Assembly: GCA_002269645.1 (NCBI GenBank)
Contig: NIVC01001989.1
Location: 151,578-215,577, forward strand
Reading direction: 5' to 3'
Source of the DNA: Macrostomum lignano
Lineage: Eukaryota
DNA length: 64,000 bases
The stretch's first letter is position 1; each line of letters opens with the position of its first letter. The position numbers were made by a program, and so were the translations under genes. This document shows, one piece after another, positions 1-64,000 of this stretch. Under the pieces are notes generated by a model. The model worked only from the letters and a program-made list of their open reading frames with translations. It was not told the DNA's origin and ran no database searches.

Positions 1-740
1 TGGGATACTAATGGTCTAATCCAGTTCTAACTGGGATTCTAATGGTCTACTTTATATTCTATCTGGGATTCTAATGGTCTAATTCATTTTTAACTGGGAT
101 TCTAATGGTCTAACCCAGATTTTAACTGGGATACTAATGGTCTAATCCAGTTCTAACTGGGATTCTAATGGTCTACTTTATATTCTATCTGGGATTCTAA
201 TGGTCTAATTCATTTTTAACTGGGATTCTAATGGTCTAACCCAGATTTTAACTGGGATACTATTGGTCTAATCCAGTTCTAACTGGCGTTCTAATGATCC
301 AATCCAGATTCAAACTGGGATTCTAATGGTCTAATACAGATTCTAACTGGAATTTTAATGGTCTAATCAAATTCTGATGGTCTAGTCTAGATCCTAATAG
401 TCTAATCAAGAATCTAATTGAGGTTCTATTCAATAATATTCTAGTCCAAACTCTAATAACTGAGTTTCTAATTTTATTCAGATTTTAGCTGGGATTCTGA
501 TGATCTAATTCCGATTCTAACTGGGATTCTGATGGTTTAATCCAGGTTCTGACTAAGATATTGTAATGGTCTAATCCGGAATCTAACTGAGTTTTTAATG
601 GCCTAAGATATTAGAATTTTAATTATCTAATTCGCATTCTAACCGGGTTTCAGTAGTATAAAATCCAGATTCAAATAGTCTAATGCAGAGTTTTTAAGAT
701 CGAATTCTAATGCGATTCCTAATGAGATTCTAATGACAAC
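1..740. repeat. Degenerate ~31-bp minisatellite (CTGGGATTCTAATGGTCTAATCCAGATTTTAA-like) with a 126-bp higher-order repeat at the start; runs off the window edge
   Basis: TGGGATACTAATGGTCTAATCCAGTTCTAAC occurs at 1 and again at 127 (period 126, four subunits). Units decay toward ~740. Confidence 0.85.
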
Positions 741-2669
741 CTAACATTGATTTATAAGTGTTAGATGTAAAAAATTCCTGCAGCCGACTCCGTTGCCCTC
801 CCCCCCCCCCTAGTCGGCAGCAGTTCGGCTTCATCCGGCAGCCTGCACCCGGCGGCCCCCGATACGCTGGGCGGCGGCAGCAAGCAGGGCTTCAGGCCAG
901 GCGGCTAAGCTGCAGAATGCATGCATTATAGTGCTGGGCACTTGCCTTAGTAATATGAATTGGTATGTCATTTTATAAGCTGCTATCTCTCCTGAATGGC
1001 GGTGTCTGGCATTGTGCTGTAGTACTCTATATGTAATAATTATCAATACTTTAAAATCGTATGTCTTCGCAATAAATCTTCTCAGTAGCAAATGCACACA
1101 CCATACTGGCTATGCTGACAACATTCAGTGTTTAAAGTGTCTGTCTATCACTTTGAATTGCATCAGACTCCATCATCTCATTCATTTTTTTGTTGTATAA
1201 TCTTGTTGCGCCTGTGCTGGAGCAGCTCTCCACACATTTCACAACTACGTTTCACTGTTCAACTTGTGGTGATTTACATATATCAACGTGTAAAGAAAAT
1301 GTTTCTTTTTCAAATGTATCCAAAGTTTATAGATTTCTACAAGATTGTGAGTGCCTGCATTGCAGTGTTTCTGTACGGGTAGGCATGCTCTGAATATTTA
1401 CCACCGATCGGTGATCAATCCAATATGAATTTCCTCAAAATCATTGCTTCGTTCCTGCAATATGCGCATAAGCTACTGAATGAAAAGTAGTTTACAAGCG
1501 TATTGCCTGTGCACTGATCAAGCGGAACAAATCTTGTTGATATCTATGGTCTGTTGGATCTGTCTCCTTTCCTCACCATAGGTAGTTCTACTGTTAGGCT
1601 GTGTTTTACCTGCGTACCGGACCTCTCCCGACAGAAGGAAGTAGAGAATAATGCCTTCTATCTATTGCTTGCGAGGGCTGCGATTTTGCTTTTTATCTTC
1701 TGTTTTCGTTTTGCGTGACAACGCTGCTTTCGTATGAATCAAAGCAAATTGCATCAGTGGAGTTCTGTTTCTTTCGCTGCTGCTGTTGTTGCTTTCCCAA
1801 GCTCTGTGCTTTATTGTCTGCTTCTTTTTGGCTCTCTGTCTCCGTCTTTTTATTTTGACGTGTTCAGCACTTGCTAGCGGCGATCCTCTTGTCTGCCCGT
1901 CTATCTGTTTGTCTGTCTGTAGTCTGCTGCGTGTCTGTGTGCCTGTTTGTCTCTGCTTGTCTGTCTGCCTTGCTGTCTGTCTATCCATCTACATCGCCTT
2001 TATTCCCGTTCATAAGCATTTTCATAATAAAGTATACTCATGAAACAACTCTTGTGCAAGAGCAGTTTTTTAATTAAGAGTCGTAGCGGCGCTTTTCAGT
2101 ATAGATTTTCAATATAGCATGTGTAATTAATAACTGTGCCCTGTCAGTTATTGTTTCTGTCCAATAGTACAATTGCAATAAATATTAGATATAATCGGCG
2201 CCTCCTACATTAAGATATGCTGTTCTCAGTCTCGGATGTGCTGTCCACGCGCCCTGCCAGATTGTATATGTTCGCTGGCTTTTCACTTGACAACTGATCA
2301 CTCTTTAGACATTTCAGCTAATGTGATTTACAAAATCGCCGTGTTTATCCCATAGTTGCTGTGTACTTTTACTATACGTGTATTAATATTTTTAGCCTGC
2401 TGCTATTCAAGCGTCAGTGATTTTAACAAAAAGAAAGTTTACTCTTCAGAGTTTTAGCCTGAGCTCTCTGCCCCTCTGCGTTCAGGAATAGAAATATAAT
2501 TTCGCCTGTCCATTCAGTGTCGCTCCTGTAATCATATATATTAGCTTATGTCAGTTCTGCGTTGGGCATGCAATTTCTTTGCCTGTAAGAAATCGTCTTG
2601 TTTGTCGGCGTCTTTGGTGTTACTTTCTTTATGCTGGTAATATCTCTGATCGAACTCCCTGCACTTCTG

Positions 2670-4785
2670 AGATTTTGTCCTCACCCTATGATGAGATTTT
2701 GTGTCTCAGCCCCACCCCATGATGAGATTTTGTGTCTCAGCTCACCCTATGATGAGATTTTGTGTCTCAGCTCACCCTATGATGAGATTTTGTGTCTCAG
2801 CCCCACCCCATGATGAGATTTTGTGTCTCAGCTCACCCTATGATGAGATTTTGTGTCTCAGCTCACCCTATGATGAGATTTTGTGTCTCAGCCCCACCCC
2901 ATGATGAGATTTTGTGTCTCAGCTCACCCTATGATGAGATTTTGTGTCTCAGCTCACCCTATGATGAGATTTTGTGTCTCAGCTTACCCTATGATGAGAT
3001 TTTGTGTCTCAGCCCCACCCCATGATGAGATTTTGTGTCTCAGCCCCACCCTATGATGAGATTTTGTGTCTCAGCTCACCCTATGATGAGATTTTGTGTC
3101 TCAGCCCCACCCTATGATGAGATTTTGTGTCTCAGCTCACCCTATGATGAGATTTTGTGTCTCAGCTTACCCTATGATGAGATTTTGTCTCAGCCCCACC
3201 CTATGATGAGATTTTGTGTCTCAGCTTACCCTATGATGAGATTTTGTCTCAGCCCCACCCTATGATGAGATTTTGTCTCAGCCCCACCCTATGATGAGAT
3301 TTTGTCTCAGCCCCACCCTATGATGAGATTTTGTGTCTCAGCTCACCCTATGATGAGAGTTTGTGTCTCAGCCCCACCCTATGATGAGATTTTGTGTCTC
3401 AGCCCCACCCTATGATGAGATTTTGTGTCTCAACCCCAGCCTATGATGAGATTTTGTGTCTCAACCCCAGCCTATGATTAGATTTTGTGTCTCAGCCCTA
3501 CATGTGTATGATGAGATTTTGTGTCTCAGCCCCAGCCTATGATGAGATTTTGTGTCTCAGCTCCACCCTATGATGAGATTTTGTGGCTCAACCCCATGAT
3601 GAGAGTTTGTGGCTCAACCCCATGATGAGAGTTTGTGGCTCAACCCTACGATGAGAGTTTGTGGCTCAACCCTATGATGAGAGTTTGTGGCTCAACCCTA
3701 TGATGAGAGTTTGTGGCTCAACCCCATGATGAGAGTTTGTGGCTCAACCCCATGATGAGAGTTTGTGGCTCAACCCATGATGAGAGTTTGTGGCTCAACC
3801 CCATGATGAGAGTTTGTGGCTCAACCCCATGATGAGAGTTTGTGGCTCAACCCTATGATGAGAGTTTGTGGCTCAACCCCATGATGAGAGTTTGTGGCTC
3901 AACCCTATGATGAGATTTTGTGGCTCAACCCCTCCCTTAGATGAGATTTTGTGTCTCAGCTCACCCTATGATGAGATTTTGTGTCTCAGCCCCACCCTAT
4001 GATGAGATTTTGTGTCTCAGCTCACCCTATGATGAGAGTTTGTGTCTCAGCTCACCCTATGATGAGAGTTTGTGTCTCAACCCCACCCTATGATGAGATT
4101 TTGTGTCTCAGCTCACCCTATGATGAGAGTTTGTGTCTCAACCCCACCCTATGATGAGATTTTGTCTCAGCTCACCCTATGATGAGATTTTGTGTCTCAG
4201 CTCACCCTATGATGAGATTGTGTCTCAACCCCACCCTATGATGAGAGTTTGTGTCTCAGCCCCACTCTATCATAGGATTTTGTGTCTCAGCTCACCCTAT
4301 GATAAGATTTTGTGTCTCAGCTCACCCTATGATGAGAGTTTGTGGCTCAACCCCATGATGAGAGTTTGTGGCTCAACCCCATGATGAGAGTTTGTGGCTC
4401 AACCCCATGATGAGAGTTTGTGGCTCAACCCCATGATGAGAGTTTGTGGCTCAACCCCATGATGAGAGTTTGTGGCTCAACCCTATGATGAGAGTTTGTG
4501 GCTCAACCCCATGATGAGAGTTTGTGGCTCAACCCTATGATGAGAGTTTGTGGCTCAACCCCATGATGAGAGTTTGTGGCTCAACCCTATGATGAGAGTT
4601 TGTGGCTCAACCCCATGATGAGAGTTTGTGGCTCAACCCTATGATGAGAGTTTGTGGCTCAACCCCATGATGAGAGTTTGTGGCTCAACCCCATGATGAG
4701 AGTTTGTGGCTCAACCCCATGATGAGAGTTTGTGGCTCAACCCTATGATGAGAGTTTGTGGCTCAACCCCTCCCTTAGATGCGAT
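2670..4785. repeat. Composite minisatellite: ~31-bp unit (CTCAGCTCACCCTATGATGAGATTTTGTGT) grading into ~26-27-bp unit (CTCAACCCCATGATGAGAGTTTGTGG)
   Basis: Direct reading. The composite block is itself duplicated: the terminal motif CCTCCCTTAGATG occurs at ~3931 and ~4769. ORFs here are repeat translations. Confidence 0.95.
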
Positions 4786-6019
4786 TTTGCGTCTTAACTT
4801 ACAACGTTTCAACTTTGAAAGTACCTGCACCTAATGTTTATAATATACTATAAGTAATATTTGATTTTTGTAAATTTCTCAACCTCACACTGCACCGAAG
4901 ACTTTAAAGTTCTCCCTCAGAATTTATCCAAATTACGCAGCTAATATTGCTGACCAGGAGGAGAGGAAAAAATGCAGGCCTTTAGAAGTCTTAGTTGCTA
5001 AACATGCAGCAATAACTGACTTTCCATCTGTATAATCCGGCACTGGTCTTGTTTACAAGCAGCTCTCGCACTCGTGCCTGTGGAATCTCCGGACTCACCT
5101 GATGCTGTAGATAAATGCCCCCTCCCGGCCTTCTCTGCCTGTCACTTGCGATAAAAATGTCAACGAGCTTCGTCTAGAAAACGAATTTGCTTCACAGAGG
5201 TACATGTTGTCTAGTCCAAATAAAAGTACATCGAGTTTTGCGTTTACTCGCCGCAGCTCTGTGACTTCTTGATCCGGCCGGGTGTGGCACAAAGCTGCGC
5301 TAAGATGCGGCGGGCAGAACTGCCTGTATGAATTCAGCTGTGCTATTTCATACGATAATTCCATTGGGAAATCTCAGCTGTCCCAGAAATCCAACTTTCT
5401 AGCTGCCGGATGCAGGATGGAGGCTATTGAAGGGAGAGTACAGTCGAATCGGGTGCGCTCCGCGTGCAGATGATGATTATCTGATGAAGATGGAAATCAC
5501 AAGCACAATATACTCGTATAATTATAGCTCGTAGCAGATGTTCAAGGAAACGATTCAACACACGCAACAGGTCAAAACTCACTAACCTTCAACAAACTTC
5601 TCACGGGATTCGAGTACAGCGTCCTTCTATAGTCTAGAAGTCCCAGACTCTCGTATACCTGCAGAGCCCGCCTCTGCAAATTGCCCAACCGTGTCCTGTG
5701 TATTAGAGAGCACCGGAACTGAGGGCTCAGTGGCGTGCAGTGCAGCACAAGGGAACGGAAGTAACACTGCGGGAGCCGCCTGTCGCCTCTGATTAGAAAA
5801 TGATAGATCGGAGAAATGTTCCTTTGAGCTTCTCCCTATAAATCACCCCCGCTGAATCCTACATGTACCTATCCCAGACAGTCTCACCTTAAAATTTTAA
5901 TTGACCGGTCTGCACGACGTGCGAATCGGCTGCGATTGCACTAATTAAAGGCCGTGATATAGCTACATATATGATGGGCCTTCTGGGATATCCTTTTGGC
6001 TTTTTATAAAGAGCAGGCG

Positions 6020-6530
6020 ATGGTGGGCGCGCATGGCTGAGGTTGGCGATGGGTGGGTGCATGGCTGGGGTTGGCGATGGGTGGGTGCATGGCTGGGGTT
6101 GGCGATGGGGTGGGTGCATGGCTGGGGTTGGCGATGGGTGGGTGCATGGCTGGGGTTGGCGATGGGTGGGTGCATGCATGGCTGGGGTTGGCGATGGGTG
6201 GGTGCATGGCTGGGGTTGGCGATGGGGTGGGTGCATGGCTGGGGTTGGCGATGGGTGGGTGCATGGCTGGGGTTGGCGATGGGTGGGTGCATGCATGGCT
6301 GGGGTTGGCGATGGGTGGGTGCATGGCTGGGGTTGGCGATGGGGTGGGTGCATGGCTGGGGTTGGCGATGGGGTGGGTGCATGGCTGGGGTTCGCGGCGG
6401 GGTGGGTGCATGCATGGCTGGGATTGACGATGTGGTGGGTGCATGGCTAGAATTGGCGATGGGGTGGGTGCTTGCATGGCTGGGGATGGCAATGGGGTGG
6501 GTGCATGTATGGCTGGGGTTGGCGATGGGT
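6020..6530. repeat. G-rich ~28-bp minisatellite (GGGTGGGTGCATGGCTGGGGTTGGCGAT), G-quadruplex-forming potential
   Basis: Direct reading; about 17 units with several G3-4 runs each. Confidence 0.95.
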
Positions 6531-7339
6531 GCAGATCAGATGCTACAGCGAGGACAACCGCGCACTCTGCGTTTCGTTAAGATTTTTTTGACAGTGTGCC
6601 ATGTTTTGAGCCTAACAGACTCACTATTTGCCGTCTTTTGTTTTTCCCGCAATTAAATTTGTCCAGCAAAGACAATAATTATGTAATGCAAATTTATACC
6701 TCGTTTGCTTGTTTTCTTGCCGTCTGCAATCACTTTCTTATTATAGAGGTTCCTTCCTCCATCTGCGAAATTTCCCAGTCATCGCAATTACTGCACTGGA
6801 CATCGGGTGCTGATCCTTCCGCCTTCAAAATTGATCCAATTTAGCGAATCGACGTTGACCGCCCATGTAAAGAAGGCTTATTCCCATCTTCTATAGGATC
6901 AAAGAACGCCAAGTCTCGCCAGAAATTGAAGCAATTATCAATAAACTCGTATAATGCGAAGCGTCTTTGAGCGTCTTTGGAAATAATCGCTTGCTGACGC
7001 AGAAAATCCGCTGTCTCAAGCTTCAAATTGACGAGGGCGTCCCTATAGTAGGGAGCGAATAAAAAATATAATTTCCCACCGATTTAAGAAAACTCCGAGC
7101 TTTAGGCCGTGTACGCGTCGTATTTTTGCACCTGGCTGTGCGTGCGTTTTAGTCGCTGAGAGTCGCTGAGAGAATTCAAATTCGTTCCTATACTAGCTAC
7201 TGGGTAGGTTGAAGCAGCGCTAAGCAGATGCTTTTTGTCACTCACATGGCCCAGCTCTATAAATAGGAGTTCTAGCAAATTGGACTTTAAAATATGGCGC
7301 ACTCAAAATGCTTTTACAGGCGGAAATTTACTAAATTGC

Positions 7340-7515
7340 AGAAAGTGTACGTGCCTGACGATTAGAAAGCCAGGGCCGCTGTGTACACCCTGAGCGCGTG
7401 CCTGTGTACACAGTATTGGCACTCTTGCATGTGCTCAGGAGTCATTGAAATAGGCCGAATTGCCTCACCCCAGGTTGTGGAACGATGTCGCCGAAGGCAT
7501 TGCGCCAGGGTGCAG
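7340..7515 (+). mobile_element. 5'-truncated, diverged SINE relative (central and 3' part only)
   Basis: GTGTACGTGCCTGACGATTAGAAAGCCAGGGCCGCTGTGTACACCCTG...GCGCCAGGGTGCA aligns by eye with the core and 3' part of the SINEs at 7557 and 57548. Confidence 0.6.
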
Positions 7516-7556
7516 CTGTCTCCAGATTTGATCATTTAAATATGATAGATGGCTGA

Positions 7557-7928
7557 GGGGGGCCGTAGCCCAGCGGTAGCGCAGCTGCTCTGGTGTGCCA
7601 GCGGCCCAGGCTCGATTCCAAGTGCAGTCACATTAATTTGGGGCTGAATTGGAATCTCGGCTTGGCTCTGCTCGTGCAATTAACGGCCTTGAGAGCCAAC
7701 CCCCCAAGGCGCAGTGAAGTGTACATGCCTAAAGATCAAATAAAGTTAGGGCCGCTGTACACTCCTGTGTGAGTGTGTGCCTGTGCGTGTGACTGCGTAC
7801 GTATCCGCGCGCTTGTGTGCCTGCTCAGGGGAGTCGGCGGAATGGGCAGTAATGCCTCTCGCCGGTTGTGTGCCTATGTCGCTTAAAGTGCGCCAGGGTG
7901 CACACAACCCCCTGCCTCTAATAAAAAA
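7557..7928 (+). mobile_element. Full-length tRNA-derived SINE, copy 1
   Basis: 5' tRNA-like head with A box (GTAGCCCAGCGG) and B box (GGCTCGATTCC), A-rich tail (TAATAAAAAAA), and a 15-bp TSD ATGATAGATGGCTGA at 7542-7556 and 7929-7943. Near-identical inverted copy at 58766-59123. Confidence 0.9.
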
Positions 7929-9845
7929 ATGATAGATGGCTGATTTTTTTTACTTTATCCAACTCCACATGTCAATCGAGCAGTGCCAAGCTTTCCGGTG
8001 CACCCAGTCCAACAGCAGGACAAAGTGGAACTGTGCCAGCGTATCGCCCCTGCGGAACACCAGCCCCTGCACGCCTGCCCCGATGCATGGACAATCGCAT
8101 GTAATCATAGATTTGGCGACATCAAAAGTGGCTGCTGTGTCCTGAATAGGAAATGATCATGCAAGTTGATTTAATTTCAGACGCAGTCTTGAAGAGTAGC
8201 AATCAAAGTTAGTGAGCTGTTCTGGCTGAGCGTCTCTTGACTAGTGATTTCCTGTCTAACACAACTATTGATTAGCAGACTAGTTTTACAGAGATACAAA
8301 GCTAAACGGAGGGGAAATGAGAACTTGTTCAAGAGACTTCAGGCCCATCAAGAGAATGTAGTCTAGACATACATGTAGGTAAATTCATCAGCTCGTTGTG
8401 CAGCTGTACTGTGTTGCTGCGCTCGAACCAGTGTGTCTACCGCTTAAATTTCATTTCTGTTATCTGTTTTTTTGGTCTATTGGCAAATGACTAATGAATA
8501 AGCTGGAGGCATATATGTAAAAGCATAAATTGTTTTTAGAGTTTTTTGGTCCACTGACTTACGCTTGCCGCAGTGGGCTGAAACAGTGGGCAGAAGGACA
8601 ACTCAAGTAGGACGCGAAAGCTCGTTTCTCGGAAATTTTATTAGGCAGGTTTTTCCAAAAAATACACTACAGAGATACGAGTACATTTAGGAAGATTTCA
8701 TTTTTTTTCAACACAAAAATTGTTATTGCTTTCCAATGTTTGGAGGCAGACCCAATGTTCATCTTTTAATATGTTGTGCCATTCTTATAGCTTTATTGAT
8801 ATTTATAAAGCTTTTCGTTTAGAAAATTAGGATTCTAATGTCTGCGTCAACTGACTGTTCACTCGTTTTAACGCTCGGACAGTCATTGAGTTCGGAGTTC
8901 TGACTGGTAAATCAACAGTCAGCTACTTATGAAAATCTGAGATACGTTCTAAACAAAGAAGCCCCATCAATATAGGCAGTGCGTGTGAGGGTGTTCGGGA
9001 GGTCTGAGAGAGAACAGCAACAGACCACACTCGATGCCGTGACAAAGTACAGCAGGGCTCACTTTCGTTGAGCTCGCGTGAGGCCTTGACGGCAAATCTG
9101 TAAACTATTTTATGACCTTCTTTGCCATTACAAAAAGCTTTTGTGATTTTTTATTCACAAATTTGTTCTTATTAGGCAACCAAAACTTTTGGGATAGCCG
9201 TCAAAACACTAAGATTTTATAGAATTTTAAGTTCAAATTTTATATTGAAACCTACAGTAAGTTTTAAGTATTTCCTGTTTGCACGATATTAGAAATGGTG
9301 AGTATTTTTAATACGCTTGGCTTCAGACCCTTGGCCGTTAGGAACTATAGGCATGATGAAGCTATATATGCAAAAATGAATTCCAGAAGTAACTTCAGAC
9401 TTTGATCTACGAGAAAAAGTTAAATCTAGCAGTTTTTAGGACAGAGAAAGGCTTTTACAGGGCTGGGATGCAGAGTTTGAGGCAGGGGACAGCGATAAAA
9501 GATAGGGGATCTCAGCTGGCTGGGATTAACTGGGCGGCAATTCGATTAATTCAATCCCGATTCAGGTGGCAAAGATTTACTAGCTGAACTGCCAGTTCAA
9601 TTCTCCCAATGTCGGAGCGACTGACTTCCGGCATTGAAATATAAAATATCGATTCAATTCAACCTTATCACTGAAGGCGGTTGTCTCAAGATGCTTGCGA
9701 GATGGTTGACTCCGCGCTGGTCCATGCTAGGTCAGAGAAGGCACACACAGAAGTATTAAATAAAATAAGCCAAAGTTGCCTAGTCGTATTTACACAGTAC
9801 TCAGTTTTATTTGTACTAAATAGCAAAACTTATGAGTCTATCAGA

Positions 9846-10075
9846 ATTTCCCGCAGGAAGTTTTCCCGCCGAGGTTTTCCCGCAGGGTTTTTACAGTCGG
9901 AATTTCAAGACAAATCCAATTGGATTTTAAATCTAGTCTAGTCTAGTCTAGTCTAGTCTAGTCTAGTCTAGTCTAGATTAGTCGGTTAGTTCAAATTTAG
10001 TCCAGCACTGTCTATAGACTGGATTTGACTCGAAATTCCGACTGTGAAAACCCTGCGGGAGATTCTCGTGCTCCC
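9846..10075. mobile_element. MITE-like foldback element with a central (TAGTC)n microsatellite
   Basis: Left arm TTCCCGCAGGGTTTTTACAGTCGGAATTTC..CAAATCC is the reverse complement of right arm GGATTTGACTCGAAATTCCGACTGTGAAAACCCTGCGGGA. The right end TTCTCGTGCTCCC is shared with the element at 30718-31163. Confidence 0.6.
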
Positions 10076-10194
10076 AAATTTATTAATGCCTTGTGGCGTG
10101 GCGTGATTGGATACGCCAACCCCCCTGGCTTAGCGTAATAATAATACGAGCGTAGTTAATAACGCCAGTTCCCCTGACCCCCCCCCCCGCCCCG

Positions 10195-10250
10195 AAGCAC
10201 GGATAGATACGCAGGCACGCTCACACAGGGTGTACTTTCTCAGTTACTCA
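10195..10250 (-). mobile_element. Short SINE core fragment
   Basis: Reverse complement reads AGAAAGTACACCCTGTGTGAGCGTGCCTGCGTATC, matching the SINE core. Confidence 0.45.
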
Positions 10251-10662
10251 AAGAGGTTAAAGTAGTAACTTCATCATCATAATTTGACTTTATTAATTCA
10301 TCAAATTATTCATTAATGAGCTAATGTGGCTTACCTTAAAACTAAAATGCCACCTTCAATCAGTAGCACCGTTAAATGGAATAAATTGATTAGCTTTGAC
10401 GTCAAGAGTGACAAATCTGCTCACAATTCCAATGCACCTCCCAACCCATGGACAGGCTGCGATGCACAGTACGGCTAGTGGACATTCCGTCCCCTGCGCC
10501 TGCGATTGGTCGAGGGCTGCAAAATCCCCGGCAGGACCCGAAGCTCCGCCCGACCCTATACGCGCCTCGTCCATCTCTATATATGAACCGGCAGCTGGCA
10601 AAATCCTTCAGCCACTTCCCTTGCCGACTCGACTGGCCACCGGACAACAAAAGGCAACAGCG

Positions 10663-12994
10663 ATGAACTCCGCCCAGGCTGCCGAATCGCTGGCCGCGAT
10701 CTGCAACGGCACCGAGGCGATGGCCGCCTGCATCGAGGAGGCAATCTACAGCGTCACGGTCGAGACCAAGCTGTCCGAGAGATTCTACCAGGCTGCCGCA
10801 GCCGGCTACATCGCGGTTCTGCTGTGCGCGGTGCTGGCCAACAGCCTCATGCTGTACGCCATCCTGTCAACCTGGCGCGAGAGCCGGGCATCGAATTATC
10901 GCTGCTTCTATTTGAATTTGATCGTCTGCGACCTGCTGTCGGCGCTGCTGATCCTGCCGGCTAGCGGCCGCGACCAGATCGACGACCGCTGGCTGTTGGG
11001 CGAGGCCGGCTGCAAGGCGGTGCACGCGCTCAGCGTCTGCCTCATGTGCAGCAGCGTGTTGACCCTCACCGGCGTCAGCTGGCTGCGCTGCCTCGGCGCC
11101 GGCCGGCTGACCTTCAACTGGATTGACAGGCGGCGCAGCCTCGGCCGTGAGCTGGCCGCCATCGGCGCCATCTGGTTGCTGGCCGGCCTGGCCGCCTTGC
11201 CCGCTGGCGCGGTGTCCGAGCTGCAGGAGCAGTACGACGGCATCTCCGGCCACCTCGCGGACAAACTGGACCGGCCAATCAGCTGGCCGGTGTGCCGAGA
11301 AAACTGGGGCAACCAGTCGGCGACAGAGGCCGACGCGGAGGGGCAGCGGCAGTTCAACGCCAGCTTCTGGTGAGCTCAGGCTGTTGCGCAACTTAAGCTC
11401 AAATTCAGATTGAGTTCGAAGTTTTGCCCGCTTCAGAGAACTGGGGACATCAGAGTGCTAAAGTAGCAAAACTGTAGGCGGGCTGCGGCAGAGCACTAAG
11501 AGGGTAGGGACAGAGGGTAGGGGCAGAGGGTAGCGACAGAGGGTAGGGACAGAGGATAGGGACAGAGGATAGGGACAGAGGGTAGGGACAGAGGGTAGGG
11601 ACAGAGGGTAGGGACAGAGGGTAGGGACAGAGGGTTAGGGACAGAGGGTAGGGACAGAGGGTTAGGGACAGAGGGTTAGGGACAGAGGGTAGGGACAGAG
11701 GATAGGGACAGAGGGTAGGGACAGAGGGTAGGGACAGAGGATAGGGACAGAGGATAGGGACAGAGGATAGGGACAGAGGGTAGGGACAGAGGGTAGGGAC
11801 AGAGGGTAGGGACAGAGGGTAGAGACAGAGGGTGGGACAGAGGGTAGGGACAGAGGATAGGGACAGAGGATAGGGACAGAGGGTAGGGACAGAGGGTAGT
11901 GACAGAGGGTAGGGACAGAGGATAGGGACAGAGGGTTAGGGACAGAGAGTAGGGACAGAGGGTTAGGGACAGAGGGTAGGGACAGAGGGTAGGGACAGAG
12001 GGTAGGGACAGAGGGTAGAGACAGAGGGTAGGGACAGAGGGTAGGGACAGAGGGTAGGGACAGAGGGTTAGGGACAGAGGGTTAGGGACAGAGGGTAGGG
12101 ACAGAGGGTAGGGACAGAGGGTAGGGACAGAGGGTAGGGACAGAGGGTAGGGACAGAGGGTAGGGACAGAGGTAGGGACAGAGCACAAAGGCAGACGCTG
12201 AGCATACCCATTAACCCACGGCCTGCAGGTACGGCCTGGCCATCCTATGCTTGGCCTTCCTCCTGCCGCTGCTCAGCCTGGCTGCCGCCTACTGCCGCAT
12301 CTGCCGCGTCATCTACCTGTCCAACCGCATTCTGAACGCGCATCGTCGCTGGCAGGAGATGGTCAGCGCTGGCTATCGCGGTGCTGCGGACACGACCCTC
12401 GTACGGCTCAGCAGCCTGCAGCAGCGCCAGCAGCAGCAACAGCAACAGCAACAACAGAAGCAGCAGCAGCAGCGCCAGCAGCAGCGGCGGCACCAGGCCA
12501 CTCCGCCGCTGCCGCCATCCACCTGCAATGCCATCAGCCAGCGTCGCCGACTGGCAACCTCTCGCCGAATGTTCCTCCTAGCCGTAGCCCTAGTGGTGAT
12601 TTTCGCCGTCACCTGGCTGCCAATCCAGTGCTTTCAGCTCATCCGGGCCCGCCCGGACTCCAGGGTGTGGAACGCTGAACTGTCGCACAAGTTGGCCTTC
12701 GTATTCCACCTGCTGGCGCTGTCGAACTGTCTCGTGAACCCCTGCTTCCTGGTGGCCACGCATTCGCCATACAGGCGCCGGCTTCGCCGTCTGGTTCGCA
12801 ACTTCTACAGGCGCCGACGCCGGCACGGCTGCTGCGTCTGTTGCCTGCTCTGCTTGTGCAACATCTTCGGCTCCTGTTGCGACTGTTGCTGCTGTGGCGG
12901 TCGCGACGGCAGAGACGGCTGCAACACGTGCTGGCTGTGCCCGTTCCGGAAGCGAGCCGGGGACCGGCAGTTCGAGCTGAACGATCTCAGTTGA
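10663..12994 (+). CDS. Rhodopsin-family (class A) GPCR, neuropeptide Y/NPF-receptor-like; 2 exons (10663-11369, 12229-12994), about 490 aa
   Basis: Seven hydrophobic segments: TM1 AN, TM2 NLIVCDLL..LP, ECL1 WLLGEAGCK, ECL2 VCRENW, TM5 FLLP..Y, TM6 FAVTWLP, TM7 HLLALSNCLVNP. The GTGAGC donor at 11370 and CTGCAG acceptor ending 12228 rejoin the Trp codon in frame (F-W-Y-G-L). Start uncertain: in-frame ATGs also at 10432 and 10462. Confidence 0.9.
11499..12183 (+). repeat. 13-bp G-rich minisatellite (ACAGAGGGTAGGG), about 50 copies, filling most of the GPCR intron
   Basis: Direct reading; lies inside intron 11370-12228. Confidence 0.95.
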
Positions 12995-13529
12995 ACTTTG
13001 ATGCCCGCGAAAGACGCTGATTGTAACAGTGAAGAAAGTCAAATTCGATGAACAGAAAGTCAAGAGTCTATTTTTTATGTTTGCCCACGAGTGCAGCTCT
13101 GTATGGTGAATTCCATCTCACAGAATTTTGTCTTGTGAATGTATAAGTGAATTTTCTGTCTCTATAAACTGTTTCCAGTTTGTTTAAACTCGCGCCCCCT
13201 CTCCCTAAGTGTGCCCACCTCCGACTTGACTGTTCTGCACCCTGTCATGAAATACAATAGCCCTATAAAACATGCAACAAAGTGTTCAATTCTGCATACA
13301 GCCCGCAGTAAACCACTGCAGTAAAAAGCATTGGAAATTTCGATTAAGGAAATGAGAAAAACACAGAGCTAGCAGGCTGGGATTTCACATTGGTTCCCGA
13401 TCCGTCTTCGGTCTGCGGCAAAGCCATCCCAAAAATAGGCCCATTGTGCAAGTTAGTAAAAACATCACGCGTACATCCGCACCTGCACTGACTAATAAAC
13501 CAGCCAGTGTCTCACTGCAGACAATCAAC

Positions 13530-13735
13530 ACGTGACAATTTGCCAAATGAAACCAGCCTGACCGCCTTGTTTCTGGACCCGACCGAGGAGGAGGCTCTCA
13601 GGTGTGCTCAGGCGAACTCGAGAAAAACAACTCGACCATATGGTGACTTGCTTTCTGATGGGGATGGCCTGCTGCAGCTGGGAAGCTTCTTGATAACCCT
13701 TGTGCGAATTTGCTGGACAAGGTGCTTGAAAATAT
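13530..13735 (+). pseudogene. Decayed non-LTR retrotransposon (LINE) RT N-terminal fragment
   Basis: PTEEEALRCAQANSRKTTRPYGDLLSDGDGLLQLGSFLITLVRICW resembles the P.T.EEV..AI....KA.GPD.I..E.LK......L..LF..IW segment that precedes LINE RT domains. By-eye match only. Confidence 0.4.
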
Positions 13736-14044
13736 AAGCCAGATGAGGCACAAGTGTTTATCCCTGCCTCCGCGTGAACCTTGGCGCAGCATTCCTAATT
13801 TGCAGTTGCTATGTTATAATGCATGTTCTTCTTCAAATAAATATACACAGCATCTGGTTCCTGCTCACGCACTCACGTTTCTTGACCTTAAAAAACAGGT
13901 CTTCGAGCTTATGAATAGCGATCGGGAATGCTGCTCAGCATCCTTCATCTTGATTGAATTTCACTAATTTCAGTCTAACTGCAAACACGAGCCCGCGCAT
14001 GCCTTAAATGTGTAACAGAGAGGGGGGAGCAGCCCAATTGCAAA

Positions 14045-14845
14045 CCAGATCCTAGATCCCAGATCCTAGATCCCAGATCCTAGATCCCAGATCCTAGATC
14101 CCAGATCCTAGATCCCAGATCCTAGATCCCAGATCCTAGATCCCAGATCCTAGATCCCAGATCCTAGATCCCAGATCCTAGATCCCAGATCCTAGATCCC
14201 AGATCCTAGATCCCAGATCCTAGATCCCAGATCCTAGATCCCAGATCCTAGATCCCAGATCCTAGATCCCAGATCCTAGATCCCAGATCCTAGATCCCAG
14301 ATCCTAGATCCCAGATCCTAGATCCCAGATCCTAGATCCCAGATCCTAGATCCCAGATCCTAGATCCCAGATCCTAGATCCCAGATCCTAGATCCCAGAT
14401 CCTAGATCCCAGATCCTAGATCCCAGATCCTAGATCCCAGATCCTAGATCCCAGATCCTAGATCCCAGATCCTAGATCCCAGATCCTAGATCCCAGATCC
14501 TAGATCCCAGATCCTAGATCCCAGATCCTAGATCCCAGATCCTAGATCCTAGATCCCAGATCCTAGATCCCAGATCCTAGATCCCAGATCCTAGATCCCA
14601 GATCCTAGATCCCAGATCCTAGATCCCAGATCCTAGATCCCAGATCCTAGATCCCAGATCCTAGATCCCAGATCCTAGATCCCAGATCCTAGATCCCAGA
14701 TCCTAGATCCCAGATCCTAGATCCCAGATCCTAGATCCCAGATCCTAGATCCCAGATCCTAGATCCCAGATCCTAGATCCCAGATCCTAGATCCCAGATC
14801 CTAGATCCCAGATCCTAGATCCCAGATCCTAGATCCTAGATCCCC
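14045..14845. repeat. Highly homogeneous 14-bp tandem repeat (AGATCCT-AGATCCC), about 57 copies
   Basis: Direct reading; the unit is a dimer of two 7-mers differing at one base. Confidence 0.97.
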
Positions 14846-15729
14846 ACATAGTCTGACATTTAAGTTTTATATTTTCAACAGTGACATTGAAAATTGACTT
14901 AAAATTGAATAAATTTTGTTCTCGTCTTGCACATTTTTCCTCAAAATATCTGAAAAAACACAAAGCATCAGCAATGACGCTTGAAATGCGTGAAAATATG
15001 CTAAAAATAAGTTTAGACCAAATAAAGTCTAGCGATGTGAGCGTGCAGTCCTGATGCTCAAGTTTTGCATGCCCAGCTCGAACAGAAGAAAAGACGGAAG
15101 CGCGGTGACGCAGCAACAAAATCAGTCAAAGACAGCTTTGCCTAATTTGTAGCAAACTTTTCTTTTTAGAAGAGGTTTCTCTGGCTAGGTTTCCAGCAGG
15201 CCCTATCGCTAACGTGACCAGAGCTGAAAAGCGGTCGCTCGGCTGTTTTTCTCTTTGGAATTTTCAACACGCTCCCCGACTCACTGGCCTGGCGTGTCGG
15301 CTCCAGAGTCTCTCGAAACTCTTATTAAGACTTCATTAGCCGGCGAATGTTTAAACATCACGAGGGGACAGCCAGGTGATCCAGTTGGCTTGCGCTTGGC
15401 AACTCCCACAGGTGGCCCGCACAGACTTACCTGGGAGCAAATTAATTGGGCGGGAGAAAGTCTAAAGGCAGGCACGCAATGCCGGTGTCAGGAGGTAGAC
15501 AAGTGAATTGAAGATTCAAGAGTCACGAAAAGGTGACCAGATTTGTTTATTATTAAGGAATTAAGTGCGCAACTAAGGATTTAAGTGCGGAACCTTTGGT
15601 TTTCCAAGGATTGCTAAAATCTCTAAAACACAACCTGCTGAAAAATCTGTTCCATAGTCAAAACAGAAATTCAAATCAGGAGAGGCAGAAATAACAGTGA
15701 CTCGCTGGCAGCCTGACCTGCAGCGTCTT

Positions 15730-16765
15730 CAGCTAGCCCAGTAGGTTGCCAGCTACCCCAATAGGTTGTCAGTTCTCCCGGTAGGTTGTCAGCTAGCCCA
15801 GTAGGTTGCCAGCTACCCCAATAGGTTGTCAGTTCTCCCGGTAGGTTGTCAGCTAGCCCAGTAGGTTGCCAGCTACCCCAATAGGTTGTCAGTTCTCCCG
15901 GTAGGTTGTCAGCTAGCCCAGTAGGTTGCCAGCTACCCCAATAGGTTGTCAGTTCTCCCGGTAGGTTGTCAGCTAGCCCAGTAGGTTGCCAGCTACCCCA
16001 ATAGGTTGTCAGTTCTCCCGGTAGGTTGTCAGCTAGCCCAGTAGGTTGCCAGCTACCCCAATAGGTTGTCAGTTCTCCCGGTAGGTTGTCAGCTAGCCCA
16101 GTAGATTGCCAGCTACCCCAATAGGTTGTCAGTTCTCCCGGTAGGTTGTCAGCTAGCCTGGTAGATTGTCAGCTAGCCTGGTAGATTGTCAGCTAGCTCG
16201 GTAGTTTGTCAGCTAGCCCAGTAGGTTGCCAGCTCTCCCGGTAGGTTGTCAGTTCTCCCGGTAGGTTGTCAGCTCTCCCGGTAGGTTGCCAGCTCTCCCG
16301 GTAGGTTGTCAGTTCTCCCGGTAGGTTGTCAGCTCTCCCGATAGGCTGCCAGCTCTCCCGGTAGGTTGTTAGCTCTCCCGGTAGGTTGTCAGCTAGTCTG
16401 ATAGATTTTCAGCTAGCTCGGTAGGTTGTCGGCTAGCCCAGTAGGTTGCCAGCTCTCCCGGTAGGTTGTTAGCTCTCCCGGTAGGTTGTCAGCTAGTCTG
16501 GTAGATTGTCAGCTAGCTCGGTAGGTTGTCAACTAGCCCAGTAGGTTGCCAGCTCTCCCGGTAGGTTGTCAGCTCTCCCGGTAGGTTGTCAGCTCTCCCG
16601 GTAGGTTGTCAGCTCTCCCGGTAGGTTTTCAGCTCTCCCGGTAGGTTTTCAGCTAGCTCGGTAAGGTTGCCAGCTAGCTCAGAGGTTGTCAGCTAGCCCG
16701 GCTGGTTGTCAGCTAACCCGGTTGGTTGTCAGCTAGCTTGGTTGGTTTTCAGCTACCTGCATAAA
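15730..16765. repeat. 20-bp minisatellite (GTAGGTTGTCAGCTAGCCCA family) with a perfect 60-bp higher-order repeat at the left end
   Basis: Lines 15781-16080 are identical 60-mers made of three 20-bp variants; the order randomises after ~16140. Confidence 0.95.
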
Positions 16766-17272
16766 TCCTACCGTTTTTAAGCCCATTTTAAGCTACCTGA
16801 GCCTCCCCTGTTAAAAGCCTCCATTTCTGTCAGTCGCACGATGCAGTCCACAAATCCCCCGTGAATTTCTCAGCTAATCTCTGCCGCTTCCTTGGTTTCA
16901 AATTACAGTCGACATTAAAAGATCCCGGGCACTACGGCAGCTCACGTAGCATTGTCACTCTGTTGTCACCCGCACCATCGAGCAATCATTTTTAAAAATC
17001 TGTCAAGAAATCCAGTCATTCGCGTGCCCTGTTGAACAGATGGATTGACTAATGTCGCTAATATTAACCTTGCTTTAATCTCCTTGGTTTGTCTAATTAG
17101 AGATTATCAAATTGACAGGCTGCTCGCACTGCCCGCCCTTCGATCAGGTTGAGCAGGCTGGAGTCTATCGCGAGACAGTATAAATCCCCCATCGGCTTAT
17201 CCCGCCGTTCAGGTTGCTTAAAAATAGTCTCAGCTCTTAATCCCGCACGGAGACGGGCGCTCAGTTCAGACA

Positions 17273-17485
17273 GAGAGAGCCAGCTTCACAAGTGACTCTG
17301 CCCCCATATAGCGAGCAGGTCAGTCAGACAGAGCCAGCTTCACAAGTGACTCTGCCCCCATATAGCGAGCAGGTCAGTCAGACAGAGCCAGCTTCACAAG
17401 TGACTCTGCCCCCATATAGCGAGCAGGTCAGTCAGACAGAGCCAGCTTCACAAGTGACTCTGCCACCATAGCGAGCAGGTCAGAC
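17273..17485. repeat. Tandem repeat of about 54 bp x4 (GACAGAGCCAGCTTCACAAGTGACTCTGCCCCCATATAGCGAGCAGGTCAGTCA)
   Basis: Direct reading. Confidence 0.9.
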
Positions 17486-17809
17486 ACAAATTTCGCGAAT
17501 TAGTGAGAAAGTGATGGCTGATGCTCCACAGCCGCCATGTTTCCTAATACGCGAGGACATTAATCCGAACTTTTAGGTTGCAATATTCGCAATATTCAGA
17601 TCACTTTTCAAATAGTGCTCAAGGCGTACTGACTGTCTGCAAAAACTAAATCGCGAATTTAAGCCTTCTTGCTTTTAGGTTTATATGAGCCAGACGAAAG
17701 ATAGATTGAATTATTCATGGTTTGATAAAGCTTTATAAAGAAAAGGTTGTCTAATCGTCCCCTCATTACATAGCAGTGCATTGTTAGCCGGCAGATGCCA
17801 GATTGTTAG

Positions 17810-18570
17810 CTAGTTCATAGACTGTTATAGATATTTGGCAGATTGTTATACATAGTTTATAGACTGTTATAGATATTTGGCAGATTGTTATAGATTGTTT
17901 ATAGATTGTTATAGATATTTGGCAGATTGTTATAGATTGTTTATAGACTGTTATAGATATTTGGCAGATTGTTATAGATTGTTTATAGATTGTTATAGAT
18001 ATTTGGCAGATTGTTATACATTGTTTATAGATTGTTATAGATATTTGGCAGATTGTTATAGATTGTTTATAGATTGATATAGATATTTGGCAGACTGTTA
18101 TAGATTGTTTATAGATTGTTATAGATATTTGGCAGATTGTTATAGATTGTTTATAGATTGTTATAGATATTTGGCAGATTGTTATACATTGTTTATAGAT
18201 TGTTATAGATATTTGGCAGATTGTTATAGATTGTTTATAGATTGATATAGATATTTGGCAGACTGTTATAGATTGTTTATAGATTGTTATAGATATTTGG
18301 CAGATTGTTATAGATTGTTATAGATATTTGGCAGATTGTTATAGATTGTTTAAAGATTGTTATAGATATTTGGCAGATTGTTATAGATTGTTTATAGATT
18401 GTTATAGATATTTGGCAGACTGTTATAGATTGTTTATAGATTGTTATAGATATTTGGCAGATTGTTATAGATTGTTTAAAGATTGTTATAGATATTTGGC
18501 AGATTGTTATAGATTGTTATAGATATTTGGCAGATTTTTATAGATATTCGGCAGATTGTTAGAGATAATA
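17810..18570. repeat. 42-bp AT-rich minisatellite (GATTGTTATAGATATTTGGCAGATTGTTATAGATTGTTTATA)
   Basis: Direct reading; the 14-aa periodic ORFs are repeat artefacts. Confidence 0.95.
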
Positions 18571-18789
18571 AGTAGATTGTTAGTAGATCTCCAGCCTAGA
18601 ACTTTATCATTGTCTTCAGCCAGCTAATTGAAGCCAACAAATATTTCAGACTGCCAGCAGGTCATTAAATAAATTTTCCAACCACTCAAACCTTACGTCA
18701 GCGGGTGCTAGCATCTAAATAATCTCATTACCGTTAAAGCTAATATGTCTGACTGTGGGCATAATAATAGTTGTCAATTAGAAGCCACT

Positions 18790-18900
18790 GTTTTATTACG
18801 ATTGCGCCAGACATGCAGAGGCACGCCCTACCGACCGTTTCTTAGGTTGCCATCCAGGGTCTTCGGAGAGAACAGGTGATGCGCGGAGGACAAGCGATTT
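18790..18900 (-). pseudogene. Possible LINE (RTE-like) RT C-terminal remnant
   Basis: Minus-strand frames give RLSSAHHLFSPK and GWQPKKRSVGRA, resembling RL.W.GH..R....PK....W.P..KR..GRP. Short and frameshifted. Confidence 0.3.
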
Positions 18901-19199
18901 CACTGCAGCATGCAGTGACGCAGCATTAGCAGCGCCTGTGAAATCTGGCATTATTATATTTCCACCTGCTGGTCGCTACACCGCAGCTTTACGAGGAGGA
19001 ATAATTGCTGCGAGATTACGGCAAAGGGAGCTCAACCTCGTCTGTCTCCTGTAGTTCCAGAGTTGTGCCTGCCTAGGACACAATTTAATCGTCCTACACT
19101 CAACCTTTGCAGACTCAACCTGTTCGGAAGTTTCTCCAGCTTGAAGTTCGTCCGACCGTCTATTGCCCGCATTACAGTTCAAGTGGGTTGTGTTGTCTA

Positions 19200-19828
<629 letters not shown>

Positions 19829-20229
19829 GTCCGTGCAGTTTTCACCCCGTTGAAACAATGGTGCAGAAAAGTTTAAGCCATGAAATCCTTTCCGCCTCTT
19901 TAATGAGGCTTGCAGGCAGAAATGGGAAATTTGGAGAACAAAGAGGCGAACGTTTAGGGAGCCATATTTGGAGGGAAAACTAACAAAATCAGTATTTCTA
20001 ATTAAATAGACAGACCTGCAGCATCAGTAAAAAGAGGCTTCATATATGTACAACAGAAATTTGGCCCTTTTAAATAATTAGCTCGTATAGAAAAGTGAGA
20101 AGTAGATTTTGTTCGAGTTGTCTAGTTTCGGTGCTGGGAGGGCTGAATAAGCGCGCCTGAGATAAGCGCGCATGTGTATTCTTTACGATTTGACATAGAT
20201 AGCGCGCACAGGCAGAAGCGCGCAAACGC

Positions 20230-20299
20230 GGCAGTGACACAAGTGCGCAGACAATTTTGACGGTAGTGACACAAGAGCGCAGACCATTTCGACGGTAGT
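20230..20299. repeat. Left part of a 32-bp tandem array (GACGGTAGTGACACAAGAGCGCAGACCATTTC) split by the Gypsy insertion
   Basis: The same unit resumes immediately after the 3' LTR at 24238. Confidence 0.9.
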
Positions 20300-20457
20300 T
20301 GTTGTGGGTTGATGGCTTTGCCATAGACATTTTTGTTACGCGACTGCGTTGATGAATTGAACCATGCTATTGAGTTATGAAATAAATGATAGACGCGTCA
20401 GAGGTCAACAGACCGCTAGACTGACAATTGCCAAAGGCTAAAGCCAAAAGCACAACA
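20300..20457 (+). repeat. 5' LTR
   Basis: TG...CA ends, internal AATAAA; matches the 3' LTR except TTATGA vs TCATGA. Confidence 0.97.
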
Positions 20458-20485
20458 GTGGCGTCGGCAAGCATAGGCTACGAAA

Positions 20486-23400
20486 ATGCCTGGAAGTACG
20501 CCAGCATCGCCAACTAAAGGAGTTGGTAAAACGGTTTCGAGCGACAAAGCACCACCGCTTGCGATCTCATCGAAATCAGTCCAAGCGACAAAGTCGGCAA
20601 CAGCGACAGCGCAGAACCCAAGCGCACAACTATCGAGAGGACAGCAAGTTGACATCGAAAAACTCGATGAAAGTTCGAACTTCCAGAGGTGGTTGGACCG
20701 ATTCACACTGTGCAGCGAACTCAACGGCTGGCAGGACGACACGAAAAACAAGCTGCTGCTGATGAAGCTCAGCACCAAGCTGTACGACGCATTGGCAGAT
20801 CGAGCCGCTCCCAAGAAGCCGGGAGAAAAGAGCTTCGATGAACTGACCAAACTACTGGCCAGCATCCTGGAACCAAAGACGTTCGTCATGGCTGAGAGAT
20901 TCAATTTCCAGCATATCACTCGCACGGCATCAATGAGCATTCGTGAGTATGCACAGCAACTCTGCATGCAGGCAGACAAGTGTCAGTTTGGCCTATCCAG
21001 AGATGAGAGACTGAGAGATCAGCTCGTATTCGGTTTGAATGACAAGGTGGCCATCAGCAAGTTATTGGAACAGGACTTCAGCACTCTCACGTTTGAGACA
21101 GCTATCAACATCGCTGAGGCGCACCAGAACCTATCACAAACGCAAATACTAAAGAGTTGCACCAGTCAGCCGCAGTCTTCTGAAGTAATCAAAATTTCAG
21201 CATCGGTGGCCAGAGGCTCCCACTCTACAAGCTCCAAGTGTGGCAATGTGGCACAATGCATGGCTCCAATGGAGGGTGTCCTGCGAAAGGAAAAACGTGC
21301 AACAAATGTGGCATGCAAAACCACTTCGCAACAGTTTGCAAAACGAAATCAACTGGTTTTGGCAAAGGCCGAAAATCGTTCAAAAGCCCGTCAGCATCTG
21401 GTCAATTTAGGCGAGCTGCAGTGTGGCCAAGGACCACAAGCTTTGTAGATGCAAGCGAAGCTGAACAGGAGGATTGTTTTCACATTTGACATCCCGTTGA
21501 TAGCTACACCGTGCCTGTTAGGCTCAGACACACGAGCGGGTCGATGCTTAGCGTGAACGCACAAATCGATACTGGGGCAGGAGTTTCGGTAATGTCAAAA
21601 ACGAACTGGAAACGATTGGGTTGTCCAAAGCTGACACCTACAGACACTGTTCTGACAACATACGCTGATACGCAGATGAAGGTCTTTGGAACACACGACA
21701 CTGAGTTGGAGTACAATGACGAGTTCATTCCAATCACATTCTTCATTGTGGAATCGCAGAGGAACTTTGTTCTGGTTGGCCGAGACAAGCTCAATTTCAC
21801 GCTAAACGCTGTAGACAACAGCTGCACATCGGCAACCCAGTCATGCGAATTTCCACCAGTAACTCTTAAGATCAAGGAAGGAACCACTCCAATTCATTGC
21901 AAACCCAGGCCGCTACCCTTCGCACTCAGAAATCGATCGGTTGCTTGAAGAAGACACCATCAAGCCCGTCAAGTTCAGTGAATGGGCCTCACCAATTGTC
22001 GTGGTCAAGAAACCTTCTGGAAAGCTCAGACTTTGCGTCGACTACAAGGTCACAATCAATTCTCATCTTATCAACGATTCATATCCGATGCCTGCACCTG
22101 ACGAAGTGATTGCAACTGCTGCTGGCAGCCGGATATACACTCGTCTGGACCTAGAGAAAGCTTATCACCAGATCCCACTAGATGAAGCTTCCAAAGAGCT
22201 GACAGTAATGTCAACACCATTTGGGATGTTCGCTTTCAACAAGCTTCCGTTCGGAGTGAAAACAGCACCTGCGATCTTCCAGCGGTACATTAGCCAAGTC
22301 CTACAAGGAATTCCTGGCGTCATTGCCTACGTAGACGACATATTGATATGCGGCAAAGGCGTAGAACAATTGGCAGTTCGTGAGACGGAAGTATTGCATC
22401 GACTAAACCAGCAAGGATTGAAGATCAACACGGCGAAAAGTGAATTCCGCAAGACTTCGATCAAGTTTCTAGGCTACTTATTGGAAGGAGATCAGCTCAA
22501 GCCGGACCCAGCCAAAGTGAAGGCAATCCAGGACATGACACCACCGCAGAACGTTGGCGAGCTTGAATCCTTCCTGGGTCTCGTAAATTTTAGCGGCAAG
22601 TTCATCAGAAACCAAGCTGCACTGACCAAGCCTCTCAATCGACTAAGAAAGAAAAATGAGGACTTCGTGTGGACAAAGGAGTGTCAAATAGCATTTGACG
22701 AAATCAAGGTCACTCTCTCTGATCAATCGAGTCTTCAAATATTTGATCCGGAGAAGCCCATTGAACTGGAATGCGACAGTTCTCAGCGAGCTCTGGGCGG
22801 AGTGTTGACACAAAGCGGTCAAGTCGTGCTGTACATGAGCAAGACTCTGTCTGACGCCGAAACAAAATATTCGCAAATAGAGCGTGAAGGCCTGGCACTG
22901 GTTTGGTGCATTCAAAGATGCCATCGGTTCTTGTATGGCCGGAGGTTCACACTGATAACTGATCACCGGCCCCTCACATACATATTCGCGCCAGACAAAC
23001 AGCTGCCCACCAGAGTTTCAGCTCGACTACAACGATGGGCAATCATACTAGCTGCTTATGACTATGACATACAGTATCGACCATCAAAGCTAATGCTGTC
23101 GGATGCGCTATCTCGACTGGTGCCCGCTAAGCCGAATGCACAGACAGCATCGATCGGACTCCTAGAACCTGACAACCCCTGGGAGCGAGTGCACATTGAT
23201 TTTGCTGGTCCGATAGAGGGCAAGTACCTACTCATCATTGTGGATGCGCACTCGAGCTACCCGGAAGTCTTCATCACGAGCGACATGAAAGGCCGACAGT
23301 CATTTCCAGACTTAGAAGATTGTTCTCACAACAGGGGGTGCCCAAGTGTCTCGTGTCAGACAACGGCCCTAGTTTTGTGAGCGAAGCGGTGACCGGCTGG

Positions 23401-23874
23401 CTCACCCAGATTGGCTGTTCGCACATCACAACGCCCGCCTACCATCCACAGAGCAACGGCATTGCAGAGCAAATGGTGCGAACCGTCAAAGAGACAATCA
23501 AGACCAATGGTTTATCCCAAAGAAGTATTGACAGATTTCTACTGTTCTACAGAGCTGCCAAAGGGAAGCAGCAAGCATCACCGTCTGAGTTGTTGAACGG
23601 CAGACAAATACTCGTAAGACTCCCCATCTCGGAGAGCAGCACTCAGTCCAAGTGGATCCCAGGAGAATCACTCATCTACCGTGCATCGAGTTCTCATGAG
23701 CCACGAACTGTGAGATTCGCCAAAATGCTTGGCAGCAACACAGCAGTCGTCACCACAGAGACTGGACGAAATCTAAAGACCCACCTCGATCAACTACGAA
23801 TCGGTGAGGTACATGAGGCTCACGGGAACTACGGAAATGGGGGATTCCAAGCCCGGTGGCAACGGTCCAAGTGA
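20486..23874 (+). pseudogene. Disrupted gag-pol of the Gypsy element
   Basis: Gag (FQRWLDRF..., ERFNFQHITR, LRDQLVFG), Zn knuckle CPAKGKTCNKCGMQNHFATVC, protease IDTGA, RT WASPIVVV/LCVDYK/YVDD, RNase H CDSS...YSQIERE...TDHRPL, integrase HIDFAGP/SDNGP/HPQSNGIAEQ. Frameshifts near 21250, 21930 and 23300; in-frame TGA at 21487. Confidence 0.95.
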
Positions 23875-24079
23875 CGACGGCCAACAGACGCGTCCGTCAT
23901 CGACAGACACTGAGACACTACCGGGAACAGAACAAGCTGAGAGAGCACAACAGCAACAGACTGAGGCCGGAGTTCAATCCAAGCCGTCACCCAGGCGAAG
24001 CGAACGCTTGGCCAAGAAAACTAGAATTTTTTATCGCACCTGAGTGATAATTGTACACCTACCTATAGAAGAGGGAGGG

Positions 24080-24237
24080 TGTTGTGGGTTGATGGCTTTG
24101 CCATAGACATTTTTGTTACGCGACTGCGTTGATGAATTGAACCATGCTATTGAGTCATGAAATAAATGATAGACGCGTCAGAGGTCAACAGACCGCTAGA
24201 CTGACAATTGCCAAAGGCTAAAGCCAAAAGCACAACA
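24080..24237 (+). repeat. 3' LTR
   Basis: Preceded by the polypurine tract and followed by the TSD GTAGT. Confidence 0.97.
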
Positions 24238-24690
24238 GTAGTGACACAAGAGCGCAGATCATTTTGACGGTAGTGACACAAGAGCGCAGACCATTTCGAC
24301 GGTAGTGACACAAGAGCGCAGACCATTTCGACGGTAGTGACACAAGAGCGCAGACCATTTTGACGGTAGTGACACAAGAGCGCAGACCATTTCGACGGTA
24401 GTGACACAAGAGCGCAGACCATTTCGACGGTAGTGACACAAGAGCGCAGACCATTTCGACGGTAGTGACACAAGAGCGCAGACCATTTCGACGGTAGTGA
24501 CACAAGAGCACAGACCATTTCGACGGTAGTGACACAAGAGCGCAGACAATTTTGACGGTAGCTTAAACCGTGTCTATTTGTGTAAAGAAACTGACTACGT
24601 GCAGAATACAAGTGTACGGAAGCAGTGTCACAAGAGCGCAGACCATTTCGATGGAAGTGTCACAAAAGCGCAGACCATTTCGACGGTAGA
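24238..24690. repeat. Right part of the 32-bp tandem array (about 10 copies to 24560, degenerate copies to ~24690)
   Basis: Direct reading. Confidence 0.92.
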
Positions 24691-25859
24691 AAAAGAGAAA
24701 AAAATGCATTAACAGGCATGCGAAACGAGTCGTAAATATATTTTTGTACGAAATACAAAGACGAGTAATTAAAAGTAAAATAATAAAATAATTTGCAACT
24801 GCGAGTCCATACATGTAGTTACCTGGTGCCACGTAATGAAGGTCCAGATCAGAAGCTCCGCCTGGGTGAAGGCCAGTGACCAACGAAGTCAGAGCTGATG
24901 CAGACCCATGTGATCCACGTGCTGATGAAATTTGGAGGCTTGGCAAGGCTGCACTGAGGCGCAGTGCTGATTGGCACACAGGGATGTATTGAAGACACTA
25001 CAGAATAAAATTGACCTCCGGTTGAATCTTCGAATGTCTTGACGGTCCAGAGGGCTGGCAACTTGATTCTTGTTTGAGAAGGTGCGCACCAAAAAGTTAT
25101 AACCCGTATTCTTGCATTTCGAATGCCTGCGTTGCTCCGTTCGGGTGCAGAAAAAACAATTGTCAAAAAATGTCTCTAAGTTCGATGGGCGGAAAATGGC
25201 TTTGTATTTCTACTGTTTCAAGCCTCGTAAATCAATTCTTGCTTTAAAGAAGCTCTTTTAAAGTTTTAACCATTTAAAATCAATTCATTTGATTTAAATT
25301 TCGTAAATTGACAATTCAAACCTATCGGGCAGCTCTTTGTTAAAATTGGTTCGATTAAAAAAATTATAAGAATCAGTGGCATTTTTCTAGGAAAGTGAAC
25401 AAACTTTTCAGAATGAGTTAGCTCGTATATTATTATATTAAAGTAGGTTTTATGCATTATCCATTACATAGCAAAATACAGAATACAGGATAGCTACACG
25501 ATATGACTGAAATGTCCTGTATTGAAAAAGCTTGAAACTCGACAAAACGCTTTTTAGATATGAAACTCGGTCTAAGTCGAGTTGAAACTCGAAGAGTCGA
25601 GCACACACCGAAACCTATTCTAGAGAGATGGCTGTTCAATTTTAAGTATCATTCGTCACCGTCAATGCCATTTGCAGTTTTTTAAGCGATTTGAGTATTG
25701 AGCGGCAAAGTACATTATTGAGATCTGGCTTTGGGTCCATACGACGTGCCAATCACCAGGATTTCTGAAGTCCAGGTGCACCAATAGTAAGCAAACTGAG
25801 TAGTAATGAAAAAGAGCAATAAACTTCAGCAATTCACAGATCCTCTGATAACTGCGGAT

Positions 25860-26160
25860 GCGTTTTAATGCATTTCAAGACAAGAATCATTTATTGGCCC
25901 TCTGACCACTAGCTGAACCCCTCCGACTAAACCCCTTCGCCTTTCCACACAAAATCTCTGCCCCCATTTTTATTGCCCTCCTCGGTGTTGCAGCCTAAAG
26001 CTGGCATGTACATTCTCAGTTGCACTGACTGGCCTAATGTACATTATAGCTGCACCAATAGCCAGTTGTTTGCGTCTGCGAGTCACTCCAACTGCTGCCT
26101 GTCTTTTCATAGAATAGCTTACACATCCTTCCTTACTACTGAGCTGGAAGTAGAGAAACT
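25860..26160 (+). repeat. Unclassified ~300-bp interspersed repeat, copy 1
   Basis: Aligns by eye with 43048-43337, e.g. TTTATTGCCCTCCTCGGTGTTGC, GCTGGCATGTACATTCTCAGT, GCTGCACCAATAGCCAGTTGTTTGCGTCTGCGAGTCACTCCAACT, AGTAGAGAAACT. Confidence 0.8.
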
Positions 26161-26638
26161 GTTATGCCAATTACACGCCTGCCTAAGTGGTTCATCTACG
26201 GTTGCCCAGCCTGTTCAAACAGCGTGTGCTCTCTAGCGTTGCTAGAGTCATTAATAATATTAACGGTAGCTATATAGATAGTATGTGTTTTGGATAACCA
26301 ATCAAGAATAATGTTGTGTACTTAAGAGGCATAGAGGCGAGTTCGAGCGAAAGATCAAAAGTCCGTCTACTCGTAGACAGCTTCATTAGGATAGATGAGG
26401 AGCTTCAATTTGGCTAATTATTAATCTAATTATTAATGTTCCTTTACGTAATACTGTTAAAACTAATGACGCATCGGATGCACAATATTGACACAGCGAC
26501 AACCTAAGGAAGCTATATTAAATTTAGCGTTTCAGTAGATTTTTGTGGGTGCTTGCAATTATCTGACCGACATATTTTCAGAATTAGAAGCACACCCAGC
26601 ATGCTCCGTGGCTTTATATTGTAAAATCGAAATCCAAT

Positions 26639-26644
26639 TTTATT
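26639..26644 (-). terminator. Polyadenylation signal AATAAA of the lectin-Ig receptor gene
   Basis: TTTATT on + about 20 nt beyond the stop codon at 26663. Confidence 0.55.
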
Positions 26645-26662
26645 CAGTACCTAATTGCTCGC

Positions 26663-29600
26663 CTACTCATCATACTCATTCACAAGTACACTAGTGGAGC
26701 CTGCAGGAGTCGATACATTCGCCAGCAGGTCGTACTCATCCTCAACTACTCCAAAGTAAGTTGTAGGAGTCGATGCACTCGCCAGCAGGTCGTACTCATC
26801 CTCAACTACTCCAACGTGAGTTGCAGGAGTCGATACATTCGCCAGCAGGTCGTACTCATCCTCAACTACTCCAATGTGAGTTGTAGGAGTCGATGCACTC
26901 GCCAGCAGGTCGTACTCATCCTTAACTACTCCAATGTGAGTTGCAGGAGTCGATGCACTCGCCAGCAGGTCGTACTCATCCTCAACTACTCCAACGTGAG
27001 TTGCAGGAGTCGATGCACTCGCCAGCAGGTCGTACTCATCCTCAACTACTCCAAAGTAAGTTGCAGGAGTCGATGCACTCGCCAGCAGGTCGTACTCATC
27101 CTCAACTACTCCAACGTGAGTTGCAGGAGTCGATGCACTCGCCAGCACGTCGTACTCATTCTCAACTACTCCGGAGTGTGGCTTGACAATTGGAGGAGTA
27201 CCACTCCCGCGGTGGCATGAATGCCCGTCAACAACCGCTCTCGGGGATTTCTGGGACAGTTTGGACAGAGCAATGAATTCGCTGTTACATATGCCATCCG
27301 CATCAGCTTTGACAGGTAGCTCTTTCGCTGCATTGCGACGACAGCAGAGCAATCTAAACGAGACGCAGAGACCAGAAAAAACCAACAAGCTGCCCAGAAT
27401 GAAGCTCGTTAGAAACTGCGGCAAGCCAAAACCTCCCGGATTGTCGTCTTCTGCAATGGTTTCGGCATTCAAATACATGCCTAATGTGTTAAATAAAAGT
27501 GGTCACCCAGTCAGTCAGTGGTCACCCATGTAGATGACCTGTTTGTACAATATTCTTCGTACAAGCTTAGAGACTAAATGTATAGGCTCGTTCAGACCAT
27601 TTTCAAATGAGACCAGTTTTGGAATGATCATGCGGCTTATACATATTTTTCGTGGCTATGCAAACCAGGAGTGACAATGTTCGTTTGATTCATCATGATT
27701 CACGAAGACCATTCTCACCTTGCGATGGCCTGCCAAGTGTCGAACTGACAGTGTCCAGGATGAGCCCTGACTGATTCACCAGACAATGGACGGACGCCGA
27801 ATCAGCCCACTCCTTCGGAACAATCAGCGAAAACGTGCTGCTTGTGTTACTCGACTGAAAGTGGTGCAGTTTTATATTTCTTATTAGTATGAATGCAAAG
27901 ATAGCTATTTGAATTTTTAGCAAACGAGCCATCCTATACTTGAAGTAGATTATCCTGCAATTGTTCTTTTCGACAAAGAGAATTTCCAACTACTTAAGCT
28001 ATAGAATGGATCCCGAAGCCGACTAAAACAACTAGAATGGGACCTAGATGAGATGTCTTGGCGTTTCTAGTCGATTGTTCTGATAAGTTATCAATTGCAG
28101 CTTTGCTTCTATAGCTTAATTTGACATCCTCTTTGTAGTGATCCGCTAGTTTGGTGTTAGGCGTCGCACTATTGTCAGCGGCTTCCCTCGCCCTCGCCCT
28201 CGCCCTAAGTCGCTGTCTGCCGCTGGTCAGCCTCCCTCCCTTTTTTCTGCCTGTTCTCTGTCGCCCCCCATCTCTTCTCTGGGCTCTTGCTTGCAGCCAC
28301 GAGCTTCTCTGCTGTGGCCTGCTCTGCGTTTCGTTCCTGTCCTGAGATCAAGCTGGCGGCCTGTTTCCCTTGTCAGGTGAGCAAGTCACTTGACAAGTCT
28401 TGTTTTCTCGAAGTCCTAAAGTGCAGTAGACATGTTTACTGTACTTGTTGGCCCATGTTTACAGGAGGAATCACGTGCTTCAGGGCCCTTGCCTTCTCTA
28501 AGGTAATAGGTGACTCATGTTTCTAAAAATAGATAATGAGTCATGCGGCCCTGTGCACTTTACCCGCAGACCCTGCCTTCTCTAAGGCACGAGGTCCGGC
28601 GCACACTGGCGCAGCGGGGATTCCCCTATAAATACGTGCCCCTCACCCTTGGTTCAGTCAAGGAGTTCTTCTTTAGTCTAGTTTTCCAGACTTCGTTCAG
28701 TTGCCCATTTAAGCTATCTGTAATTGGCCTGACTAAACTTAGACGCCGAAGCCTAAGGGAGGCTAACACTGCCTTCTCAGCCACCCGCTGAGCCCGGCGA
28801 GATCTGCTGAACAGGACAGGACGCCTTGTTCATTAATCTTCAGATCTGCACGCTGTGCTGAGTTCCTTGACTTGTTTATTTCGTTCCGACGGGAAGCTCA
28901 CCTCACCGAAGGCCGAGACATGAAGGAACTGGTGGCAGCACTACCGACGCTACTAAGAGCTAATAAGAAAGCTTCCGAGAGAAGAGGCTCGAGACTTAAG
29001 GTAAAGCTTAAGTGACTAAATCGGGAAGCAAAAAGCGATCTACTTCGTTGGTGGCAGCGGTGGGATTCAAAGACCTACCATGCCACCTTGAGACAACCCT
29101 AAGTACTTCATCTTTTATCAATAGTGCACTTTCAGACTTGAGGAAGGGTAGCTGTGGTGCACTGTCGGACCTGAGGAAGGGTAGCTGTGGTGCACTGTCG
29201 GACCTGAGGGAGGGTAGCTGTGGTGCGCTGTCGGATCTGAGGAAGGGTAGCTGTGGTGCACTGTCGGACCTGAGGGAGGGTAGCTGTGGTGCGCTGTCGG
29301 ATCTGAGGAAGGGTAGCTGTGGTGCACTGTCGGACCTGAGGGAGGGTAGCTGTGGTGCGCTGTCGGATCTGAGGAAGGGTAGCTGTGGTGCACTGTCGGA
29401 CCTGAGGGAGGGTAGATGTGGTGCACTGTCGGATCTGAGGAAGGGTAGCTGTGGTGCACTGTCGGACCTGAGGGAGGGTAGCTGTGGTGCACTGTCGGAC
29501 CTGAGGGAGGGTAGATGTGGTGCACTGTCGGACCTGAGGGAGGGTAGATGTGGTGCACTGTCGGACCTGAGGGAGAGTGGCGCACACCTCAAAAGACAAA

Positions 29601-32600
29601 TTAGTCGCTTACAGACACAGATGTCAGACGACTCCGCCCATGCCTATGCTTTAGGTGGCAGGTGTGGGTTGTAGCCAAACAACTTCTGCTCCGAAGAGTT
29701 GGAATCGTGCTCACAGTGAATGTGAATGTGAAGCCAGGCCGCCAATCAGTTTCTGGCGGCTGATTGAACAGCGTTTTGCACGAATCTGCGGGAGATTGTG
29801 GAGACGGTACTTGCACTATCTAGTGGCTATATCTGGACTTGAACCTGTGTCCTTCGGTGCAAGAGAGCAATGTAGGGGACTCGCCCTCTGTAAAACACTG
29901 AACGGTACAAAAAGGCTGAGTGCTATGCAGTTTCACAGTGAGCGCGCACAAATCAACTTCGGTATGCTCTCGGTTATTTGCGACTCCTCCGAAGTTCTCT
30001 CCAGAGAGTAGGCGCACGAAATGCTCCCGCCGACCATCGACTCGTTGACTCGTAGGCTGAACGTGCTGCTGCGAAATTCCAGTCCGTCACCCACGTCAGT
30101 CAACTGCGGGATTCAGTGAATTGAATGTATTGAAGTGCACTTAAGTGTGGTTCATTGTCTTGGGTTGCAATTGGAGTCGACTGGAATGCATTGGAGTGTG
30201 TTGCAGTGCAGCCCAAACTACCTCTTCTGCACCCCAACGAACCACAAAGAGCTGAGGATAAAGTCCCATCCCACTCAACATAAAAATCCCCGACTCGAAC
30301 ATTGTCATGCTTGGTCTCCAAGATCAGCTTCGCCGAGCCAGCTCGATCAATCAGCAGGCAGTGGTGCAGCGGCCTTGGAAACGCCGGCTCGGTGCTGAAG
30401 GTCACCAGCGCTTCGGTCCCCACGACCCACACGGATCCGCCCATGTCCAGATGAACAGCTTTCGGCTTTGCTGCGGAGTATTTTGAGTAAAAATTATTTA
30501 CTTTTTACTTATGCTTCTGCTGCCTAAAATGACTCTTGAGACGCATAAATGATCATGAGCAAACAAATCGCTCAAAAAGAAGAATTCTGTACTCGCAAAT
30601 CGTGTAATTTTTACTGCAGAATACATTAGCTAGATAGGGCTTCGGAGTTTCCTTGACCCAAATGTCAAGCTTCAGAGAAACTATATTTGTTAATTTCATA
30701 CAGTACTAGAACAGACAGGGTCCACGAGATTTGCCCATAGAAGATTTGCCCGCAATGCTTTTTTCCTGCAGCGCATTTTTCCACGTGGCAGATTTTGTCT
30801 GCACTGCCTCCCCAATGCTTAGTAAGTCTTATTAAAGATATTTGGGGAACAAAGCGACATGGAATATGCATGAATTAATAGATGCATGTATATATAGAAC
30901 TGAGTACCTACAAGAAAAATATAAACTTGATATGCAGTTACTATCAATGGGTTTTGATCGGATAAATGTCTTTATTAAGACTTAATAAGCATTAGGGGGC
31001 ATGCAAAATATAGCTGTCACGTGACTAAATGCGCCGCAAGAAAAAAAGCATTTCGGGCAAATCTCGGCAGGAAAAAAACTCGGCGGGCAATTCACTCGCG
31101 GGCAAATTCCACTGCGGACAAAGCTCGGCGGGCAATTCGTCTGCGAGCAATTCTCGTGCTCCCGAACAGAATACTCAGAAATTCACCTGAAACTCGTTGT
31201 TCTAGAACTGGTTGTTAAATAATGAAGCAGTGAAGCACAGCTACCCTCCCTCACGTCCGACATTGCACCACTCCCACAGCTACAATCCCTCAGGTCCGAC
31301 AGTGCACCACAGCTACCCTTCCTCAGGTCCGACAGTGCACCACAGCTACCCTTCCTCAGGTCCGACAGTGCACCACAGCTACCCTTCCTCAGGTCGACAG
31401 CGCACTACAGCTACCCTCCCTCAGGTCGACAGCGCACTACAGCTACCCTACTTAACGTAGGAAAATTAACGATTTGAAAGTGCAGCGAACTTCTTGTTTG
31501 CTTGATTTTCTATTGTAGAAGCACGAATGCATGTACAGAAGAACCGGGCTGCCTACAGATGAACCCGATCGTCCTATTGAATCGGCCACTGGCTCCGCTG
31601 GCGCACCGGAAGCTGCAGTCCAATTGACTGTTGCGAAATCGGCCGTTGATCGTCAGCAGGTAGGCCGCCGCACTGCCTGCGGCTTCCTAAAAATATTGTA
31701 AAAGTCATTCACGTGTACCACTGAAAACTGCTTTTTTAGAAAGCCAGTTCCTCTTTCTCGTTCTGTTTACTGTTTTATAGCTTTTTTCTTTTGGTGCCAT
31801 CCTAAGGGAGCGCTCCTCCTTTCTGGAGACCTCCCTTTGTGCGCCAGTCACGTGGTGGCCCTACTCCCTCTACATGCATCACGTACCAGTTACGCTCGTA
31901 GGTTGGTGCTGCTTGATAACCTCCTGCAAACAGCTTTCGACAAGCAAACATCCTGCAAGCAAACATCCTGCAAGCAAACTTCCAGCAAACAAGCATCCTG
32001 CAAAAAAGCATCCTGAAAACAAACGTCCTGCAAACAAACATTCTGCAAAAACATCCTGCAAACAAACATCCTGCAAGCAAACATCCTGCAAGCAAACATC
32101 CTGCAAGCAAACATCCTGCAAGCAAACATTCTGCAAACAAACATCCTGCAAGCAAACATCCTGCAAGCAAACATCCTGCAAGCAAACATTCTGCAAGCAA
32201 ACATCCTGCAAACAAACATCCTGCAAGCAAACATCCTGCAAGCAAACATCCTGCAAGCAAACATCCTGCAAACAAACATCCTGCAAGCAAACATCCTGCA
32301 AACAAACATCCTGCAAACAAACATCCTGCAAACAAACATCCTGCAAGCAAACATCCTGCAAACAAACATCCTGCAAACAAGCATCCTGCAAGCAAACATC
32401 CTGCAAGCAAACTTCCAGCAAACAAACACCCTGCAAGCAAACATCCTGAAAACAAACATCCTGCAAACAAACATCCAGCAAGCAAACATCCTGCAAGCAA
32501 ACTTCCAGCAAACAAACACCCTGCAAGCAAACATCCTGAAAACAAACATCCTGCAAACAAGCATCCTGCAAGCAAACATCCTGTAAGCAAACTTCCAGCA

Positions 32601-35600
32601 AACAAACATCCTGCAAGCAAACTTTCAGCAAACAAACATCCTGCAAACAAGCATCCTGCAAGCAAACATCCTGCAAGCAAACATCCTGCAAACAAACATC
32701 CTGCAAACAAGCATCCTGCAAACAAACATCCTGCAAGCAAACATCCTGCAAACAAACATCCTGCAAGCAAACATCCTGCAAACAAACATCCTGCAAACAA
32801 ACATCCTGCAAGCAAACATCCTGCAAACAAGCATCCTGCAAGCAAACATCCTGCAAACAAACATCCTGCAAGCAAACATCCTGCAAGCAAACATCCTGCA
32901 AGCAAACATCCTGCAAGCAAACTTCCAGCAAGCAAACATCCTGCAAGCAAACATCCTGCAAGCAAACATCCTGCAAGCAAACTTCCAGCAAGCAAACATA
33001 CTGCAAGCAAACATCCTGCAAGCAAACATCCTGCAAACAAACATCCTGCAAGCAAACTTCCTGCAAGTAAACATCCTGCAAGCAAACATCCTGCAAGCAA
33101 ACTTCCAGCAAGCAAACATACTGCAAGCAAACATCCTGCAAGCAAACATCCTGCAAACAAACATCCTGCAAGCAAACTTCCAGCAAGCAAACATCCTGCA
33201 AACAAACATCCTGCAAGCAAACTTCCTGCAAGCAAACATCCTGCAAGCAAACATCCTGCAAGCAAACTTCCAGCAAGCAAACATACTGCAAGCAAACATC
33301 CTGCAAGCAAACATCCTGCAAGCAAACATCCTGCAAACAAACATCCTGCAAGCAAACTTCCTGCAAGCAAACATCCTGCAAACAAACATCCTGCAAGCAA
33401 ACATCCTGCAAGCAAACATCCTGCAAGCAAACATCCTGCAAGCAAACTTCCAGCAAGCAAACATACTGCAAGCAAACATCCTGCAAGCAAACATCCTGCA
33501 AACAAACATCCTGCAAGCAAACTTCCAGCAAGCAAACATCCTGCAAACAAACATCTGGCTCTCATAAGAAACTAATAAATGTTTCGCCCCTTTTGCTGGC
33601 AAGTATGCCACGAATTGTGAGCTTGTCCTTACTAACAAGAATATCTTAAACCGTTATTAATTTACTGCAACTCACAAACTTGAAATTGCCCACGAGTGGT
33701 TGGAGGCTGCACAGCGGAGTCTTCAGAGTCTGGCAGGGCAGGCAGGCCACCAGCATGGTGCCAGGCCGAAGGCGGTCCAGGCCGACCGCTGAACAGACCG
33801 ACTGGCTGCTGCGGCTGACCAGCTGAACAGCTGCATCATCTGAGAGAGAGAGAGCGCGCACACAGCGCAGTTGATTAGCGGACTCATCATCATATTCTTT
33901 TGAATTCTTTACTCGCCCATTACTTAATATGTTTTCAATTATCACTTCGGTCCCCTGGCCATTCCACTCTCTCACTCGGTGCCATTCCCTCTTCTCTCAC
34001 TCGGTGCCATTCCCTCTTCTCTCACTCGGTGCCATTCCCTCTTCTCTCACTCGGTGCCATTCCCTCTTCTCTCACTCGGTGCCATTCCCTCTTCTCTCAC
34101 TCGGTGCCATTCCCTCTGGTGGATACAAGGGAAAGTTGCCACGCGATGACATGACCTCTTTGCAATCACTGGTAACTGGCTTACCAAAATTGATTTTTAA
34201 TCCAGCGAACTCCAGCCGCTTATCAGTTTCATTCTGCACAAATCTTCTCAGAAGAATAAAGCGAGTCGGCTGCAAATATTGATTTAAATTAAGGTTACGC
34301 ATTTAGATTGATAGTTCTGAAGTTAACGGGATGGGACCTGTGGAATGGGATCGGGATGGGACCTGTGGAATGGGATCGGGATGGGACCTGTGGAATGGGA
34401 CCGGGATGGGACCTGTGGAATGGGACCGGGATTGAACCTGTGGAATGGGACCTGGAGATGGAACCCTGTGGAATGGGACCTGGAGATGGAACCCTGTGGA
34501 ATGGGACCTGGAGATGGAACCCTGTGGAATGGGACCGGGATGGGACCTGTGGAATGGGACCGGGATGGGACCTGTGGAATGGGACCTGGAGATGGAACCC
34601 TGTGGAATGGGACCTGGAGATGGAACCCTGTGGAATGGGACCTGGAGATGGAACCCTGTGGAATGGGATCGGGATGGGACCTGTGGAATGGGATCGGGAT
34701 GGGACGGGGATGGACCGGGAGGGGACCTGTGGAATGGGACCTGGAGATGGAACCCTGTGGAATGGGACCTGGAGATGGAACCCTGTGGAATGGGACCTGG
34801 AGATGGAACCCTGTGGAATGGGACCTGGAGATGGAACCCTGTGGAATGGGATCGGGATGGGACCTGTGGAATGGGACCGGGATGGGACCTGTGGAATGGG
34901 ACCGGGATGGGACCTGTGGAATGCGACCGGGATGGGACCTGTGGAATGGGACCTGGAGATGGAACCCTGTGGAATGGGACCTGGAGATGGAACCCTGTGG
35001 AATGGGATCGGGATGGGACCTGTGGAATGGGATCGGGATGGGACCTGTGGAATGGGATCGGGATGGGACCTGTGGAATGGGATCGGGATGGGACCTGTGG
35101 AATGGGATCGGGATGGGACCTGTGGAATGGGACCTGTGGAATGGGACCGGGATGGGACCTGTGGAATGGGACCTGGAGATGGAACCCTGTGGAATGGGAC
35201 CTGGAGATGGAACCCTGTGGAATGGGACCTGGAGATGGAACCCTGTGGAATGGGATCGGGATGGGACCTGTGGAATGGGATCGGGATGGGACGGGGATGG
35301 ACCGGGAGGGGACCTGTGGAATGGGACCTGGAGATGGAACCCTGTGGAATGGGACCTGGAGATGGAACCCTGTGGAATGGGACCTGGAGATGGAACCCTG
35401 TGGAATGGGACCTGGAGATGGAACCCTGTGGAATGGGACCTGGAGATGGAACCCTGTGGAATGGGACCTGGAGATGGAACCCTGTGGAATGGGATCGGGA
35501 TGGGACCTGTGGAATGGGACCGGGATGGGACCTGTGGAATGGGACCGGGATGGGACCTGTGGAATGGGACCGGGATGGGACCTGTGGAATGGGACCTGGA

Positions 35601-37662
35601 GATGGAACCCTGTGGAATGGGACCTGGAGATGGAACCCTGTGGAATGGGATCGGGATGGGACCTGTGGAATGGGATCGGGATGGGACCTGTGGAATGGGA
35701 TCGGGATGGGACCTGTGGAATGGGATCGGGATGGGACCTGTGGAATGGGATCGGGATGGGACCTGTGGAATGGGATCGGGATGGGACCTGTGGAATGGGA
35801 TCGGGATGGGACCTGTGGAATGGGATCGGGATGGGACCTGTGGAATGGGACCTGTGGAATGGGACCTGTGGAATGGGACCTGTGGAATGGGACCGGGATG
35901 GGACCTGTGGAATGGGACCTGGAGATGGAACCCTGTGGAATGGGACCTGGAGATGGAACCCTGTGGAATGGGATCGGGATGGGACCTGTGGAATGGGACC
36001 GGGAGGGGACCTGTGGAATGGGACCTGGAGATGGAACCCTGTGGAATGGGACCTGGAGATGGAACCCTGTGGAATGGGATCGGGATGGGACCTGTGGAAT
36101 GGGACCGGGAGGGGACCTGTGGAATGGGACCTGGAGATGGAACCCTGTGGAATGGGACCTGGAGATGGAACCCTGTGGAATGGGATCGGGATGGGACCTG
36201 TGGAATGGGACCGGGATGGGACCTGTGGAATGGGACCGGGATTTGACCTGTGAAATGGGATCGGGATGGGACCTGTGGAATGGGATCGGGATGGGACCTG
36301 TGGAATGGGATCGGGATGGGACCTGTGGAATGGGATCGGGATGGGACCTGTGGAATGGGACCTGTGGAATGGGACCGGGATGGGACCTGTGGAATGGGAC
36401 CGGGATTGGTCCTCTTGAGTGTATATCACACAAACGCTAGGTCAGCATTCCGAGCGTGAACTCCCAAAACTAAAGTGGCGCGTGAGATTAGTTCAGAAAA
36501 GGGAGAATTTTCCCAATATTAGGAAGTGAATTTTTTTGCTAATAGCACGAAGGCTCAATTCGATGGACAGCAGCTGACCTTTGGGCACACCGGGCCGCAC
36601 ACGAGTCCGCACTTCACCTGCTGGCGCAGCGGTCCAGAAGGCCGGGCAGCGGCGGTACGGCCGCAAGTAGAAAATTTGTCCACAGCCACAGTGGCTTTGC
36701 AGGAGCCTGACACGGGCTTTAACTGGATTGATCCCGACTGCTCATCGCTGATTAGCACCTCCAAGTTGCTTGCTCTCACCGGAGCTGCTTGTTAGGGGAT
36801 ATGAGATTGGAGCGAAATTATAGCAGCAGACCGGAGAGAAAACATCTTGGATTTCCAGGCTAATCTGACTTGACACTATATACGAGTAGCTACCCTGACC
36901 CAACACCACCCTGACAACCAACCCCTGACCCAGAACAAACCGTCAGGCTGGGCGTGAACCGTCACGGACTGAAGATGAACAGCTCTGGACAGACGGAGCA
37001 GCAGCCATTGGTACCCGAATTCGTCCGGCGCGTTGCCCGAACGGAACGACACGGTGGTCGTGTCGGCCACGGCTCGAACCGAGGCGCTGTAGCATCGCTC
37101 CTCAAATGTGGACGACTGCCAGGCTTCGATCATGTTCAGATTTGAGTGACTGGCACCGGCGCCTGTGCAGGATATTGACGGCGCAGAAAAGAAATGTAAT
37201 ACTCGTATATATGCTGCCGTATATATTTAGATAAGCCAATTTTAAGATACTATTGATTTTACGCTTTTTAGGGTGAAGTAGCCACCCATGAATCACTGGA
37301 TATGGATACAGTACGGAGTTAAGCTTGTGTTCAGAGGGAGATTTGTGCGGATTTTACGACGTAGGCCAGGACATGTGGAGCTCGCAGCAACATCGATCAA
37401 CTTCTAATCAAAGATGAGATATTGCCACTTAATTTGTGCTGCAGTTCATGTCACCAACACACAGCCAAATAAAATGGTACAAAAGTACATGTAGTCCATT
37501 TCTAGCTACTTAATATAACTAGCGATCCCTATTATGGATCAAGAAATGCAACCTACCGTTGAATAGCTGCACCAGCTGGATGCCAATAACTGCTAGCACT
37601 TGTGCAATGGCAATTAAACAGTTAAGAGAAATGCAAACCTGCGACCAAGATCTCGGCTGCAT
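26663..37662 (-). CDS. Type I membrane receptor: signal peptide + F-type-lectin/discoidin-like domain + three Ig-like domains + TM + tyrosine-repeat tail (about 750 aa, 10 exons)
   Basis: Hand-built exons: 37662-37557 (MQPRSW...LIAIAQVLAVIGIQL, phase 1); 37162-36941 (NLNMIEAWQSST...QWLLLRLSRAVHLQSVTV); ~36787-36579; 33839-33694; 31686-31557 (YLLTINGRF..QLDCSFRC); 30470-~30300; 30103-29950 (SSTFSLRV..GGSISCAY); 29785-29613; 27854-27719 (SSTFSLIV..ASVHCLV); 27480-26663 (TM FLTSFILGSLLVFSGLCVSF + tail). All have GT-AG boundaries with matching phases, except that the exon 3/4 phase and the exon 6 donor are uncertain. Confidence 0.75.
26690..27175 (-). repeat. Coding 60-bp VNTR, 8 copies, encoding GVVEDEYDLLASASTPATHV
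   Basis: Frame-preserving 60-bp period inside the last exon; no stops in the coding frame. Confidence 0.95.
28150..29075 (+). mobile_element. Possible LTR-retrotransposon relic (LTR-like segment plus tRNA-Leu primer-binding site) in the receptor intron
   Basis: TGGTGGCAGCGGTGGGATTC (29049-29068) is the reverse complement of the 3' 20 nt of eukaryotic tRNA-Leu(AAG) including CCA. A 10-nt partial copy lies at ~28930 and TATAAATA at ~28627. No second LTR or gag ORF was found. Confidence 0.4.
29124..29575. repeat. 33-bp minisatellite (ACTGTCGGACCTGAGGAAGGGTAGCTGTGGTGC) with alternating 66-bp variants
   Basis: Direct reading; intronic in the receptor gene. Confidence 0.95.
30718..31163. mobile_element. 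MITE-like element with imperfect terminal inverted repeats
   Basis: Left GGGTCCACGAGATTTGCCC...TTTGCCCGCAATGCTTTTTTCCTGCAGCGCATTT versus right AAATGCGCCGCAAGAAAAAAAGCATTTCGGGCAAAT...TTCTCGTGCTCCC. Same right terminus as 9846-10075. Confidence 0.6.
31236..31452. repeat. Inverted short array of the same 33-bp minisatellite as 29124-29575
   Basis: CCTCAGGTCCGACAGTGCACCACAGCTACCCTT is the reverse complement of the 29.1-kb unit. Confidence 0.9.
31925..33555. repeat. 15-bp minisatellite (CAAGCAAACATCCTG), more than 100 copies, intronic
   Basis: Direct reading; the 500+ aa ORFs here are repeat translations. Confidence 0.97.
33955..34115. repeat. 25-bp tandem repeat (CTCTCACTCGGTGCCATTCCCTCTT) x6
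   Basis: Direct reading. Confidence 0.92.
34328..36404. repeat. Mosaic GGAAT-containing minisatellite of 25-bp (TGGAATGGGATCGGGATGGGACCTG), 28-bp (TGGAATGGGACCTGGAGATGGAACCCTG) and 14-bp units
   Basis: Direct reading; intronic. The 600-700 aa ORFs in five frames are artefacts. Confidence 0.97.
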
Positions 37663-38589
37663 CACAATAGCGCTTAACAGAATAGCTTCGACGACTTTAG
37701 GCCCTAACGCTCACGGCTAGAAGATACGGGTAATAAATAACGTTTCTATCAGAATTTAACTTGTGTTTAACAAACATTTTCTGCACCCCGATACTGTACC
37801 AACAGCATGGTCAGCTGACTTATGCAACCAAACAGATGCGCCGGTGTGCAAGCGGCAGAAAGAGAACTTTCAAGTCAGCCCACAGGCTTGCAGATTGTAT
37901 AAGATAATCAAGCTGGTAGCAATTGCTTCAGCTGTGCATGCCTGGCGTGTGAAAGTGGCCAAGACAAGATTTACTCATGGTTTATAGTTTATCACTAGGA
38001 GCCGAAAACGCACTTCGAAGATAGTAAAGCTATCAGTAACACGGCACTTTAGCCAGTCTGTGTTCGAGGCAGAAAAAGTTAAACTACCCACATCGATTAC
38101 AATTATATTTACCAAGGCAAAATCATCAACTGTAAGCCATTCTTAAATCTTATAGATTACTATATACTTTCGACTAGGACTCTAGAAATAGAGATAATTT
38201 GCAAGAGAATATTGTTATTCAAGTATTTAAAAAATCTATAAACAGGATACCTGCTGGCTCGTCAGATCAGGCCTAAATATCAAGCTCATACGATACTCTG
38301 TATGGATAGAATCAATTATCAACAGTGATTTCCACTGAGCTAAGGGTGGTCTGGCCATACCAAGAAGCGAACGCAGAAATGAATTCAGCTCAGGTCAGGT
38401 TGTCATTAATTAACCGTAGGGAATCGTATATATTGAATAAAGTTATTAATACAGCAATTAAATAACCCTACTATTGTTAGCGAATGCTTAATAATTTAAT
38501 TAGAGTGAAGCTCTGTTCTCGGGACGCTAAAACTGGATCCAGTCACGTGATTGGACACCGCACGAATAGAAATCACGAAATATAACGAG

Positions 38590-39230
38590 ATTGGAAACCA
38601 CGAGACTCGAAATCGAAAGATTGGATACCACGTGACTGAAAATCATGCGGTTGGAAATCACCCGATTGGATATCACGTGACTTACCCGATTGGAAATCAC
38701 GTGACTGGAAATTACCCGATTGGAAATCACGTAACTGTAAACTACCAGATTAGAAGCCACGTGACTGGAAATTACTCGATTGGAAATCACCCGATGGGAT
38801 ATCACGTGACTGGAAATTACCCAATTAGAAGTCACGTGCCTGGAAATTACCCAATTAGAAGTCATGTGACTGTAAACTACCCAATTAGAAGTCACGTGAC
38901 TGGAAATTACCCAATTAGAAGTCACGTGCCTGGAAATTACCCAATTAGAAGTCATGTGACTGGAAATTACCCAATTAGAAGTCACGTGCCTGGAAATTAC
39001 CCAATTAGAAGTCATGTGACTGGAAATTACCCAATTAGAAGTCAAGTGACTGGAAATTACCCAATTAGAAGTCATGTGACTGGAAATTACCCAATTAGAA
39101 GTCAAGTGACTGGAAATTACCCAATTAGAAGTCATGTGACTGGAAATTACCCAATTAGAAGTCAAGTGACTGGAAATTACCCAATTAGAAGTCACGTGAC
39201 TGGAAATCACCCGATTAGAAATCACCCGTT
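38590..39230. repeat. 30-bp minisatellite (GGAAATTACCCAATTAGAAGTCAYGTGACT) with an E-box variant in almost every unit
   Basis: Direct reading; exact 30-bp period from 38801 to 39200. Confidence 0.93.
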
Positions 39231-39909
39231 AGGACTAATCTGATTGAAAATATCACTAGAATTCCAATCACACGTTCGCTGCTAAAAATGACAACACATT
39301 TTAAATTTCGCACAAGCCCAGCGCACCATTCAGATTTCCCACCCCCCTAACCTAACACAGATAACTACTGACTAAACCAGCTAGGCATTGTTCCAGAAAC
39401 CTCCGATTCCAAACCATACGCGCAAACATTGTAATAATCGAAATTTGATAAACACAGGGATAATCAACTAACCAATAAAGATAACACACAAAAAAGCGAT
39501 AAACTGAATGGACAGTTGAGCGCCACATCAATTAAAAATCATAGCCGAATCAACAGAGGTCAGCGAGGCCCATAGAGACAAAAACTTGTGCGCGAATGCA
39601 GAATTTGGTTGGCTCATTAACTTTGGCAACTTTGAGTCGGTCAAACATGAGCAAATCTATTCTCATTTATTATAATCAAAGCCTTACAAAGACTTACAAA
39701 GCAGATCAGTCACTTCCAACGAGGGCGGATTATAGAAATACTGTGTACGAATCGAATGAAAACTTATTGTAAAAATGAAAAAGCTTTAATAGGCTTTCAG
39801 TAGTTTGAATTTTCCATATTTTTATCACGAAAGCTAGTCGCAAACTGCTACAATTAGTAATTTGAAGGAGCATGTTTATTAGATCGGCTTTGTTAACTAG
39901 ATGGGTGTT

Positions 39910-40642
39910 CTGGTGGGTTCATTTTGCAGGTTGAAGAGTTCCGGTGGGTTCATTTTGCAGGTTGGGGAGTTCCGGTGGGTTCATTTTGCAGGTTGAAGAG
40001 TTCCGGTGGGTTCATTTTGCAGGTTGAAGAGTTCCGGTGGGTTCATTTTGCAGGTTGAAGAGTTCCGGTGGGTTCATTTTGCAGGTTGAAGAGTTCCGGT
40101 GGGTTCATTTTGCAGGTTGAAGAGTTCCGGTGGGTTCATTTTGCAGGTTGAAGAGTTCCGGTGGGTTCATTTTGCAGGTTGAAGAGTTCCGGTGGGTTCA
40201 TTTTGCAGGTTGAAGAGTTCCGGTGGGTTCATTTTGCAGGTTGAAGAGTTCCGGTGGGTTCATTTTGCAGGTTGAAGAGTTCCGGTGGGTTCATTTTGCA
40301 GGTTGAAGAGTTCCGGTGGGTTTATTTTGCAGGTTGAAGAGTTCCGGTGGGTTCATTTTGCAGGTTGAAGAGTTCCGGTGGGTTCATTTTGCAGGTTGAA
40401 GAGTTCCGGTGGGTTCATTTTGCAGGTTGAAGAGTTCCGGTGGGTTTATTTTGCAGGTTGAAGTATTCCGGTGGGTTCATTTTGCAGGTTAGGGAGTTCC
40501 GGTGGGTTCATTTTGCAGGTTGAAGAGTTCCGGTGGGTTCATTTTGCAGGTTGAAGAGTTCCGGTGGGTTCATTTTGCAGGTTGGAGTATTCCGGTGGGT
40601 TCATTTTGCAGGTTGGAGTGTGCCGGTGGGTTCATTTTGCAG
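39910..40642. repeat. 31-bp minisatellite (GGTGGGTTCATTTTGCAGGTTGAAGAGTTCC), about 23 copies
   Basis: Direct reading; lies downstream of the MGAT1 stop. Confidence 0.96.
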
Positions 40643-40999
40643 GGTGTCTCGATGATTAATTCTACAATGTTTAAGCTGACTAACTTTTTAAATTAAAAAT
40701 ATAAACAGATTTTATATCCTATTTTAATGAACCAGTATATCAGCTTAAAGCCTACCGTTAGCATGCACAAAGCACAGCTGAAAGTCAATGAACTAACATA
40801 GCGCATTATGAGTTTAAAAGCATCAAACGCAGTATTCGCTAAGAGAAATGGAAAATAAGAAATCAGTAATAACTGCGAGAGATCAGAAATAGGCAATTTT
40901 TTAAAACACTAATTTCATAGCCGGTTACAGACACTCGGATAATAAAGGCAAGCCAATGAGATTAATTGAGGCAAATCTAAAAAACAACAAAGCAATCAA

Positions 41000-43900
41000 T
41001 CACTTCCAAGTGACATCGTAGCCTTTCCACGGCCGGCCGGGCGCCAGGTGGATCCGGCGGCCGGATTTGAACACGGGCACAACGCCGCTATAGGCGCAGC
41101 GGGCCACGCCGTCTTTGAAGTCCGGCATGATGTCCAGCCGCTTGGCCATGGCAACGAACTCTTTTGGCCCGTTGTACTGGACACGAACCTCGGCTGGCGC
41201 GCCGGATCCGACTCCCAGAGCAATGTCCAGCGTCACCGATGGCAGTTTGTACACCCGGTCCAGGTAATAGGAATCGTAATTAGATTTCAACAGGTAGCTC
41301 AGATCCATAGCAGCGTAGTTAACCGGCCGTTTGCTCAGCTCAATGAAGCGCAGGTATTTATCAAAATACAGGCCGTTGCTGACTCCCACCCGGCCGAATG
41401 TGTAGCTGCGGGACACCTCGGGGCGGAGGCAGGCTCGGCCGCGCCGGACGCCGGCCTTGCGCATGTGATCGTCCCAGTAGGCAGCCGGCCAGCCTGTCCG
41501 CAACTCCAGCCAGGTTGGCCGGAGCAGCATCCAGCCCAGGCCGGGGAAGAAGTCGGTCCGGTAGAACAGGTCGGATCGGGCCGTGTCGATCAGGTTGGAC
41601 TTGCCGTTGTCGTTCCAGGCCGACACGCACCACACGGTGGGGTCCTGGGCCATCACGCGGCCCAGATGGATAAAATAGTCGAAAAAGTCTGGCGCTATGT
41701 CCAAATCGTCTTCGACAACAATAGCGGCTGTGTAGTTCATTGTAAGGAATACCTTGATTGGGGAACAGTGAAAGTCATTTAACATAGTTGCTAGGCAATT
41801 AGCATCTGCTATAACTACGAAGGTAGGATTCTAACCTATATTTTGTGCGTCAGAGTGCCAATATAATTGATGCGTCACATGACTCATACCAATGCATTGC
41901 ATAACGATTCTGTGATTGGAATTTACGAATTTGAGCTTAAACAGACTTTTATAAATGCTGTTATGTTTTAAAAATTTAAAGTTTATTAATCTGCTAAAAA
42001 AATTAAACTACTACCTTTAATTATAATTCTACCACTATTCAGCCGCGTTGCGTACTAACCGCTACCAACTATGCTTAACTCACAGCGTTGGCGGATAATA
42101 CGCTAACCCACTTAGCTAAGGGGTTCCAATATACTGGTCCATTACATTCGACTGCCTGACCCTACTTAACCTAAACCTAAATCATGGCAAGTCAAATGGA
42201 TGGCGGTCAGCTACGCAAAGACAAACAAGAAAATGTATTGTTCTCACTTGATCAAACGCCCATCGAAAGTGCCTGGATATGTAATAATAACCAACAAGAG
42301 CTCTCTCCTTGGCCGGCACACTGATTGGGCTCAGGTCTGGCTGGCGAATGTGCACCAGCTTGTTACCGTAGGACTGAATAACGCTAGCCGTTTCAGCGTG
42401 CCCGCAGTCCTGTGACACTATAACGTGAAACTGGTGCGGCCCGGAGGTCGGCATGTACTTGAATATCTGGTCCAGGCTTCTGCGCACAGTTGGCCGATTG
42501 CAGGCGATCACCAGCACGGCGATGCTGGCTGGCAGGCTGTCCGCTGGGCTCAGCGTGGCCATCACCGGCCTGGGCGAAGTCGGCTCACCGATGCCACCGG
42601 CTACAAGATTAACAGAGAAATGTACGTAGAAGGTGAAACCCGATGAAAACGGTGCCTAGACAAAGAAGCGTCCCAGATTCGTTGCAGGTAGCACAGGTAA
42701 AATAGGAAAGAAGTGACTCTGGACGACTCTAAAAGTCGTTCTAAGAGTCAATTTGAGGCGCTGTATTTTCTGCGACTCTAAAACTCTGGGGCTGTAGACT
42801 TGTATCTGAGGCGTGATAGAGTCGCTGTAGAATCACATTTTGCATTTATAACAACTCCATTTAGTCTAATTGAGTTAGTAGAAAGTTGAGCGCTAACACG
42901 ACTCTTGGACGACTTTGCGACTCTTTTACGATTCTGCAACTCACGTGATGCTCTCGTGAATAATTAAGGCATTAAGCCATAGTAAAATAACTACGGCCAA
43001 CTCAGCATTTTTTGTGTAAGCTACTTTCAGTAGTGAGCTTAAAAAGAAGCATTTTAACGTATTTTAGGACAGGACTCATTTTTTGGTCCTCTGACCCCCA
43101 TCTGAACCCCTTCACCCGCGTCTTTCGACACAGAATCTCTGCCCCAATTTTTATTGCCCTCCTCGGTGTTGCGGCCTAACGCTGGCATGTACATTCTCAG
43201 TGGCTTTGGCTTGGCTAATGTACATCACGGCTGCACCAATAGCCAGTTGTTTGCGTCTGCGAGTCACTCCAACTACCGGTCTTCATAAAATAGCTTACGC
43301 ATTCTTCCTCACTACTGAGCTGAAAGTAGAGAAACTTTTAAAAGGATTTAGCACTGCCAATGAGTGACTGTAAGGATTAGCACTGCCAATGAGTGACTGT
43401 AAGGATTAGCACTGCCAATGAGTGACTGTAAGGATTAGCACTGCCAATGAGTGACTGTAAGGATTAGCACTGCCAATGAGTGACTGCAAGGATTAGCACT
43501 GCCAATGAGTGACTGCAAGAATTAGCACTGCCAATGAGTGACTGTAAGGATTAGCACTGCCAATGAGTGACTGTAAGGATTAGCACTGCCAATGAGTGAC
43601 TGCAAGGATTAGCACTGCCAATGAGTGACTGCAAGAATTAGCACTGCCAATGAGTGACTGTAAGGATTAGCACTGCCAATGAGTGACTGTAAGGATTAGC
43701 ACTGCCAATGAGTGACTGTAAGGATTAGCACTGCCAATGAGTGACTGTAAGGATTAGCACTGCCAATGAGTGACTGTAAGGATTAGCACTGCCAATGAGT
43801 GACTGTAAGGATTAGCACTGCCAATGAGTGACTGTAAGGATTAGCACTGCCAATGAGTGACTGTAAGAATTAGCACTGCCAATGAGTGACTGTAAGGATT

Positions 43901-44716
43901 AGCACTGCCAATAAGTGACTGTAAGGATTAGCACTGCCAATGAGTGACTGCAAGGATTAGCACTGCCAATGAGTGACTGCAAGAATTAGCACTGCCAATG
44001 AGTGACTGTAAGGATTAGCACTGCCAATGAGTGACTGTAAGGATTAGCACTGCCAATGAGTGACTGCAAGGATTAGCACTGCCAATGAGTGACTGCAAGA
44101 ATTAGCACTGCCAATGAGTGACTGTAAGGATTAGCACTGCCAATGAGTGACTGTAAGGATTAGCACTGCCAATGAGTGACTGTAAGGATTAGCACTGCCA
44201 ATGAGTGACTGTAAGGATTAGCACTGCCAATGAGTGACTGCAAGGATTAGCACTGCCAATGAGTGACTGCAAGGATTAGCACTGCCAATGAGTGACTGTA
44301 AGGATTAGCACTGCTAATGAGTGACTGTAGGGATTAGCACTCCAATTAACAATCCAACAATGGCCGAGTGGTTTAGCACTTATAAACGAATGACTTCAGA
44401 AGCTCAAACTAAAAAAAAACAATGATAATTAATCACCTTTATTGCCCCCAATGCTGCTCTGAGCTCGCAATGCCTCAGCAAGCTGACGACTTTCCACTAG
44501 CAGCTGTTGCAGTTCCTTCTGTTGCTGCTCAACCCTATTGATGAACTCTGCTGCCAGAAATCTGCTATTGGGCGGCTGGCCAGCAGCATGGCTATCGGAC
44601 TCCGCTGCTGAAGGTGCCAAGCGTCGATTGAGCAGCAGAATGAAGGCCACCAGCCACAGCAGGAATGCAACAGAGAAAGCCAAGCGAGTCTTTGACCTGA
44701 CTGGCAGTAGCGCCAT
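41000..44716 (-). CDS. MGAT1: Alpha-1,3-mannosyl-glycoprotein 2-beta-N-acetylglucosaminyltransferase (GnT-I, GT13); 3 exons (44716-44437, 42600-42248, 41752-41000), about 461 aa
   Basis: N-terminal type II TM and coiled stem; motifs IAVLVIACNR, IVSQDCG, GYYYISRHFRW, VVEDDLDIAPDFF, WCVSAWNDNG, RTDFFPGLGWML, RACLRPEVSRS. Splice phases 1 and 0 are consistent. Confidence 0.95.
43048..43337 (+). repeat. Unclassified ~300-bp interspersed repeat, copy 2 (in MGAT1 intron 1)
   Basis: Aligns by eye with 25860-26160. Confidence 0.8.
43346..44343. repeat. 29-bp minisatellite (GATTAGCACTGCCAATGAGTGACTGTAAG), about 34 copies, in MGAT1 intron 1
   Basis: Direct reading. Confidence 0.97.
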
Positions 44717-46862
44717 GAGGCCTCTGTAGCTGTCTGGTGCTGCTGACTTTTTGGGTTAGTGCTATATAATTGGGACTACTGTAAGCAATTAGGGAAATGG
44801 CAATTGAAAATACACATTAGTATCAAACACCTTTTTGAGAGCTAGGCCTAACGTGATGTAAATAAGACTTTTTATTGGCCTATTTATTTCTTTATGATTA
44901 AAAGGTAATTTCTACCAAATTGACAATTGAAGGCACTGCACATACATTGAAGGCACTACACTAGTAACACATATTTTTACTAGTGTTCCATCATAAGGGG
45001 GGTCTATATGCCATAGCTATAGCTGTAAGCAAAACTTATGGCTTATTCCAATTCTCCATATTCCATAGCTATAGGGATCACAATATTATCATATTCACAT
45101 AATTCCCATAGCTGAAGCCATAGTTTTGATATAAATTCTAGGAAATGAAATGCCTTGAATCAGGAAGATAACATAGTACTTAAACAACTGCAAATTAAGG
45201 TAGAAACTTAAACAAACACTGTGACAGTGGAGTTAGTGGAAAATGTCTATGTATTTACTTTTATTTTTACTATCAGTAGACTACGTAAGTGTATCATATT
45301 TCATATGAATTGTGTACATTCATTGCAGTGGCTTTTATATGTTGGCAAGTGATGAATTTTTAAAAAATCAATAATTTTGCTCAGTGCCCATTGTGACTAT
45401 TAGCCAATCACAATTCACTGTATCATCTATCATTTTGATCTATTATATTAACTGATTGTTTTTCGTCACTACTCAAAAAATATAATAAACTTGGCTAACT
45501 AAGCAAGCAAAAATATATCAGTTTAATTGCATATTGGACTGCGCCACTACTTGCATTTTTCTGTTCTCTGTTTGGTCTTGTTCTGTCAAGGACTGCTATG
45601 TTGCGCTAGATTAAATTTGTCATACACTTAATAGCCTCTATAAGATTATATTTCCATCTATCTTGCAAAGAGTAACAATACTTAATCACTACTGAAAGTA
45701 TTGCTACTAAACTTTTTATATTAATAAAAGTTAGAATTTGGTAGGCCTAGTGTTTTATTGTATTTTATTCAGTATAATTTATAAGTTTTTTAATCTATAC
45801 TACAGTTTACCAAAGTATATTTTTTATTCTACCTATTTTTTAATTTATAACAACAGCTATAGCCTATAGGAAACTATAGAATATAACTGCAACTACTATA
45901 TTTCTACAGATATAGCAATAAGAGCAGCTATCTATATAAGCATTTCAATATATAGGCATTGCATGTTTATAGCCCATTCTGCCAACTTTTCTAAGTAGGC
46001 ATATATCATAGTCTATATAGGCATAGACATAGGCATATATCTATATATCATAGTATATAGATATGTAGCTATATATAAGATATAGGTATATATATATATA
46101 TATATATATATATGATCAACTGACCAAATAAGCATAAAATTTAAGGGATACATAGGCTTAAACAAAGTTTTCTAATTGCTTCCCATAGTTATTTTGTTAC
46201 CACAATTCTAATTTCTTTCTTCATTCTAGCCATAAACTATGCACTATACTTAAATTCTTAGGCTTACTTAATGAAGTAAGAGATTCTAGCTTTTGACTAA
46301 ATTGTTTGAAGTTTTAAATTTGTCCATTTGATTAAGTCTTTAATTTGAAAACTATTGTTATAAAAAGATATTAAAATTTTTACAAATAAGTATAAAGCCT
46401 AGGTTTTATTCAAAATTTTATAGAAGGCACTGCATTTGGGGCAAGGATATTTTTTTAGAAATATTTAATTTGGCAAATGACCACGACTGCCACAGTGCCA
46501 TATGCATATACCAAGACTGCCACAGCTATTACTGGTTCCGGTATTGAGGGGGAGCTACCAATCTTCTAGTAGGGGGCCTATTCATTGCTATTCCTTTCAT
46601 AAATCATAGGTTTCTCTCTTTCAGCTTTGTCCTACTAGCTCTCTTACATACTTATCTCCTCTCTAGCACCATCTAATAACACATTGAGTCAAATTCCTCC
46701 CCTAGCTCCCCCAAGTATGGTGGTCTTAGTGTGTGGTATTCTTGTCCTATACCTTTAATTTGACCAAGTTTCCAGGTATCCTATGAGAGTGTTGGAAGAT
46801 GTGCCTGAAAACGTGTTGCAGTGTTGATGAAAGTTATACAGGTCCTAGACATTAGACTTACT

Positions 46863-47341
46863 GGCATAGTTCTAGTTTACTTCGCGATATTATTTCATAG
46901 TTCTACTTTACTTTGCAATATTATTTTTGTGTTTTTTTTGCATTTACATAGCATATTCTGCATCTGTACCCAAACCACAACCCTTTCAGCTTAATCTGCA
47001 CAATGGCCAGCTGCCCAGCTGCCCCGACATTTATTGTCCACACAAACCATATCGAGGGCACCTGGGCCCTTGCCAAGAGGCACCTGCGTGCAATACACAG
47101 TATAAGCAATGCACTCTTCGAGAGTCATCTCTTGTTTGAGCGCCGCCTATACCCGAACAATGTATTCGGCGCCATGCTTTACTGGGCTTTCGTGTATTAT
47201 CCTGTTTAAGTGACTTGGCAACTTTAACTGACTGTTTTTCTGACTTGTGACACTTAAGCTGAACCTGGAAAGTGACAAAAACAGGGTGAAATAATTTAGC
47301 GAAAGGCAAAATAATACCGCAAAGTAAACTAGAACTATGCT
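46863..47341 (+). mobile_element. Merlin (IS1016/IS1595-like) DNA transposon deletion derivative, 479 bp
   Basis: 33-bp TIRs at 46863-46895 and 47309-47341 (30/33 match). 8-bp TSD GACTTACT/AACTTACT (7/8). Internal frame 46952-47209 encodes LHLYPNHN...VHTNHIEGTWALAKRHLR...HLLFERR..F...., matching the ISXO2/Merlin C-terminal motif H..VNH...HTN.IEG.W...K. Confidence 0.8.
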
Positions 47342-47582
47342 AACTTACTTATTACTAGGCCTAACCATTGTGTTGTATTTATTGGGAGGCAAATTTGGAT
47401 TTTTCATTCAATTTAATCTAGAGGCCAGGCTAGACTCATGAATAAATGAGCCTCATATTATGAGCCTTGAAAAGATTCATATGAATTAATTTTTTGAGTG
47501 GAACTGCCACACTAAACCAGGTTTTATGTAAATTAATAGTAGGCTATACCAAGCAATTTTTGATACAAGAATGTCGAATATA

Positions 47583-47729
47583 TACACAGCAACAGTCAAA
47601 AGTTCCACCTGTACAAATCAGGCGTAGTTAGAGAGAAAATTTTTCATTTAAAGTGCACAGTAAAAAGTGAGTAAAAATATTCTTGCTTCGTGGGTCAGTG
47701 GGTGGAACTTTTGACTGTTGTTTGGTGTA
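47583..47729. mobile_element. Small TA-flanked MITE-like hairpin (Tc1/mariner-type)
   Basis: TACAC..CAACAGTCAAAAGTTCCACC versus GGTGGAACTTTTGACTGTTG..GTGTA, with a perfect 20-bp inverted core and TA at both ends. Confidence 0.6.
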
Positions 47730-49444
47730 TATCACTGATGGCGACTTGCTAAGTTGTTTTTCGCAGGAGGGTGCACAAGCACAAGATAGTTTTTTTATTA
47801 AATTATTGAATTTTGTGCGGTTCCGTTAATCCGCTCCGCCTCCCGACATGTCCGAAGCAGCAAAAAATTGTTGAAGGACGAGTTGATGGCAGCGAGATGC
47901 CGGACATCTCATCTCTTCTCACCTGATGCAATTAATTTACAGGAAAGCGGTTCGAATTTAAAAATAAAGGCGAACGTCATTATTAATATTAAATAAACAA
48001 ATAAATGCAAAATTTCACATCGAACTTGTACAGCCATTGCAAAGCCTATTTTCTTTTCCGAAGTAGACGTCACTTCTATAGTGATTGAAGTAGGAATTAA
48101 TTTAAACTTCAACATTCTTCATAACGCCTTCACAGACCTAGCTGTTTTTCATTTTACCAAATATAGCCTCGAGGCTTGAGTTGCTGAATAGAAGTGGACA
48201 CGTATAGTTTTATTTAGGGTTAAAAAAATAAAAACATAGAATAAAAATGCCCGGATAAATTATTCACTGTATATACGAATAAAATTATGTAACTTGGATC
48301 CGTTACTTTTCTGAGGGCGATTTGCCCACCGAAGTTTTACTGCCGACTCGAAGACATTTGCCGGCTGAAATTTTACTGTTTAAAGTTTTGTAATTGCTCC
48401 TCACAGTTATCATGCTGTCGTAATTCTATACTTCCTTTTTCGTTCCGGCCATGCACGGACGATCGACTATATACTTAAAGTTACTTCCTAGCTACGACTT
48501 AATTGAGTAAAAAATAGATTCTGGCTCTTTTGACTAAATTGTTTGATTTTCGAAGCAAAGAAGTCATGTGATTTGTTAATGAAGAAAGCAGCCCATCGCA
48601 ATGTTGATCCCTAATTTTGAACCATGAGCGTCAAATTCAAATTCATGTCAAAAACATGCCTTGGTCAACTGGAAAATTAACGCAGGAAAATATTAGAGTA
48701 GCCCATGCAGTATACGTAGAATACATGTATATACAGCAAACTGTTTAGAGACTGGCATGGATGGAATGAGAGCGGAGATGGGGGCAATAAATGGGGTTGG
48801 AATGATTGGGTTTGGGGGCTGAGCGCGCATGGCCTAGGACTTTACAGTATATCTAAATCATTTTCATACTAACTGTTGCGAGAAGATCGAATATAGAAGC
48901 CTAAAAAGATTCTATAGATTTATAAGAAAAAATAACACTAACTAATACTGTATCTCATGCACATCGGTCGTATGTGCTTCTATAGGGATGCTTCTATAGG
49001 GGATCAGACATTTTTCTCATATACGCTATATATTACATATGCGGTCCGCTATATACGAAAGAAATCACACCCGTAGCCCGTACCTACCTACTGACAAACC
49101 ATTTATTTTAGTAATAGCTAGTGGATAAAAATTATTATTAATTGCTGGATTGTTGGCACGGGACGGACCTTAGAAGACGCCGTCCCACAACCAAATCTTG
49201 GCATCTTCTAATCTCGGAAAACTTTTACAATACCTGTAACAACTAACTCGAAAACAAAATACACATACCAGTAGCGTAAGAGCTTCGGATAGAAGCTGAA
49301 GCGCTAGTACTTATCAAAGTAAAAAGTAAAAAATCTTGGCATCAGCGCAATTTTTGTCATTCTGTCAGTTCCGTTGACTCCCTACCACATACAAGAGCGC
49401 GGATATTGTACGCATACACATAGCACACATAGCACTTACACATA

Positions 49445-49545
49445 GCCGTGTACATGTACATGCCTGACGACTAGAAAGTACACCCTAGGTACTGTACACC
49501 CTATGTGAGCATGTGCATGAGTGCGCGCCCTCATGCAGGAACCGA
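49445..49545 (+). mobile_element. SINE core fragment
   Basis: TGTACATGCCTGACGACTAGAAAG...TGTACACCCTATGTGAG matches the shared SINE core. Confidence 0.5.
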
Positions 49546-51903
49546 AGGTGAGATGCTTGTTGGATAAAGCATTTCGCGGCAACAGCCACGCGACTCTGGT
49601 AGAATTTGTATGACTTTCGAGTATAACGCGTCAATCATTTATACTTTAGCTGTAAAAAAACACACACTTTAGAAAACCTACACGACCTAGCTCGCAAAAG
49701 TTTCTATATTCAGCGCTACTGCTGTAAGCTAAAGCAAACCGATACCCAAGAGCTTCATTCGCGATCTTTTTACCATCACTTTTTGTCTCTTAATTTTGAT
49801 ACAGTTCATAAAACCGAATATTTAACTACTTGGCAAAGCAGACACGCAAAGGCGCGACCTTTAGAGTTAAAAATTTATAACATAGATTAGCCAAGCGCTC
49901 AGACAATTCGCAAGCCACGTCTGTATAAGAGAACCCGATTTCAACTAACTTTACTTGAATTGGACATGCATCCACATTATATGCTTAATTAGCCTTAAAA
50001 CATGCGCACCCCGCTACGCACGTACCTCAAAACATCACAGAAAGGGTGTTGCAGTGATTAGAAGAAATTCAGAATTTCTGTGCTTATCCTGCTCCACTGT
50101 ACTAACTTGCATCAACTGCTTCTTTCAGACGTATAATTTCATGCTTTATTAGCATAACTGAGCGTGTGTTCTTCTACAAGTAGATCAGGCAGCAAAACAA
50201 TAGGGAAATTTCTGGACAAATATCATTCCCAGCCAATATGCAGACTTTCACTTACTTTGTACTCGTGCTGCTAGAACAGTGGAGCTTTTCGATTTAATTG
50301 GCCTTAATCCCATTTAATTTGCAGCCGACAATTAGGGCTAAATTAAATTGAAATTTAATGAAGTGGCAAATTGTTCTGCTGAGAAGTGGAGTGCCAATTA
50401 AATTGATTTATTAATGCCAGTACTCGGATTTGAAAAAAGTTACCTTTTGAGTTAGGCCAAAGCAATACGCGAACATAGCAACTCTCGCATGCAGTGAGCT
50501 CGTATTGGGTGGCCTTTGGTGAGTTCGCAATGATCACCCGAAGAACATGCAGAGCCAGGGGTGCTTTGTCCTTGCTCTCTATGAGAACAACTAGAAAACT
50601 GCGCTACAGTTATTTCAGACCCTGCTGCTGTCATTGTTTTTAAAAGCAATTGTCAATTATTTCTATCTGTTTTCACGAGTGATTGCATATAGACCTGAAC
50701 CTTTCACCTGTTCGCTTCATCAGCTAGTGCATGACAAGCCATTGTTATCGCGTTTTCCCATACTTTTTCTAATGTCCAATACAAGTAACGGTATTTAAAT
50801 TGGATAAGACGAGTTTTTAAACACATTTGTTACCGAATTTTCATCTTCAGATATTCTTTAGTCATAGTTAATGATCGGATATTCATTTTTCGTTTCAGAT
50901 TGTTTTATTCTGAGAATTTAGCTCTAGTTTAAAAAAATTCAAGCAGGTTTTAAACAATAAAATATAGATAGATACAACGATTTCCCATTATTCCAAGACA
51001 TTATTTCCATTTCAGTGATTTTATCTGATGGTTAGATTCAAATACCAGTATAATCCCGGAAACTCGTTATGTTTATGTTTCACAATAGATTATAAGGTTG
51101 CATTTGAGATATCATTTTATAAAAATCCCAAGGAGCCGAGGGCCGAAGCGAGCATTTTTTATAGTCTAACATAATTTTATCAGATGCTGTATATGCACCT
51201 ATACCTATACGTACTGATCTTGTTAACTTTCGTAATCAGATTTGAAAAACTGTCGACAGCAAGACTGATAGACAGTCTGTAGACAATAAACAGTACACTT
51301 CTACTGTAGACTATCTAGAATTTTAAAAAGCCAACCTAAAGTTTTGCGTCAATAATACAGTTATTACTTTGGTAACGATCGAATCAGTAGACTCAAATCA
51401 GTAGCTTATCTCCGCTACCACAGACACAGGAATTCTTTATTGGTATCAACGCATTATACACGTTCAATTTGAACTGTTTAATGTAGCCAATAACAAGTAA
51501 CATCAAAACATGATGAATCAGTAAATAGTTAGATCCACGCTGAAGTCACAGTACAGTATACCATAACACACCGAGGTGAACTTGGTGAAGCAAAAATTCG
51601 TTGGACCGTAGAAATTTAACGCCAGCGCGCCCCATTCCTGATGCAGAGACACAGCGCAGGCCTTCTACACTTAAGAAGCTTTTGACCATATACTATATGC
51701 AGAGATACAGGGAGCGGTGATTAATTTCTCCACCGGAGATGAACTCGTGCTAAATATAAATCCATCGAGGCTCACAGTCAGTGGTGAAAATTAGAATTGA
51801 AGCGAAATCTCCCCGTTTCAGTGTGTTTTCTGTATTAAATTTCCAAGAATACACAGTGTGGTCCTTTAGAACTTGAACTAGAACTTGAGAGCTTGAGACT
51901 CGC

Positions 51904-52247
<344 letters not shown>

Positions 52248-55081
52248 GGCTAATAGATCCGCTACCCGGGGCTCGAATCAAATGCGATTTTTCCAAACAG
52301 GATACAATTTACAGATGTGTGTTTTTTCTGAACGCGTAGCATAGCTAGAGACAAGGATTTTTATGCGGTTTCTCTCCATAAAACGCTTCAGCGCCTCAAC
52401 ATAGCTGCAAGTTTAGTTATCAGCTGGAAATTCCATCTCGTGAGCTTCACAAGGAATGCAAACTAGACTCGTATGCCATTTAAGGAGGCTGGCTGCTGTC
52501 GATCCGCCTCTGCGAAACAGTTGATAGCGAGCTTAATTGGTAACAAAAATGTCAGCTATGTCTGTCTGAGATGTCTGACCCAAGAACATGTTGACGTAAG
52601 TGAGAGAATATCCAGCACATATCTATGGATATAGCATATACGAGCGTACTAGTGTTAACACAGTATAGCATACTATTACTTCTAGAACTGCAGTTTTGCT
52701 ACAATTCGTAACGGTTTCAACGAAAAACCGGAACTGCTGCATTGCACTCTGCCGGCGCCGTCGGGGATCGCCGAACAACTAAGCGCCAGCGAAACCTGCG
52801 AATGCGATGGCGATGTAGCGCTGAGTCAGGAATCTTTTCAAAGATTGGATGGCCCAGACGTGGCTTGCCCCGTTGCAATGGATCGGATCGAAGTGGAAGA
52901 AGTCATGCTGTGTACATTGGTGGCTACACGCTGCGAACAGTCACGACCTTTAACTGCAGTGCGTGGAAAAGTCAGTTGCTGTCCGAAGTCTGACACAGCT
53001 TTAACCTTTCATGTCATGTCAGCCGTTGGGAATCAGCATCGCTGTATTTGATGAAGTGGAGCTTTATTTCGCTACGAGACGTCTGCAACTCGCTGCTGCA
53101 CTGACGTGATGGCATGCATCCTGATATAAGCATTTCTGGAGTTAGTCTACCCTGCTGTGAAGAACATGTTAAATAGTCTGCAACTACCTACCATGAGACT
53201 GTACTCATGGGTTCGTCGGCATCATTGGTGCAGGCTGAGAATGCGCAGGTTTAGCGGAGAAAAGGAGCGCACTGCTGCAAGAAGAAGGCTGCAGAAGCTC
53301 CTATAAGCCGAATCTTGCGTAGCCATACATAGCCATGTTTATGTACGAACAATGAAGATGAAACTGTTAGTTTAGTTTCCAATATTCTAGAATTCTCACG
53401 GAGATATTGTTAGAATATACAGATTATTACTGTAGTCCATTGTTCTCACTGATGCTACCGGTATTGTTAACATTCTTGTACATGTATTCGCATATAAATT
53501 TTAATTGGTATACTGTATGCTCATAATTTGCTTGTTGGTTAATCCCACATTGAAAGAGCATTTAAACTAGGAAAGAGCCCTTTATTGAATAGCATTGTAA
53601 CGAAATTTTAATAACGCAAATAATCATTTAGGTAAAAATATTTACCCAGAAAATCCTGCTTTTAGTGTAAAGTAAACGGAACGGACCGCTATAGCTAGGC
53701 TTGGGAGAGTTTGAAAGTGAGATTTTTTCGGTGAGAGTTTGCAATTACTCAATAGTACATGTGTTGATGTCGCCTAGTATGCTTTTAGTAAATCAACGTA
53801 GCGAGCCGTCACTATCTGCTTCAAACAGACTTTGCTCAACACTAGGGACAGGAAACGACAAAAGTTGGAGGTTGATCTATTAATAACTCAGTCCTCGAAA
53901 AAGCATTGCTTGAATAGGTTTTTTACCACAGACACAAATTCACTGTCACCTTAATGGAAAGCACTAAGAAGATAGAAGCTTATTCACGTCCCTAGTATTG
54001 AGTGGTTCTTGATTTAAAATTAGCAACATAGCCGGATCTGCCATAACCAAGAAAACAAATTTAGCCTAGTCGTCTCTATGCACTAAAAAATAAAACAGGA
54101 TCAGGAAGACCGTTCTAGTTTAGAGAGTAAATTACTCACAAGACACCACTTCCAAGTCATAAAATTGATGAATTGGAACAAACAATGTCTAAAATATAAG
54201 CTAGATACCTTTTATTTTTCTAAGAACACGATATAGCCACGCGCGCACCGTTAAATGCGAATAATGAGACTACAGAGAAGCTGACAGAGGGCTTTCATCG
54301 AAATAATTTTATTCAGCTAATACAATTAAGCAGATGGTAATAGTGTTAGTCCTGTATACTAAAAGTGAAAATTGAAGCTAAAAATACGCTTTATTCATAT
54401 TTTCCAACACAAGTCTGTCAAATGAACTCTTTTTCTACCGTTAGTTGCCAAAGCGAGGATATTTCTAACTGAAGTCATGAAAATTTATTGAAAGTCCAAA
54501 TAATTCTAAATGTGTATGTATAATTATTCACCCATAAAGTTTGCAGGCAGCCCACTAAAATAGTCCAGCGAGCGCTAAAATTTCCTGGCGCAAGAAGGCA
54601 CAGAATCCGTATACTAAAAATGGTCTTTCAACACTAAAATCCAGACTGCAGTTCGAGACAAGACGCTGCAACAACAACAGTATAGATAATTTGCTCTGAA
54701 CTGTGGCCTCGACTCCGGAGCCCCGGATTCTGTCGGTCTGCTATGGAAAATTCCAGACTTGGGGTAGAGAGGGGAGTTTTCTCTGAAAGTAGACTCTAAT
54801 TCTGACTGACGCTTTCTATTAGAATAAAAGCTTCGAATTCTCAGCCCCTGTACTCACTAATAGTTCGATCGCGATCGTAATCTGCGCTGGATTCCTAAAT
54901 TTACAATACGATGGACTGCGATTTTCATCCTTAGCAGGCTTTATTGTCAGAGTTATCCGGCAAAAGGCTAATCAAATTAAATAGATTGCAAAGAAACTAT
55001 TTGACCGCACGCTACAGATTACAGATTCTGTAATAACCAGTATTGCGGTGTGTGTATTAGCCTAACTACATGTACAACCAG

Positions 55082-58000
55082 CTAGTTTTCGACCTCGCTC
55101 AGCAGGCTGTGATAGGCCACTGTCGGTGACTCATCGCGCCGTCTGCCAAGCCAGCTGCGCAGCCAGAAAAAATGAACAGCAGCTAGCAGCAGGATGACTG
55201 ATGGCAGCGCCACGGCTACGGCAATAAGAATTCTAGTAATAGTTGAGTCCAAGGACACGGCTTGGCCAGTGCCATCGTGTCCCGAGTCGCCGAGGCAGAG
55301 GCTGCGGAACTGGCCGGGGCTGAGGCGGCAGCCGGCCAGCAGCGCAGCCAGTCGGTGCAGCGGGCAATTGAGGCCAGCGCCGCAGCCGGGGACCCGGATG
55401 GGCAGCGGCTCCGCCTGGCTGTCATTCCTGTAGAAGATTTTCACCTCGGCCAGCGAGCCGTTCCGGGCTGCAGTTGCGTGCAGCTCGAACATCAGGCAGG
55501 CGGCGTAGTTCGGCCACACCGAGTAGTCCTTGTTGCCAAGGGCGGCTAGAAGCGGCACCAGGGTCACATCGTGGCCAGAGTAGATCATCAGGCGTCGGCC
55601 TCGGCCAGCGGCCGCGTCCTCCATGCCGGACAGGAGGTCGTCTATCAGGACGCCGCTTCGCATTTGTCGCAGCTCCACGGTGCTGGCGAATTCCGACCAG
55701 GAGAACCGGCCGAGCTGGCGCAGGCGAAGCTGAGTGTCCGGCACCAGGGCCCAGGCTGGCAGGCTGAGATTGGCTGTGCGAAGCACCATCAGAGTGTCAA
55801 TCACCTGTCAAGGTGGGGCGGCGAGATGCTCTCAATGATTGCTGAGATGTCAATGCTTACTGGGGGAATTGCTGAGATGTCAAGGCTTATTGGGGGAATC
55901 ACTGAGATGTCAAGGCTTACTGGGGAATTGCTGAGATGTCAAGGCTTACTGGGGAATTGCTAAGAAGTCAAGGCAAATAGGATTCACGTAAATAATTTCC
56001 GTCCCTTGCTAATGGGGCGCCCCGAAGGGGGGACAAGATTGCAAGTTACTCTCTAAAATTAATTAATAATTATGATAAATGCTTATGTAAGGCCCTTTTA
56101 TTGGAGACGAACAAATCCGTATAGTTTTTATTGAGCGATTAATAAAGTCTATCAATCCTATCCATCATCCCATCTTATCCAGAGTTCACCTCTCGAAGTA
56201 AAAAATCTTGGCCTGGAACCCCCCCCCCCAAAGTTTCTCGTGTCTTCCGACTTCTGGACTCGGTGCCTGTAATAGCTGCACTGTGCCATAAAAACCAATG
56301 ACAGAAGTTCATGAAGAACGTTAATGTCTAGTCGTATAAAAAAACGACAGTAAGTGCATGTGACAATGCCATGCATCCTTTAATTAAAGAAATCTGCCTC
56401 CCTAAGACTGCTGATCCAATCGAAGGTCCCTAACAGGAACTGGGACGATACAGAAGACACGTGATGCAAATGCATTAGATTTCCGACTCAAAAATGAGTT
56501 GGAGCCAATACAATTAGCTGCTGCTGGGGCGAAACTGGCACAGCTGCTGACGGGCAGCGCCTCCATGTGGCAACGGTGGTGTACAATTAGCTACCGTATG
56601 TCGGGGCACAACGGAAAGCAAGGCTACAACAATGGCAACATCCGCGGCTTACCTTGTAGACATTGTTGAGCGTAATTGACCCGCGTCCCGAGCCGGCCTC
56701 GGCCGACAGGCGGCGCAGAAAGCCGGCCATCTCAACTTCTAAGCGTCGCCGCTCCGACGAGTTGCGACGAGCCTCCGTCGTTAGTTGGACAAATCGCTGT
56801 CTGCAGCCTTCGAAATCGCTGGGCAGCAGCATCGGGTCCGCGCTGCTAGCCACCGTGTGTACCGGAATCGGCTGCCAGCTGAGCCCCGCCTGCCACACCT
56901 GGTCGCCAGTTGGCGGGAACAGGCCCGCCAGACAGGCCTGCGCGCTCATCAGCGTGCGGTCGATGTCGCTGGATCGGACGCGGTGCTCGCTGCTGTTGTA
57001 CCTGGCAAGTCAGTGCAGTAGACTGGGGCTGTTAAGCAGAATGCCGCACAAGTAAATCATGCAAATGGGGATGTCAAGTTAAGCAACGGGATGGATCCCG
57101 AAGTAAAGATCCAAACCAAACCGGTAGCAAAAAGCTCTACATCTAGACAATGCATTACGAAAGCCTGTTACGAAATTACCTTATTTTCTCAGAGTTAAAT
57201 TGGTTTGCAGGGAAGAAAATAGGCAATAGCGCTTATTCATGCTCGCTAGGATCCCTACTCTACTCAGAATAGGTAATCCTAGGTAAACGAGACTTCCCGC
57301 TCTTTAATTAGCGCTGCATAGAGATAGACTGAGCAATTAATTTTCTAAAAAGGAAATATAATTAAATTATTGGGTTTGGATAATTGGGTTAAAGCAAAAA
57401 ATAAGAAATCACTCTCTCTATTCAGTGACCAATAAAACTGAAAGGCTTAATGAATGCAAAATCGGAAGCAGATTTTTCGATGCATTTCCTTATTGATTTT
57501 GATTCTAAAAACTGACTGCAGTTGATAAAGGGCCAGACGAGTAGTTTGGGGCAGATCGGCTCAGCGGTAAACGCGCCTGACTCTCACGCTACGGCTGTTG
57601 GTTCGATTCCTCGATTCCCTGTGCAGCCTCATTAATTGAAAGCTTGCACACGAAATTTTGTCGGGGTCGTTGAGCCATTCACGACCAATGAGGGCCAGCC
57701 CCAAGGCACAGAGACTGTACATGCCTGACGATTGGACAGTCAGGGCTGCTGTACACCCTGTGTGAACACCGGCGCCCGGCGCTCCCACCGGCGCTCCCAC
57801 CGGCGCTCCCACCGGCGCCCCGGATGTCAGCCTCAAGCCATGAGGCGCACCATGCCACGCTGCTCTCACTTCAAGACACACTGAATTTTAATTGTTCCTT
57901 TCACTGTTGTTTCAACCCTATACATGTAGCTATACTATTAGCACTTTCATCTTGCTTGAATGCTTGAACATTGCTAAGTACAATCAGCATAAATGCTCTT

Positions 58001-60765
58001 AGGATTAGCTAGAGCCGAAGATTCTGCACCTCCTTCATACTTTCTGTTTTGGAAAGCCTGCACTACTGCGATATTGACATTTTTGCATCCAATTGTGACC
58101 GCCTGTGGCAACGCCCTGTTGAAATGTTCAACATGTTTTGACAAACTTGAACTTGAACTTGAACTTTGCATCCATGACGCAGTGCAACGGAAAAAAATCG
58201 TCAAATTAGCCGTTGCAATTATCAGTATTAAACCAGAGTTCTCAAAACAGGTTGAACGGTTGATGAAGCGAGTGGACGCTTTCCAAAATGCTAAGTAAAA
58301 GCAGACAATCAGCCCAGCAACTGTCTTGTTCTTCAAATTTGCCTCACTAAGACTGTTGAAAATCAATCGTTTAGCGCTGTACACCCTTCTCCAGCTGGAA
58401 ATTGCAGCTTTGAGCATCAGCTAATTACAGGGGCTACTTGCAAGGCGAAATTTTCGAAATGAAAATTGTTGCTGATAAACCTCTTAAACCCATAAATTTT
58501 AGCGAGAAAAACAGCCTCACAAAACAAGGACGAAAATATTGACGCGTACTCGCGATTAAAAATCCTTTTCTGTCTTGTTTAAGCAAGGTGACGTCAAAAG
58601 TGCAAAAATATTATTTTAGGAGCGTAGCATGGTCAAAATTAAGCTTCCATGACAAGCCCTTTGCGTTCTTTCGACAGTCTAGCATATGGTCCACAATTCT
58701 AGGCTGATATTACTACTTCACAGCAACTGCAGATATGCACTGCTTTCGTCCTCACTGCTTGTGACTTTTTTATTAGAGGCAGGGGGGTTGTGTGCACCCT
58801 GGCGCACTTTAAGCGACATAGGCACACAACCGGCGAGAGGCATTACTGCCAATTCTGCCGACTCCCCTGAGCAGGCACACAAGCGCGCGGATACGTACGC
58901 AGGCACACACTCACACAGGAGTGTACAGCGGCCCTAACTTTATTTATCGTTAGGCATGTACACTTCACTGCGCCTTGGGGGTTGGCTCTCAAGGCCGTTA
59001 ATTGCACGAGCAGAGCCAAGCCGAGATTCCAATTCAGCCCCAAATTAATGTGACTGCACTTGGAATCGAGCCTGGGCCGCTGGCACACCAGAGCCTGCGC
59101 TAGACCACTGGGCTACGGCCCCCTCACTGCTTGTGACAGTCATGTCTAAAAGAAAATCTACTGGTGAATTTATAGAGCCGCTATGGACAAAATTTATGCT
59201 TGTTAGACTAAATTAAACGCCACGGTTATTTAGATAGAGTGATCCTGCAGAGAGAAAAGTTCAACAGATGACAGTTGTTAACCACTTCGAAGGTCACATG
59301 TCACCTTCAACAGTTTTACGTCTTCAACAGAAGAGCAGAGCCACTGGAAGCGTGACTCACGCTTCACCAACTTTGCAGTTTACAGGCGAGGCCAGATCAA
59401 CGCCTGCTGAAAATGGTGCGTGCTGCGTGTGGAACGGAGCGTAGAATCCCCCGTAGACAGCCGTTGAACTGTGGAATGCTGCGAAAAGTGTCAGGAAATT
59501 CCCCAGGATTGCGTTCGACGCTTTGTTCTGGAAATTCCGCGTCGAGTCAACGACCTGTTACTTGCGAGAGGAGGCTACACGCGTTTCTGAAGCTCGATCT
59601 GAACCATAGACAGGTGTGCACTTTCTGGATGAGTTGCGTTTGCTTCTAGGTAGAGAGCTGCGTTTAAAATTCTTCCCAGTGTATACGTATTTTTTCTATT
59701 GCGTCCATTGTGCATGTATTCTCATATTTGGAGAACCCAACTAATATATATAAATGAACTTGTCAATCGAACCTCGGACTAAACACATTGTTGCACCTTT
59801 CAATCAACGCCAGCTCACCTGGATCCGAGAAACTCGCCGTACCGCTTGCGAATAAATTTGCCCAATTCGAACTGGTTCCGCTTGCCAATATTAGTGAGCT
59901 GGCCCAGCCCGTCGCGCCAAGTGTTGGCCACTGTGTAGGTGTCGTTTGGCAGCGGGTGGATCGGCGACCGGTGCCCGTGGCGGAACACCAGGCCGACGTG
60001 CAGCAGCCGGCAGTCGCCAAGCGGAGCCCGCAGGTGCAGCAGGAGGAGGGCTGTCACCAGACGCGTGACCGATACTAGGGAAATCTGTGAGCAGCCTGGC
60101 AGGGTGAGTGAAAAGTTGAGTGAAAAGTCACACAACCAAAAGTGGTGCAACCAAGAACGACTTAAGTGAATCGACTGAGATAGGAACTTTTTTATTTTCT
60201 GGAGAAAAAAATCAACTAGGCTTAAAAGTATCCGCAACAGAGCGAAGACAAATTATTCAATTAATGAATGACCTGTTTCAAAGCTTCGAAAATTTTTATG
60301 AACCTATGTATTGAGCCTCGATCTCATTTTTGAAAGTTTCGTACAATACTGAAAATGACACAGCTCCATAATATTTTCAAATCTTTCCTTTACCAAGACT
60401 TGCTGTGTAAATGTATGTGTGTCATTGCAGTAGTGTCGGCTTTTTCTAATTATTGTCACTTTTGATAAAATAACTGAAATTGATTACTAAAGATTTCATT
60501 GTAAAACATTCCAAGTCACTGAAAAATATTGACTAATATACCTAAAACAGCTCGTACGTGATATGAAAAATGGAATGGACTTTTTAATTATTACAAAGTT
60601 AATTAAAGATTCCAGCTGATTTATCTTCTCGCGCAAATCCAGCCAGTCAATTATTTTCTAAGAAGCGAGACTCATCCCTGCGTGGCCATCTGGGTGCAAG
60701 CAAACCAAGCATTTTCTAACCTTGCGCTGGACCGCGGCTGTTGACATCAGCGCGGCTGGCAGCAT
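55082..60765 (-). CDS. ACP2: Histidine acid phosphatase, lysosomal (ACP2)/prostatic type; 4 exons (60765-60721, 60084-59819, 57001-56653, 55804-55082), about 460 aa
   Basis: Signal-like N-terminus; catalytic RHGHRSP; GLGQLTNIG; [20 protein letters not shown]; WQPIPVHT; SGHDVT proton-donor motif; C-terminal TM; tail YHSL (YxxL sorting motif). Splice phases 0, 2 and 0 are all consistent. The ortholog label is inferred from the TM plus tail. Confidence 0.92.
55820..55965. repeat. ~30-bp tandem repeat x5 (GGGGAATTGCTGAGATGTCAAGGCTTACT) in the last phosphatase intron
   Basis: Direct reading. Confidence 0.85.
57548..57885 (+). mobile_element. Second tRNA-derived SINE subfamily sharing the central core; contains a 12-bp (GGCGCTCCCACC) micro-expansion
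   Basis: Head GGGCAGATCGGCTCAGCGGTAAACGCG...GGTTCGATTCC has A and B boxes. Core CCCCAAGGC..TGTACATGCCTGACGATT..CAGGGCTGCTGTACACCCTGTGTGA. Confidence 0.65.
58766..59123 (-). mobile_element. Full-length tRNA-derived SINE, copy 2 (in phosphatase intron 2)
   Basis: Reverse complement of 7557-7928 with few differences. TSD TCACTGCTTGTGAC at 58752-58765 and 59124-59137. Confidence 0.9.
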
Positions 60766-61074
60766 GCCGCGAAGCTTCTTGGTGTCGTTCGAACTTCCTG
60801 TTTAAAAAAATGACAGCCGATTAGCATAGAGAAAGAACTGCAGCACATCATTTTTATGTGATCAGAACTCATTCGCCACTTATAGTTTTCATGGACACAG
60901 CGGACTTCAATATACATGTACTAATATGGAAAAGGTTGTACAGGGCTGAAACTTTGATACGCATAACGCCGAGGCTCATGACGCGGGGGCATGAGACCAG
61001 CGTCCACGTCGCGCACCTGGACGCCCCGTCAGCGAGGCAAAAGCACTGTGCCACCCTGCCGGTGACGGGGTGAC

Positions 61075-62720
61075 TAATTGGTCTCCCATTCGGATATGCA
61101 GCCTGTCGAGTTCTGTCTTCCACCTCAGTTTGAGGACTTCACCGTTGGGTTGGCGGCGGGCGGCGGTTTTTACAGCGTAAGGCGCCTGCGGAGGAGCCCT
61201 GCGCTCCGGGACTCGGTCACTCGCCGCAGGCCGCAAATTGGACTCCGTCGTCTGCTGTCCGCCCGCGTGGGGTTGCTCAGCCGCGCCCCCTGGCTGTATG
61301 GTGCTAGGCATCCGGCCCTATCGGCAACGTCTAGCGACAATGACCGCGACCCGAAGAAAAAACAAATGACGCAATCCAGAAGAGTAGAGTATCGACGGAT
61401 GCCGGCCTTGCCCCGCCTAAATGTGCCCTGCAATATGAGCAGCAGCCTGTCCTGCAGAGGCTTGGGGCAGCAGCCTGTCCTGCAGAGGCTTGGGGCAGCA
61501 GCCTGTCCTGCAGAGGCTTGGGGCAGCAGCCTGTCCTGCAGAGGCTTGGGGCAGCAGCCTGTCCTGCAGAGGCTTGGGGCAGCAGCCTGTCCTGCAGAGG
61601 CTTGGGGCAGCAGCCTGTCCTGCAGAGGCTTGGGGCAGCAGCCTGTCCTGCAGAGGCTTGGGGCAGCAGCCTGTCCTGCAGAGGCTTGGAGCAGCAGCCT
61701 GTCCTGCAGAGGCTGGGGGCAAAAGGCTTCGCGGAGCAGCCGCCGAGTCCAGCTGCCGCTTCAGCATGGCCGTCAGCGTCCACGTCTCGGCATTGTACAA
61801 TAGGATGGTGTCGACTACCGCCTGCCAGAACCGAGCCCTCTGGCGGTTGGCCAGCGCTTCTGACTGAAGGACGATCCGGATGGATCGATAGGCCGGCCAG
61901 GCGAATCCGAAGGAGTAGGGTCTTCCACCCGTCTGCGCCGCGGCATGTCATGTCAGGTCCACTGGGGATGTCAGTCAGCACGGTGAGCACCTTGGTCTTT
62001 AAGCGTTTTGACCACAAGGCCGGCGATGGGAGCCACTTTGACTAGCTTGTCAATCTGGAGCTGGACGGTGTCGCAGTAAACGACGCGGCGAGTCGGGACC
62101 AGCGCGTGATCGAGTTGCGCTAACCACTTCGTTGTGTTCCGCTCGCGTGCATTGTGCGCCTCCTCTTGCAGCCCGCAAAGGTGACCAGGCGCGAGGGAGG
62201 CTTGTGTAACTGAGTGTTAGCGGACACCAGGTCCAGCCGGTCGAGCAGGTGCTCCAACGCATCCATGTCCGCGTAACTGCATCTAGGTCCCCGAGCAGCA
62301 CCACCAACAGTGGGCCATTAGGGCCCGGCAGTTCAGATTGCAGAGCCTCAGGCGGCCACCTGGTACAGCTGGGGGTCTTGGTCCCCGGCGCCAACCGGCG
62401 GATCCAGGTTTGTGGTAGCAGAGGCCGGAGGCGACTGGCGTCTGGCTGCGCCACGGAGTCGCCCTCACCGGTTGCTCTGGCGCCTCCGCTCAGAACGGCG
62501 CTGTGCGCTGCGCTTCCCTCTGTGTGTCCCTGCTATTATGCTGATGCTGTGCTGTCGCAGCCGAGGTCGGCCGTCCGAGCCAACCGTGGTCAGTACTGCG
62601 GTCTGACCGCGATGCCAGTAGGTGTCAAGTAGTGTTGTAGTTAGAATAGTCACGAAGTCACGAAGGCTGTCGTGCGTTTCAACCTCGGTCCAGTGCGCGT
62701 AGACTGACTCAAGGAGTTCT
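61075..62720 (-). mobile_element. Decayed, internally deleted RTE-like LINE (APE endonuclease remnant joined to RT C-terminus)
   Basis: Minus-strand frames give VVLLGDLDA (GDFNA-like) and LDLVSANTQLHKPPSRLVTF (endonuclease), then GLVVKTLKTKVL and AYRSIRIVLQS...QAVVDTILLYNAETWTLT..LKRQLD (RT C-terminus). Many stops and frameshifts. Confidence 0.7.
61436..61715. repeat. 28-bp GC-rich minisatellite (CAGCCTGTCCTGCAGAGGCTTGGGGCAG), about 10 copies, inside the LINE relic
   Basis: Direct reading. Confidence 0.95.
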
Positions 62721-63339
62721 ACGAGCGTATCCTTGGCTGACTACATCAGACAGCAGTGGCTTAGCGACCAAAAAGGGCTTACATTTTCTGGAATTTACTC
62801 TTATTTGCTATGTATTTATTTCTGCGCAGTTTCAAGCTGCCCGAACATTATAAATTCAGATATTTTTTGTTTATGTGGATGTGAAACATGGGCTATTTGC
62901 GATTTTAAACATTAAAATATGTATTTTTGTCCTTTTTTAGGTCAGGCTTCTGTCAGAAATGAACTGAAGAAGAGCCGCCCCTCGGGCCTGACCCAGAGGC
63001 GGGGGTTTTGCTGTATGTGCAGTCCCAGGAGGTTTTGGCAGGGAGGCACTCCTTCGACTCGTCCCGAGCTTTTTTGACATTCTCAAGGGATTTTTTGAGC
63101 TTCCCATACCGGGGAGTCTTTATGTCTATGATTTATTAAGGGAACTAAAGAGTCCTTCGCTTCTCTATCGTATACCCGAGCATACTATCTTTTTGTGATT
63201 TTTAGGCTAAAAGGAGAAGTACTGCTACTTTTGAATCGAAGGAAGTTGATTATCGACTGAATTTCCGGTTGCTTTTGGACTCGACACTCGATTAGTCTTT
63301 TAGACTCATTTTAACAATACATAAGCCATAAACTAAACC

Positions 63340-63670
63340 GTGTGACTATATTGAAGCCATAGACTAAACTGTGTGATTATATCGAAGCCATTGACTAAAC
63401 TGTGTGACTATATCGAAGCCATAGAATACTGTGTGACTATATTGAAGCCATAGACTAAACTGTGTGACTATACTGAAGCCATAGACTAAACTGTGTGACT
63501 ATATCAAAGCCATAAAGTAAACAGTTTGTGACTACATCGAAGCCATAGACTAAACTGTTTGTGACTATATTACGTCGTAAAGCCATAGACTAAATGGTTT
63601 GTGACTATATTGAGGCCATAGACTAAATGGTTTGTGACTATATTGAAGCCATAGACTGGAACTGTTGTGT
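63340..63670. repeat. Degenerate ~31-bp tandem repeat (GACTATATTGAAGCCATAGACTAAACTGTGT)
   Basis: Direct reading. Confidence 0.85.
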
Positions 63671-64000
63671 ATGTTGAAGCCACGGGCTAAAGGTGCCTTC
63701 TAAAGATTCAGAAAAAAATACGAATGATTTACTTCTGTCCACTGTAATCCGAGCAGAAGCTTGTATATTTTAAAAGTAAAGCTTAGTGCTGCTTAATAAT
63801 TCTTAGTATCTGTTACTATTTTTTTCAATTCGCAAAATAAGGAGTTTTGGCAATAGACATTTTTTAGATTTCATTATTTCTTTCTTCATCTTGTGTGCTG
63901 GTGTGATAATGTGGGGGCTCCGCCCCCACACCCCGCAAGGGGGCTCAGCGCCCCCTTGACCCCGCTTTCTTCTGACTTTGCAATAGACATTTTCAGCGGC

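Follow-up and report, generated by a model that had tools for sequence, protein, structure and literature searches.

Background

Several membrane-tethered or scaffold proteins, such as LAT, PAG, p130Cas (many YxxP motifs) and nephrin (YDxV), carry tails with many similar tyrosine motifs; these tails are thought to be largely unstructured, and their multivalency assembles clusters of SH2 proteins. The Nck-type SH2 ligand consensus, found in nephrin and in EPEC Tir, is pY-D-x-V/P. In the 54-bp VNTR of human PER3 and in the variable tyrosine-phosphorylation repeats of Helicobacter CagA, the number of DNA repeat copies sets the number of phospho-acceptor motifs, and both copy-number polymorphism and phosphorylation have been demonstrated for these two cases.

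HGAL/GCSAM and GCSAML (C1ORF150) carry two acidic YxxL-type motifs 20 residues apart, and in HGAL pY128 and pY148, separated by the same 20 residues, dock SYK (PMC11518702). HGAL is a small vertebrate protein held at the membrane by myristoyl and palmitoyl groups, with a Cys pair nearby and with neither a transmembrane (TM) helix nor an ectodomain, and it also contains a Grb2 YxN site and a PDZ-binding C-terminus (PMC11518702). The hemITAM receptors CLEC-2, Dectin-1 and CLEC9A belong to the type II C-type lectins and bear a single motif in the N-terminal tail of each chain; hemITAM phosphorylation requires an acidic triplet upstream of YxxL, and Syk bridges two separate phosphorylated motifs and not one compact ITAM (PMC3576117). 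Tyrosine-containing tails may also be read as sorting signals of the YxxPhi and [DE]xxxL[LI] types (PMC2121048, PMC2730553), of which known clathrin-adaptor cargo has one or two. Flatworms possess both Src and Syk kinases (PMC2820527), and the Syk of schistosomes is reported to have no ITAM-binding consensus. In the flatworm Macrostomum lignano, tandem repeats make up 15% of the genome, and the DV1 line has duplicated chromosomes (PMC5730564).

Array and gene structure

In the window analysed here (64,000 nucleotides of M. lignano contig NIVC01001989.1), TRF detected an array of period 60 at 26702-27172 (7.8 copies; 94% matches and 0% indels; score 837). The minus-strand ORF 27478-26663 translates this array, starting at residue 103, into eight 20-residue units in register (Table 1), all exact in length and free of indels, with a copy number that is that of one allele. 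Unit 1 reads GVVENEYDVL..., units 2-4 and 6-8 read GVVEDEYDLL... and unit 5 reads GVVKDEYDLL..., and unit 8 is followed by STSVLVNEYDE and the stop codon. A sequence-only reading of this DNA had placed the repeats at 26663-27180, which agrees with the array and stop positions, and its motif (E/K)(D/N)EYD(L/V)L, repeated eight times before a terminal NEYDE, is exact on the minus-strand translation. Its count of nine acidic tyrosine motifs holds for the eight units plus NEYDE, but the tail has 11 tyrosines in total, including an extra one (TYF variant) in two units. A 30-nt core of the unit occurs eight times, only within the array (0 in 100 shuffles), and no other copies of the unit, as a dispersed repeat family, were found in the window. 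Judged from its sequence, the terminal partial copy is a true diverged unit, in which the unit's Tyr and Asp codons recur with synonymous changes only (TAC>TAT, GAC>GAT). Note that a possible 'unit 0', degenerate and preceding the array (AVVDGHSCHRGSGTPP), was discarded as not significant, its score being reached by 184 of 1000 shuffles.

The four exons of Table 1 form a spliced chain of 1149 nt that is in frame, uses GT-AG boundaries throughout and terminates at the stop codon. The junction between exon C and the last exon is the one with database support: the M. lignano UniRef entry A0A1I8HFT5 matches with 100% identity over 99 aa and joins the upstream exon to the beginning of the last one. 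From this junction, the frame runs unbroken through the TM segment and the linker into all eight units. Exon B2 has GT-AG boundaries, a compatible phase and a donor score of 1.05, without database support, while exon B is also phase-compatible and has a weak donor (score -3.55). An acceptor at 27481 (giving GMYLNAETIA) was dropped for that at 27451, which is the acceptor of the database model, and ORF 30504-30103 was rejected as exon A because no in-phase join is possible. No start Met was found in the spliced four-exon frame, and the search upstream of exon B yielded no acceptable signal peptide, first exon or phase-0 donor. A codon-usage log-likelihood, built on 925 codons from Pfam-supported ORFs in the window, could not tell the frames apart; the GC3 of these training genes is 0.80 versus 0.45-0.71 in the array gene. 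At the 3' end, AATAAA occurs in the window about once per 1.3 kb per strand, which gives a chance of ~2% for a signal positioned like the one downstream of the stop codon.

Table 1. Coordinates of the array, its host gene model and the encoded segments within the window
Feature	Position	Strand	Details
AATAAA poly(A) signal	26639..26644	(-)	begins 18 nt past the stop
Stop codon TAG	26663..26665	(-)	
Diverged partial ninth copy, SVLVNEYDE	26666..26692	(-)	18/27 nt match to the unit; 4/5000 shuffles as good
Eight in-frame 60-bp units, 20 aa each	26693..27172	(-)	consensus GVVEDEYDLLASASTPATHV
Non-repeat cytoplasmic linker, 54 aa, basic	27173..27334	(-)	low model confidence
Juxtamembrane Cys-Cys-Arg-Arg	27335..27346	(-)	stop-transfer charges
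Transmembrane helix, FLTSFILGSLLVFSGLCVSFRLL	27347..27415	(-)	Kyte-Doolittle 2.05 (19-residue window), protein maximum
Last exon (L)	26663..27450	(-)	acceptor cattgcag/AAGACGAC; junction reproduced in UniRef A0A1I8HFT5
Exon C, second half of Ig-like domain (SSNTSSTFSLIVPKEWADSASVHCLVNQSG...)	27719..27854	(-)	donor AAG/GTGAGA, score 6.7
Probable exon B2, first half of the Ig-like domain of exon C (SCKTLFNQPPETDW...)	29715..29785	(-)	
Tentative exon B, second half of an earlier Ig-like domain (STFSLRVNES...SISCAYS)	29950..30103	(-)	

Protein architecture

The array comes after the TM helix, the juxtamembrane CC-RR and the linker, and is therefore likely, from the order of these segments, to form a cytoplasmic C-terminal tail. 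The sequence-only reading had already called it a cytoplasmic tail, and this placement is upheld both by the frame shared with a membrane-protein exon and by the positive-inside rule, since the 15 residues before the TM helix have a net charge of -3 and the 15 residues after it a charge of +2. In addition, the 58-aa stretch after the TM helix (linker plus CC-RR) has a net charge of +4, and the predicted structure of the last-exon ORF contains a helix at residues 19-51 that covers the TM segment. The juxtamembrane Cys pair is a candidate palmitoylation pair. All three N-x-S/T sequons before the TM helix (3/3) lie in the Ig-like exons.

The host is probably an orphan single-pass membrane protein with an Ig-like ectodomain. 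Exons B2 and C together encode a C-x11-W pattern with a second Cys 45 residues past the first, and the PDB matches of the Ig-like exons were all Ig light chains (14/14), aligned over the E-F strands and weak (best E = 0.02). A Pfam search for an Ig domain in the ectodomain exons gave no match, and the automatic UniProt name of A0A1I8HFT5 is 'Ig-like domain-containing protein'. Queries with the complete ORF, with its part outside the repeats and with the exons upstream found no homologue among 5.8 billion proteins; the sole true match was the 99-aa M. lignano fragment, and the remaining phmmer matches were unrelated repeat proteins.

Motif content of the tail and comparison with known systems

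Regular-expression searches of the tail returned 10 YxxPhi matches (the 8 unit motifs and 2 YFGV), which conform to the tyrosine-based sorting pattern, and an acidic dileucine [DE]xxxL[LI] in 7/8 units, reading DEYDLL and overlapping YxxPhi. Every unit is a YxxPhi signal; the sequence-only reading had named YxxL and had missed the dileucine signals. Neither the ITIM pattern [ILVS]-x-Y-x-x-[ILV] (position -2 being Asp or Asn) nor the canonical ITAM (YxxL/I, 6-12 residues, YxxL/I; the actual gap is 16 residues) has any match in the tail, as had been expected from the Asp at -2 and from the spacing, respectively. The Nck-type SH2 preference that had been put forward for these motifs does not survive: YD.[VP] has 0 matches, neither V nor P is found at +3, and the terminal YDE ends before a +3 residue. 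Patterns for Grb2, Crk and PI3K likewise had 0 matches each in the tail, and a GGA-type DxxLL signal was rejected because Glu occupies the required position. In contrast to the LAT, PAG, Cas and nephrin arrays, which are ancient, diverged in DNA and built from YxN, YxxP and YDxV motifs, the flatworm array is a near-perfect 60-bp DNA repeat of YDLL motifs without orthologues, although it shares with LAT and PAG a juxtamembrane Cys pair.

These matches could mean that the tail serves only for sorting: unphosphorylated YxxPhi and [DE]xxxLL signals would bind AP-2 (or AP-1 and AP-3) and direct constitutive endocytosis or lysosomal targeting without SH2 signalling, and additional copies would add adaptor avidity or nothing. 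Indeed, YxxPhi is fitted by 8/8 units and [DE]xxxL[LI] exactly by 7/8, and these two are the sole canonical motif classes with which the tail fully agrees. Since 7/8 units carry a canonical acidic dileucine overlapping YxxPhi, an AP-complex sorting reading is, on motif content, as well founded as a phosphotyrosine reading. However, one signal is enough in known cargo, so that the eight copies, which form eight overlapping pairs, would go unexplained. The acidic triplet before the tyrosine and the Asp at +1 are also typical of tyrosine-kinase substrates. Three acidic residues precede the tyrosine at -1, -2 and -3 in 6/8 units, and the acidic context invoked in the sequence-only reading is a reasonable kinase-substrate argument. 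Note that sorting and signalling functions are compatible and not exclusive; as a complete account of the tail, sorting on its own seems unlikely, though by no means negligible.

HGAL (PF15666) was the sole Pfam family matched by the tail, with 41.8-43.1 bits (cut-off 27). This score exceeds the cut-off only by summing repeated weak matches to profile positions 53-86 of 88, three units alone reaching 18.8 bits, and the part of the profile that is matched is the one holding the paired Tyr motifs. The flatworm tail reproduces the 20-residue spacing, with 7 overlapping Y..[LI] pairs exactly 20 residues apart, and it shares with HGAL a membrane anchorage with a Cys pair nearby. In contrast, the flatworm protein is anchored by a TM helix, has eight motifs instead of one pair, contains 0 YxN sites and ends in ...NEYDE, which is not the X-S/T-X-Phi of a PDZ-binding C-terminus. 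The likeness to HGAL lies at the motif level, short of a demonstrated homology. Like the hemITAM receptors, the flatworm units have an acidic triplet before YxxL, but at -1 to -3 and not at -2 to -4, and they stand as eight motifs in cis on an Ig-like molecule of type I. The tail may work like a hemITAM without being a member of that class. A Syk-specific reading was set aside as weakened by the reported lack of the ITAM-binding consensus in schistosome Syk.

Predicted structure of the tail

AlphaFold2, run on the single sequence without an alignment, gave a regular arrangement of two strands per unit with pLDDT 70-80 across the array. This would fit a beta-solenoid-like domain in which the tyrosines of each 20-residue unit are structural and do not dock partners. 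The charge-hydropathy plot is borderline and shows no clear disorder, the mean hydropathy of 0.512 lying just past the boundary of 0.485, on its folded side. However, the predictor had no alignment to work from, the fold had no PDB match at E <= 0.001 (generic solenoids only, TM-score <=0.35), and with a net charge of -32 the tail would have to stack four uncompensated acidic residues per turn. We thus regard the solenoid predicted from the last-exon ORF as an AlphaFold2 artefact, and such a domain as highly improbable.

Variation between the units

Among the eight units, 8 nucleotide columns are variable and all of them are non-synonymous (0 synonymous; P = 0.084 under neutrality), so that the comparison of synonymous and non-synonymous changes suggested with the sequence-only reading shows no trace of purifying selection in the array. 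The statement that EYD stays invariant and that most of the variation lies in the spacer is literally true, but goes no further than chance: the 9 nt of EYD lack a variable column with a chance probability of 0.27, and the 7-residue motif holds 3 of the 8 variable columns, compared with 2.8 expected. Selection read from EYD invariance thus fails statistically, and the array is a warning not to infer selection from units that are nearly identical. In the diverged terminal copy, E-Y-D is kept through the two synonymous changes, a ~1-6% event if unconstrained, which counts for translation in frame and for a constraint on Tyr-Asp.

Function and origin of the array

Altogether, we tentatively favour, as possible if not quite probable, that the tail is a multivalent docking platform for phosphotyrosine-binding and adaptor proteins, whose valency was set by mutational expansion and not by demonstrated selection. 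The array would be an in-frame minisatellite of 60-bp units that expanded recently within the last exon of an orphan membrane protein restricted to its lineage, with the putative order Ig-like ectodomain, one TM helix, CC-RR, 54-residue linker and repeats as the cytoplasmic C-terminus. The ancestral tail probably had one or two acidic tyrosine motifs of the form N-E-Y-D, since unit 1 and the terminal partial copy, which lie at the edges and look older, retain this reading, and replication slippage or unequal exchange, rampant in the M. lignano genome, would have produced the eight nearly identical copies. Each unit may act as a short linear motif of composite type, acidic-acidic-acidic-Y-D-L-L. 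In the unphosphorylated state it would fit both clathrin-adaptor signals, YxxPhi (mu subunit) and [DE]xxxLL (sigma/large-subunit site). Phosphorylation by a tyrosine kinase of the acidophilic Src or Syk type would yield pYxxL sites at a fixed spacing of 20 residues, to which several SH2 proteins could bind at once, in the way that SYK docks on the two sites of HGAL. From the sequence-only interpretation, this account retains the in-frame membrane tail, the acidic tyrosines and their distinction from ITIMs and ITAMs, but neither the Nck preference, nor selection, nor the 'genetic dial'. Within it, the array, its frame, the junction of exon C with the last exon, the TM helix with its flanking charges and the motif matches are observed; translation of the array, its phosphorylation, its partners and an effect of copy number are inferred.

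Provided that it is translated and phosphorylated, the tail would be a multi-tyrosine signalling scaffold caught at birth, with copies still 94% identical in DNA. A further step would be that eight hemITAM- or HGAL-like pYxxL sites were gained recently and that their copy number varies among lines or homeologues and alters signalling output or condensates, which we consider improbable. PER3 and CagA differ here by their demonstrated polymorphism and phosphorylation, whereas the flatworm array is known from the sequence of one allele. Were such line-to-line variation true, it would provide a natural, still-evolving animal receptor whose valency is tuned by DNA repeat slippage, and a hint at the origin of multi-tyrosine scaffolds such as LAT and Cas. 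As M. lignano is competent for transgenesis, the copy number could be changed experimentally, which, for a translated and phosphorylated tail, would make the origin of multivalent phosphotyrosine tails such as those of LAT, nephrin and Cas testable.

The same repeats could also be a by-product, namely a minisatellite open by chance, which either lies outside the mature protein (truncated gene, pseudogene or early end) or is translated with a neutral copy number. The window contains 38 tandem arrays, open frames through arrays are common (11/21 large arrays are open in at least two frames), and for a random unit of 20 codons the estimated chance that a given frame is open is ~38%. The 8 non-synonymous and 0 synonymous differences among units and the lack of a homologue in the databases searched are consistent with such a by-product, and the duplicated chromosomes of DV1 (PMC5730564) lead one to expect redundant decaying copies. 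In addition, no database protein or transcript spanning the array was found, and the sole database model, A0A1I8HFT5, stops at ...ADADGI, 39 residues before the array, which is either a fragment end or a real stop. However, this model also lacks a start and is thus a fragment at least at its 5' end. The continuous frame from the validated splice junction to all eight units without an indel, the AATAAA placed just past the stop and the E-Y-D retained in the terminal copy further argue against a by-product. On balance, we find it doubtful, while giving it serious weight.

Returning to the docking platform, its copy number does not call for selection either: tandem repeats occupy 26.3% of the window, and this mutational proneness explains the number of units without selection, so that mutational expansion is the simpler explanation and the proposal of repeat number as a 'genetic dial' for signalling valency is left without support. 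What the array chiefly illustrates at present is that M. lignano minisatellites reach coding exons, where they can multiply short linear motifs. The two LTRs of a neighbouring LTR element, which ends ~2 kb from the array, differ in the copy number of a 32-bp unit (2.2 and 10.1), which shows array expansion after insertion in this element.

Repeat array and coding status

The eight in-frame 60-bp units on the minus strand would multiply a short linear motif in the tail of a membrane protein by DNA repetition, an arrangement of a known kind that is found here in an orphan gene. At 26702-27172 TRF detected one array (period 60, 7.8 copies, 94% matches, no indels, score 837), and the minus-strand ORF containing it (27478 to 26663) reads as eight 20-residue units in exact register from ORF residue 103 (nt 27172), with the consensus GVVEDEYDLLASASTPATHV. 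The motif is ENEYDVL in unit 1, KDEYDLL in unit 5 and EDEYDLL in the remaining units, while STSVLVNEYDE followed by TAG lies downstream of unit 8. TRF and translation of the minus strand thus bear out the sequence-only reading in its description of eight motif units and in their coordinates (26663-27180). A 30-nt unit core occurs eight times, exclusively in the array, and never in 100 shuffles. Note that each unit also carries a Ser-Thr-Pro site (8 TP sites, 26693-27172), and these are possible targets of proline-directed Ser/Thr kinases that the sequence-only reading had left out.

Tandem repeats make up 26.3% of the 64-kb window (38 merged arrays, 21 of at least 200 bp, periods 4-126 bp). 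Of the 21 larger arrays, 11 can be read through in at least two frames, and the eight-unit array is likewise open along its entire length in two. An open frame alone is therefore no evidence of coding in this genome, whose ORF lists are full of repeat artefacts for the same reason; a codon-usage test did not discriminate between frames. Three lines of sequence evidence nevertheless support coding. First, a validated splice junction, the TM helix, the non-repeat linker and all eight units share one continuous frame with no indel. Second, the last 27 nt before the stop are a true, though diverged, copy of the unit (18/27 matches, reached by 4 of 5000 shuffles) that keeps Glu-Tyr-Asp, its Tyr and Asp codons having changed only synonymously (TAC>TAT, GAC>GAT), even though only 1 of 9 single-base changes is synonymous in each. 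Third, AATAAA begins 18 nt past the stop, a placement with a chance of ~2% given a frequency of ~1 per 1.3 kb per strand.

Gene structure

When 1.84 billion representative proteins were searched exhaustively with phmmer, one real relative emerged, UniRef100_A0A1I8HFT5, an 'Ig-like domain-containing protein' of Macrostomum lignano with 100% identity over its 99 residues; the repeats themselves were covered by no database sequence in this search. Its sequence reads ...STLGRPSQ up to the junction and EDDNPGGFGLPQ... beyond it, joining exon C to the tail exon L (acceptor 27451/27450), and this match to both exons confirms a spliced gene. The entry lacks a start Met and stops at ...ADADGI, 39 residues short of the array, and is therefore a fragment, which may reflect either a contig-end cut or a shortened, tail-less duplicate of the gene. 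It ends exactly before codon TGT (27288-27284), which is one substitution from TGA.

The chain B+B2+C+L (1149 nt) has compatible phases and GT-AG borders and stays in frame to the stop. Donors were scored with a generic splice matrix, and exon B is tentative because of its weak donor. A 5′ end, signal peptide and start codon were searched for and not found; since no Met follows exon B in the spliced frame, translation would start further upstream. Alternatively, in a transcript beginning in the intron, translation would start at M27478, and the product would resemble LAT, its ectodomain being 21 residues long. Around the candidate Ig-like exons B and B2, two 33-bp minisatellites, mutual reverse complements, bracket ~1.65 kb that also includes an unplaced ORF, in a foldback-like arrangement.

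Features of the repeat-tail gene and its surroundings (window positions)
Feature	Position	Strand	Remarks
Rhodopsin-family GPCR	10396-12994	+	split into two ORFs
13-bp minisatellite	11499-12183		52 copies; between the GPCR ORFs
(CAG)29 poly-Gln run	12409-12496		in second GPCR ORF
LTR retrotransposon	20229-24561	+	gag-protease-RT-integrase ORFs 20486-23874
LTR segments	20291-20459, 24071-24239		97% identical
Repeat array (TRF)	26702-27172		period 60
Exon L	27450-26663	-	acceptor as in A0A1I8HFT5
Exon C	27854-27719	-	GT-AG, phase-compatible; donor 6.7 (strong)
33-bp minisatellite	29124-29575		in B2-C intron
Exon B2	29785-29715	-	GT-AG, phase-compatible; donor 1.05 (acceptable)
Exon B (tentative)	30103-29950	-	GT-AG, phase-compatible; donor -3.55 (weak)
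Unplaced ORF	30504-30103		between the 33-bp minisatellites
33-bp minisatellite	31228-31449		reverse complement of the other
GNT-I exon	41000-41785	-	Pfam E = 2e-96
Histidine acid phosphatase	55082-55804 / 59815-60237	-	C-terminal TM segment

Topology and predicted structure

The strongest hydrophobic segment, FLTSFILGSLLVFSGLCVSFRLL (Kyte-Doolittle 2.05), the charges of the 15 residues on either side of it (-3 before, +2 after, CCRRNAAKE...), the N-x-S/T sequons preceding it (3 of 3 in the Ig-like exons) and an AlphaFold helix at residues 19-51 of the last-exon ORF together make a cytoplasmic repeat tail the likely topology. Exons B2 and C provide a Cys-x11-Trp...Cys pattern, and the ectodomain gave 14 weak PDB matches, all to immunoglobulin light chains on the E-F strands (best E = 0.02), and no match in a Pfam search. 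Without an alignment, AF2 modelled the array as a solenoid with two strands per unit (pLDDT 70-80, the linker near 30), for which Foldseek found generic solenoids only, none at E <= 0.001. The tail has a net charge of -32 and borderline mean hydropathy, and we regard a folded array, as modelled, as unlikely.

Motif content of the tail

Two units have an extra Tyr (...TYF variant), which brings the cytoplasmic part to 11 tyrosines. Regular expressions run on this part gave 10 matches to YxxPhi, 7 to [DE]xxxL[LI] and 7 YxxL pairs exactly 20 residues apart, and none to canonical ITAM, ITIM, Grb2 YxN, PI3K YxxM, Crk YxxP, Nck-type YDx[V/P], GGA DxxLL or NPxY. By pattern (definitions from PMC2121048 and PMC2730553), each unit is a complete tyrosine-based sorting signal and 7 of 8 are also complete acidic dileucine signals, so that a sorting-signal array is a serious alternative to a signalling tail; the sequence-only reading had only touched on sorting, and the dileucine fit goes beyond it. 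Its cytoplasmic multi-tyrosine tail is plausible from the TM segment, flanking charges and sequons, while the Nck preference that it had proposed fails with zero YDx[V/P] matches.

On the signalling side, pY128 and pY148 of HGAL, described as 'approximate ITAM motifs', are likewise 20 residues apart and jointly dock SYK (PMC11518702), which gives the spacing a functional precedent. The Pfam HGAL profile (PF15666) scored 41.8-43.1 bits on the tail (cut-off 27), at profile positions 53-86 of 88 only and as a sum of weak matches, three units alone giving 18.8 bits. In the hemITAM, a YxxL motif, phosphorylation depends on an acidic triplet at -2 to -4 (PMC3576117), whereas the acidic residues of the array lie at -1 to -3. 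Src and Syk kinases are present in flatworms, but the schistosome Syk SmTK4 reportedly lacks the ITAM-binding consensus (PMC2820527), and a Syk-specific model of the tail is therefore not warranted. As an analogous case with no evident homology, the mollusc protein XP_069141799.1 (scallop Argopecten irradians) likewise pairs a membrane anchor, here an N-terminal TM helix, with an acidic Tyr motif multiplied by repeats: its tail is built of 18-residue units in tandem, and K-E-E-Y-D-K-S-E-D recurs in every one.

Unit variation and origin of the copy number

An alignment of the eight units has 8 variable nucleotide columns. Every one is at a first or second codon position and changes the amino acid (0 synonymous); with 16 of 60 unit sites synonymous, this has P = 0.084 under neutrality. 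The 7-residue motif holds three of the 8 columns (2.8 expected), giving E>K, D>N and L>V, and by chance the 9 nt of EYD would escape all 8 with a probability of 0.27, so the earlier argument for selection, that variation avoids the motif, is statistically unsupported. The units are just recent copies. Their variants form a mosaic (NV shared by units 6 and 8, YF by 2 and 7, HI by 4 and 5, T17 by 5 and 7), the pattern that unequal exchange or conversion would produce.

Simple and tandem repeats represent 15% of the M. lignano genome, and chromosomes are duplicated in the line that was sequenced (PMC5730564). Within the window, a 32-bp minisatellite unit is present in 2.2 copies at the 5′ LTR vs 10.1 at the 3′ LTR of one retroelement, which is direct evidence that this array grew or shrank after insertion, and that such change is fast. 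Given this and the repeat-rich genome, mutational expansion is the economical explanation for the eight copies, and neutral expansion a serious rival to the proposal that copy number acts as a 'genetic dial'.

The other window genes are a rhodopsin-type GPCR, the LTR retroelement, a GNT-I (N-acetylglucosaminyltransferase I) exon and a histidine acid phosphatase. The GPCR is a further case of repeats within a gene, its poly-Gln run lying between two 7tm_1-matching stretches. The GNT-I exon lies upstream of the repeat-tail gene on the same strand; since trans-splicing affects 38.8% of M. lignano genes, the two could belong to one transcription unit.

Follow-up and report, generated by a model that had tools for sequence, protein, structure and literature searches.

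A predicted 11-exon receptor gene with a lectin-like head, Ig-like domains and a tyrosine-repeat tail in Macrostomum lignano

Gene structure and splicing

The stretch of DNA analysed here (the window) is the final 64 kb of the Macrostomum lignano contig NIVC01001989.1. A gene is predicted on its minus strand, from an ATG at 37662 to a TAG at 26665-26663 (contig positions about 178,240-189,239), and its 11 coding exons (Table 1), all with GT-AG borders, join into a CDS of 2385 nt, a single clean ORF of 794 aa interrupted by neither a stop codon nor a frameshift. As an earlier note on this DNA had described, the exons are GC-richer (0.51 to 0.62, against about 0.46 for the window) and the introns are filled with minisatellites. 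Codon-usage scores, which are partly driven by GC content, were in the top 1% to 2% of null ORFs for exons 2 and 5 to 8 (top 1% for exon 2) and unremarkable for exons 1, 9 and 11.

Table 1. Predicted features of the locus, in window positions
Feature	Position	Strand	Description
Exon 1	37557..37662	-	start codon and signal peptide MQPRSWSQVC...; ends in phase 1
Exon 2	36941..37162	-	first head part, AWQSST...GYQWLLLRL...VTVHAQPD
Exon 3	36579..36784	-	head middle; 206 nt; preferred donor AAG/gtcagc after 36579
Intron 3 minisatellite	34328..36406		25-26 bp, about 80 copies; most of intron 3, between exons 3 and 4
Exon 4	34185..34269	-	last head strands, PTRFILLRRFVQNETDKRLEFAGLKINF; 85 nt; phase 0 in, phase 1 out
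Tandem repeat	33968..34117		intronic minisatellite
Exon 5	33676..33839	-	cysteine-rich domain D1, first half (…ACLPCQ…)
Intron 5 minisatellite	31941..33555		15 bp, about 108 copies (repeat listing)
Exon 6	31557..31686	-	D1, second half, AAAYLLTING…LDCSFRCAS…; supported by paralog alignment
Tandem repeat	31228..31449		intronic minisatellite
Exon 7	30280..30470	-	Ig-like D2, first half, VWVVGTEALVTFSTEPAFPRPLHHCLL; weak donor TAT/gttgag
Exon 8	29950..30103	-	D2, second half, SSTFSLRVNESMVGGSISCAYS; donor T/gtgcgc splits a Tyr codon
Exon 9	29613..29785	-	Ig-like D3, first half, CKTLFNQPPETDWRPGFTFTFTVST…HTCHL
Tandem repeat	29124..29575		intronic minisatellite
Exon 10	27719..27854	-	D3, second half, SSTFSLIVPKEWADSASVHCLVNQSG; 136 nt
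Exon 11	26663..27480	-	stalk, TM segment, cytoplasmic tail and TAG at 26665-26663
TM segment	27341..27424	-	aa 542-569
Exonic 60-bp minisatellite	26702..27172	-	TRF: period 60, 7.8 copies, 94% matches
Polyadenylation-like AATAAA	26639..26644	-	19 nt past the stop codon; consensus match only

The spliced protein aligned by BLASTP with PAA49974.1 of the Mlig_3_7 annotation (P0126 in our set) at 166 bits, with an E value of 2e-47 and 30% identity, collinearly from exon 2 to exon 10. The earlier note had proposed ten exons, and all ten were found in place, with GT-AG borders and the proposed phases, but the true count is 11, since the exon at 34269-34185 had been overlooked and its inclusion yields one ORF. 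This 85-nt exon restores the frame and thus resolves the phase clash between exon 3 and the former exon 4, so that neither of the suggested repairs, inserting one T near 36675 or using an acceptor at 33822, is needed. Exon 4 has 60% identity to PAA49974.1 (tblastn with paralogs), its borders read atttgcag/CCG and TTTG/gtaagc, and exon 4 of the paralog has exactly the same length, with identical phases. Exon 3, although present as proposed, most likely ends at 36579 and not at 36618, because the longer form retains a Cys (C168) that is invariant among paralogs; the donor after 36618 gives phase 0 too. Its length is near that of the 218-nt paralog exon, and the intron that follows is in the same alignment column.

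The donor that had been flagged as problematic (of exon 6 in the former numbering) is now placed at 30280/30279, where it is weak but in phase; past it the codon score drops from +14 to -14 bits, and the paralog has an intron within 4 alignment columns. The two weak donors (gttgag and gtgcgc) stand where the paralog has gtaag, and at the second of them the Tyr codon is split T/AT at the identical alignment column in PAA49974.1. Overall, all ten introns agree with those of the PAA49974.1 gene in phase and position, six of them falling in identical alignment columns, including that of exon 5, whose LPC motif and cysteines are invariant among paralogs. The first exon of both genes ends in phase 1, and its start resembles the paralog MQSSRPTDRC. 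Exon 7 has 40% identity to paralog P0127 (tblastn), exon 9 aligns with YECNTVFHVPTRERWIEG…HTCSL of PAA49974.1 and with P0124, and exon 10 aligns with VAIVCQVNQSGV of PAA49974.1, in which exon 10 is likewise 136 nt with identical phases. The Ig-module plan described earlier, exon pairs with a phase-0 intron within and phase-1 introns between, was recovered.

The reading that there is no gene, and that open frames and splice-like sites happen to line up in repeat-rich DNA, would find some footing in the abundance of short ORFs and GT/AG dinucleotides, in two word-indexed protein searches, neither of which matched the spliced product to anything, and in the marginal similarity of the Ig halves within the protein. 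The collinear homology to a protein already annotated in M. lignano, together with the matching intron phases and conserved intron positions, is however beyond chance; it already refutes this reading, to which we attach a vanishingly small probability.

Gene family and annotation

A search for paralogs, which the earlier note had advised, returned several from M. lignano. The nearest relatives are PAA49974.1 (BOX15_Mlig012130g1) and PAA46231.1, PAA64249.1 and PAA89871.1 (Mlig034318g4, g3 and g1), with the UniProt entries A0A1I8HXW3, A0A1I8J6H5, A0A1I8HM06 and A0A1I8GPA9. A full HMMER search with exon 2 found five M. lignano relatives (E 8e-6 to 4e-4), namely the four paralog proteins and A0A1I8JMH0, a garbled UniProt model that represents the same locus or a near-identical copy. 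At 30% to 34% identity, the paralogs have a head, cysteine-rich domain, Ig-like repeats and TM segment in common with the present gene and agree with it in the invariant residues, in exon-intron plan and in intron phases, while PAA49974.1 has four post-head domains and the present copy three. The earlier note did not recognise the architecture from any described family, but these annotated, uncharacterised proteins have it. Our literature search found no paper naming the PAA49974.1 group, whose members are annotated as hypothetical. By sequence comparison, the present gene is a member of a small uncharacterised family (the Mlig012130/Mlig034318 group), so far Macrostomum-only.

In the checked part of the locus (window 31003-41002), the GenBank annotation calls no gene. 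The GenBank annotation of M. lignano discarded transcripts overlapping repeat annotations, and the Mlig_3_7 annotation rests on RNA-seq-based transcript assemblies (PMC5730564); this exclusion is probably why the gene is missing. Judging from homology and frame, we consider it very probable that the locus is a genuine, intact, unannotated protein-coding gene with the receptor architecture described here.

Head, cysteine-rich and Ig-like domains

The signal peptide and TM segment predicted earlier were recovered: only two hydrophobic segments are found, the strongest N-terminal (aa 8-34) and the other the TM segment. Searched alone, the spliced protein matched neither a lectin nor an Ig model in Pfam or PDB, so the domain assignments are drawn from family profiles and paralog models that draw on only about four different sequences. 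For the head, the best PDB match of the family profile was the F-lectin FBP32 (E 5.1e-5), and the fucolectin-related protein 2j1r was also listed. AlphaFold modelled the head of paralog P0124 at a pLDDT of about 75, and a Foldseek search with this model had 3cqo_A as its top match (E 2.6e-5) and gave TM 0.53 to 0.62 for the F-type lectin domains 2j1r, 3lei and 1k12. The F-type-lectin-like head proposed earlier was thus at the top of both comparisons, and profile and model together suggest that the head is probably a membrane-distal, F-type-lectin-like jelly roll of about 170 aa. The fucose-binding triad reads Arg/Gln/Arg in the present copy and His/Arg/Arg in the paralogs, two of the three positions being substituted; the reported absence of the fucose-binding His therefore holds for this copy but not for the paralogs.

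Among the three Ig-like domains proposed earlier, D2 and D3 gained weak C2-set support, while D1 is a cysteine-rich domain for which no detectable relative was found. The Ig-like repeat profile had nectin-4 D2 as its best PDB match (E 0.0044), paralog P0125 reached the PF08205 (C2-set) threshold exactly, and the Ig-like regions are of low confidence in both AlphaFold models. On these profile scores the membrane-proximal D2 and D3 can be weakly assigned as divergent C2-set-like Ig domains. All family-invariant cysteines are retained, and the ectodomain carries five N-x-S/T sequons.

The profile match, with nectin-3 also listed, and the multi-domain type I layout would both suit a nectin-like adhesion molecule, whose ectodomain mediates cell-cell contact and whose tail merely anchors it to cytoplasmic partners. 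We regard this as improbable, given that the nectin head is a V-set domain and not a lectin-like jelly roll, that the match is marginal, and that a PDZ-binding C-terminus is not evident, the protein ending in NEYDE.

Cytoplasmic tail

The tail contains eight in-frame 20-aa units, GVVEDEYDLLASASTPATHV (aa 626-781), each with EDEYDLL, and after these a ninth, degenerate motif, VLVNEYDE, in agreement with the tyrosine-repeat, kinase-less tail of the earlier note. The 60-bp unit is open in two opposite-strand frames as well. The Pfam HGAL family (PF15666) scored 35 bits over the whole protein against a cut-off of 27, and 13 to 15 bits for one or two repeats; the match exceeds the cut-off because the score sums over repeats. 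Tyrosine motifs recur within the family, since in place of the eight-fold array the PAA49974.1 tail carries VVYAQV, which fits the ITIM consensus, and TEYTEI, which fits the ITSM consensus.

Sorting signals of the YxxPhi and acidic dileucine ([DE]xxxL[LI]) types have short consensuses, and each repeat fits both (YDLL and DEYDLL). The same gene and architecture might therefore encode an endocytic or clearance receptor that is taken up constitutively by AP-2, along with the ligand it has bound. A lectin-like head suits cargo capture, Asp at Y-2 means that the repeat is no ITIM, and the 16 residues from YDLL to the next Tyr differ from a canonical ITAM. Such short motifs nevertheless often match by chance, one copy is normally enough so that eight are left unexplained, the nearest profile match is the SYK-docking HGAL region, and the paralog tail carries ITIM/ITSM-like and not sorting motifs; we hold a sorting tail to be unlikely.

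Variants within the tail array were nonsynonymous in 9 of 9 cases, with none at codon position 3, which gives no sign of purifying selection. Together with the substituted triad positions, kept in all paralogs, the two weak donors and the poor codon scores of exons 1, 9 and 11, this would fit a redundant duplicate, silent or decaying in this hidden polyploid species, that has lost its ligand site and whose tail is a neutral minisatellite in frame. The 180 Mb of duplicated blocks in the Mlig_3_7 assembly (PMC5730564) and the missing annotation point the same way. On the other side, the ORF is intact over all 11 exons with every invariant Cys and GT-AG site kept, an AATAAA lies just past the stop codon, and the absent annotation is accounted for by the repeat filter. 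We thus judge decay to be a little less probable still than the sorting tail.

Proposed mechanism

The best explanation of the whole, to which we give a probability of about 0.55, is an 11-exon lectin-head Ig receptor that signals by a phosphotyrosine tail. The product would be a type I membrane protein of signal peptide, head, D1, two Ig-like domains, TM helix and disordered tail; that it acts as a receptor is purely what we infer from its sequence. The head would bind an extracellular ligand, probably a fucosylated glycan in the paralogs that keep the triad, and an altered glycan or a non-glycan ligand in the present copy, because its triad is changed. The Ig-like domains would serve as a stalk. 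Clustering driven by the ligand could then lead acidophilic Src- or Syk-type kinases to phosphorylate the eight E-D-E-Y-D-L-L motifs, which, 20 residues apart like pY128 and pY148 of HGAL, would form a multivalent SH2 docking scaffold whose number of sites is set by the exonic minisatellite. Phosphotyrosine signalling by the tail is offered tentatively, as a possible mechanism whose odds are below even.

Comparison with known systems

The F-type lectins (MsaFBP32 3cqo, Anguilla agglutinin 1k12, the S. pneumoniae fucose-binding module 2j1r and the lectinolysin lectin domain) are the best profile and fold match for the head and share with it the core ..QSS..., W(W/L)..(D)L....V..V.V..R......R....E(V/I). 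They differ in several respects: even the paralogs score below threshold on Pfam PF22633, the His and Arg lie farther apart than in HX24R, the present copy is without the His and the first Arg, and the two adjacent cysteines of AAA are missing here. Most F-type lectins are soluble or paired with CCP, CTLD or pentraxin and not with Ig domains (PMC5712786).

With the nectins, whose second domain is C2-set (PF08205), the F-strand ..L.C.V.. motif aligns, as does the S.F.L strand before it, whereas D2 and D3 of the present family lack the B-strand Cys and have a Cys at the expected C-strand Trp position, the heads are unlike, and the nectin-4 D2 match is at the E value given above only. HGAL/GCSAM shares acidic E-D-E-Y-x-L-L-type tyrosine motifs 20 residues apart and a Pfam score above the gathering score, and in HGAL, pY128 and pY148 approximate an ITAM and dock SYK (PMC11518702). 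It is, however, a small, lipid-anchored cytosolic adaptor of vertebrates, and the resemblance is a short-motif match, significant only over the eight repeats summed, between proteins that are not homologous.

The present family also follows the same layout logic as the Siglecs, with a jelly roll as its head, and any likeness would be convergent because there is no sequence relationship. CD33-related Siglecs combine a lectin head, placed farthest from the membrane, with a C2-set Ig stalk, a single TM and tyrosine motifs; that head is of the V-set Ig type and binds sialic acid via a conserved Arg. The VVYAQV ... TEYTEI at the end of PAA49974.1 resembles the Siglec pair of an ITIM and a TEYSEV-type motif.

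Gene structure

The results showed that the minus strand carries an apparently intact, unannotated gene of 11 coding exons, among which all ten exons proposed in the earlier note were re-derived with their splice sites and phases (see the table). The phase clash reported there was also recovered: exons 1 to 3 form one open reading frame and exons 4 to 10, in the ten-exon numbering, form another that is 1 base out of register. The count of ten proved one short, as a tblastn search of paralog proteins against the window returned 34278-34192 (TRFILLRRFVQNETDKRLEFAGLKI, 60% identity to the paralog P0126, PAA49974.1), revealing an overlooked 85-nt exon with an acceptor atttgcag/CCG (phase 0) and a donor TTTG/gtaagc after 34185 (phase 1). 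With this exon inserted, the coding sequence becomes a single uninterrupted open reading frame of 781 aa when the exon 3 donor of the earlier note is used, or of 794 aa with the donor AAG/gtcagc after 36579; the 794-aa form is preferred because it retains a cysteine that is invariant in the paralogs.

Neither of the two repairs previously suggested for the clash is needed once the 85-nt exon is included. An extra T near 36675 was initially favoured, with the second half of exon 3 scoring +10 bits in the other frame by codon usage and its FYLRPY having seemed similar to RFILLRR of the paralogs, and it was rejected once the true TRFILLRR exon had been located; the weak acceptor at 33822 is unnecessary, as the same exon restores the phase. 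An internal acceptor for exon 3 at 36722 lacks a pyrimidine tract and scored poorly. The donor of exon 6 (ten-exon numbering), which had been left open, is settled by the collinear P0126 alignment as the weak TAT/gttgag after 30280, directly past which the codon score falls from +14 to -14 bits; the strong donor at 30221 is out of phase and the stretch it would add scores -14 bits.

The codon score is a codon-usage log-odds measure for which the MGAT1 and acid-phosphatase exons of the window served as training set and 242 ORFs as controls. Exons 2 and 4 to 7 of the ten-exon numbering ranked in the top 1-2% of the controls, and exons 1, 8 and 10 were unremarkable. Because the score is partly GC-driven, with antisense frames of real genes scoring well too, it was used as supporting evidence only, and proved useful for boundaries. 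The earlier picture of GC-richer exons between minisatellite-filled introns held, the exons having GC above their surroundings and the introns containing large arrays detected by Tandem Repeats Finder. AATAAA is found 19 nt past the stop codon.

Coding exons of the gene and other features of the window, which is the terminal 64 kb of the 215,577-bp contig NIVC01001989.1 (contig position = window position + 151,577)
Feature	Exon in earlier note	Position	Strand	Remark
Exon 1	1	37662-37557	-	
Exon 2	2	37162-36941	-	
Exon 3	3	36784-36618	-	781-aa form
Exon 4		34269-34185	-	Overlooked exon
Exon 5	4	33839-33676	-	
Exon 6	5	31686-31557	-	
Exon 7	6	30470-30280	-	
Exon 8	7	30103-29950	-	
Exon 9	8	29785-29613	-	
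Exon 10	9	27854-27719	-	
Exon 11	10	27480-26663	-	
60-bp minisatellite, last exon		26702-27172		94% uniform
33-bp minisatellite, intron 9		29124-29575		
33-bp minisatellite, intron 6		31228-31449		
Rhodopsin-family GPCR		10390-12991	+	Two long ORFs as two halves (Pfam 7tm_1, E 3e-15 and 2e-11); poly-Gln run in second ORF
Sequence between GPCR halves		11453-12272		Several frames open; minisatellite-like appearance
12-bp-period array		19200-19980		Long, perfect, microsatellite-like; translated (SIYL)n
LTR-retrotransposon-type coding region		20477-23871	+	gag-like DUF7083, reverse transcriptase, RNase H, integrase (Pfam)
32-bp minisatellite		24238-24561		
MGAT1 gene		41003-44716	-	Three coding exons, 100% identical to BOX15_Mlig029797g1
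276-aa ORF of MGAT1		41003-41830	-	100% identical to BOX15_Mlig029797g1
12-bp-period array		51900-52130		Long, perfect, microsatellite-like; translated (LTYL)n
Histidine acid phosphatase gene		55085-60250	-	His_Phos_2 (Pfam)
GC-rich tandem repeat		61173-62041	both	Open in several frames

The locus is flanked by the MGAT1 and acid phosphatase genes, and the retrotransposon region, followed by the 32-bp minisatellite, lies just downstream of the 3' end of the gene. The 33-bp arrays of introns 9 and 6 bracket exons 7 to 9 in opposite orientations, their units being reverse complements save one base. An ORF adjoining the GC-rich repeat (…LQDRLLPQASAGQAAAPSLCRTGCCPKP…) contains LLYNAETWTLT and resembles the C-terminal part of a LINE-type reverse transcriptase, with no Pfam match. 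A search of the window with Rfam returned no match.

Comparison with a paralog gene

GenBank annotates the P0126 gene on the basis of transcript assemblies from RNA-seq (PMC5730564), and its exon structure, rebuilt on its own contig, comprises 13 coding exons. In phase, its first ten introns agree one for one with the ten introns of the subject gene (10/10), and in the protein alignment six of the ten intron positions fall in identical columns and the other four within 1-5 columns. Both genes share the lengths of exon 4 (85 nt) and exon 10 (136 nt), and the Tyr codon at the exon 8/9 junction is split identically as T/AT. In a BLASTP comparison the spliced protein and P0126 aligned collinearly over exons 2-10 (30% identity over 537 columns, 166 bits, E 2e-47), which excludes a chance chain of ORFs. 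The alignment places the predicted gene in the M. lignano Mlig012130/Mlig034318 paralog family.

Database searches and the annotation gap

A paralog search had been suggested in the earlier note, and a HMMER scan with exon 2 alone (73 aa) against 1.84 billion representative proteins indeed found such relatives, five of its six matches being from M. lignano. Listed as a 'hypothetical protein' of 804 aa (BOX15_Mlig012130g1), P0126 is accompanied by three nearly identical copies under Mlig034318. The UniProt models P0122 and P0127, and likewise P0124 and P0125, mostly bear the name 'Ig-like domain-containing', with P0122 carrying the automatic name 'IRS-type PTB domain-containing protein'. The 218-aa model A0A1I8JMH0 (P0123) was derived from the older ML2 assembly, either from this locus or from a copy nearly identical to it; it changes frame among exons 2, 3 and 5 and includes a translated piece of the intron-3 minisatellite, and its UniProt name, 'Ephrin RBD domain-containing protein', was set aside since the model has no Pfam match. 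Several of its residues differ from the window sequence, which makes a second gene copy probable. The match P0121, a bacterial repeat protein with SCAB-Ig/AIR9 matches, aligned only over a YQWLL stretch and was considered spurious. The family matches were all from M. lignano and provide no gauge of taxonomic range, as the collection appears to be without other Macrostomum, judging from next-best MGAT1 matches that do not exceed 57% identity.

With the spliced protein as query, two word-indexed searches covering 5.8 billion proteins (8000 candidates each, possibly a cap) gave no match even at E <= 10, which probably reflects a limit of the tool and not absence, since that collection includes the paralog that aligns at E 2e-47; negatives from such a search for repeat-rich or low-complexity queries are not to be taken as absence. 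Exact look-ups found no record of the terminal-exon ORF or of the 794-aa and 781-aa models, and phmmer with the spliced protein alone found no match in the PDB. The lectin and Ig folds expected in the earlier note did not emerge from Pfam with the spliced protein and single domains, for which HGAL (PF15666) on the tail was the sole match.

The GenBank record annotates no gene in 31003-41002 of the window. The Mlig_3_7 assembly combines PacBio, Illumina and 454 data and is more than half repetitive, with 15% simple or tandem repeats, and transcripts overlapping repeat annotations were left out of the submitted GenBank annotation (PMC5730564). This filter would most simply explain the absence of the gene from GenBank. 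If this reading holds, the case offers a concrete example of how the public M. lignano annotation, having lost repeat-overlapping transcripts, can miss intact genes with tandem repeats in exons, and the same cause may have removed further receptors whose tails are repetitive.

Head domain

The head is 33-34% identical between the subject gene and four paralog lineages, with 31 invariant positions. When the family profile including the subject gene was compared with the PDB, the striped-bass F-type lectin FBP32 (3cqo) was the sole significant match (E 5.1e-5), with both of its lectin domains aligned, and a pneumococcal fucolectin-related protein stood lower in the list. AlphaFold modelled the head of the paralog P0124 at pLDDT ~75, and Foldseek on this model also returned FBP32 first (E 2.6e-5), then the F-type lectin domains 2j1r, lectinolysin and eel agglutinin 1k12 (TM 0.53-0.62), and after these APC10, CBM32 and discoidin-type domains, with APC10 and CBM32 at nearly equal scores. 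The full P0126 model gave a Foldseek list of like kind and was too poor (pLDDT 36.5) to serve as standalone evidence. The subject protein has no match to Pfam PF22633, to which P0124 scores 17.1 bits (cut-off 27.8). The profile and the paralog model bear out the earlier call of a galactose-binding-like jelly roll, with F-type lectins as its closest relatives, in which the structure modelled is that of P0124 and the domain calls draw on about four distinct paralog sequences.

F-type lectins bind sugar through the motif HX24RXDX4(R/K), with the triad His52/Arg79/Arg86 (PMC5712786). When the subject protein is aligned with its paralogs and with FBP32, FH[ST] and R-x5-R occupy this region in the paralogs, and the subject protein departs from the motif with F-R-S and Q-P-D-A-P-V-R, so that of the three basic residues only the last Arg is retained and the other two are replaced. 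The fucose-binding His that had been thought absent does appear to be replaced, its equivalence being deduced from a loop that HMMER placed with a 3-residue offset. These substitutions suggest that the head may bind a ligand with a specificity that has diverged in this copy.

Stalk and topology

Three exon-pair modules (D1 to D3) lie between the head and the transmembrane segment. D2 and D3 align with eight equivalent paralog modules and share with them two invariant cysteines and the pattern W..G....F.V.T...P.P.H.C.L ... S.F.L......I.C.V..Q.G. The best PDB match of the corresponding profile was the second domain (C2-set) of nectin-4 (E 0.0044), with an Ig light chain, SIRP-alpha and nectin-3 as weaker matches. 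At the curated threshold no Pfam Ig profile matched the subject protein or its single domains; the best single family modules reached E 0.047 (C2-set_2) and 0.062 (Ig_3), and the paralog P0125 scored 21.0 bits on C2-set_2 (PF08205), exactly the cut-off. If D2 and D3 are Ig domains, they would be atypical, as the canonical B-F disulfide and C-strand Trp are absent and the first of the two invariant cysteines adjoins, in the nectin-4 alignment, the usual position of the C-strand Trp instead of lying in strand B. In the AlphaFold models of the paralogs the Ig-like regions are mostly beta, with pLDDT <50. D1 is cysteine-rich with an L-P-C motif; its profile found no PDB match and aligned weakly with D2/D3 by hhalign. 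Of the three Ig-like domains claimed earlier, two are thus weakly backed by the nectin-4 match and D1 is at most putative, and the alignment noted between Ig-like halves was marginal in a within-protein BLAST. The stalk as a whole is putatively Ig-like. Less probably, the protein could be a nectin-like adhesion molecule, a possibility to which the nectin-4 and nectin-3 matches would lend themselves, and against which the lectin-like head may be set.

Apart from the N-terminal signal segment, exactly one hydrophobic segment was found (aa 542-569, followed by RR), and the ectodomain has five N-x-S/T sequons; the predicted topology is type I.

Cytoplasmic tail

The transmembrane segment is followed by ~55 unique residues, and these by an array in which the 20-aa unit GVVEDEYDLLASASTPATHV is repeated eight times in frame (aa 626-781); a degenerate ninth motif, VLVNEYDE, forms the C-terminus. 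The array is encoded by the exonic 60-bp minisatellite identified with Tandem Repeats Finder. On the gene strand the used frame alone is open, with two open on the opposite strand, and since no stop codon intervenes the repeats will be translated if the last exon is used. All nine unit variants are nonsynonymous, with none at a third codon position; purifying selection is thus not seen in the array, which is likely to be of recent origin. The gene might instead be a silent or decaying duplicate in a polyploid genome, as the variants of the array and the replaced triad residues would allow, the other side being its single open frame.

The repeats conform neither to the ITAM (YxxL/I - x6-8 - YxxL/I), as successive YDLL motifs have a period of 20 residues, leaving 16 between a motif and the Tyr that follows, nor to the ITIM ([SIVL]xYxx[IVL]), as Asp occupies Y-2 in every repeat. 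The tail of P0126 contains VVYAQV, which fits the ITIM consensus, and 26 residues on TEYTEI, which fits the ITSM consensus. The Pfam HGAL score was 35 bits on the whole protein (cut-off 27) and 13-15 bits on one or two repeats alone, so that the cut-off is exceeded only by summing over repeats, and we read the match as motif resemblance, not family membership. Human HGAL has EDEYELL around Y148, close to the EDEYDLL of the repeats. Signalling may proceed through tyrosine phosphorylation of the repeats. The motif also fits both sorting consensuses, YxxPhi and [DE]xxxL[LI], and the tail may alternatively be read as an endocytic sorting signal.

Interpretation and comparison with known systems

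One possible joint reading, to which we would give a probability of only about 15%, is that the family is a flatworm counterpart of paired immune receptors, independent of Siglecs. Its members would have in common an Ig-like stalk topped by a fucose-lectin-type head; inhibitory ITIM/ITSM-type tails would occur in some (PAA49974.1), and this copy would have an activating multi-ITAM-like tail, the valency of which is set, and can be quickly changed, through the exonic minisatellite, together with a head drifted from fucose recognition. Independently of that reading, if the receptor architecture described above holds, a membrane-receptor branch would be added to a lectin family whose known members are mostly soluble, and M. 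lignano, a tractable flatworm model for which transgenesis and RNAi are available, would gain a candidate self/non-self or microbe-sensing receptor family. The multiplication of a tyrosine docking motif by a minisatellite within the coding sequence would likewise be a simple and testable means of tuning signalling valency over evolutionary time.

The combination of an F-type-lectin-like head, Ig-like domains, a transmembrane segment and a tyrosine-motif tail is not among the architectures in a review of F-type lectins (PMC5712786). In comparison to HGAL/GCSAM, which is a small cytosolic adaptor, the subject protein has the architecture of a type I receptor. Phosphorylated Y128 and Y148 of HGAL, which lie 20 residues apart and form an approximate ITAM, dock SYK (PMC11518702), and it is this long tyrosine spacing that the 20-residue repeat spacing of the subject tail resembles.
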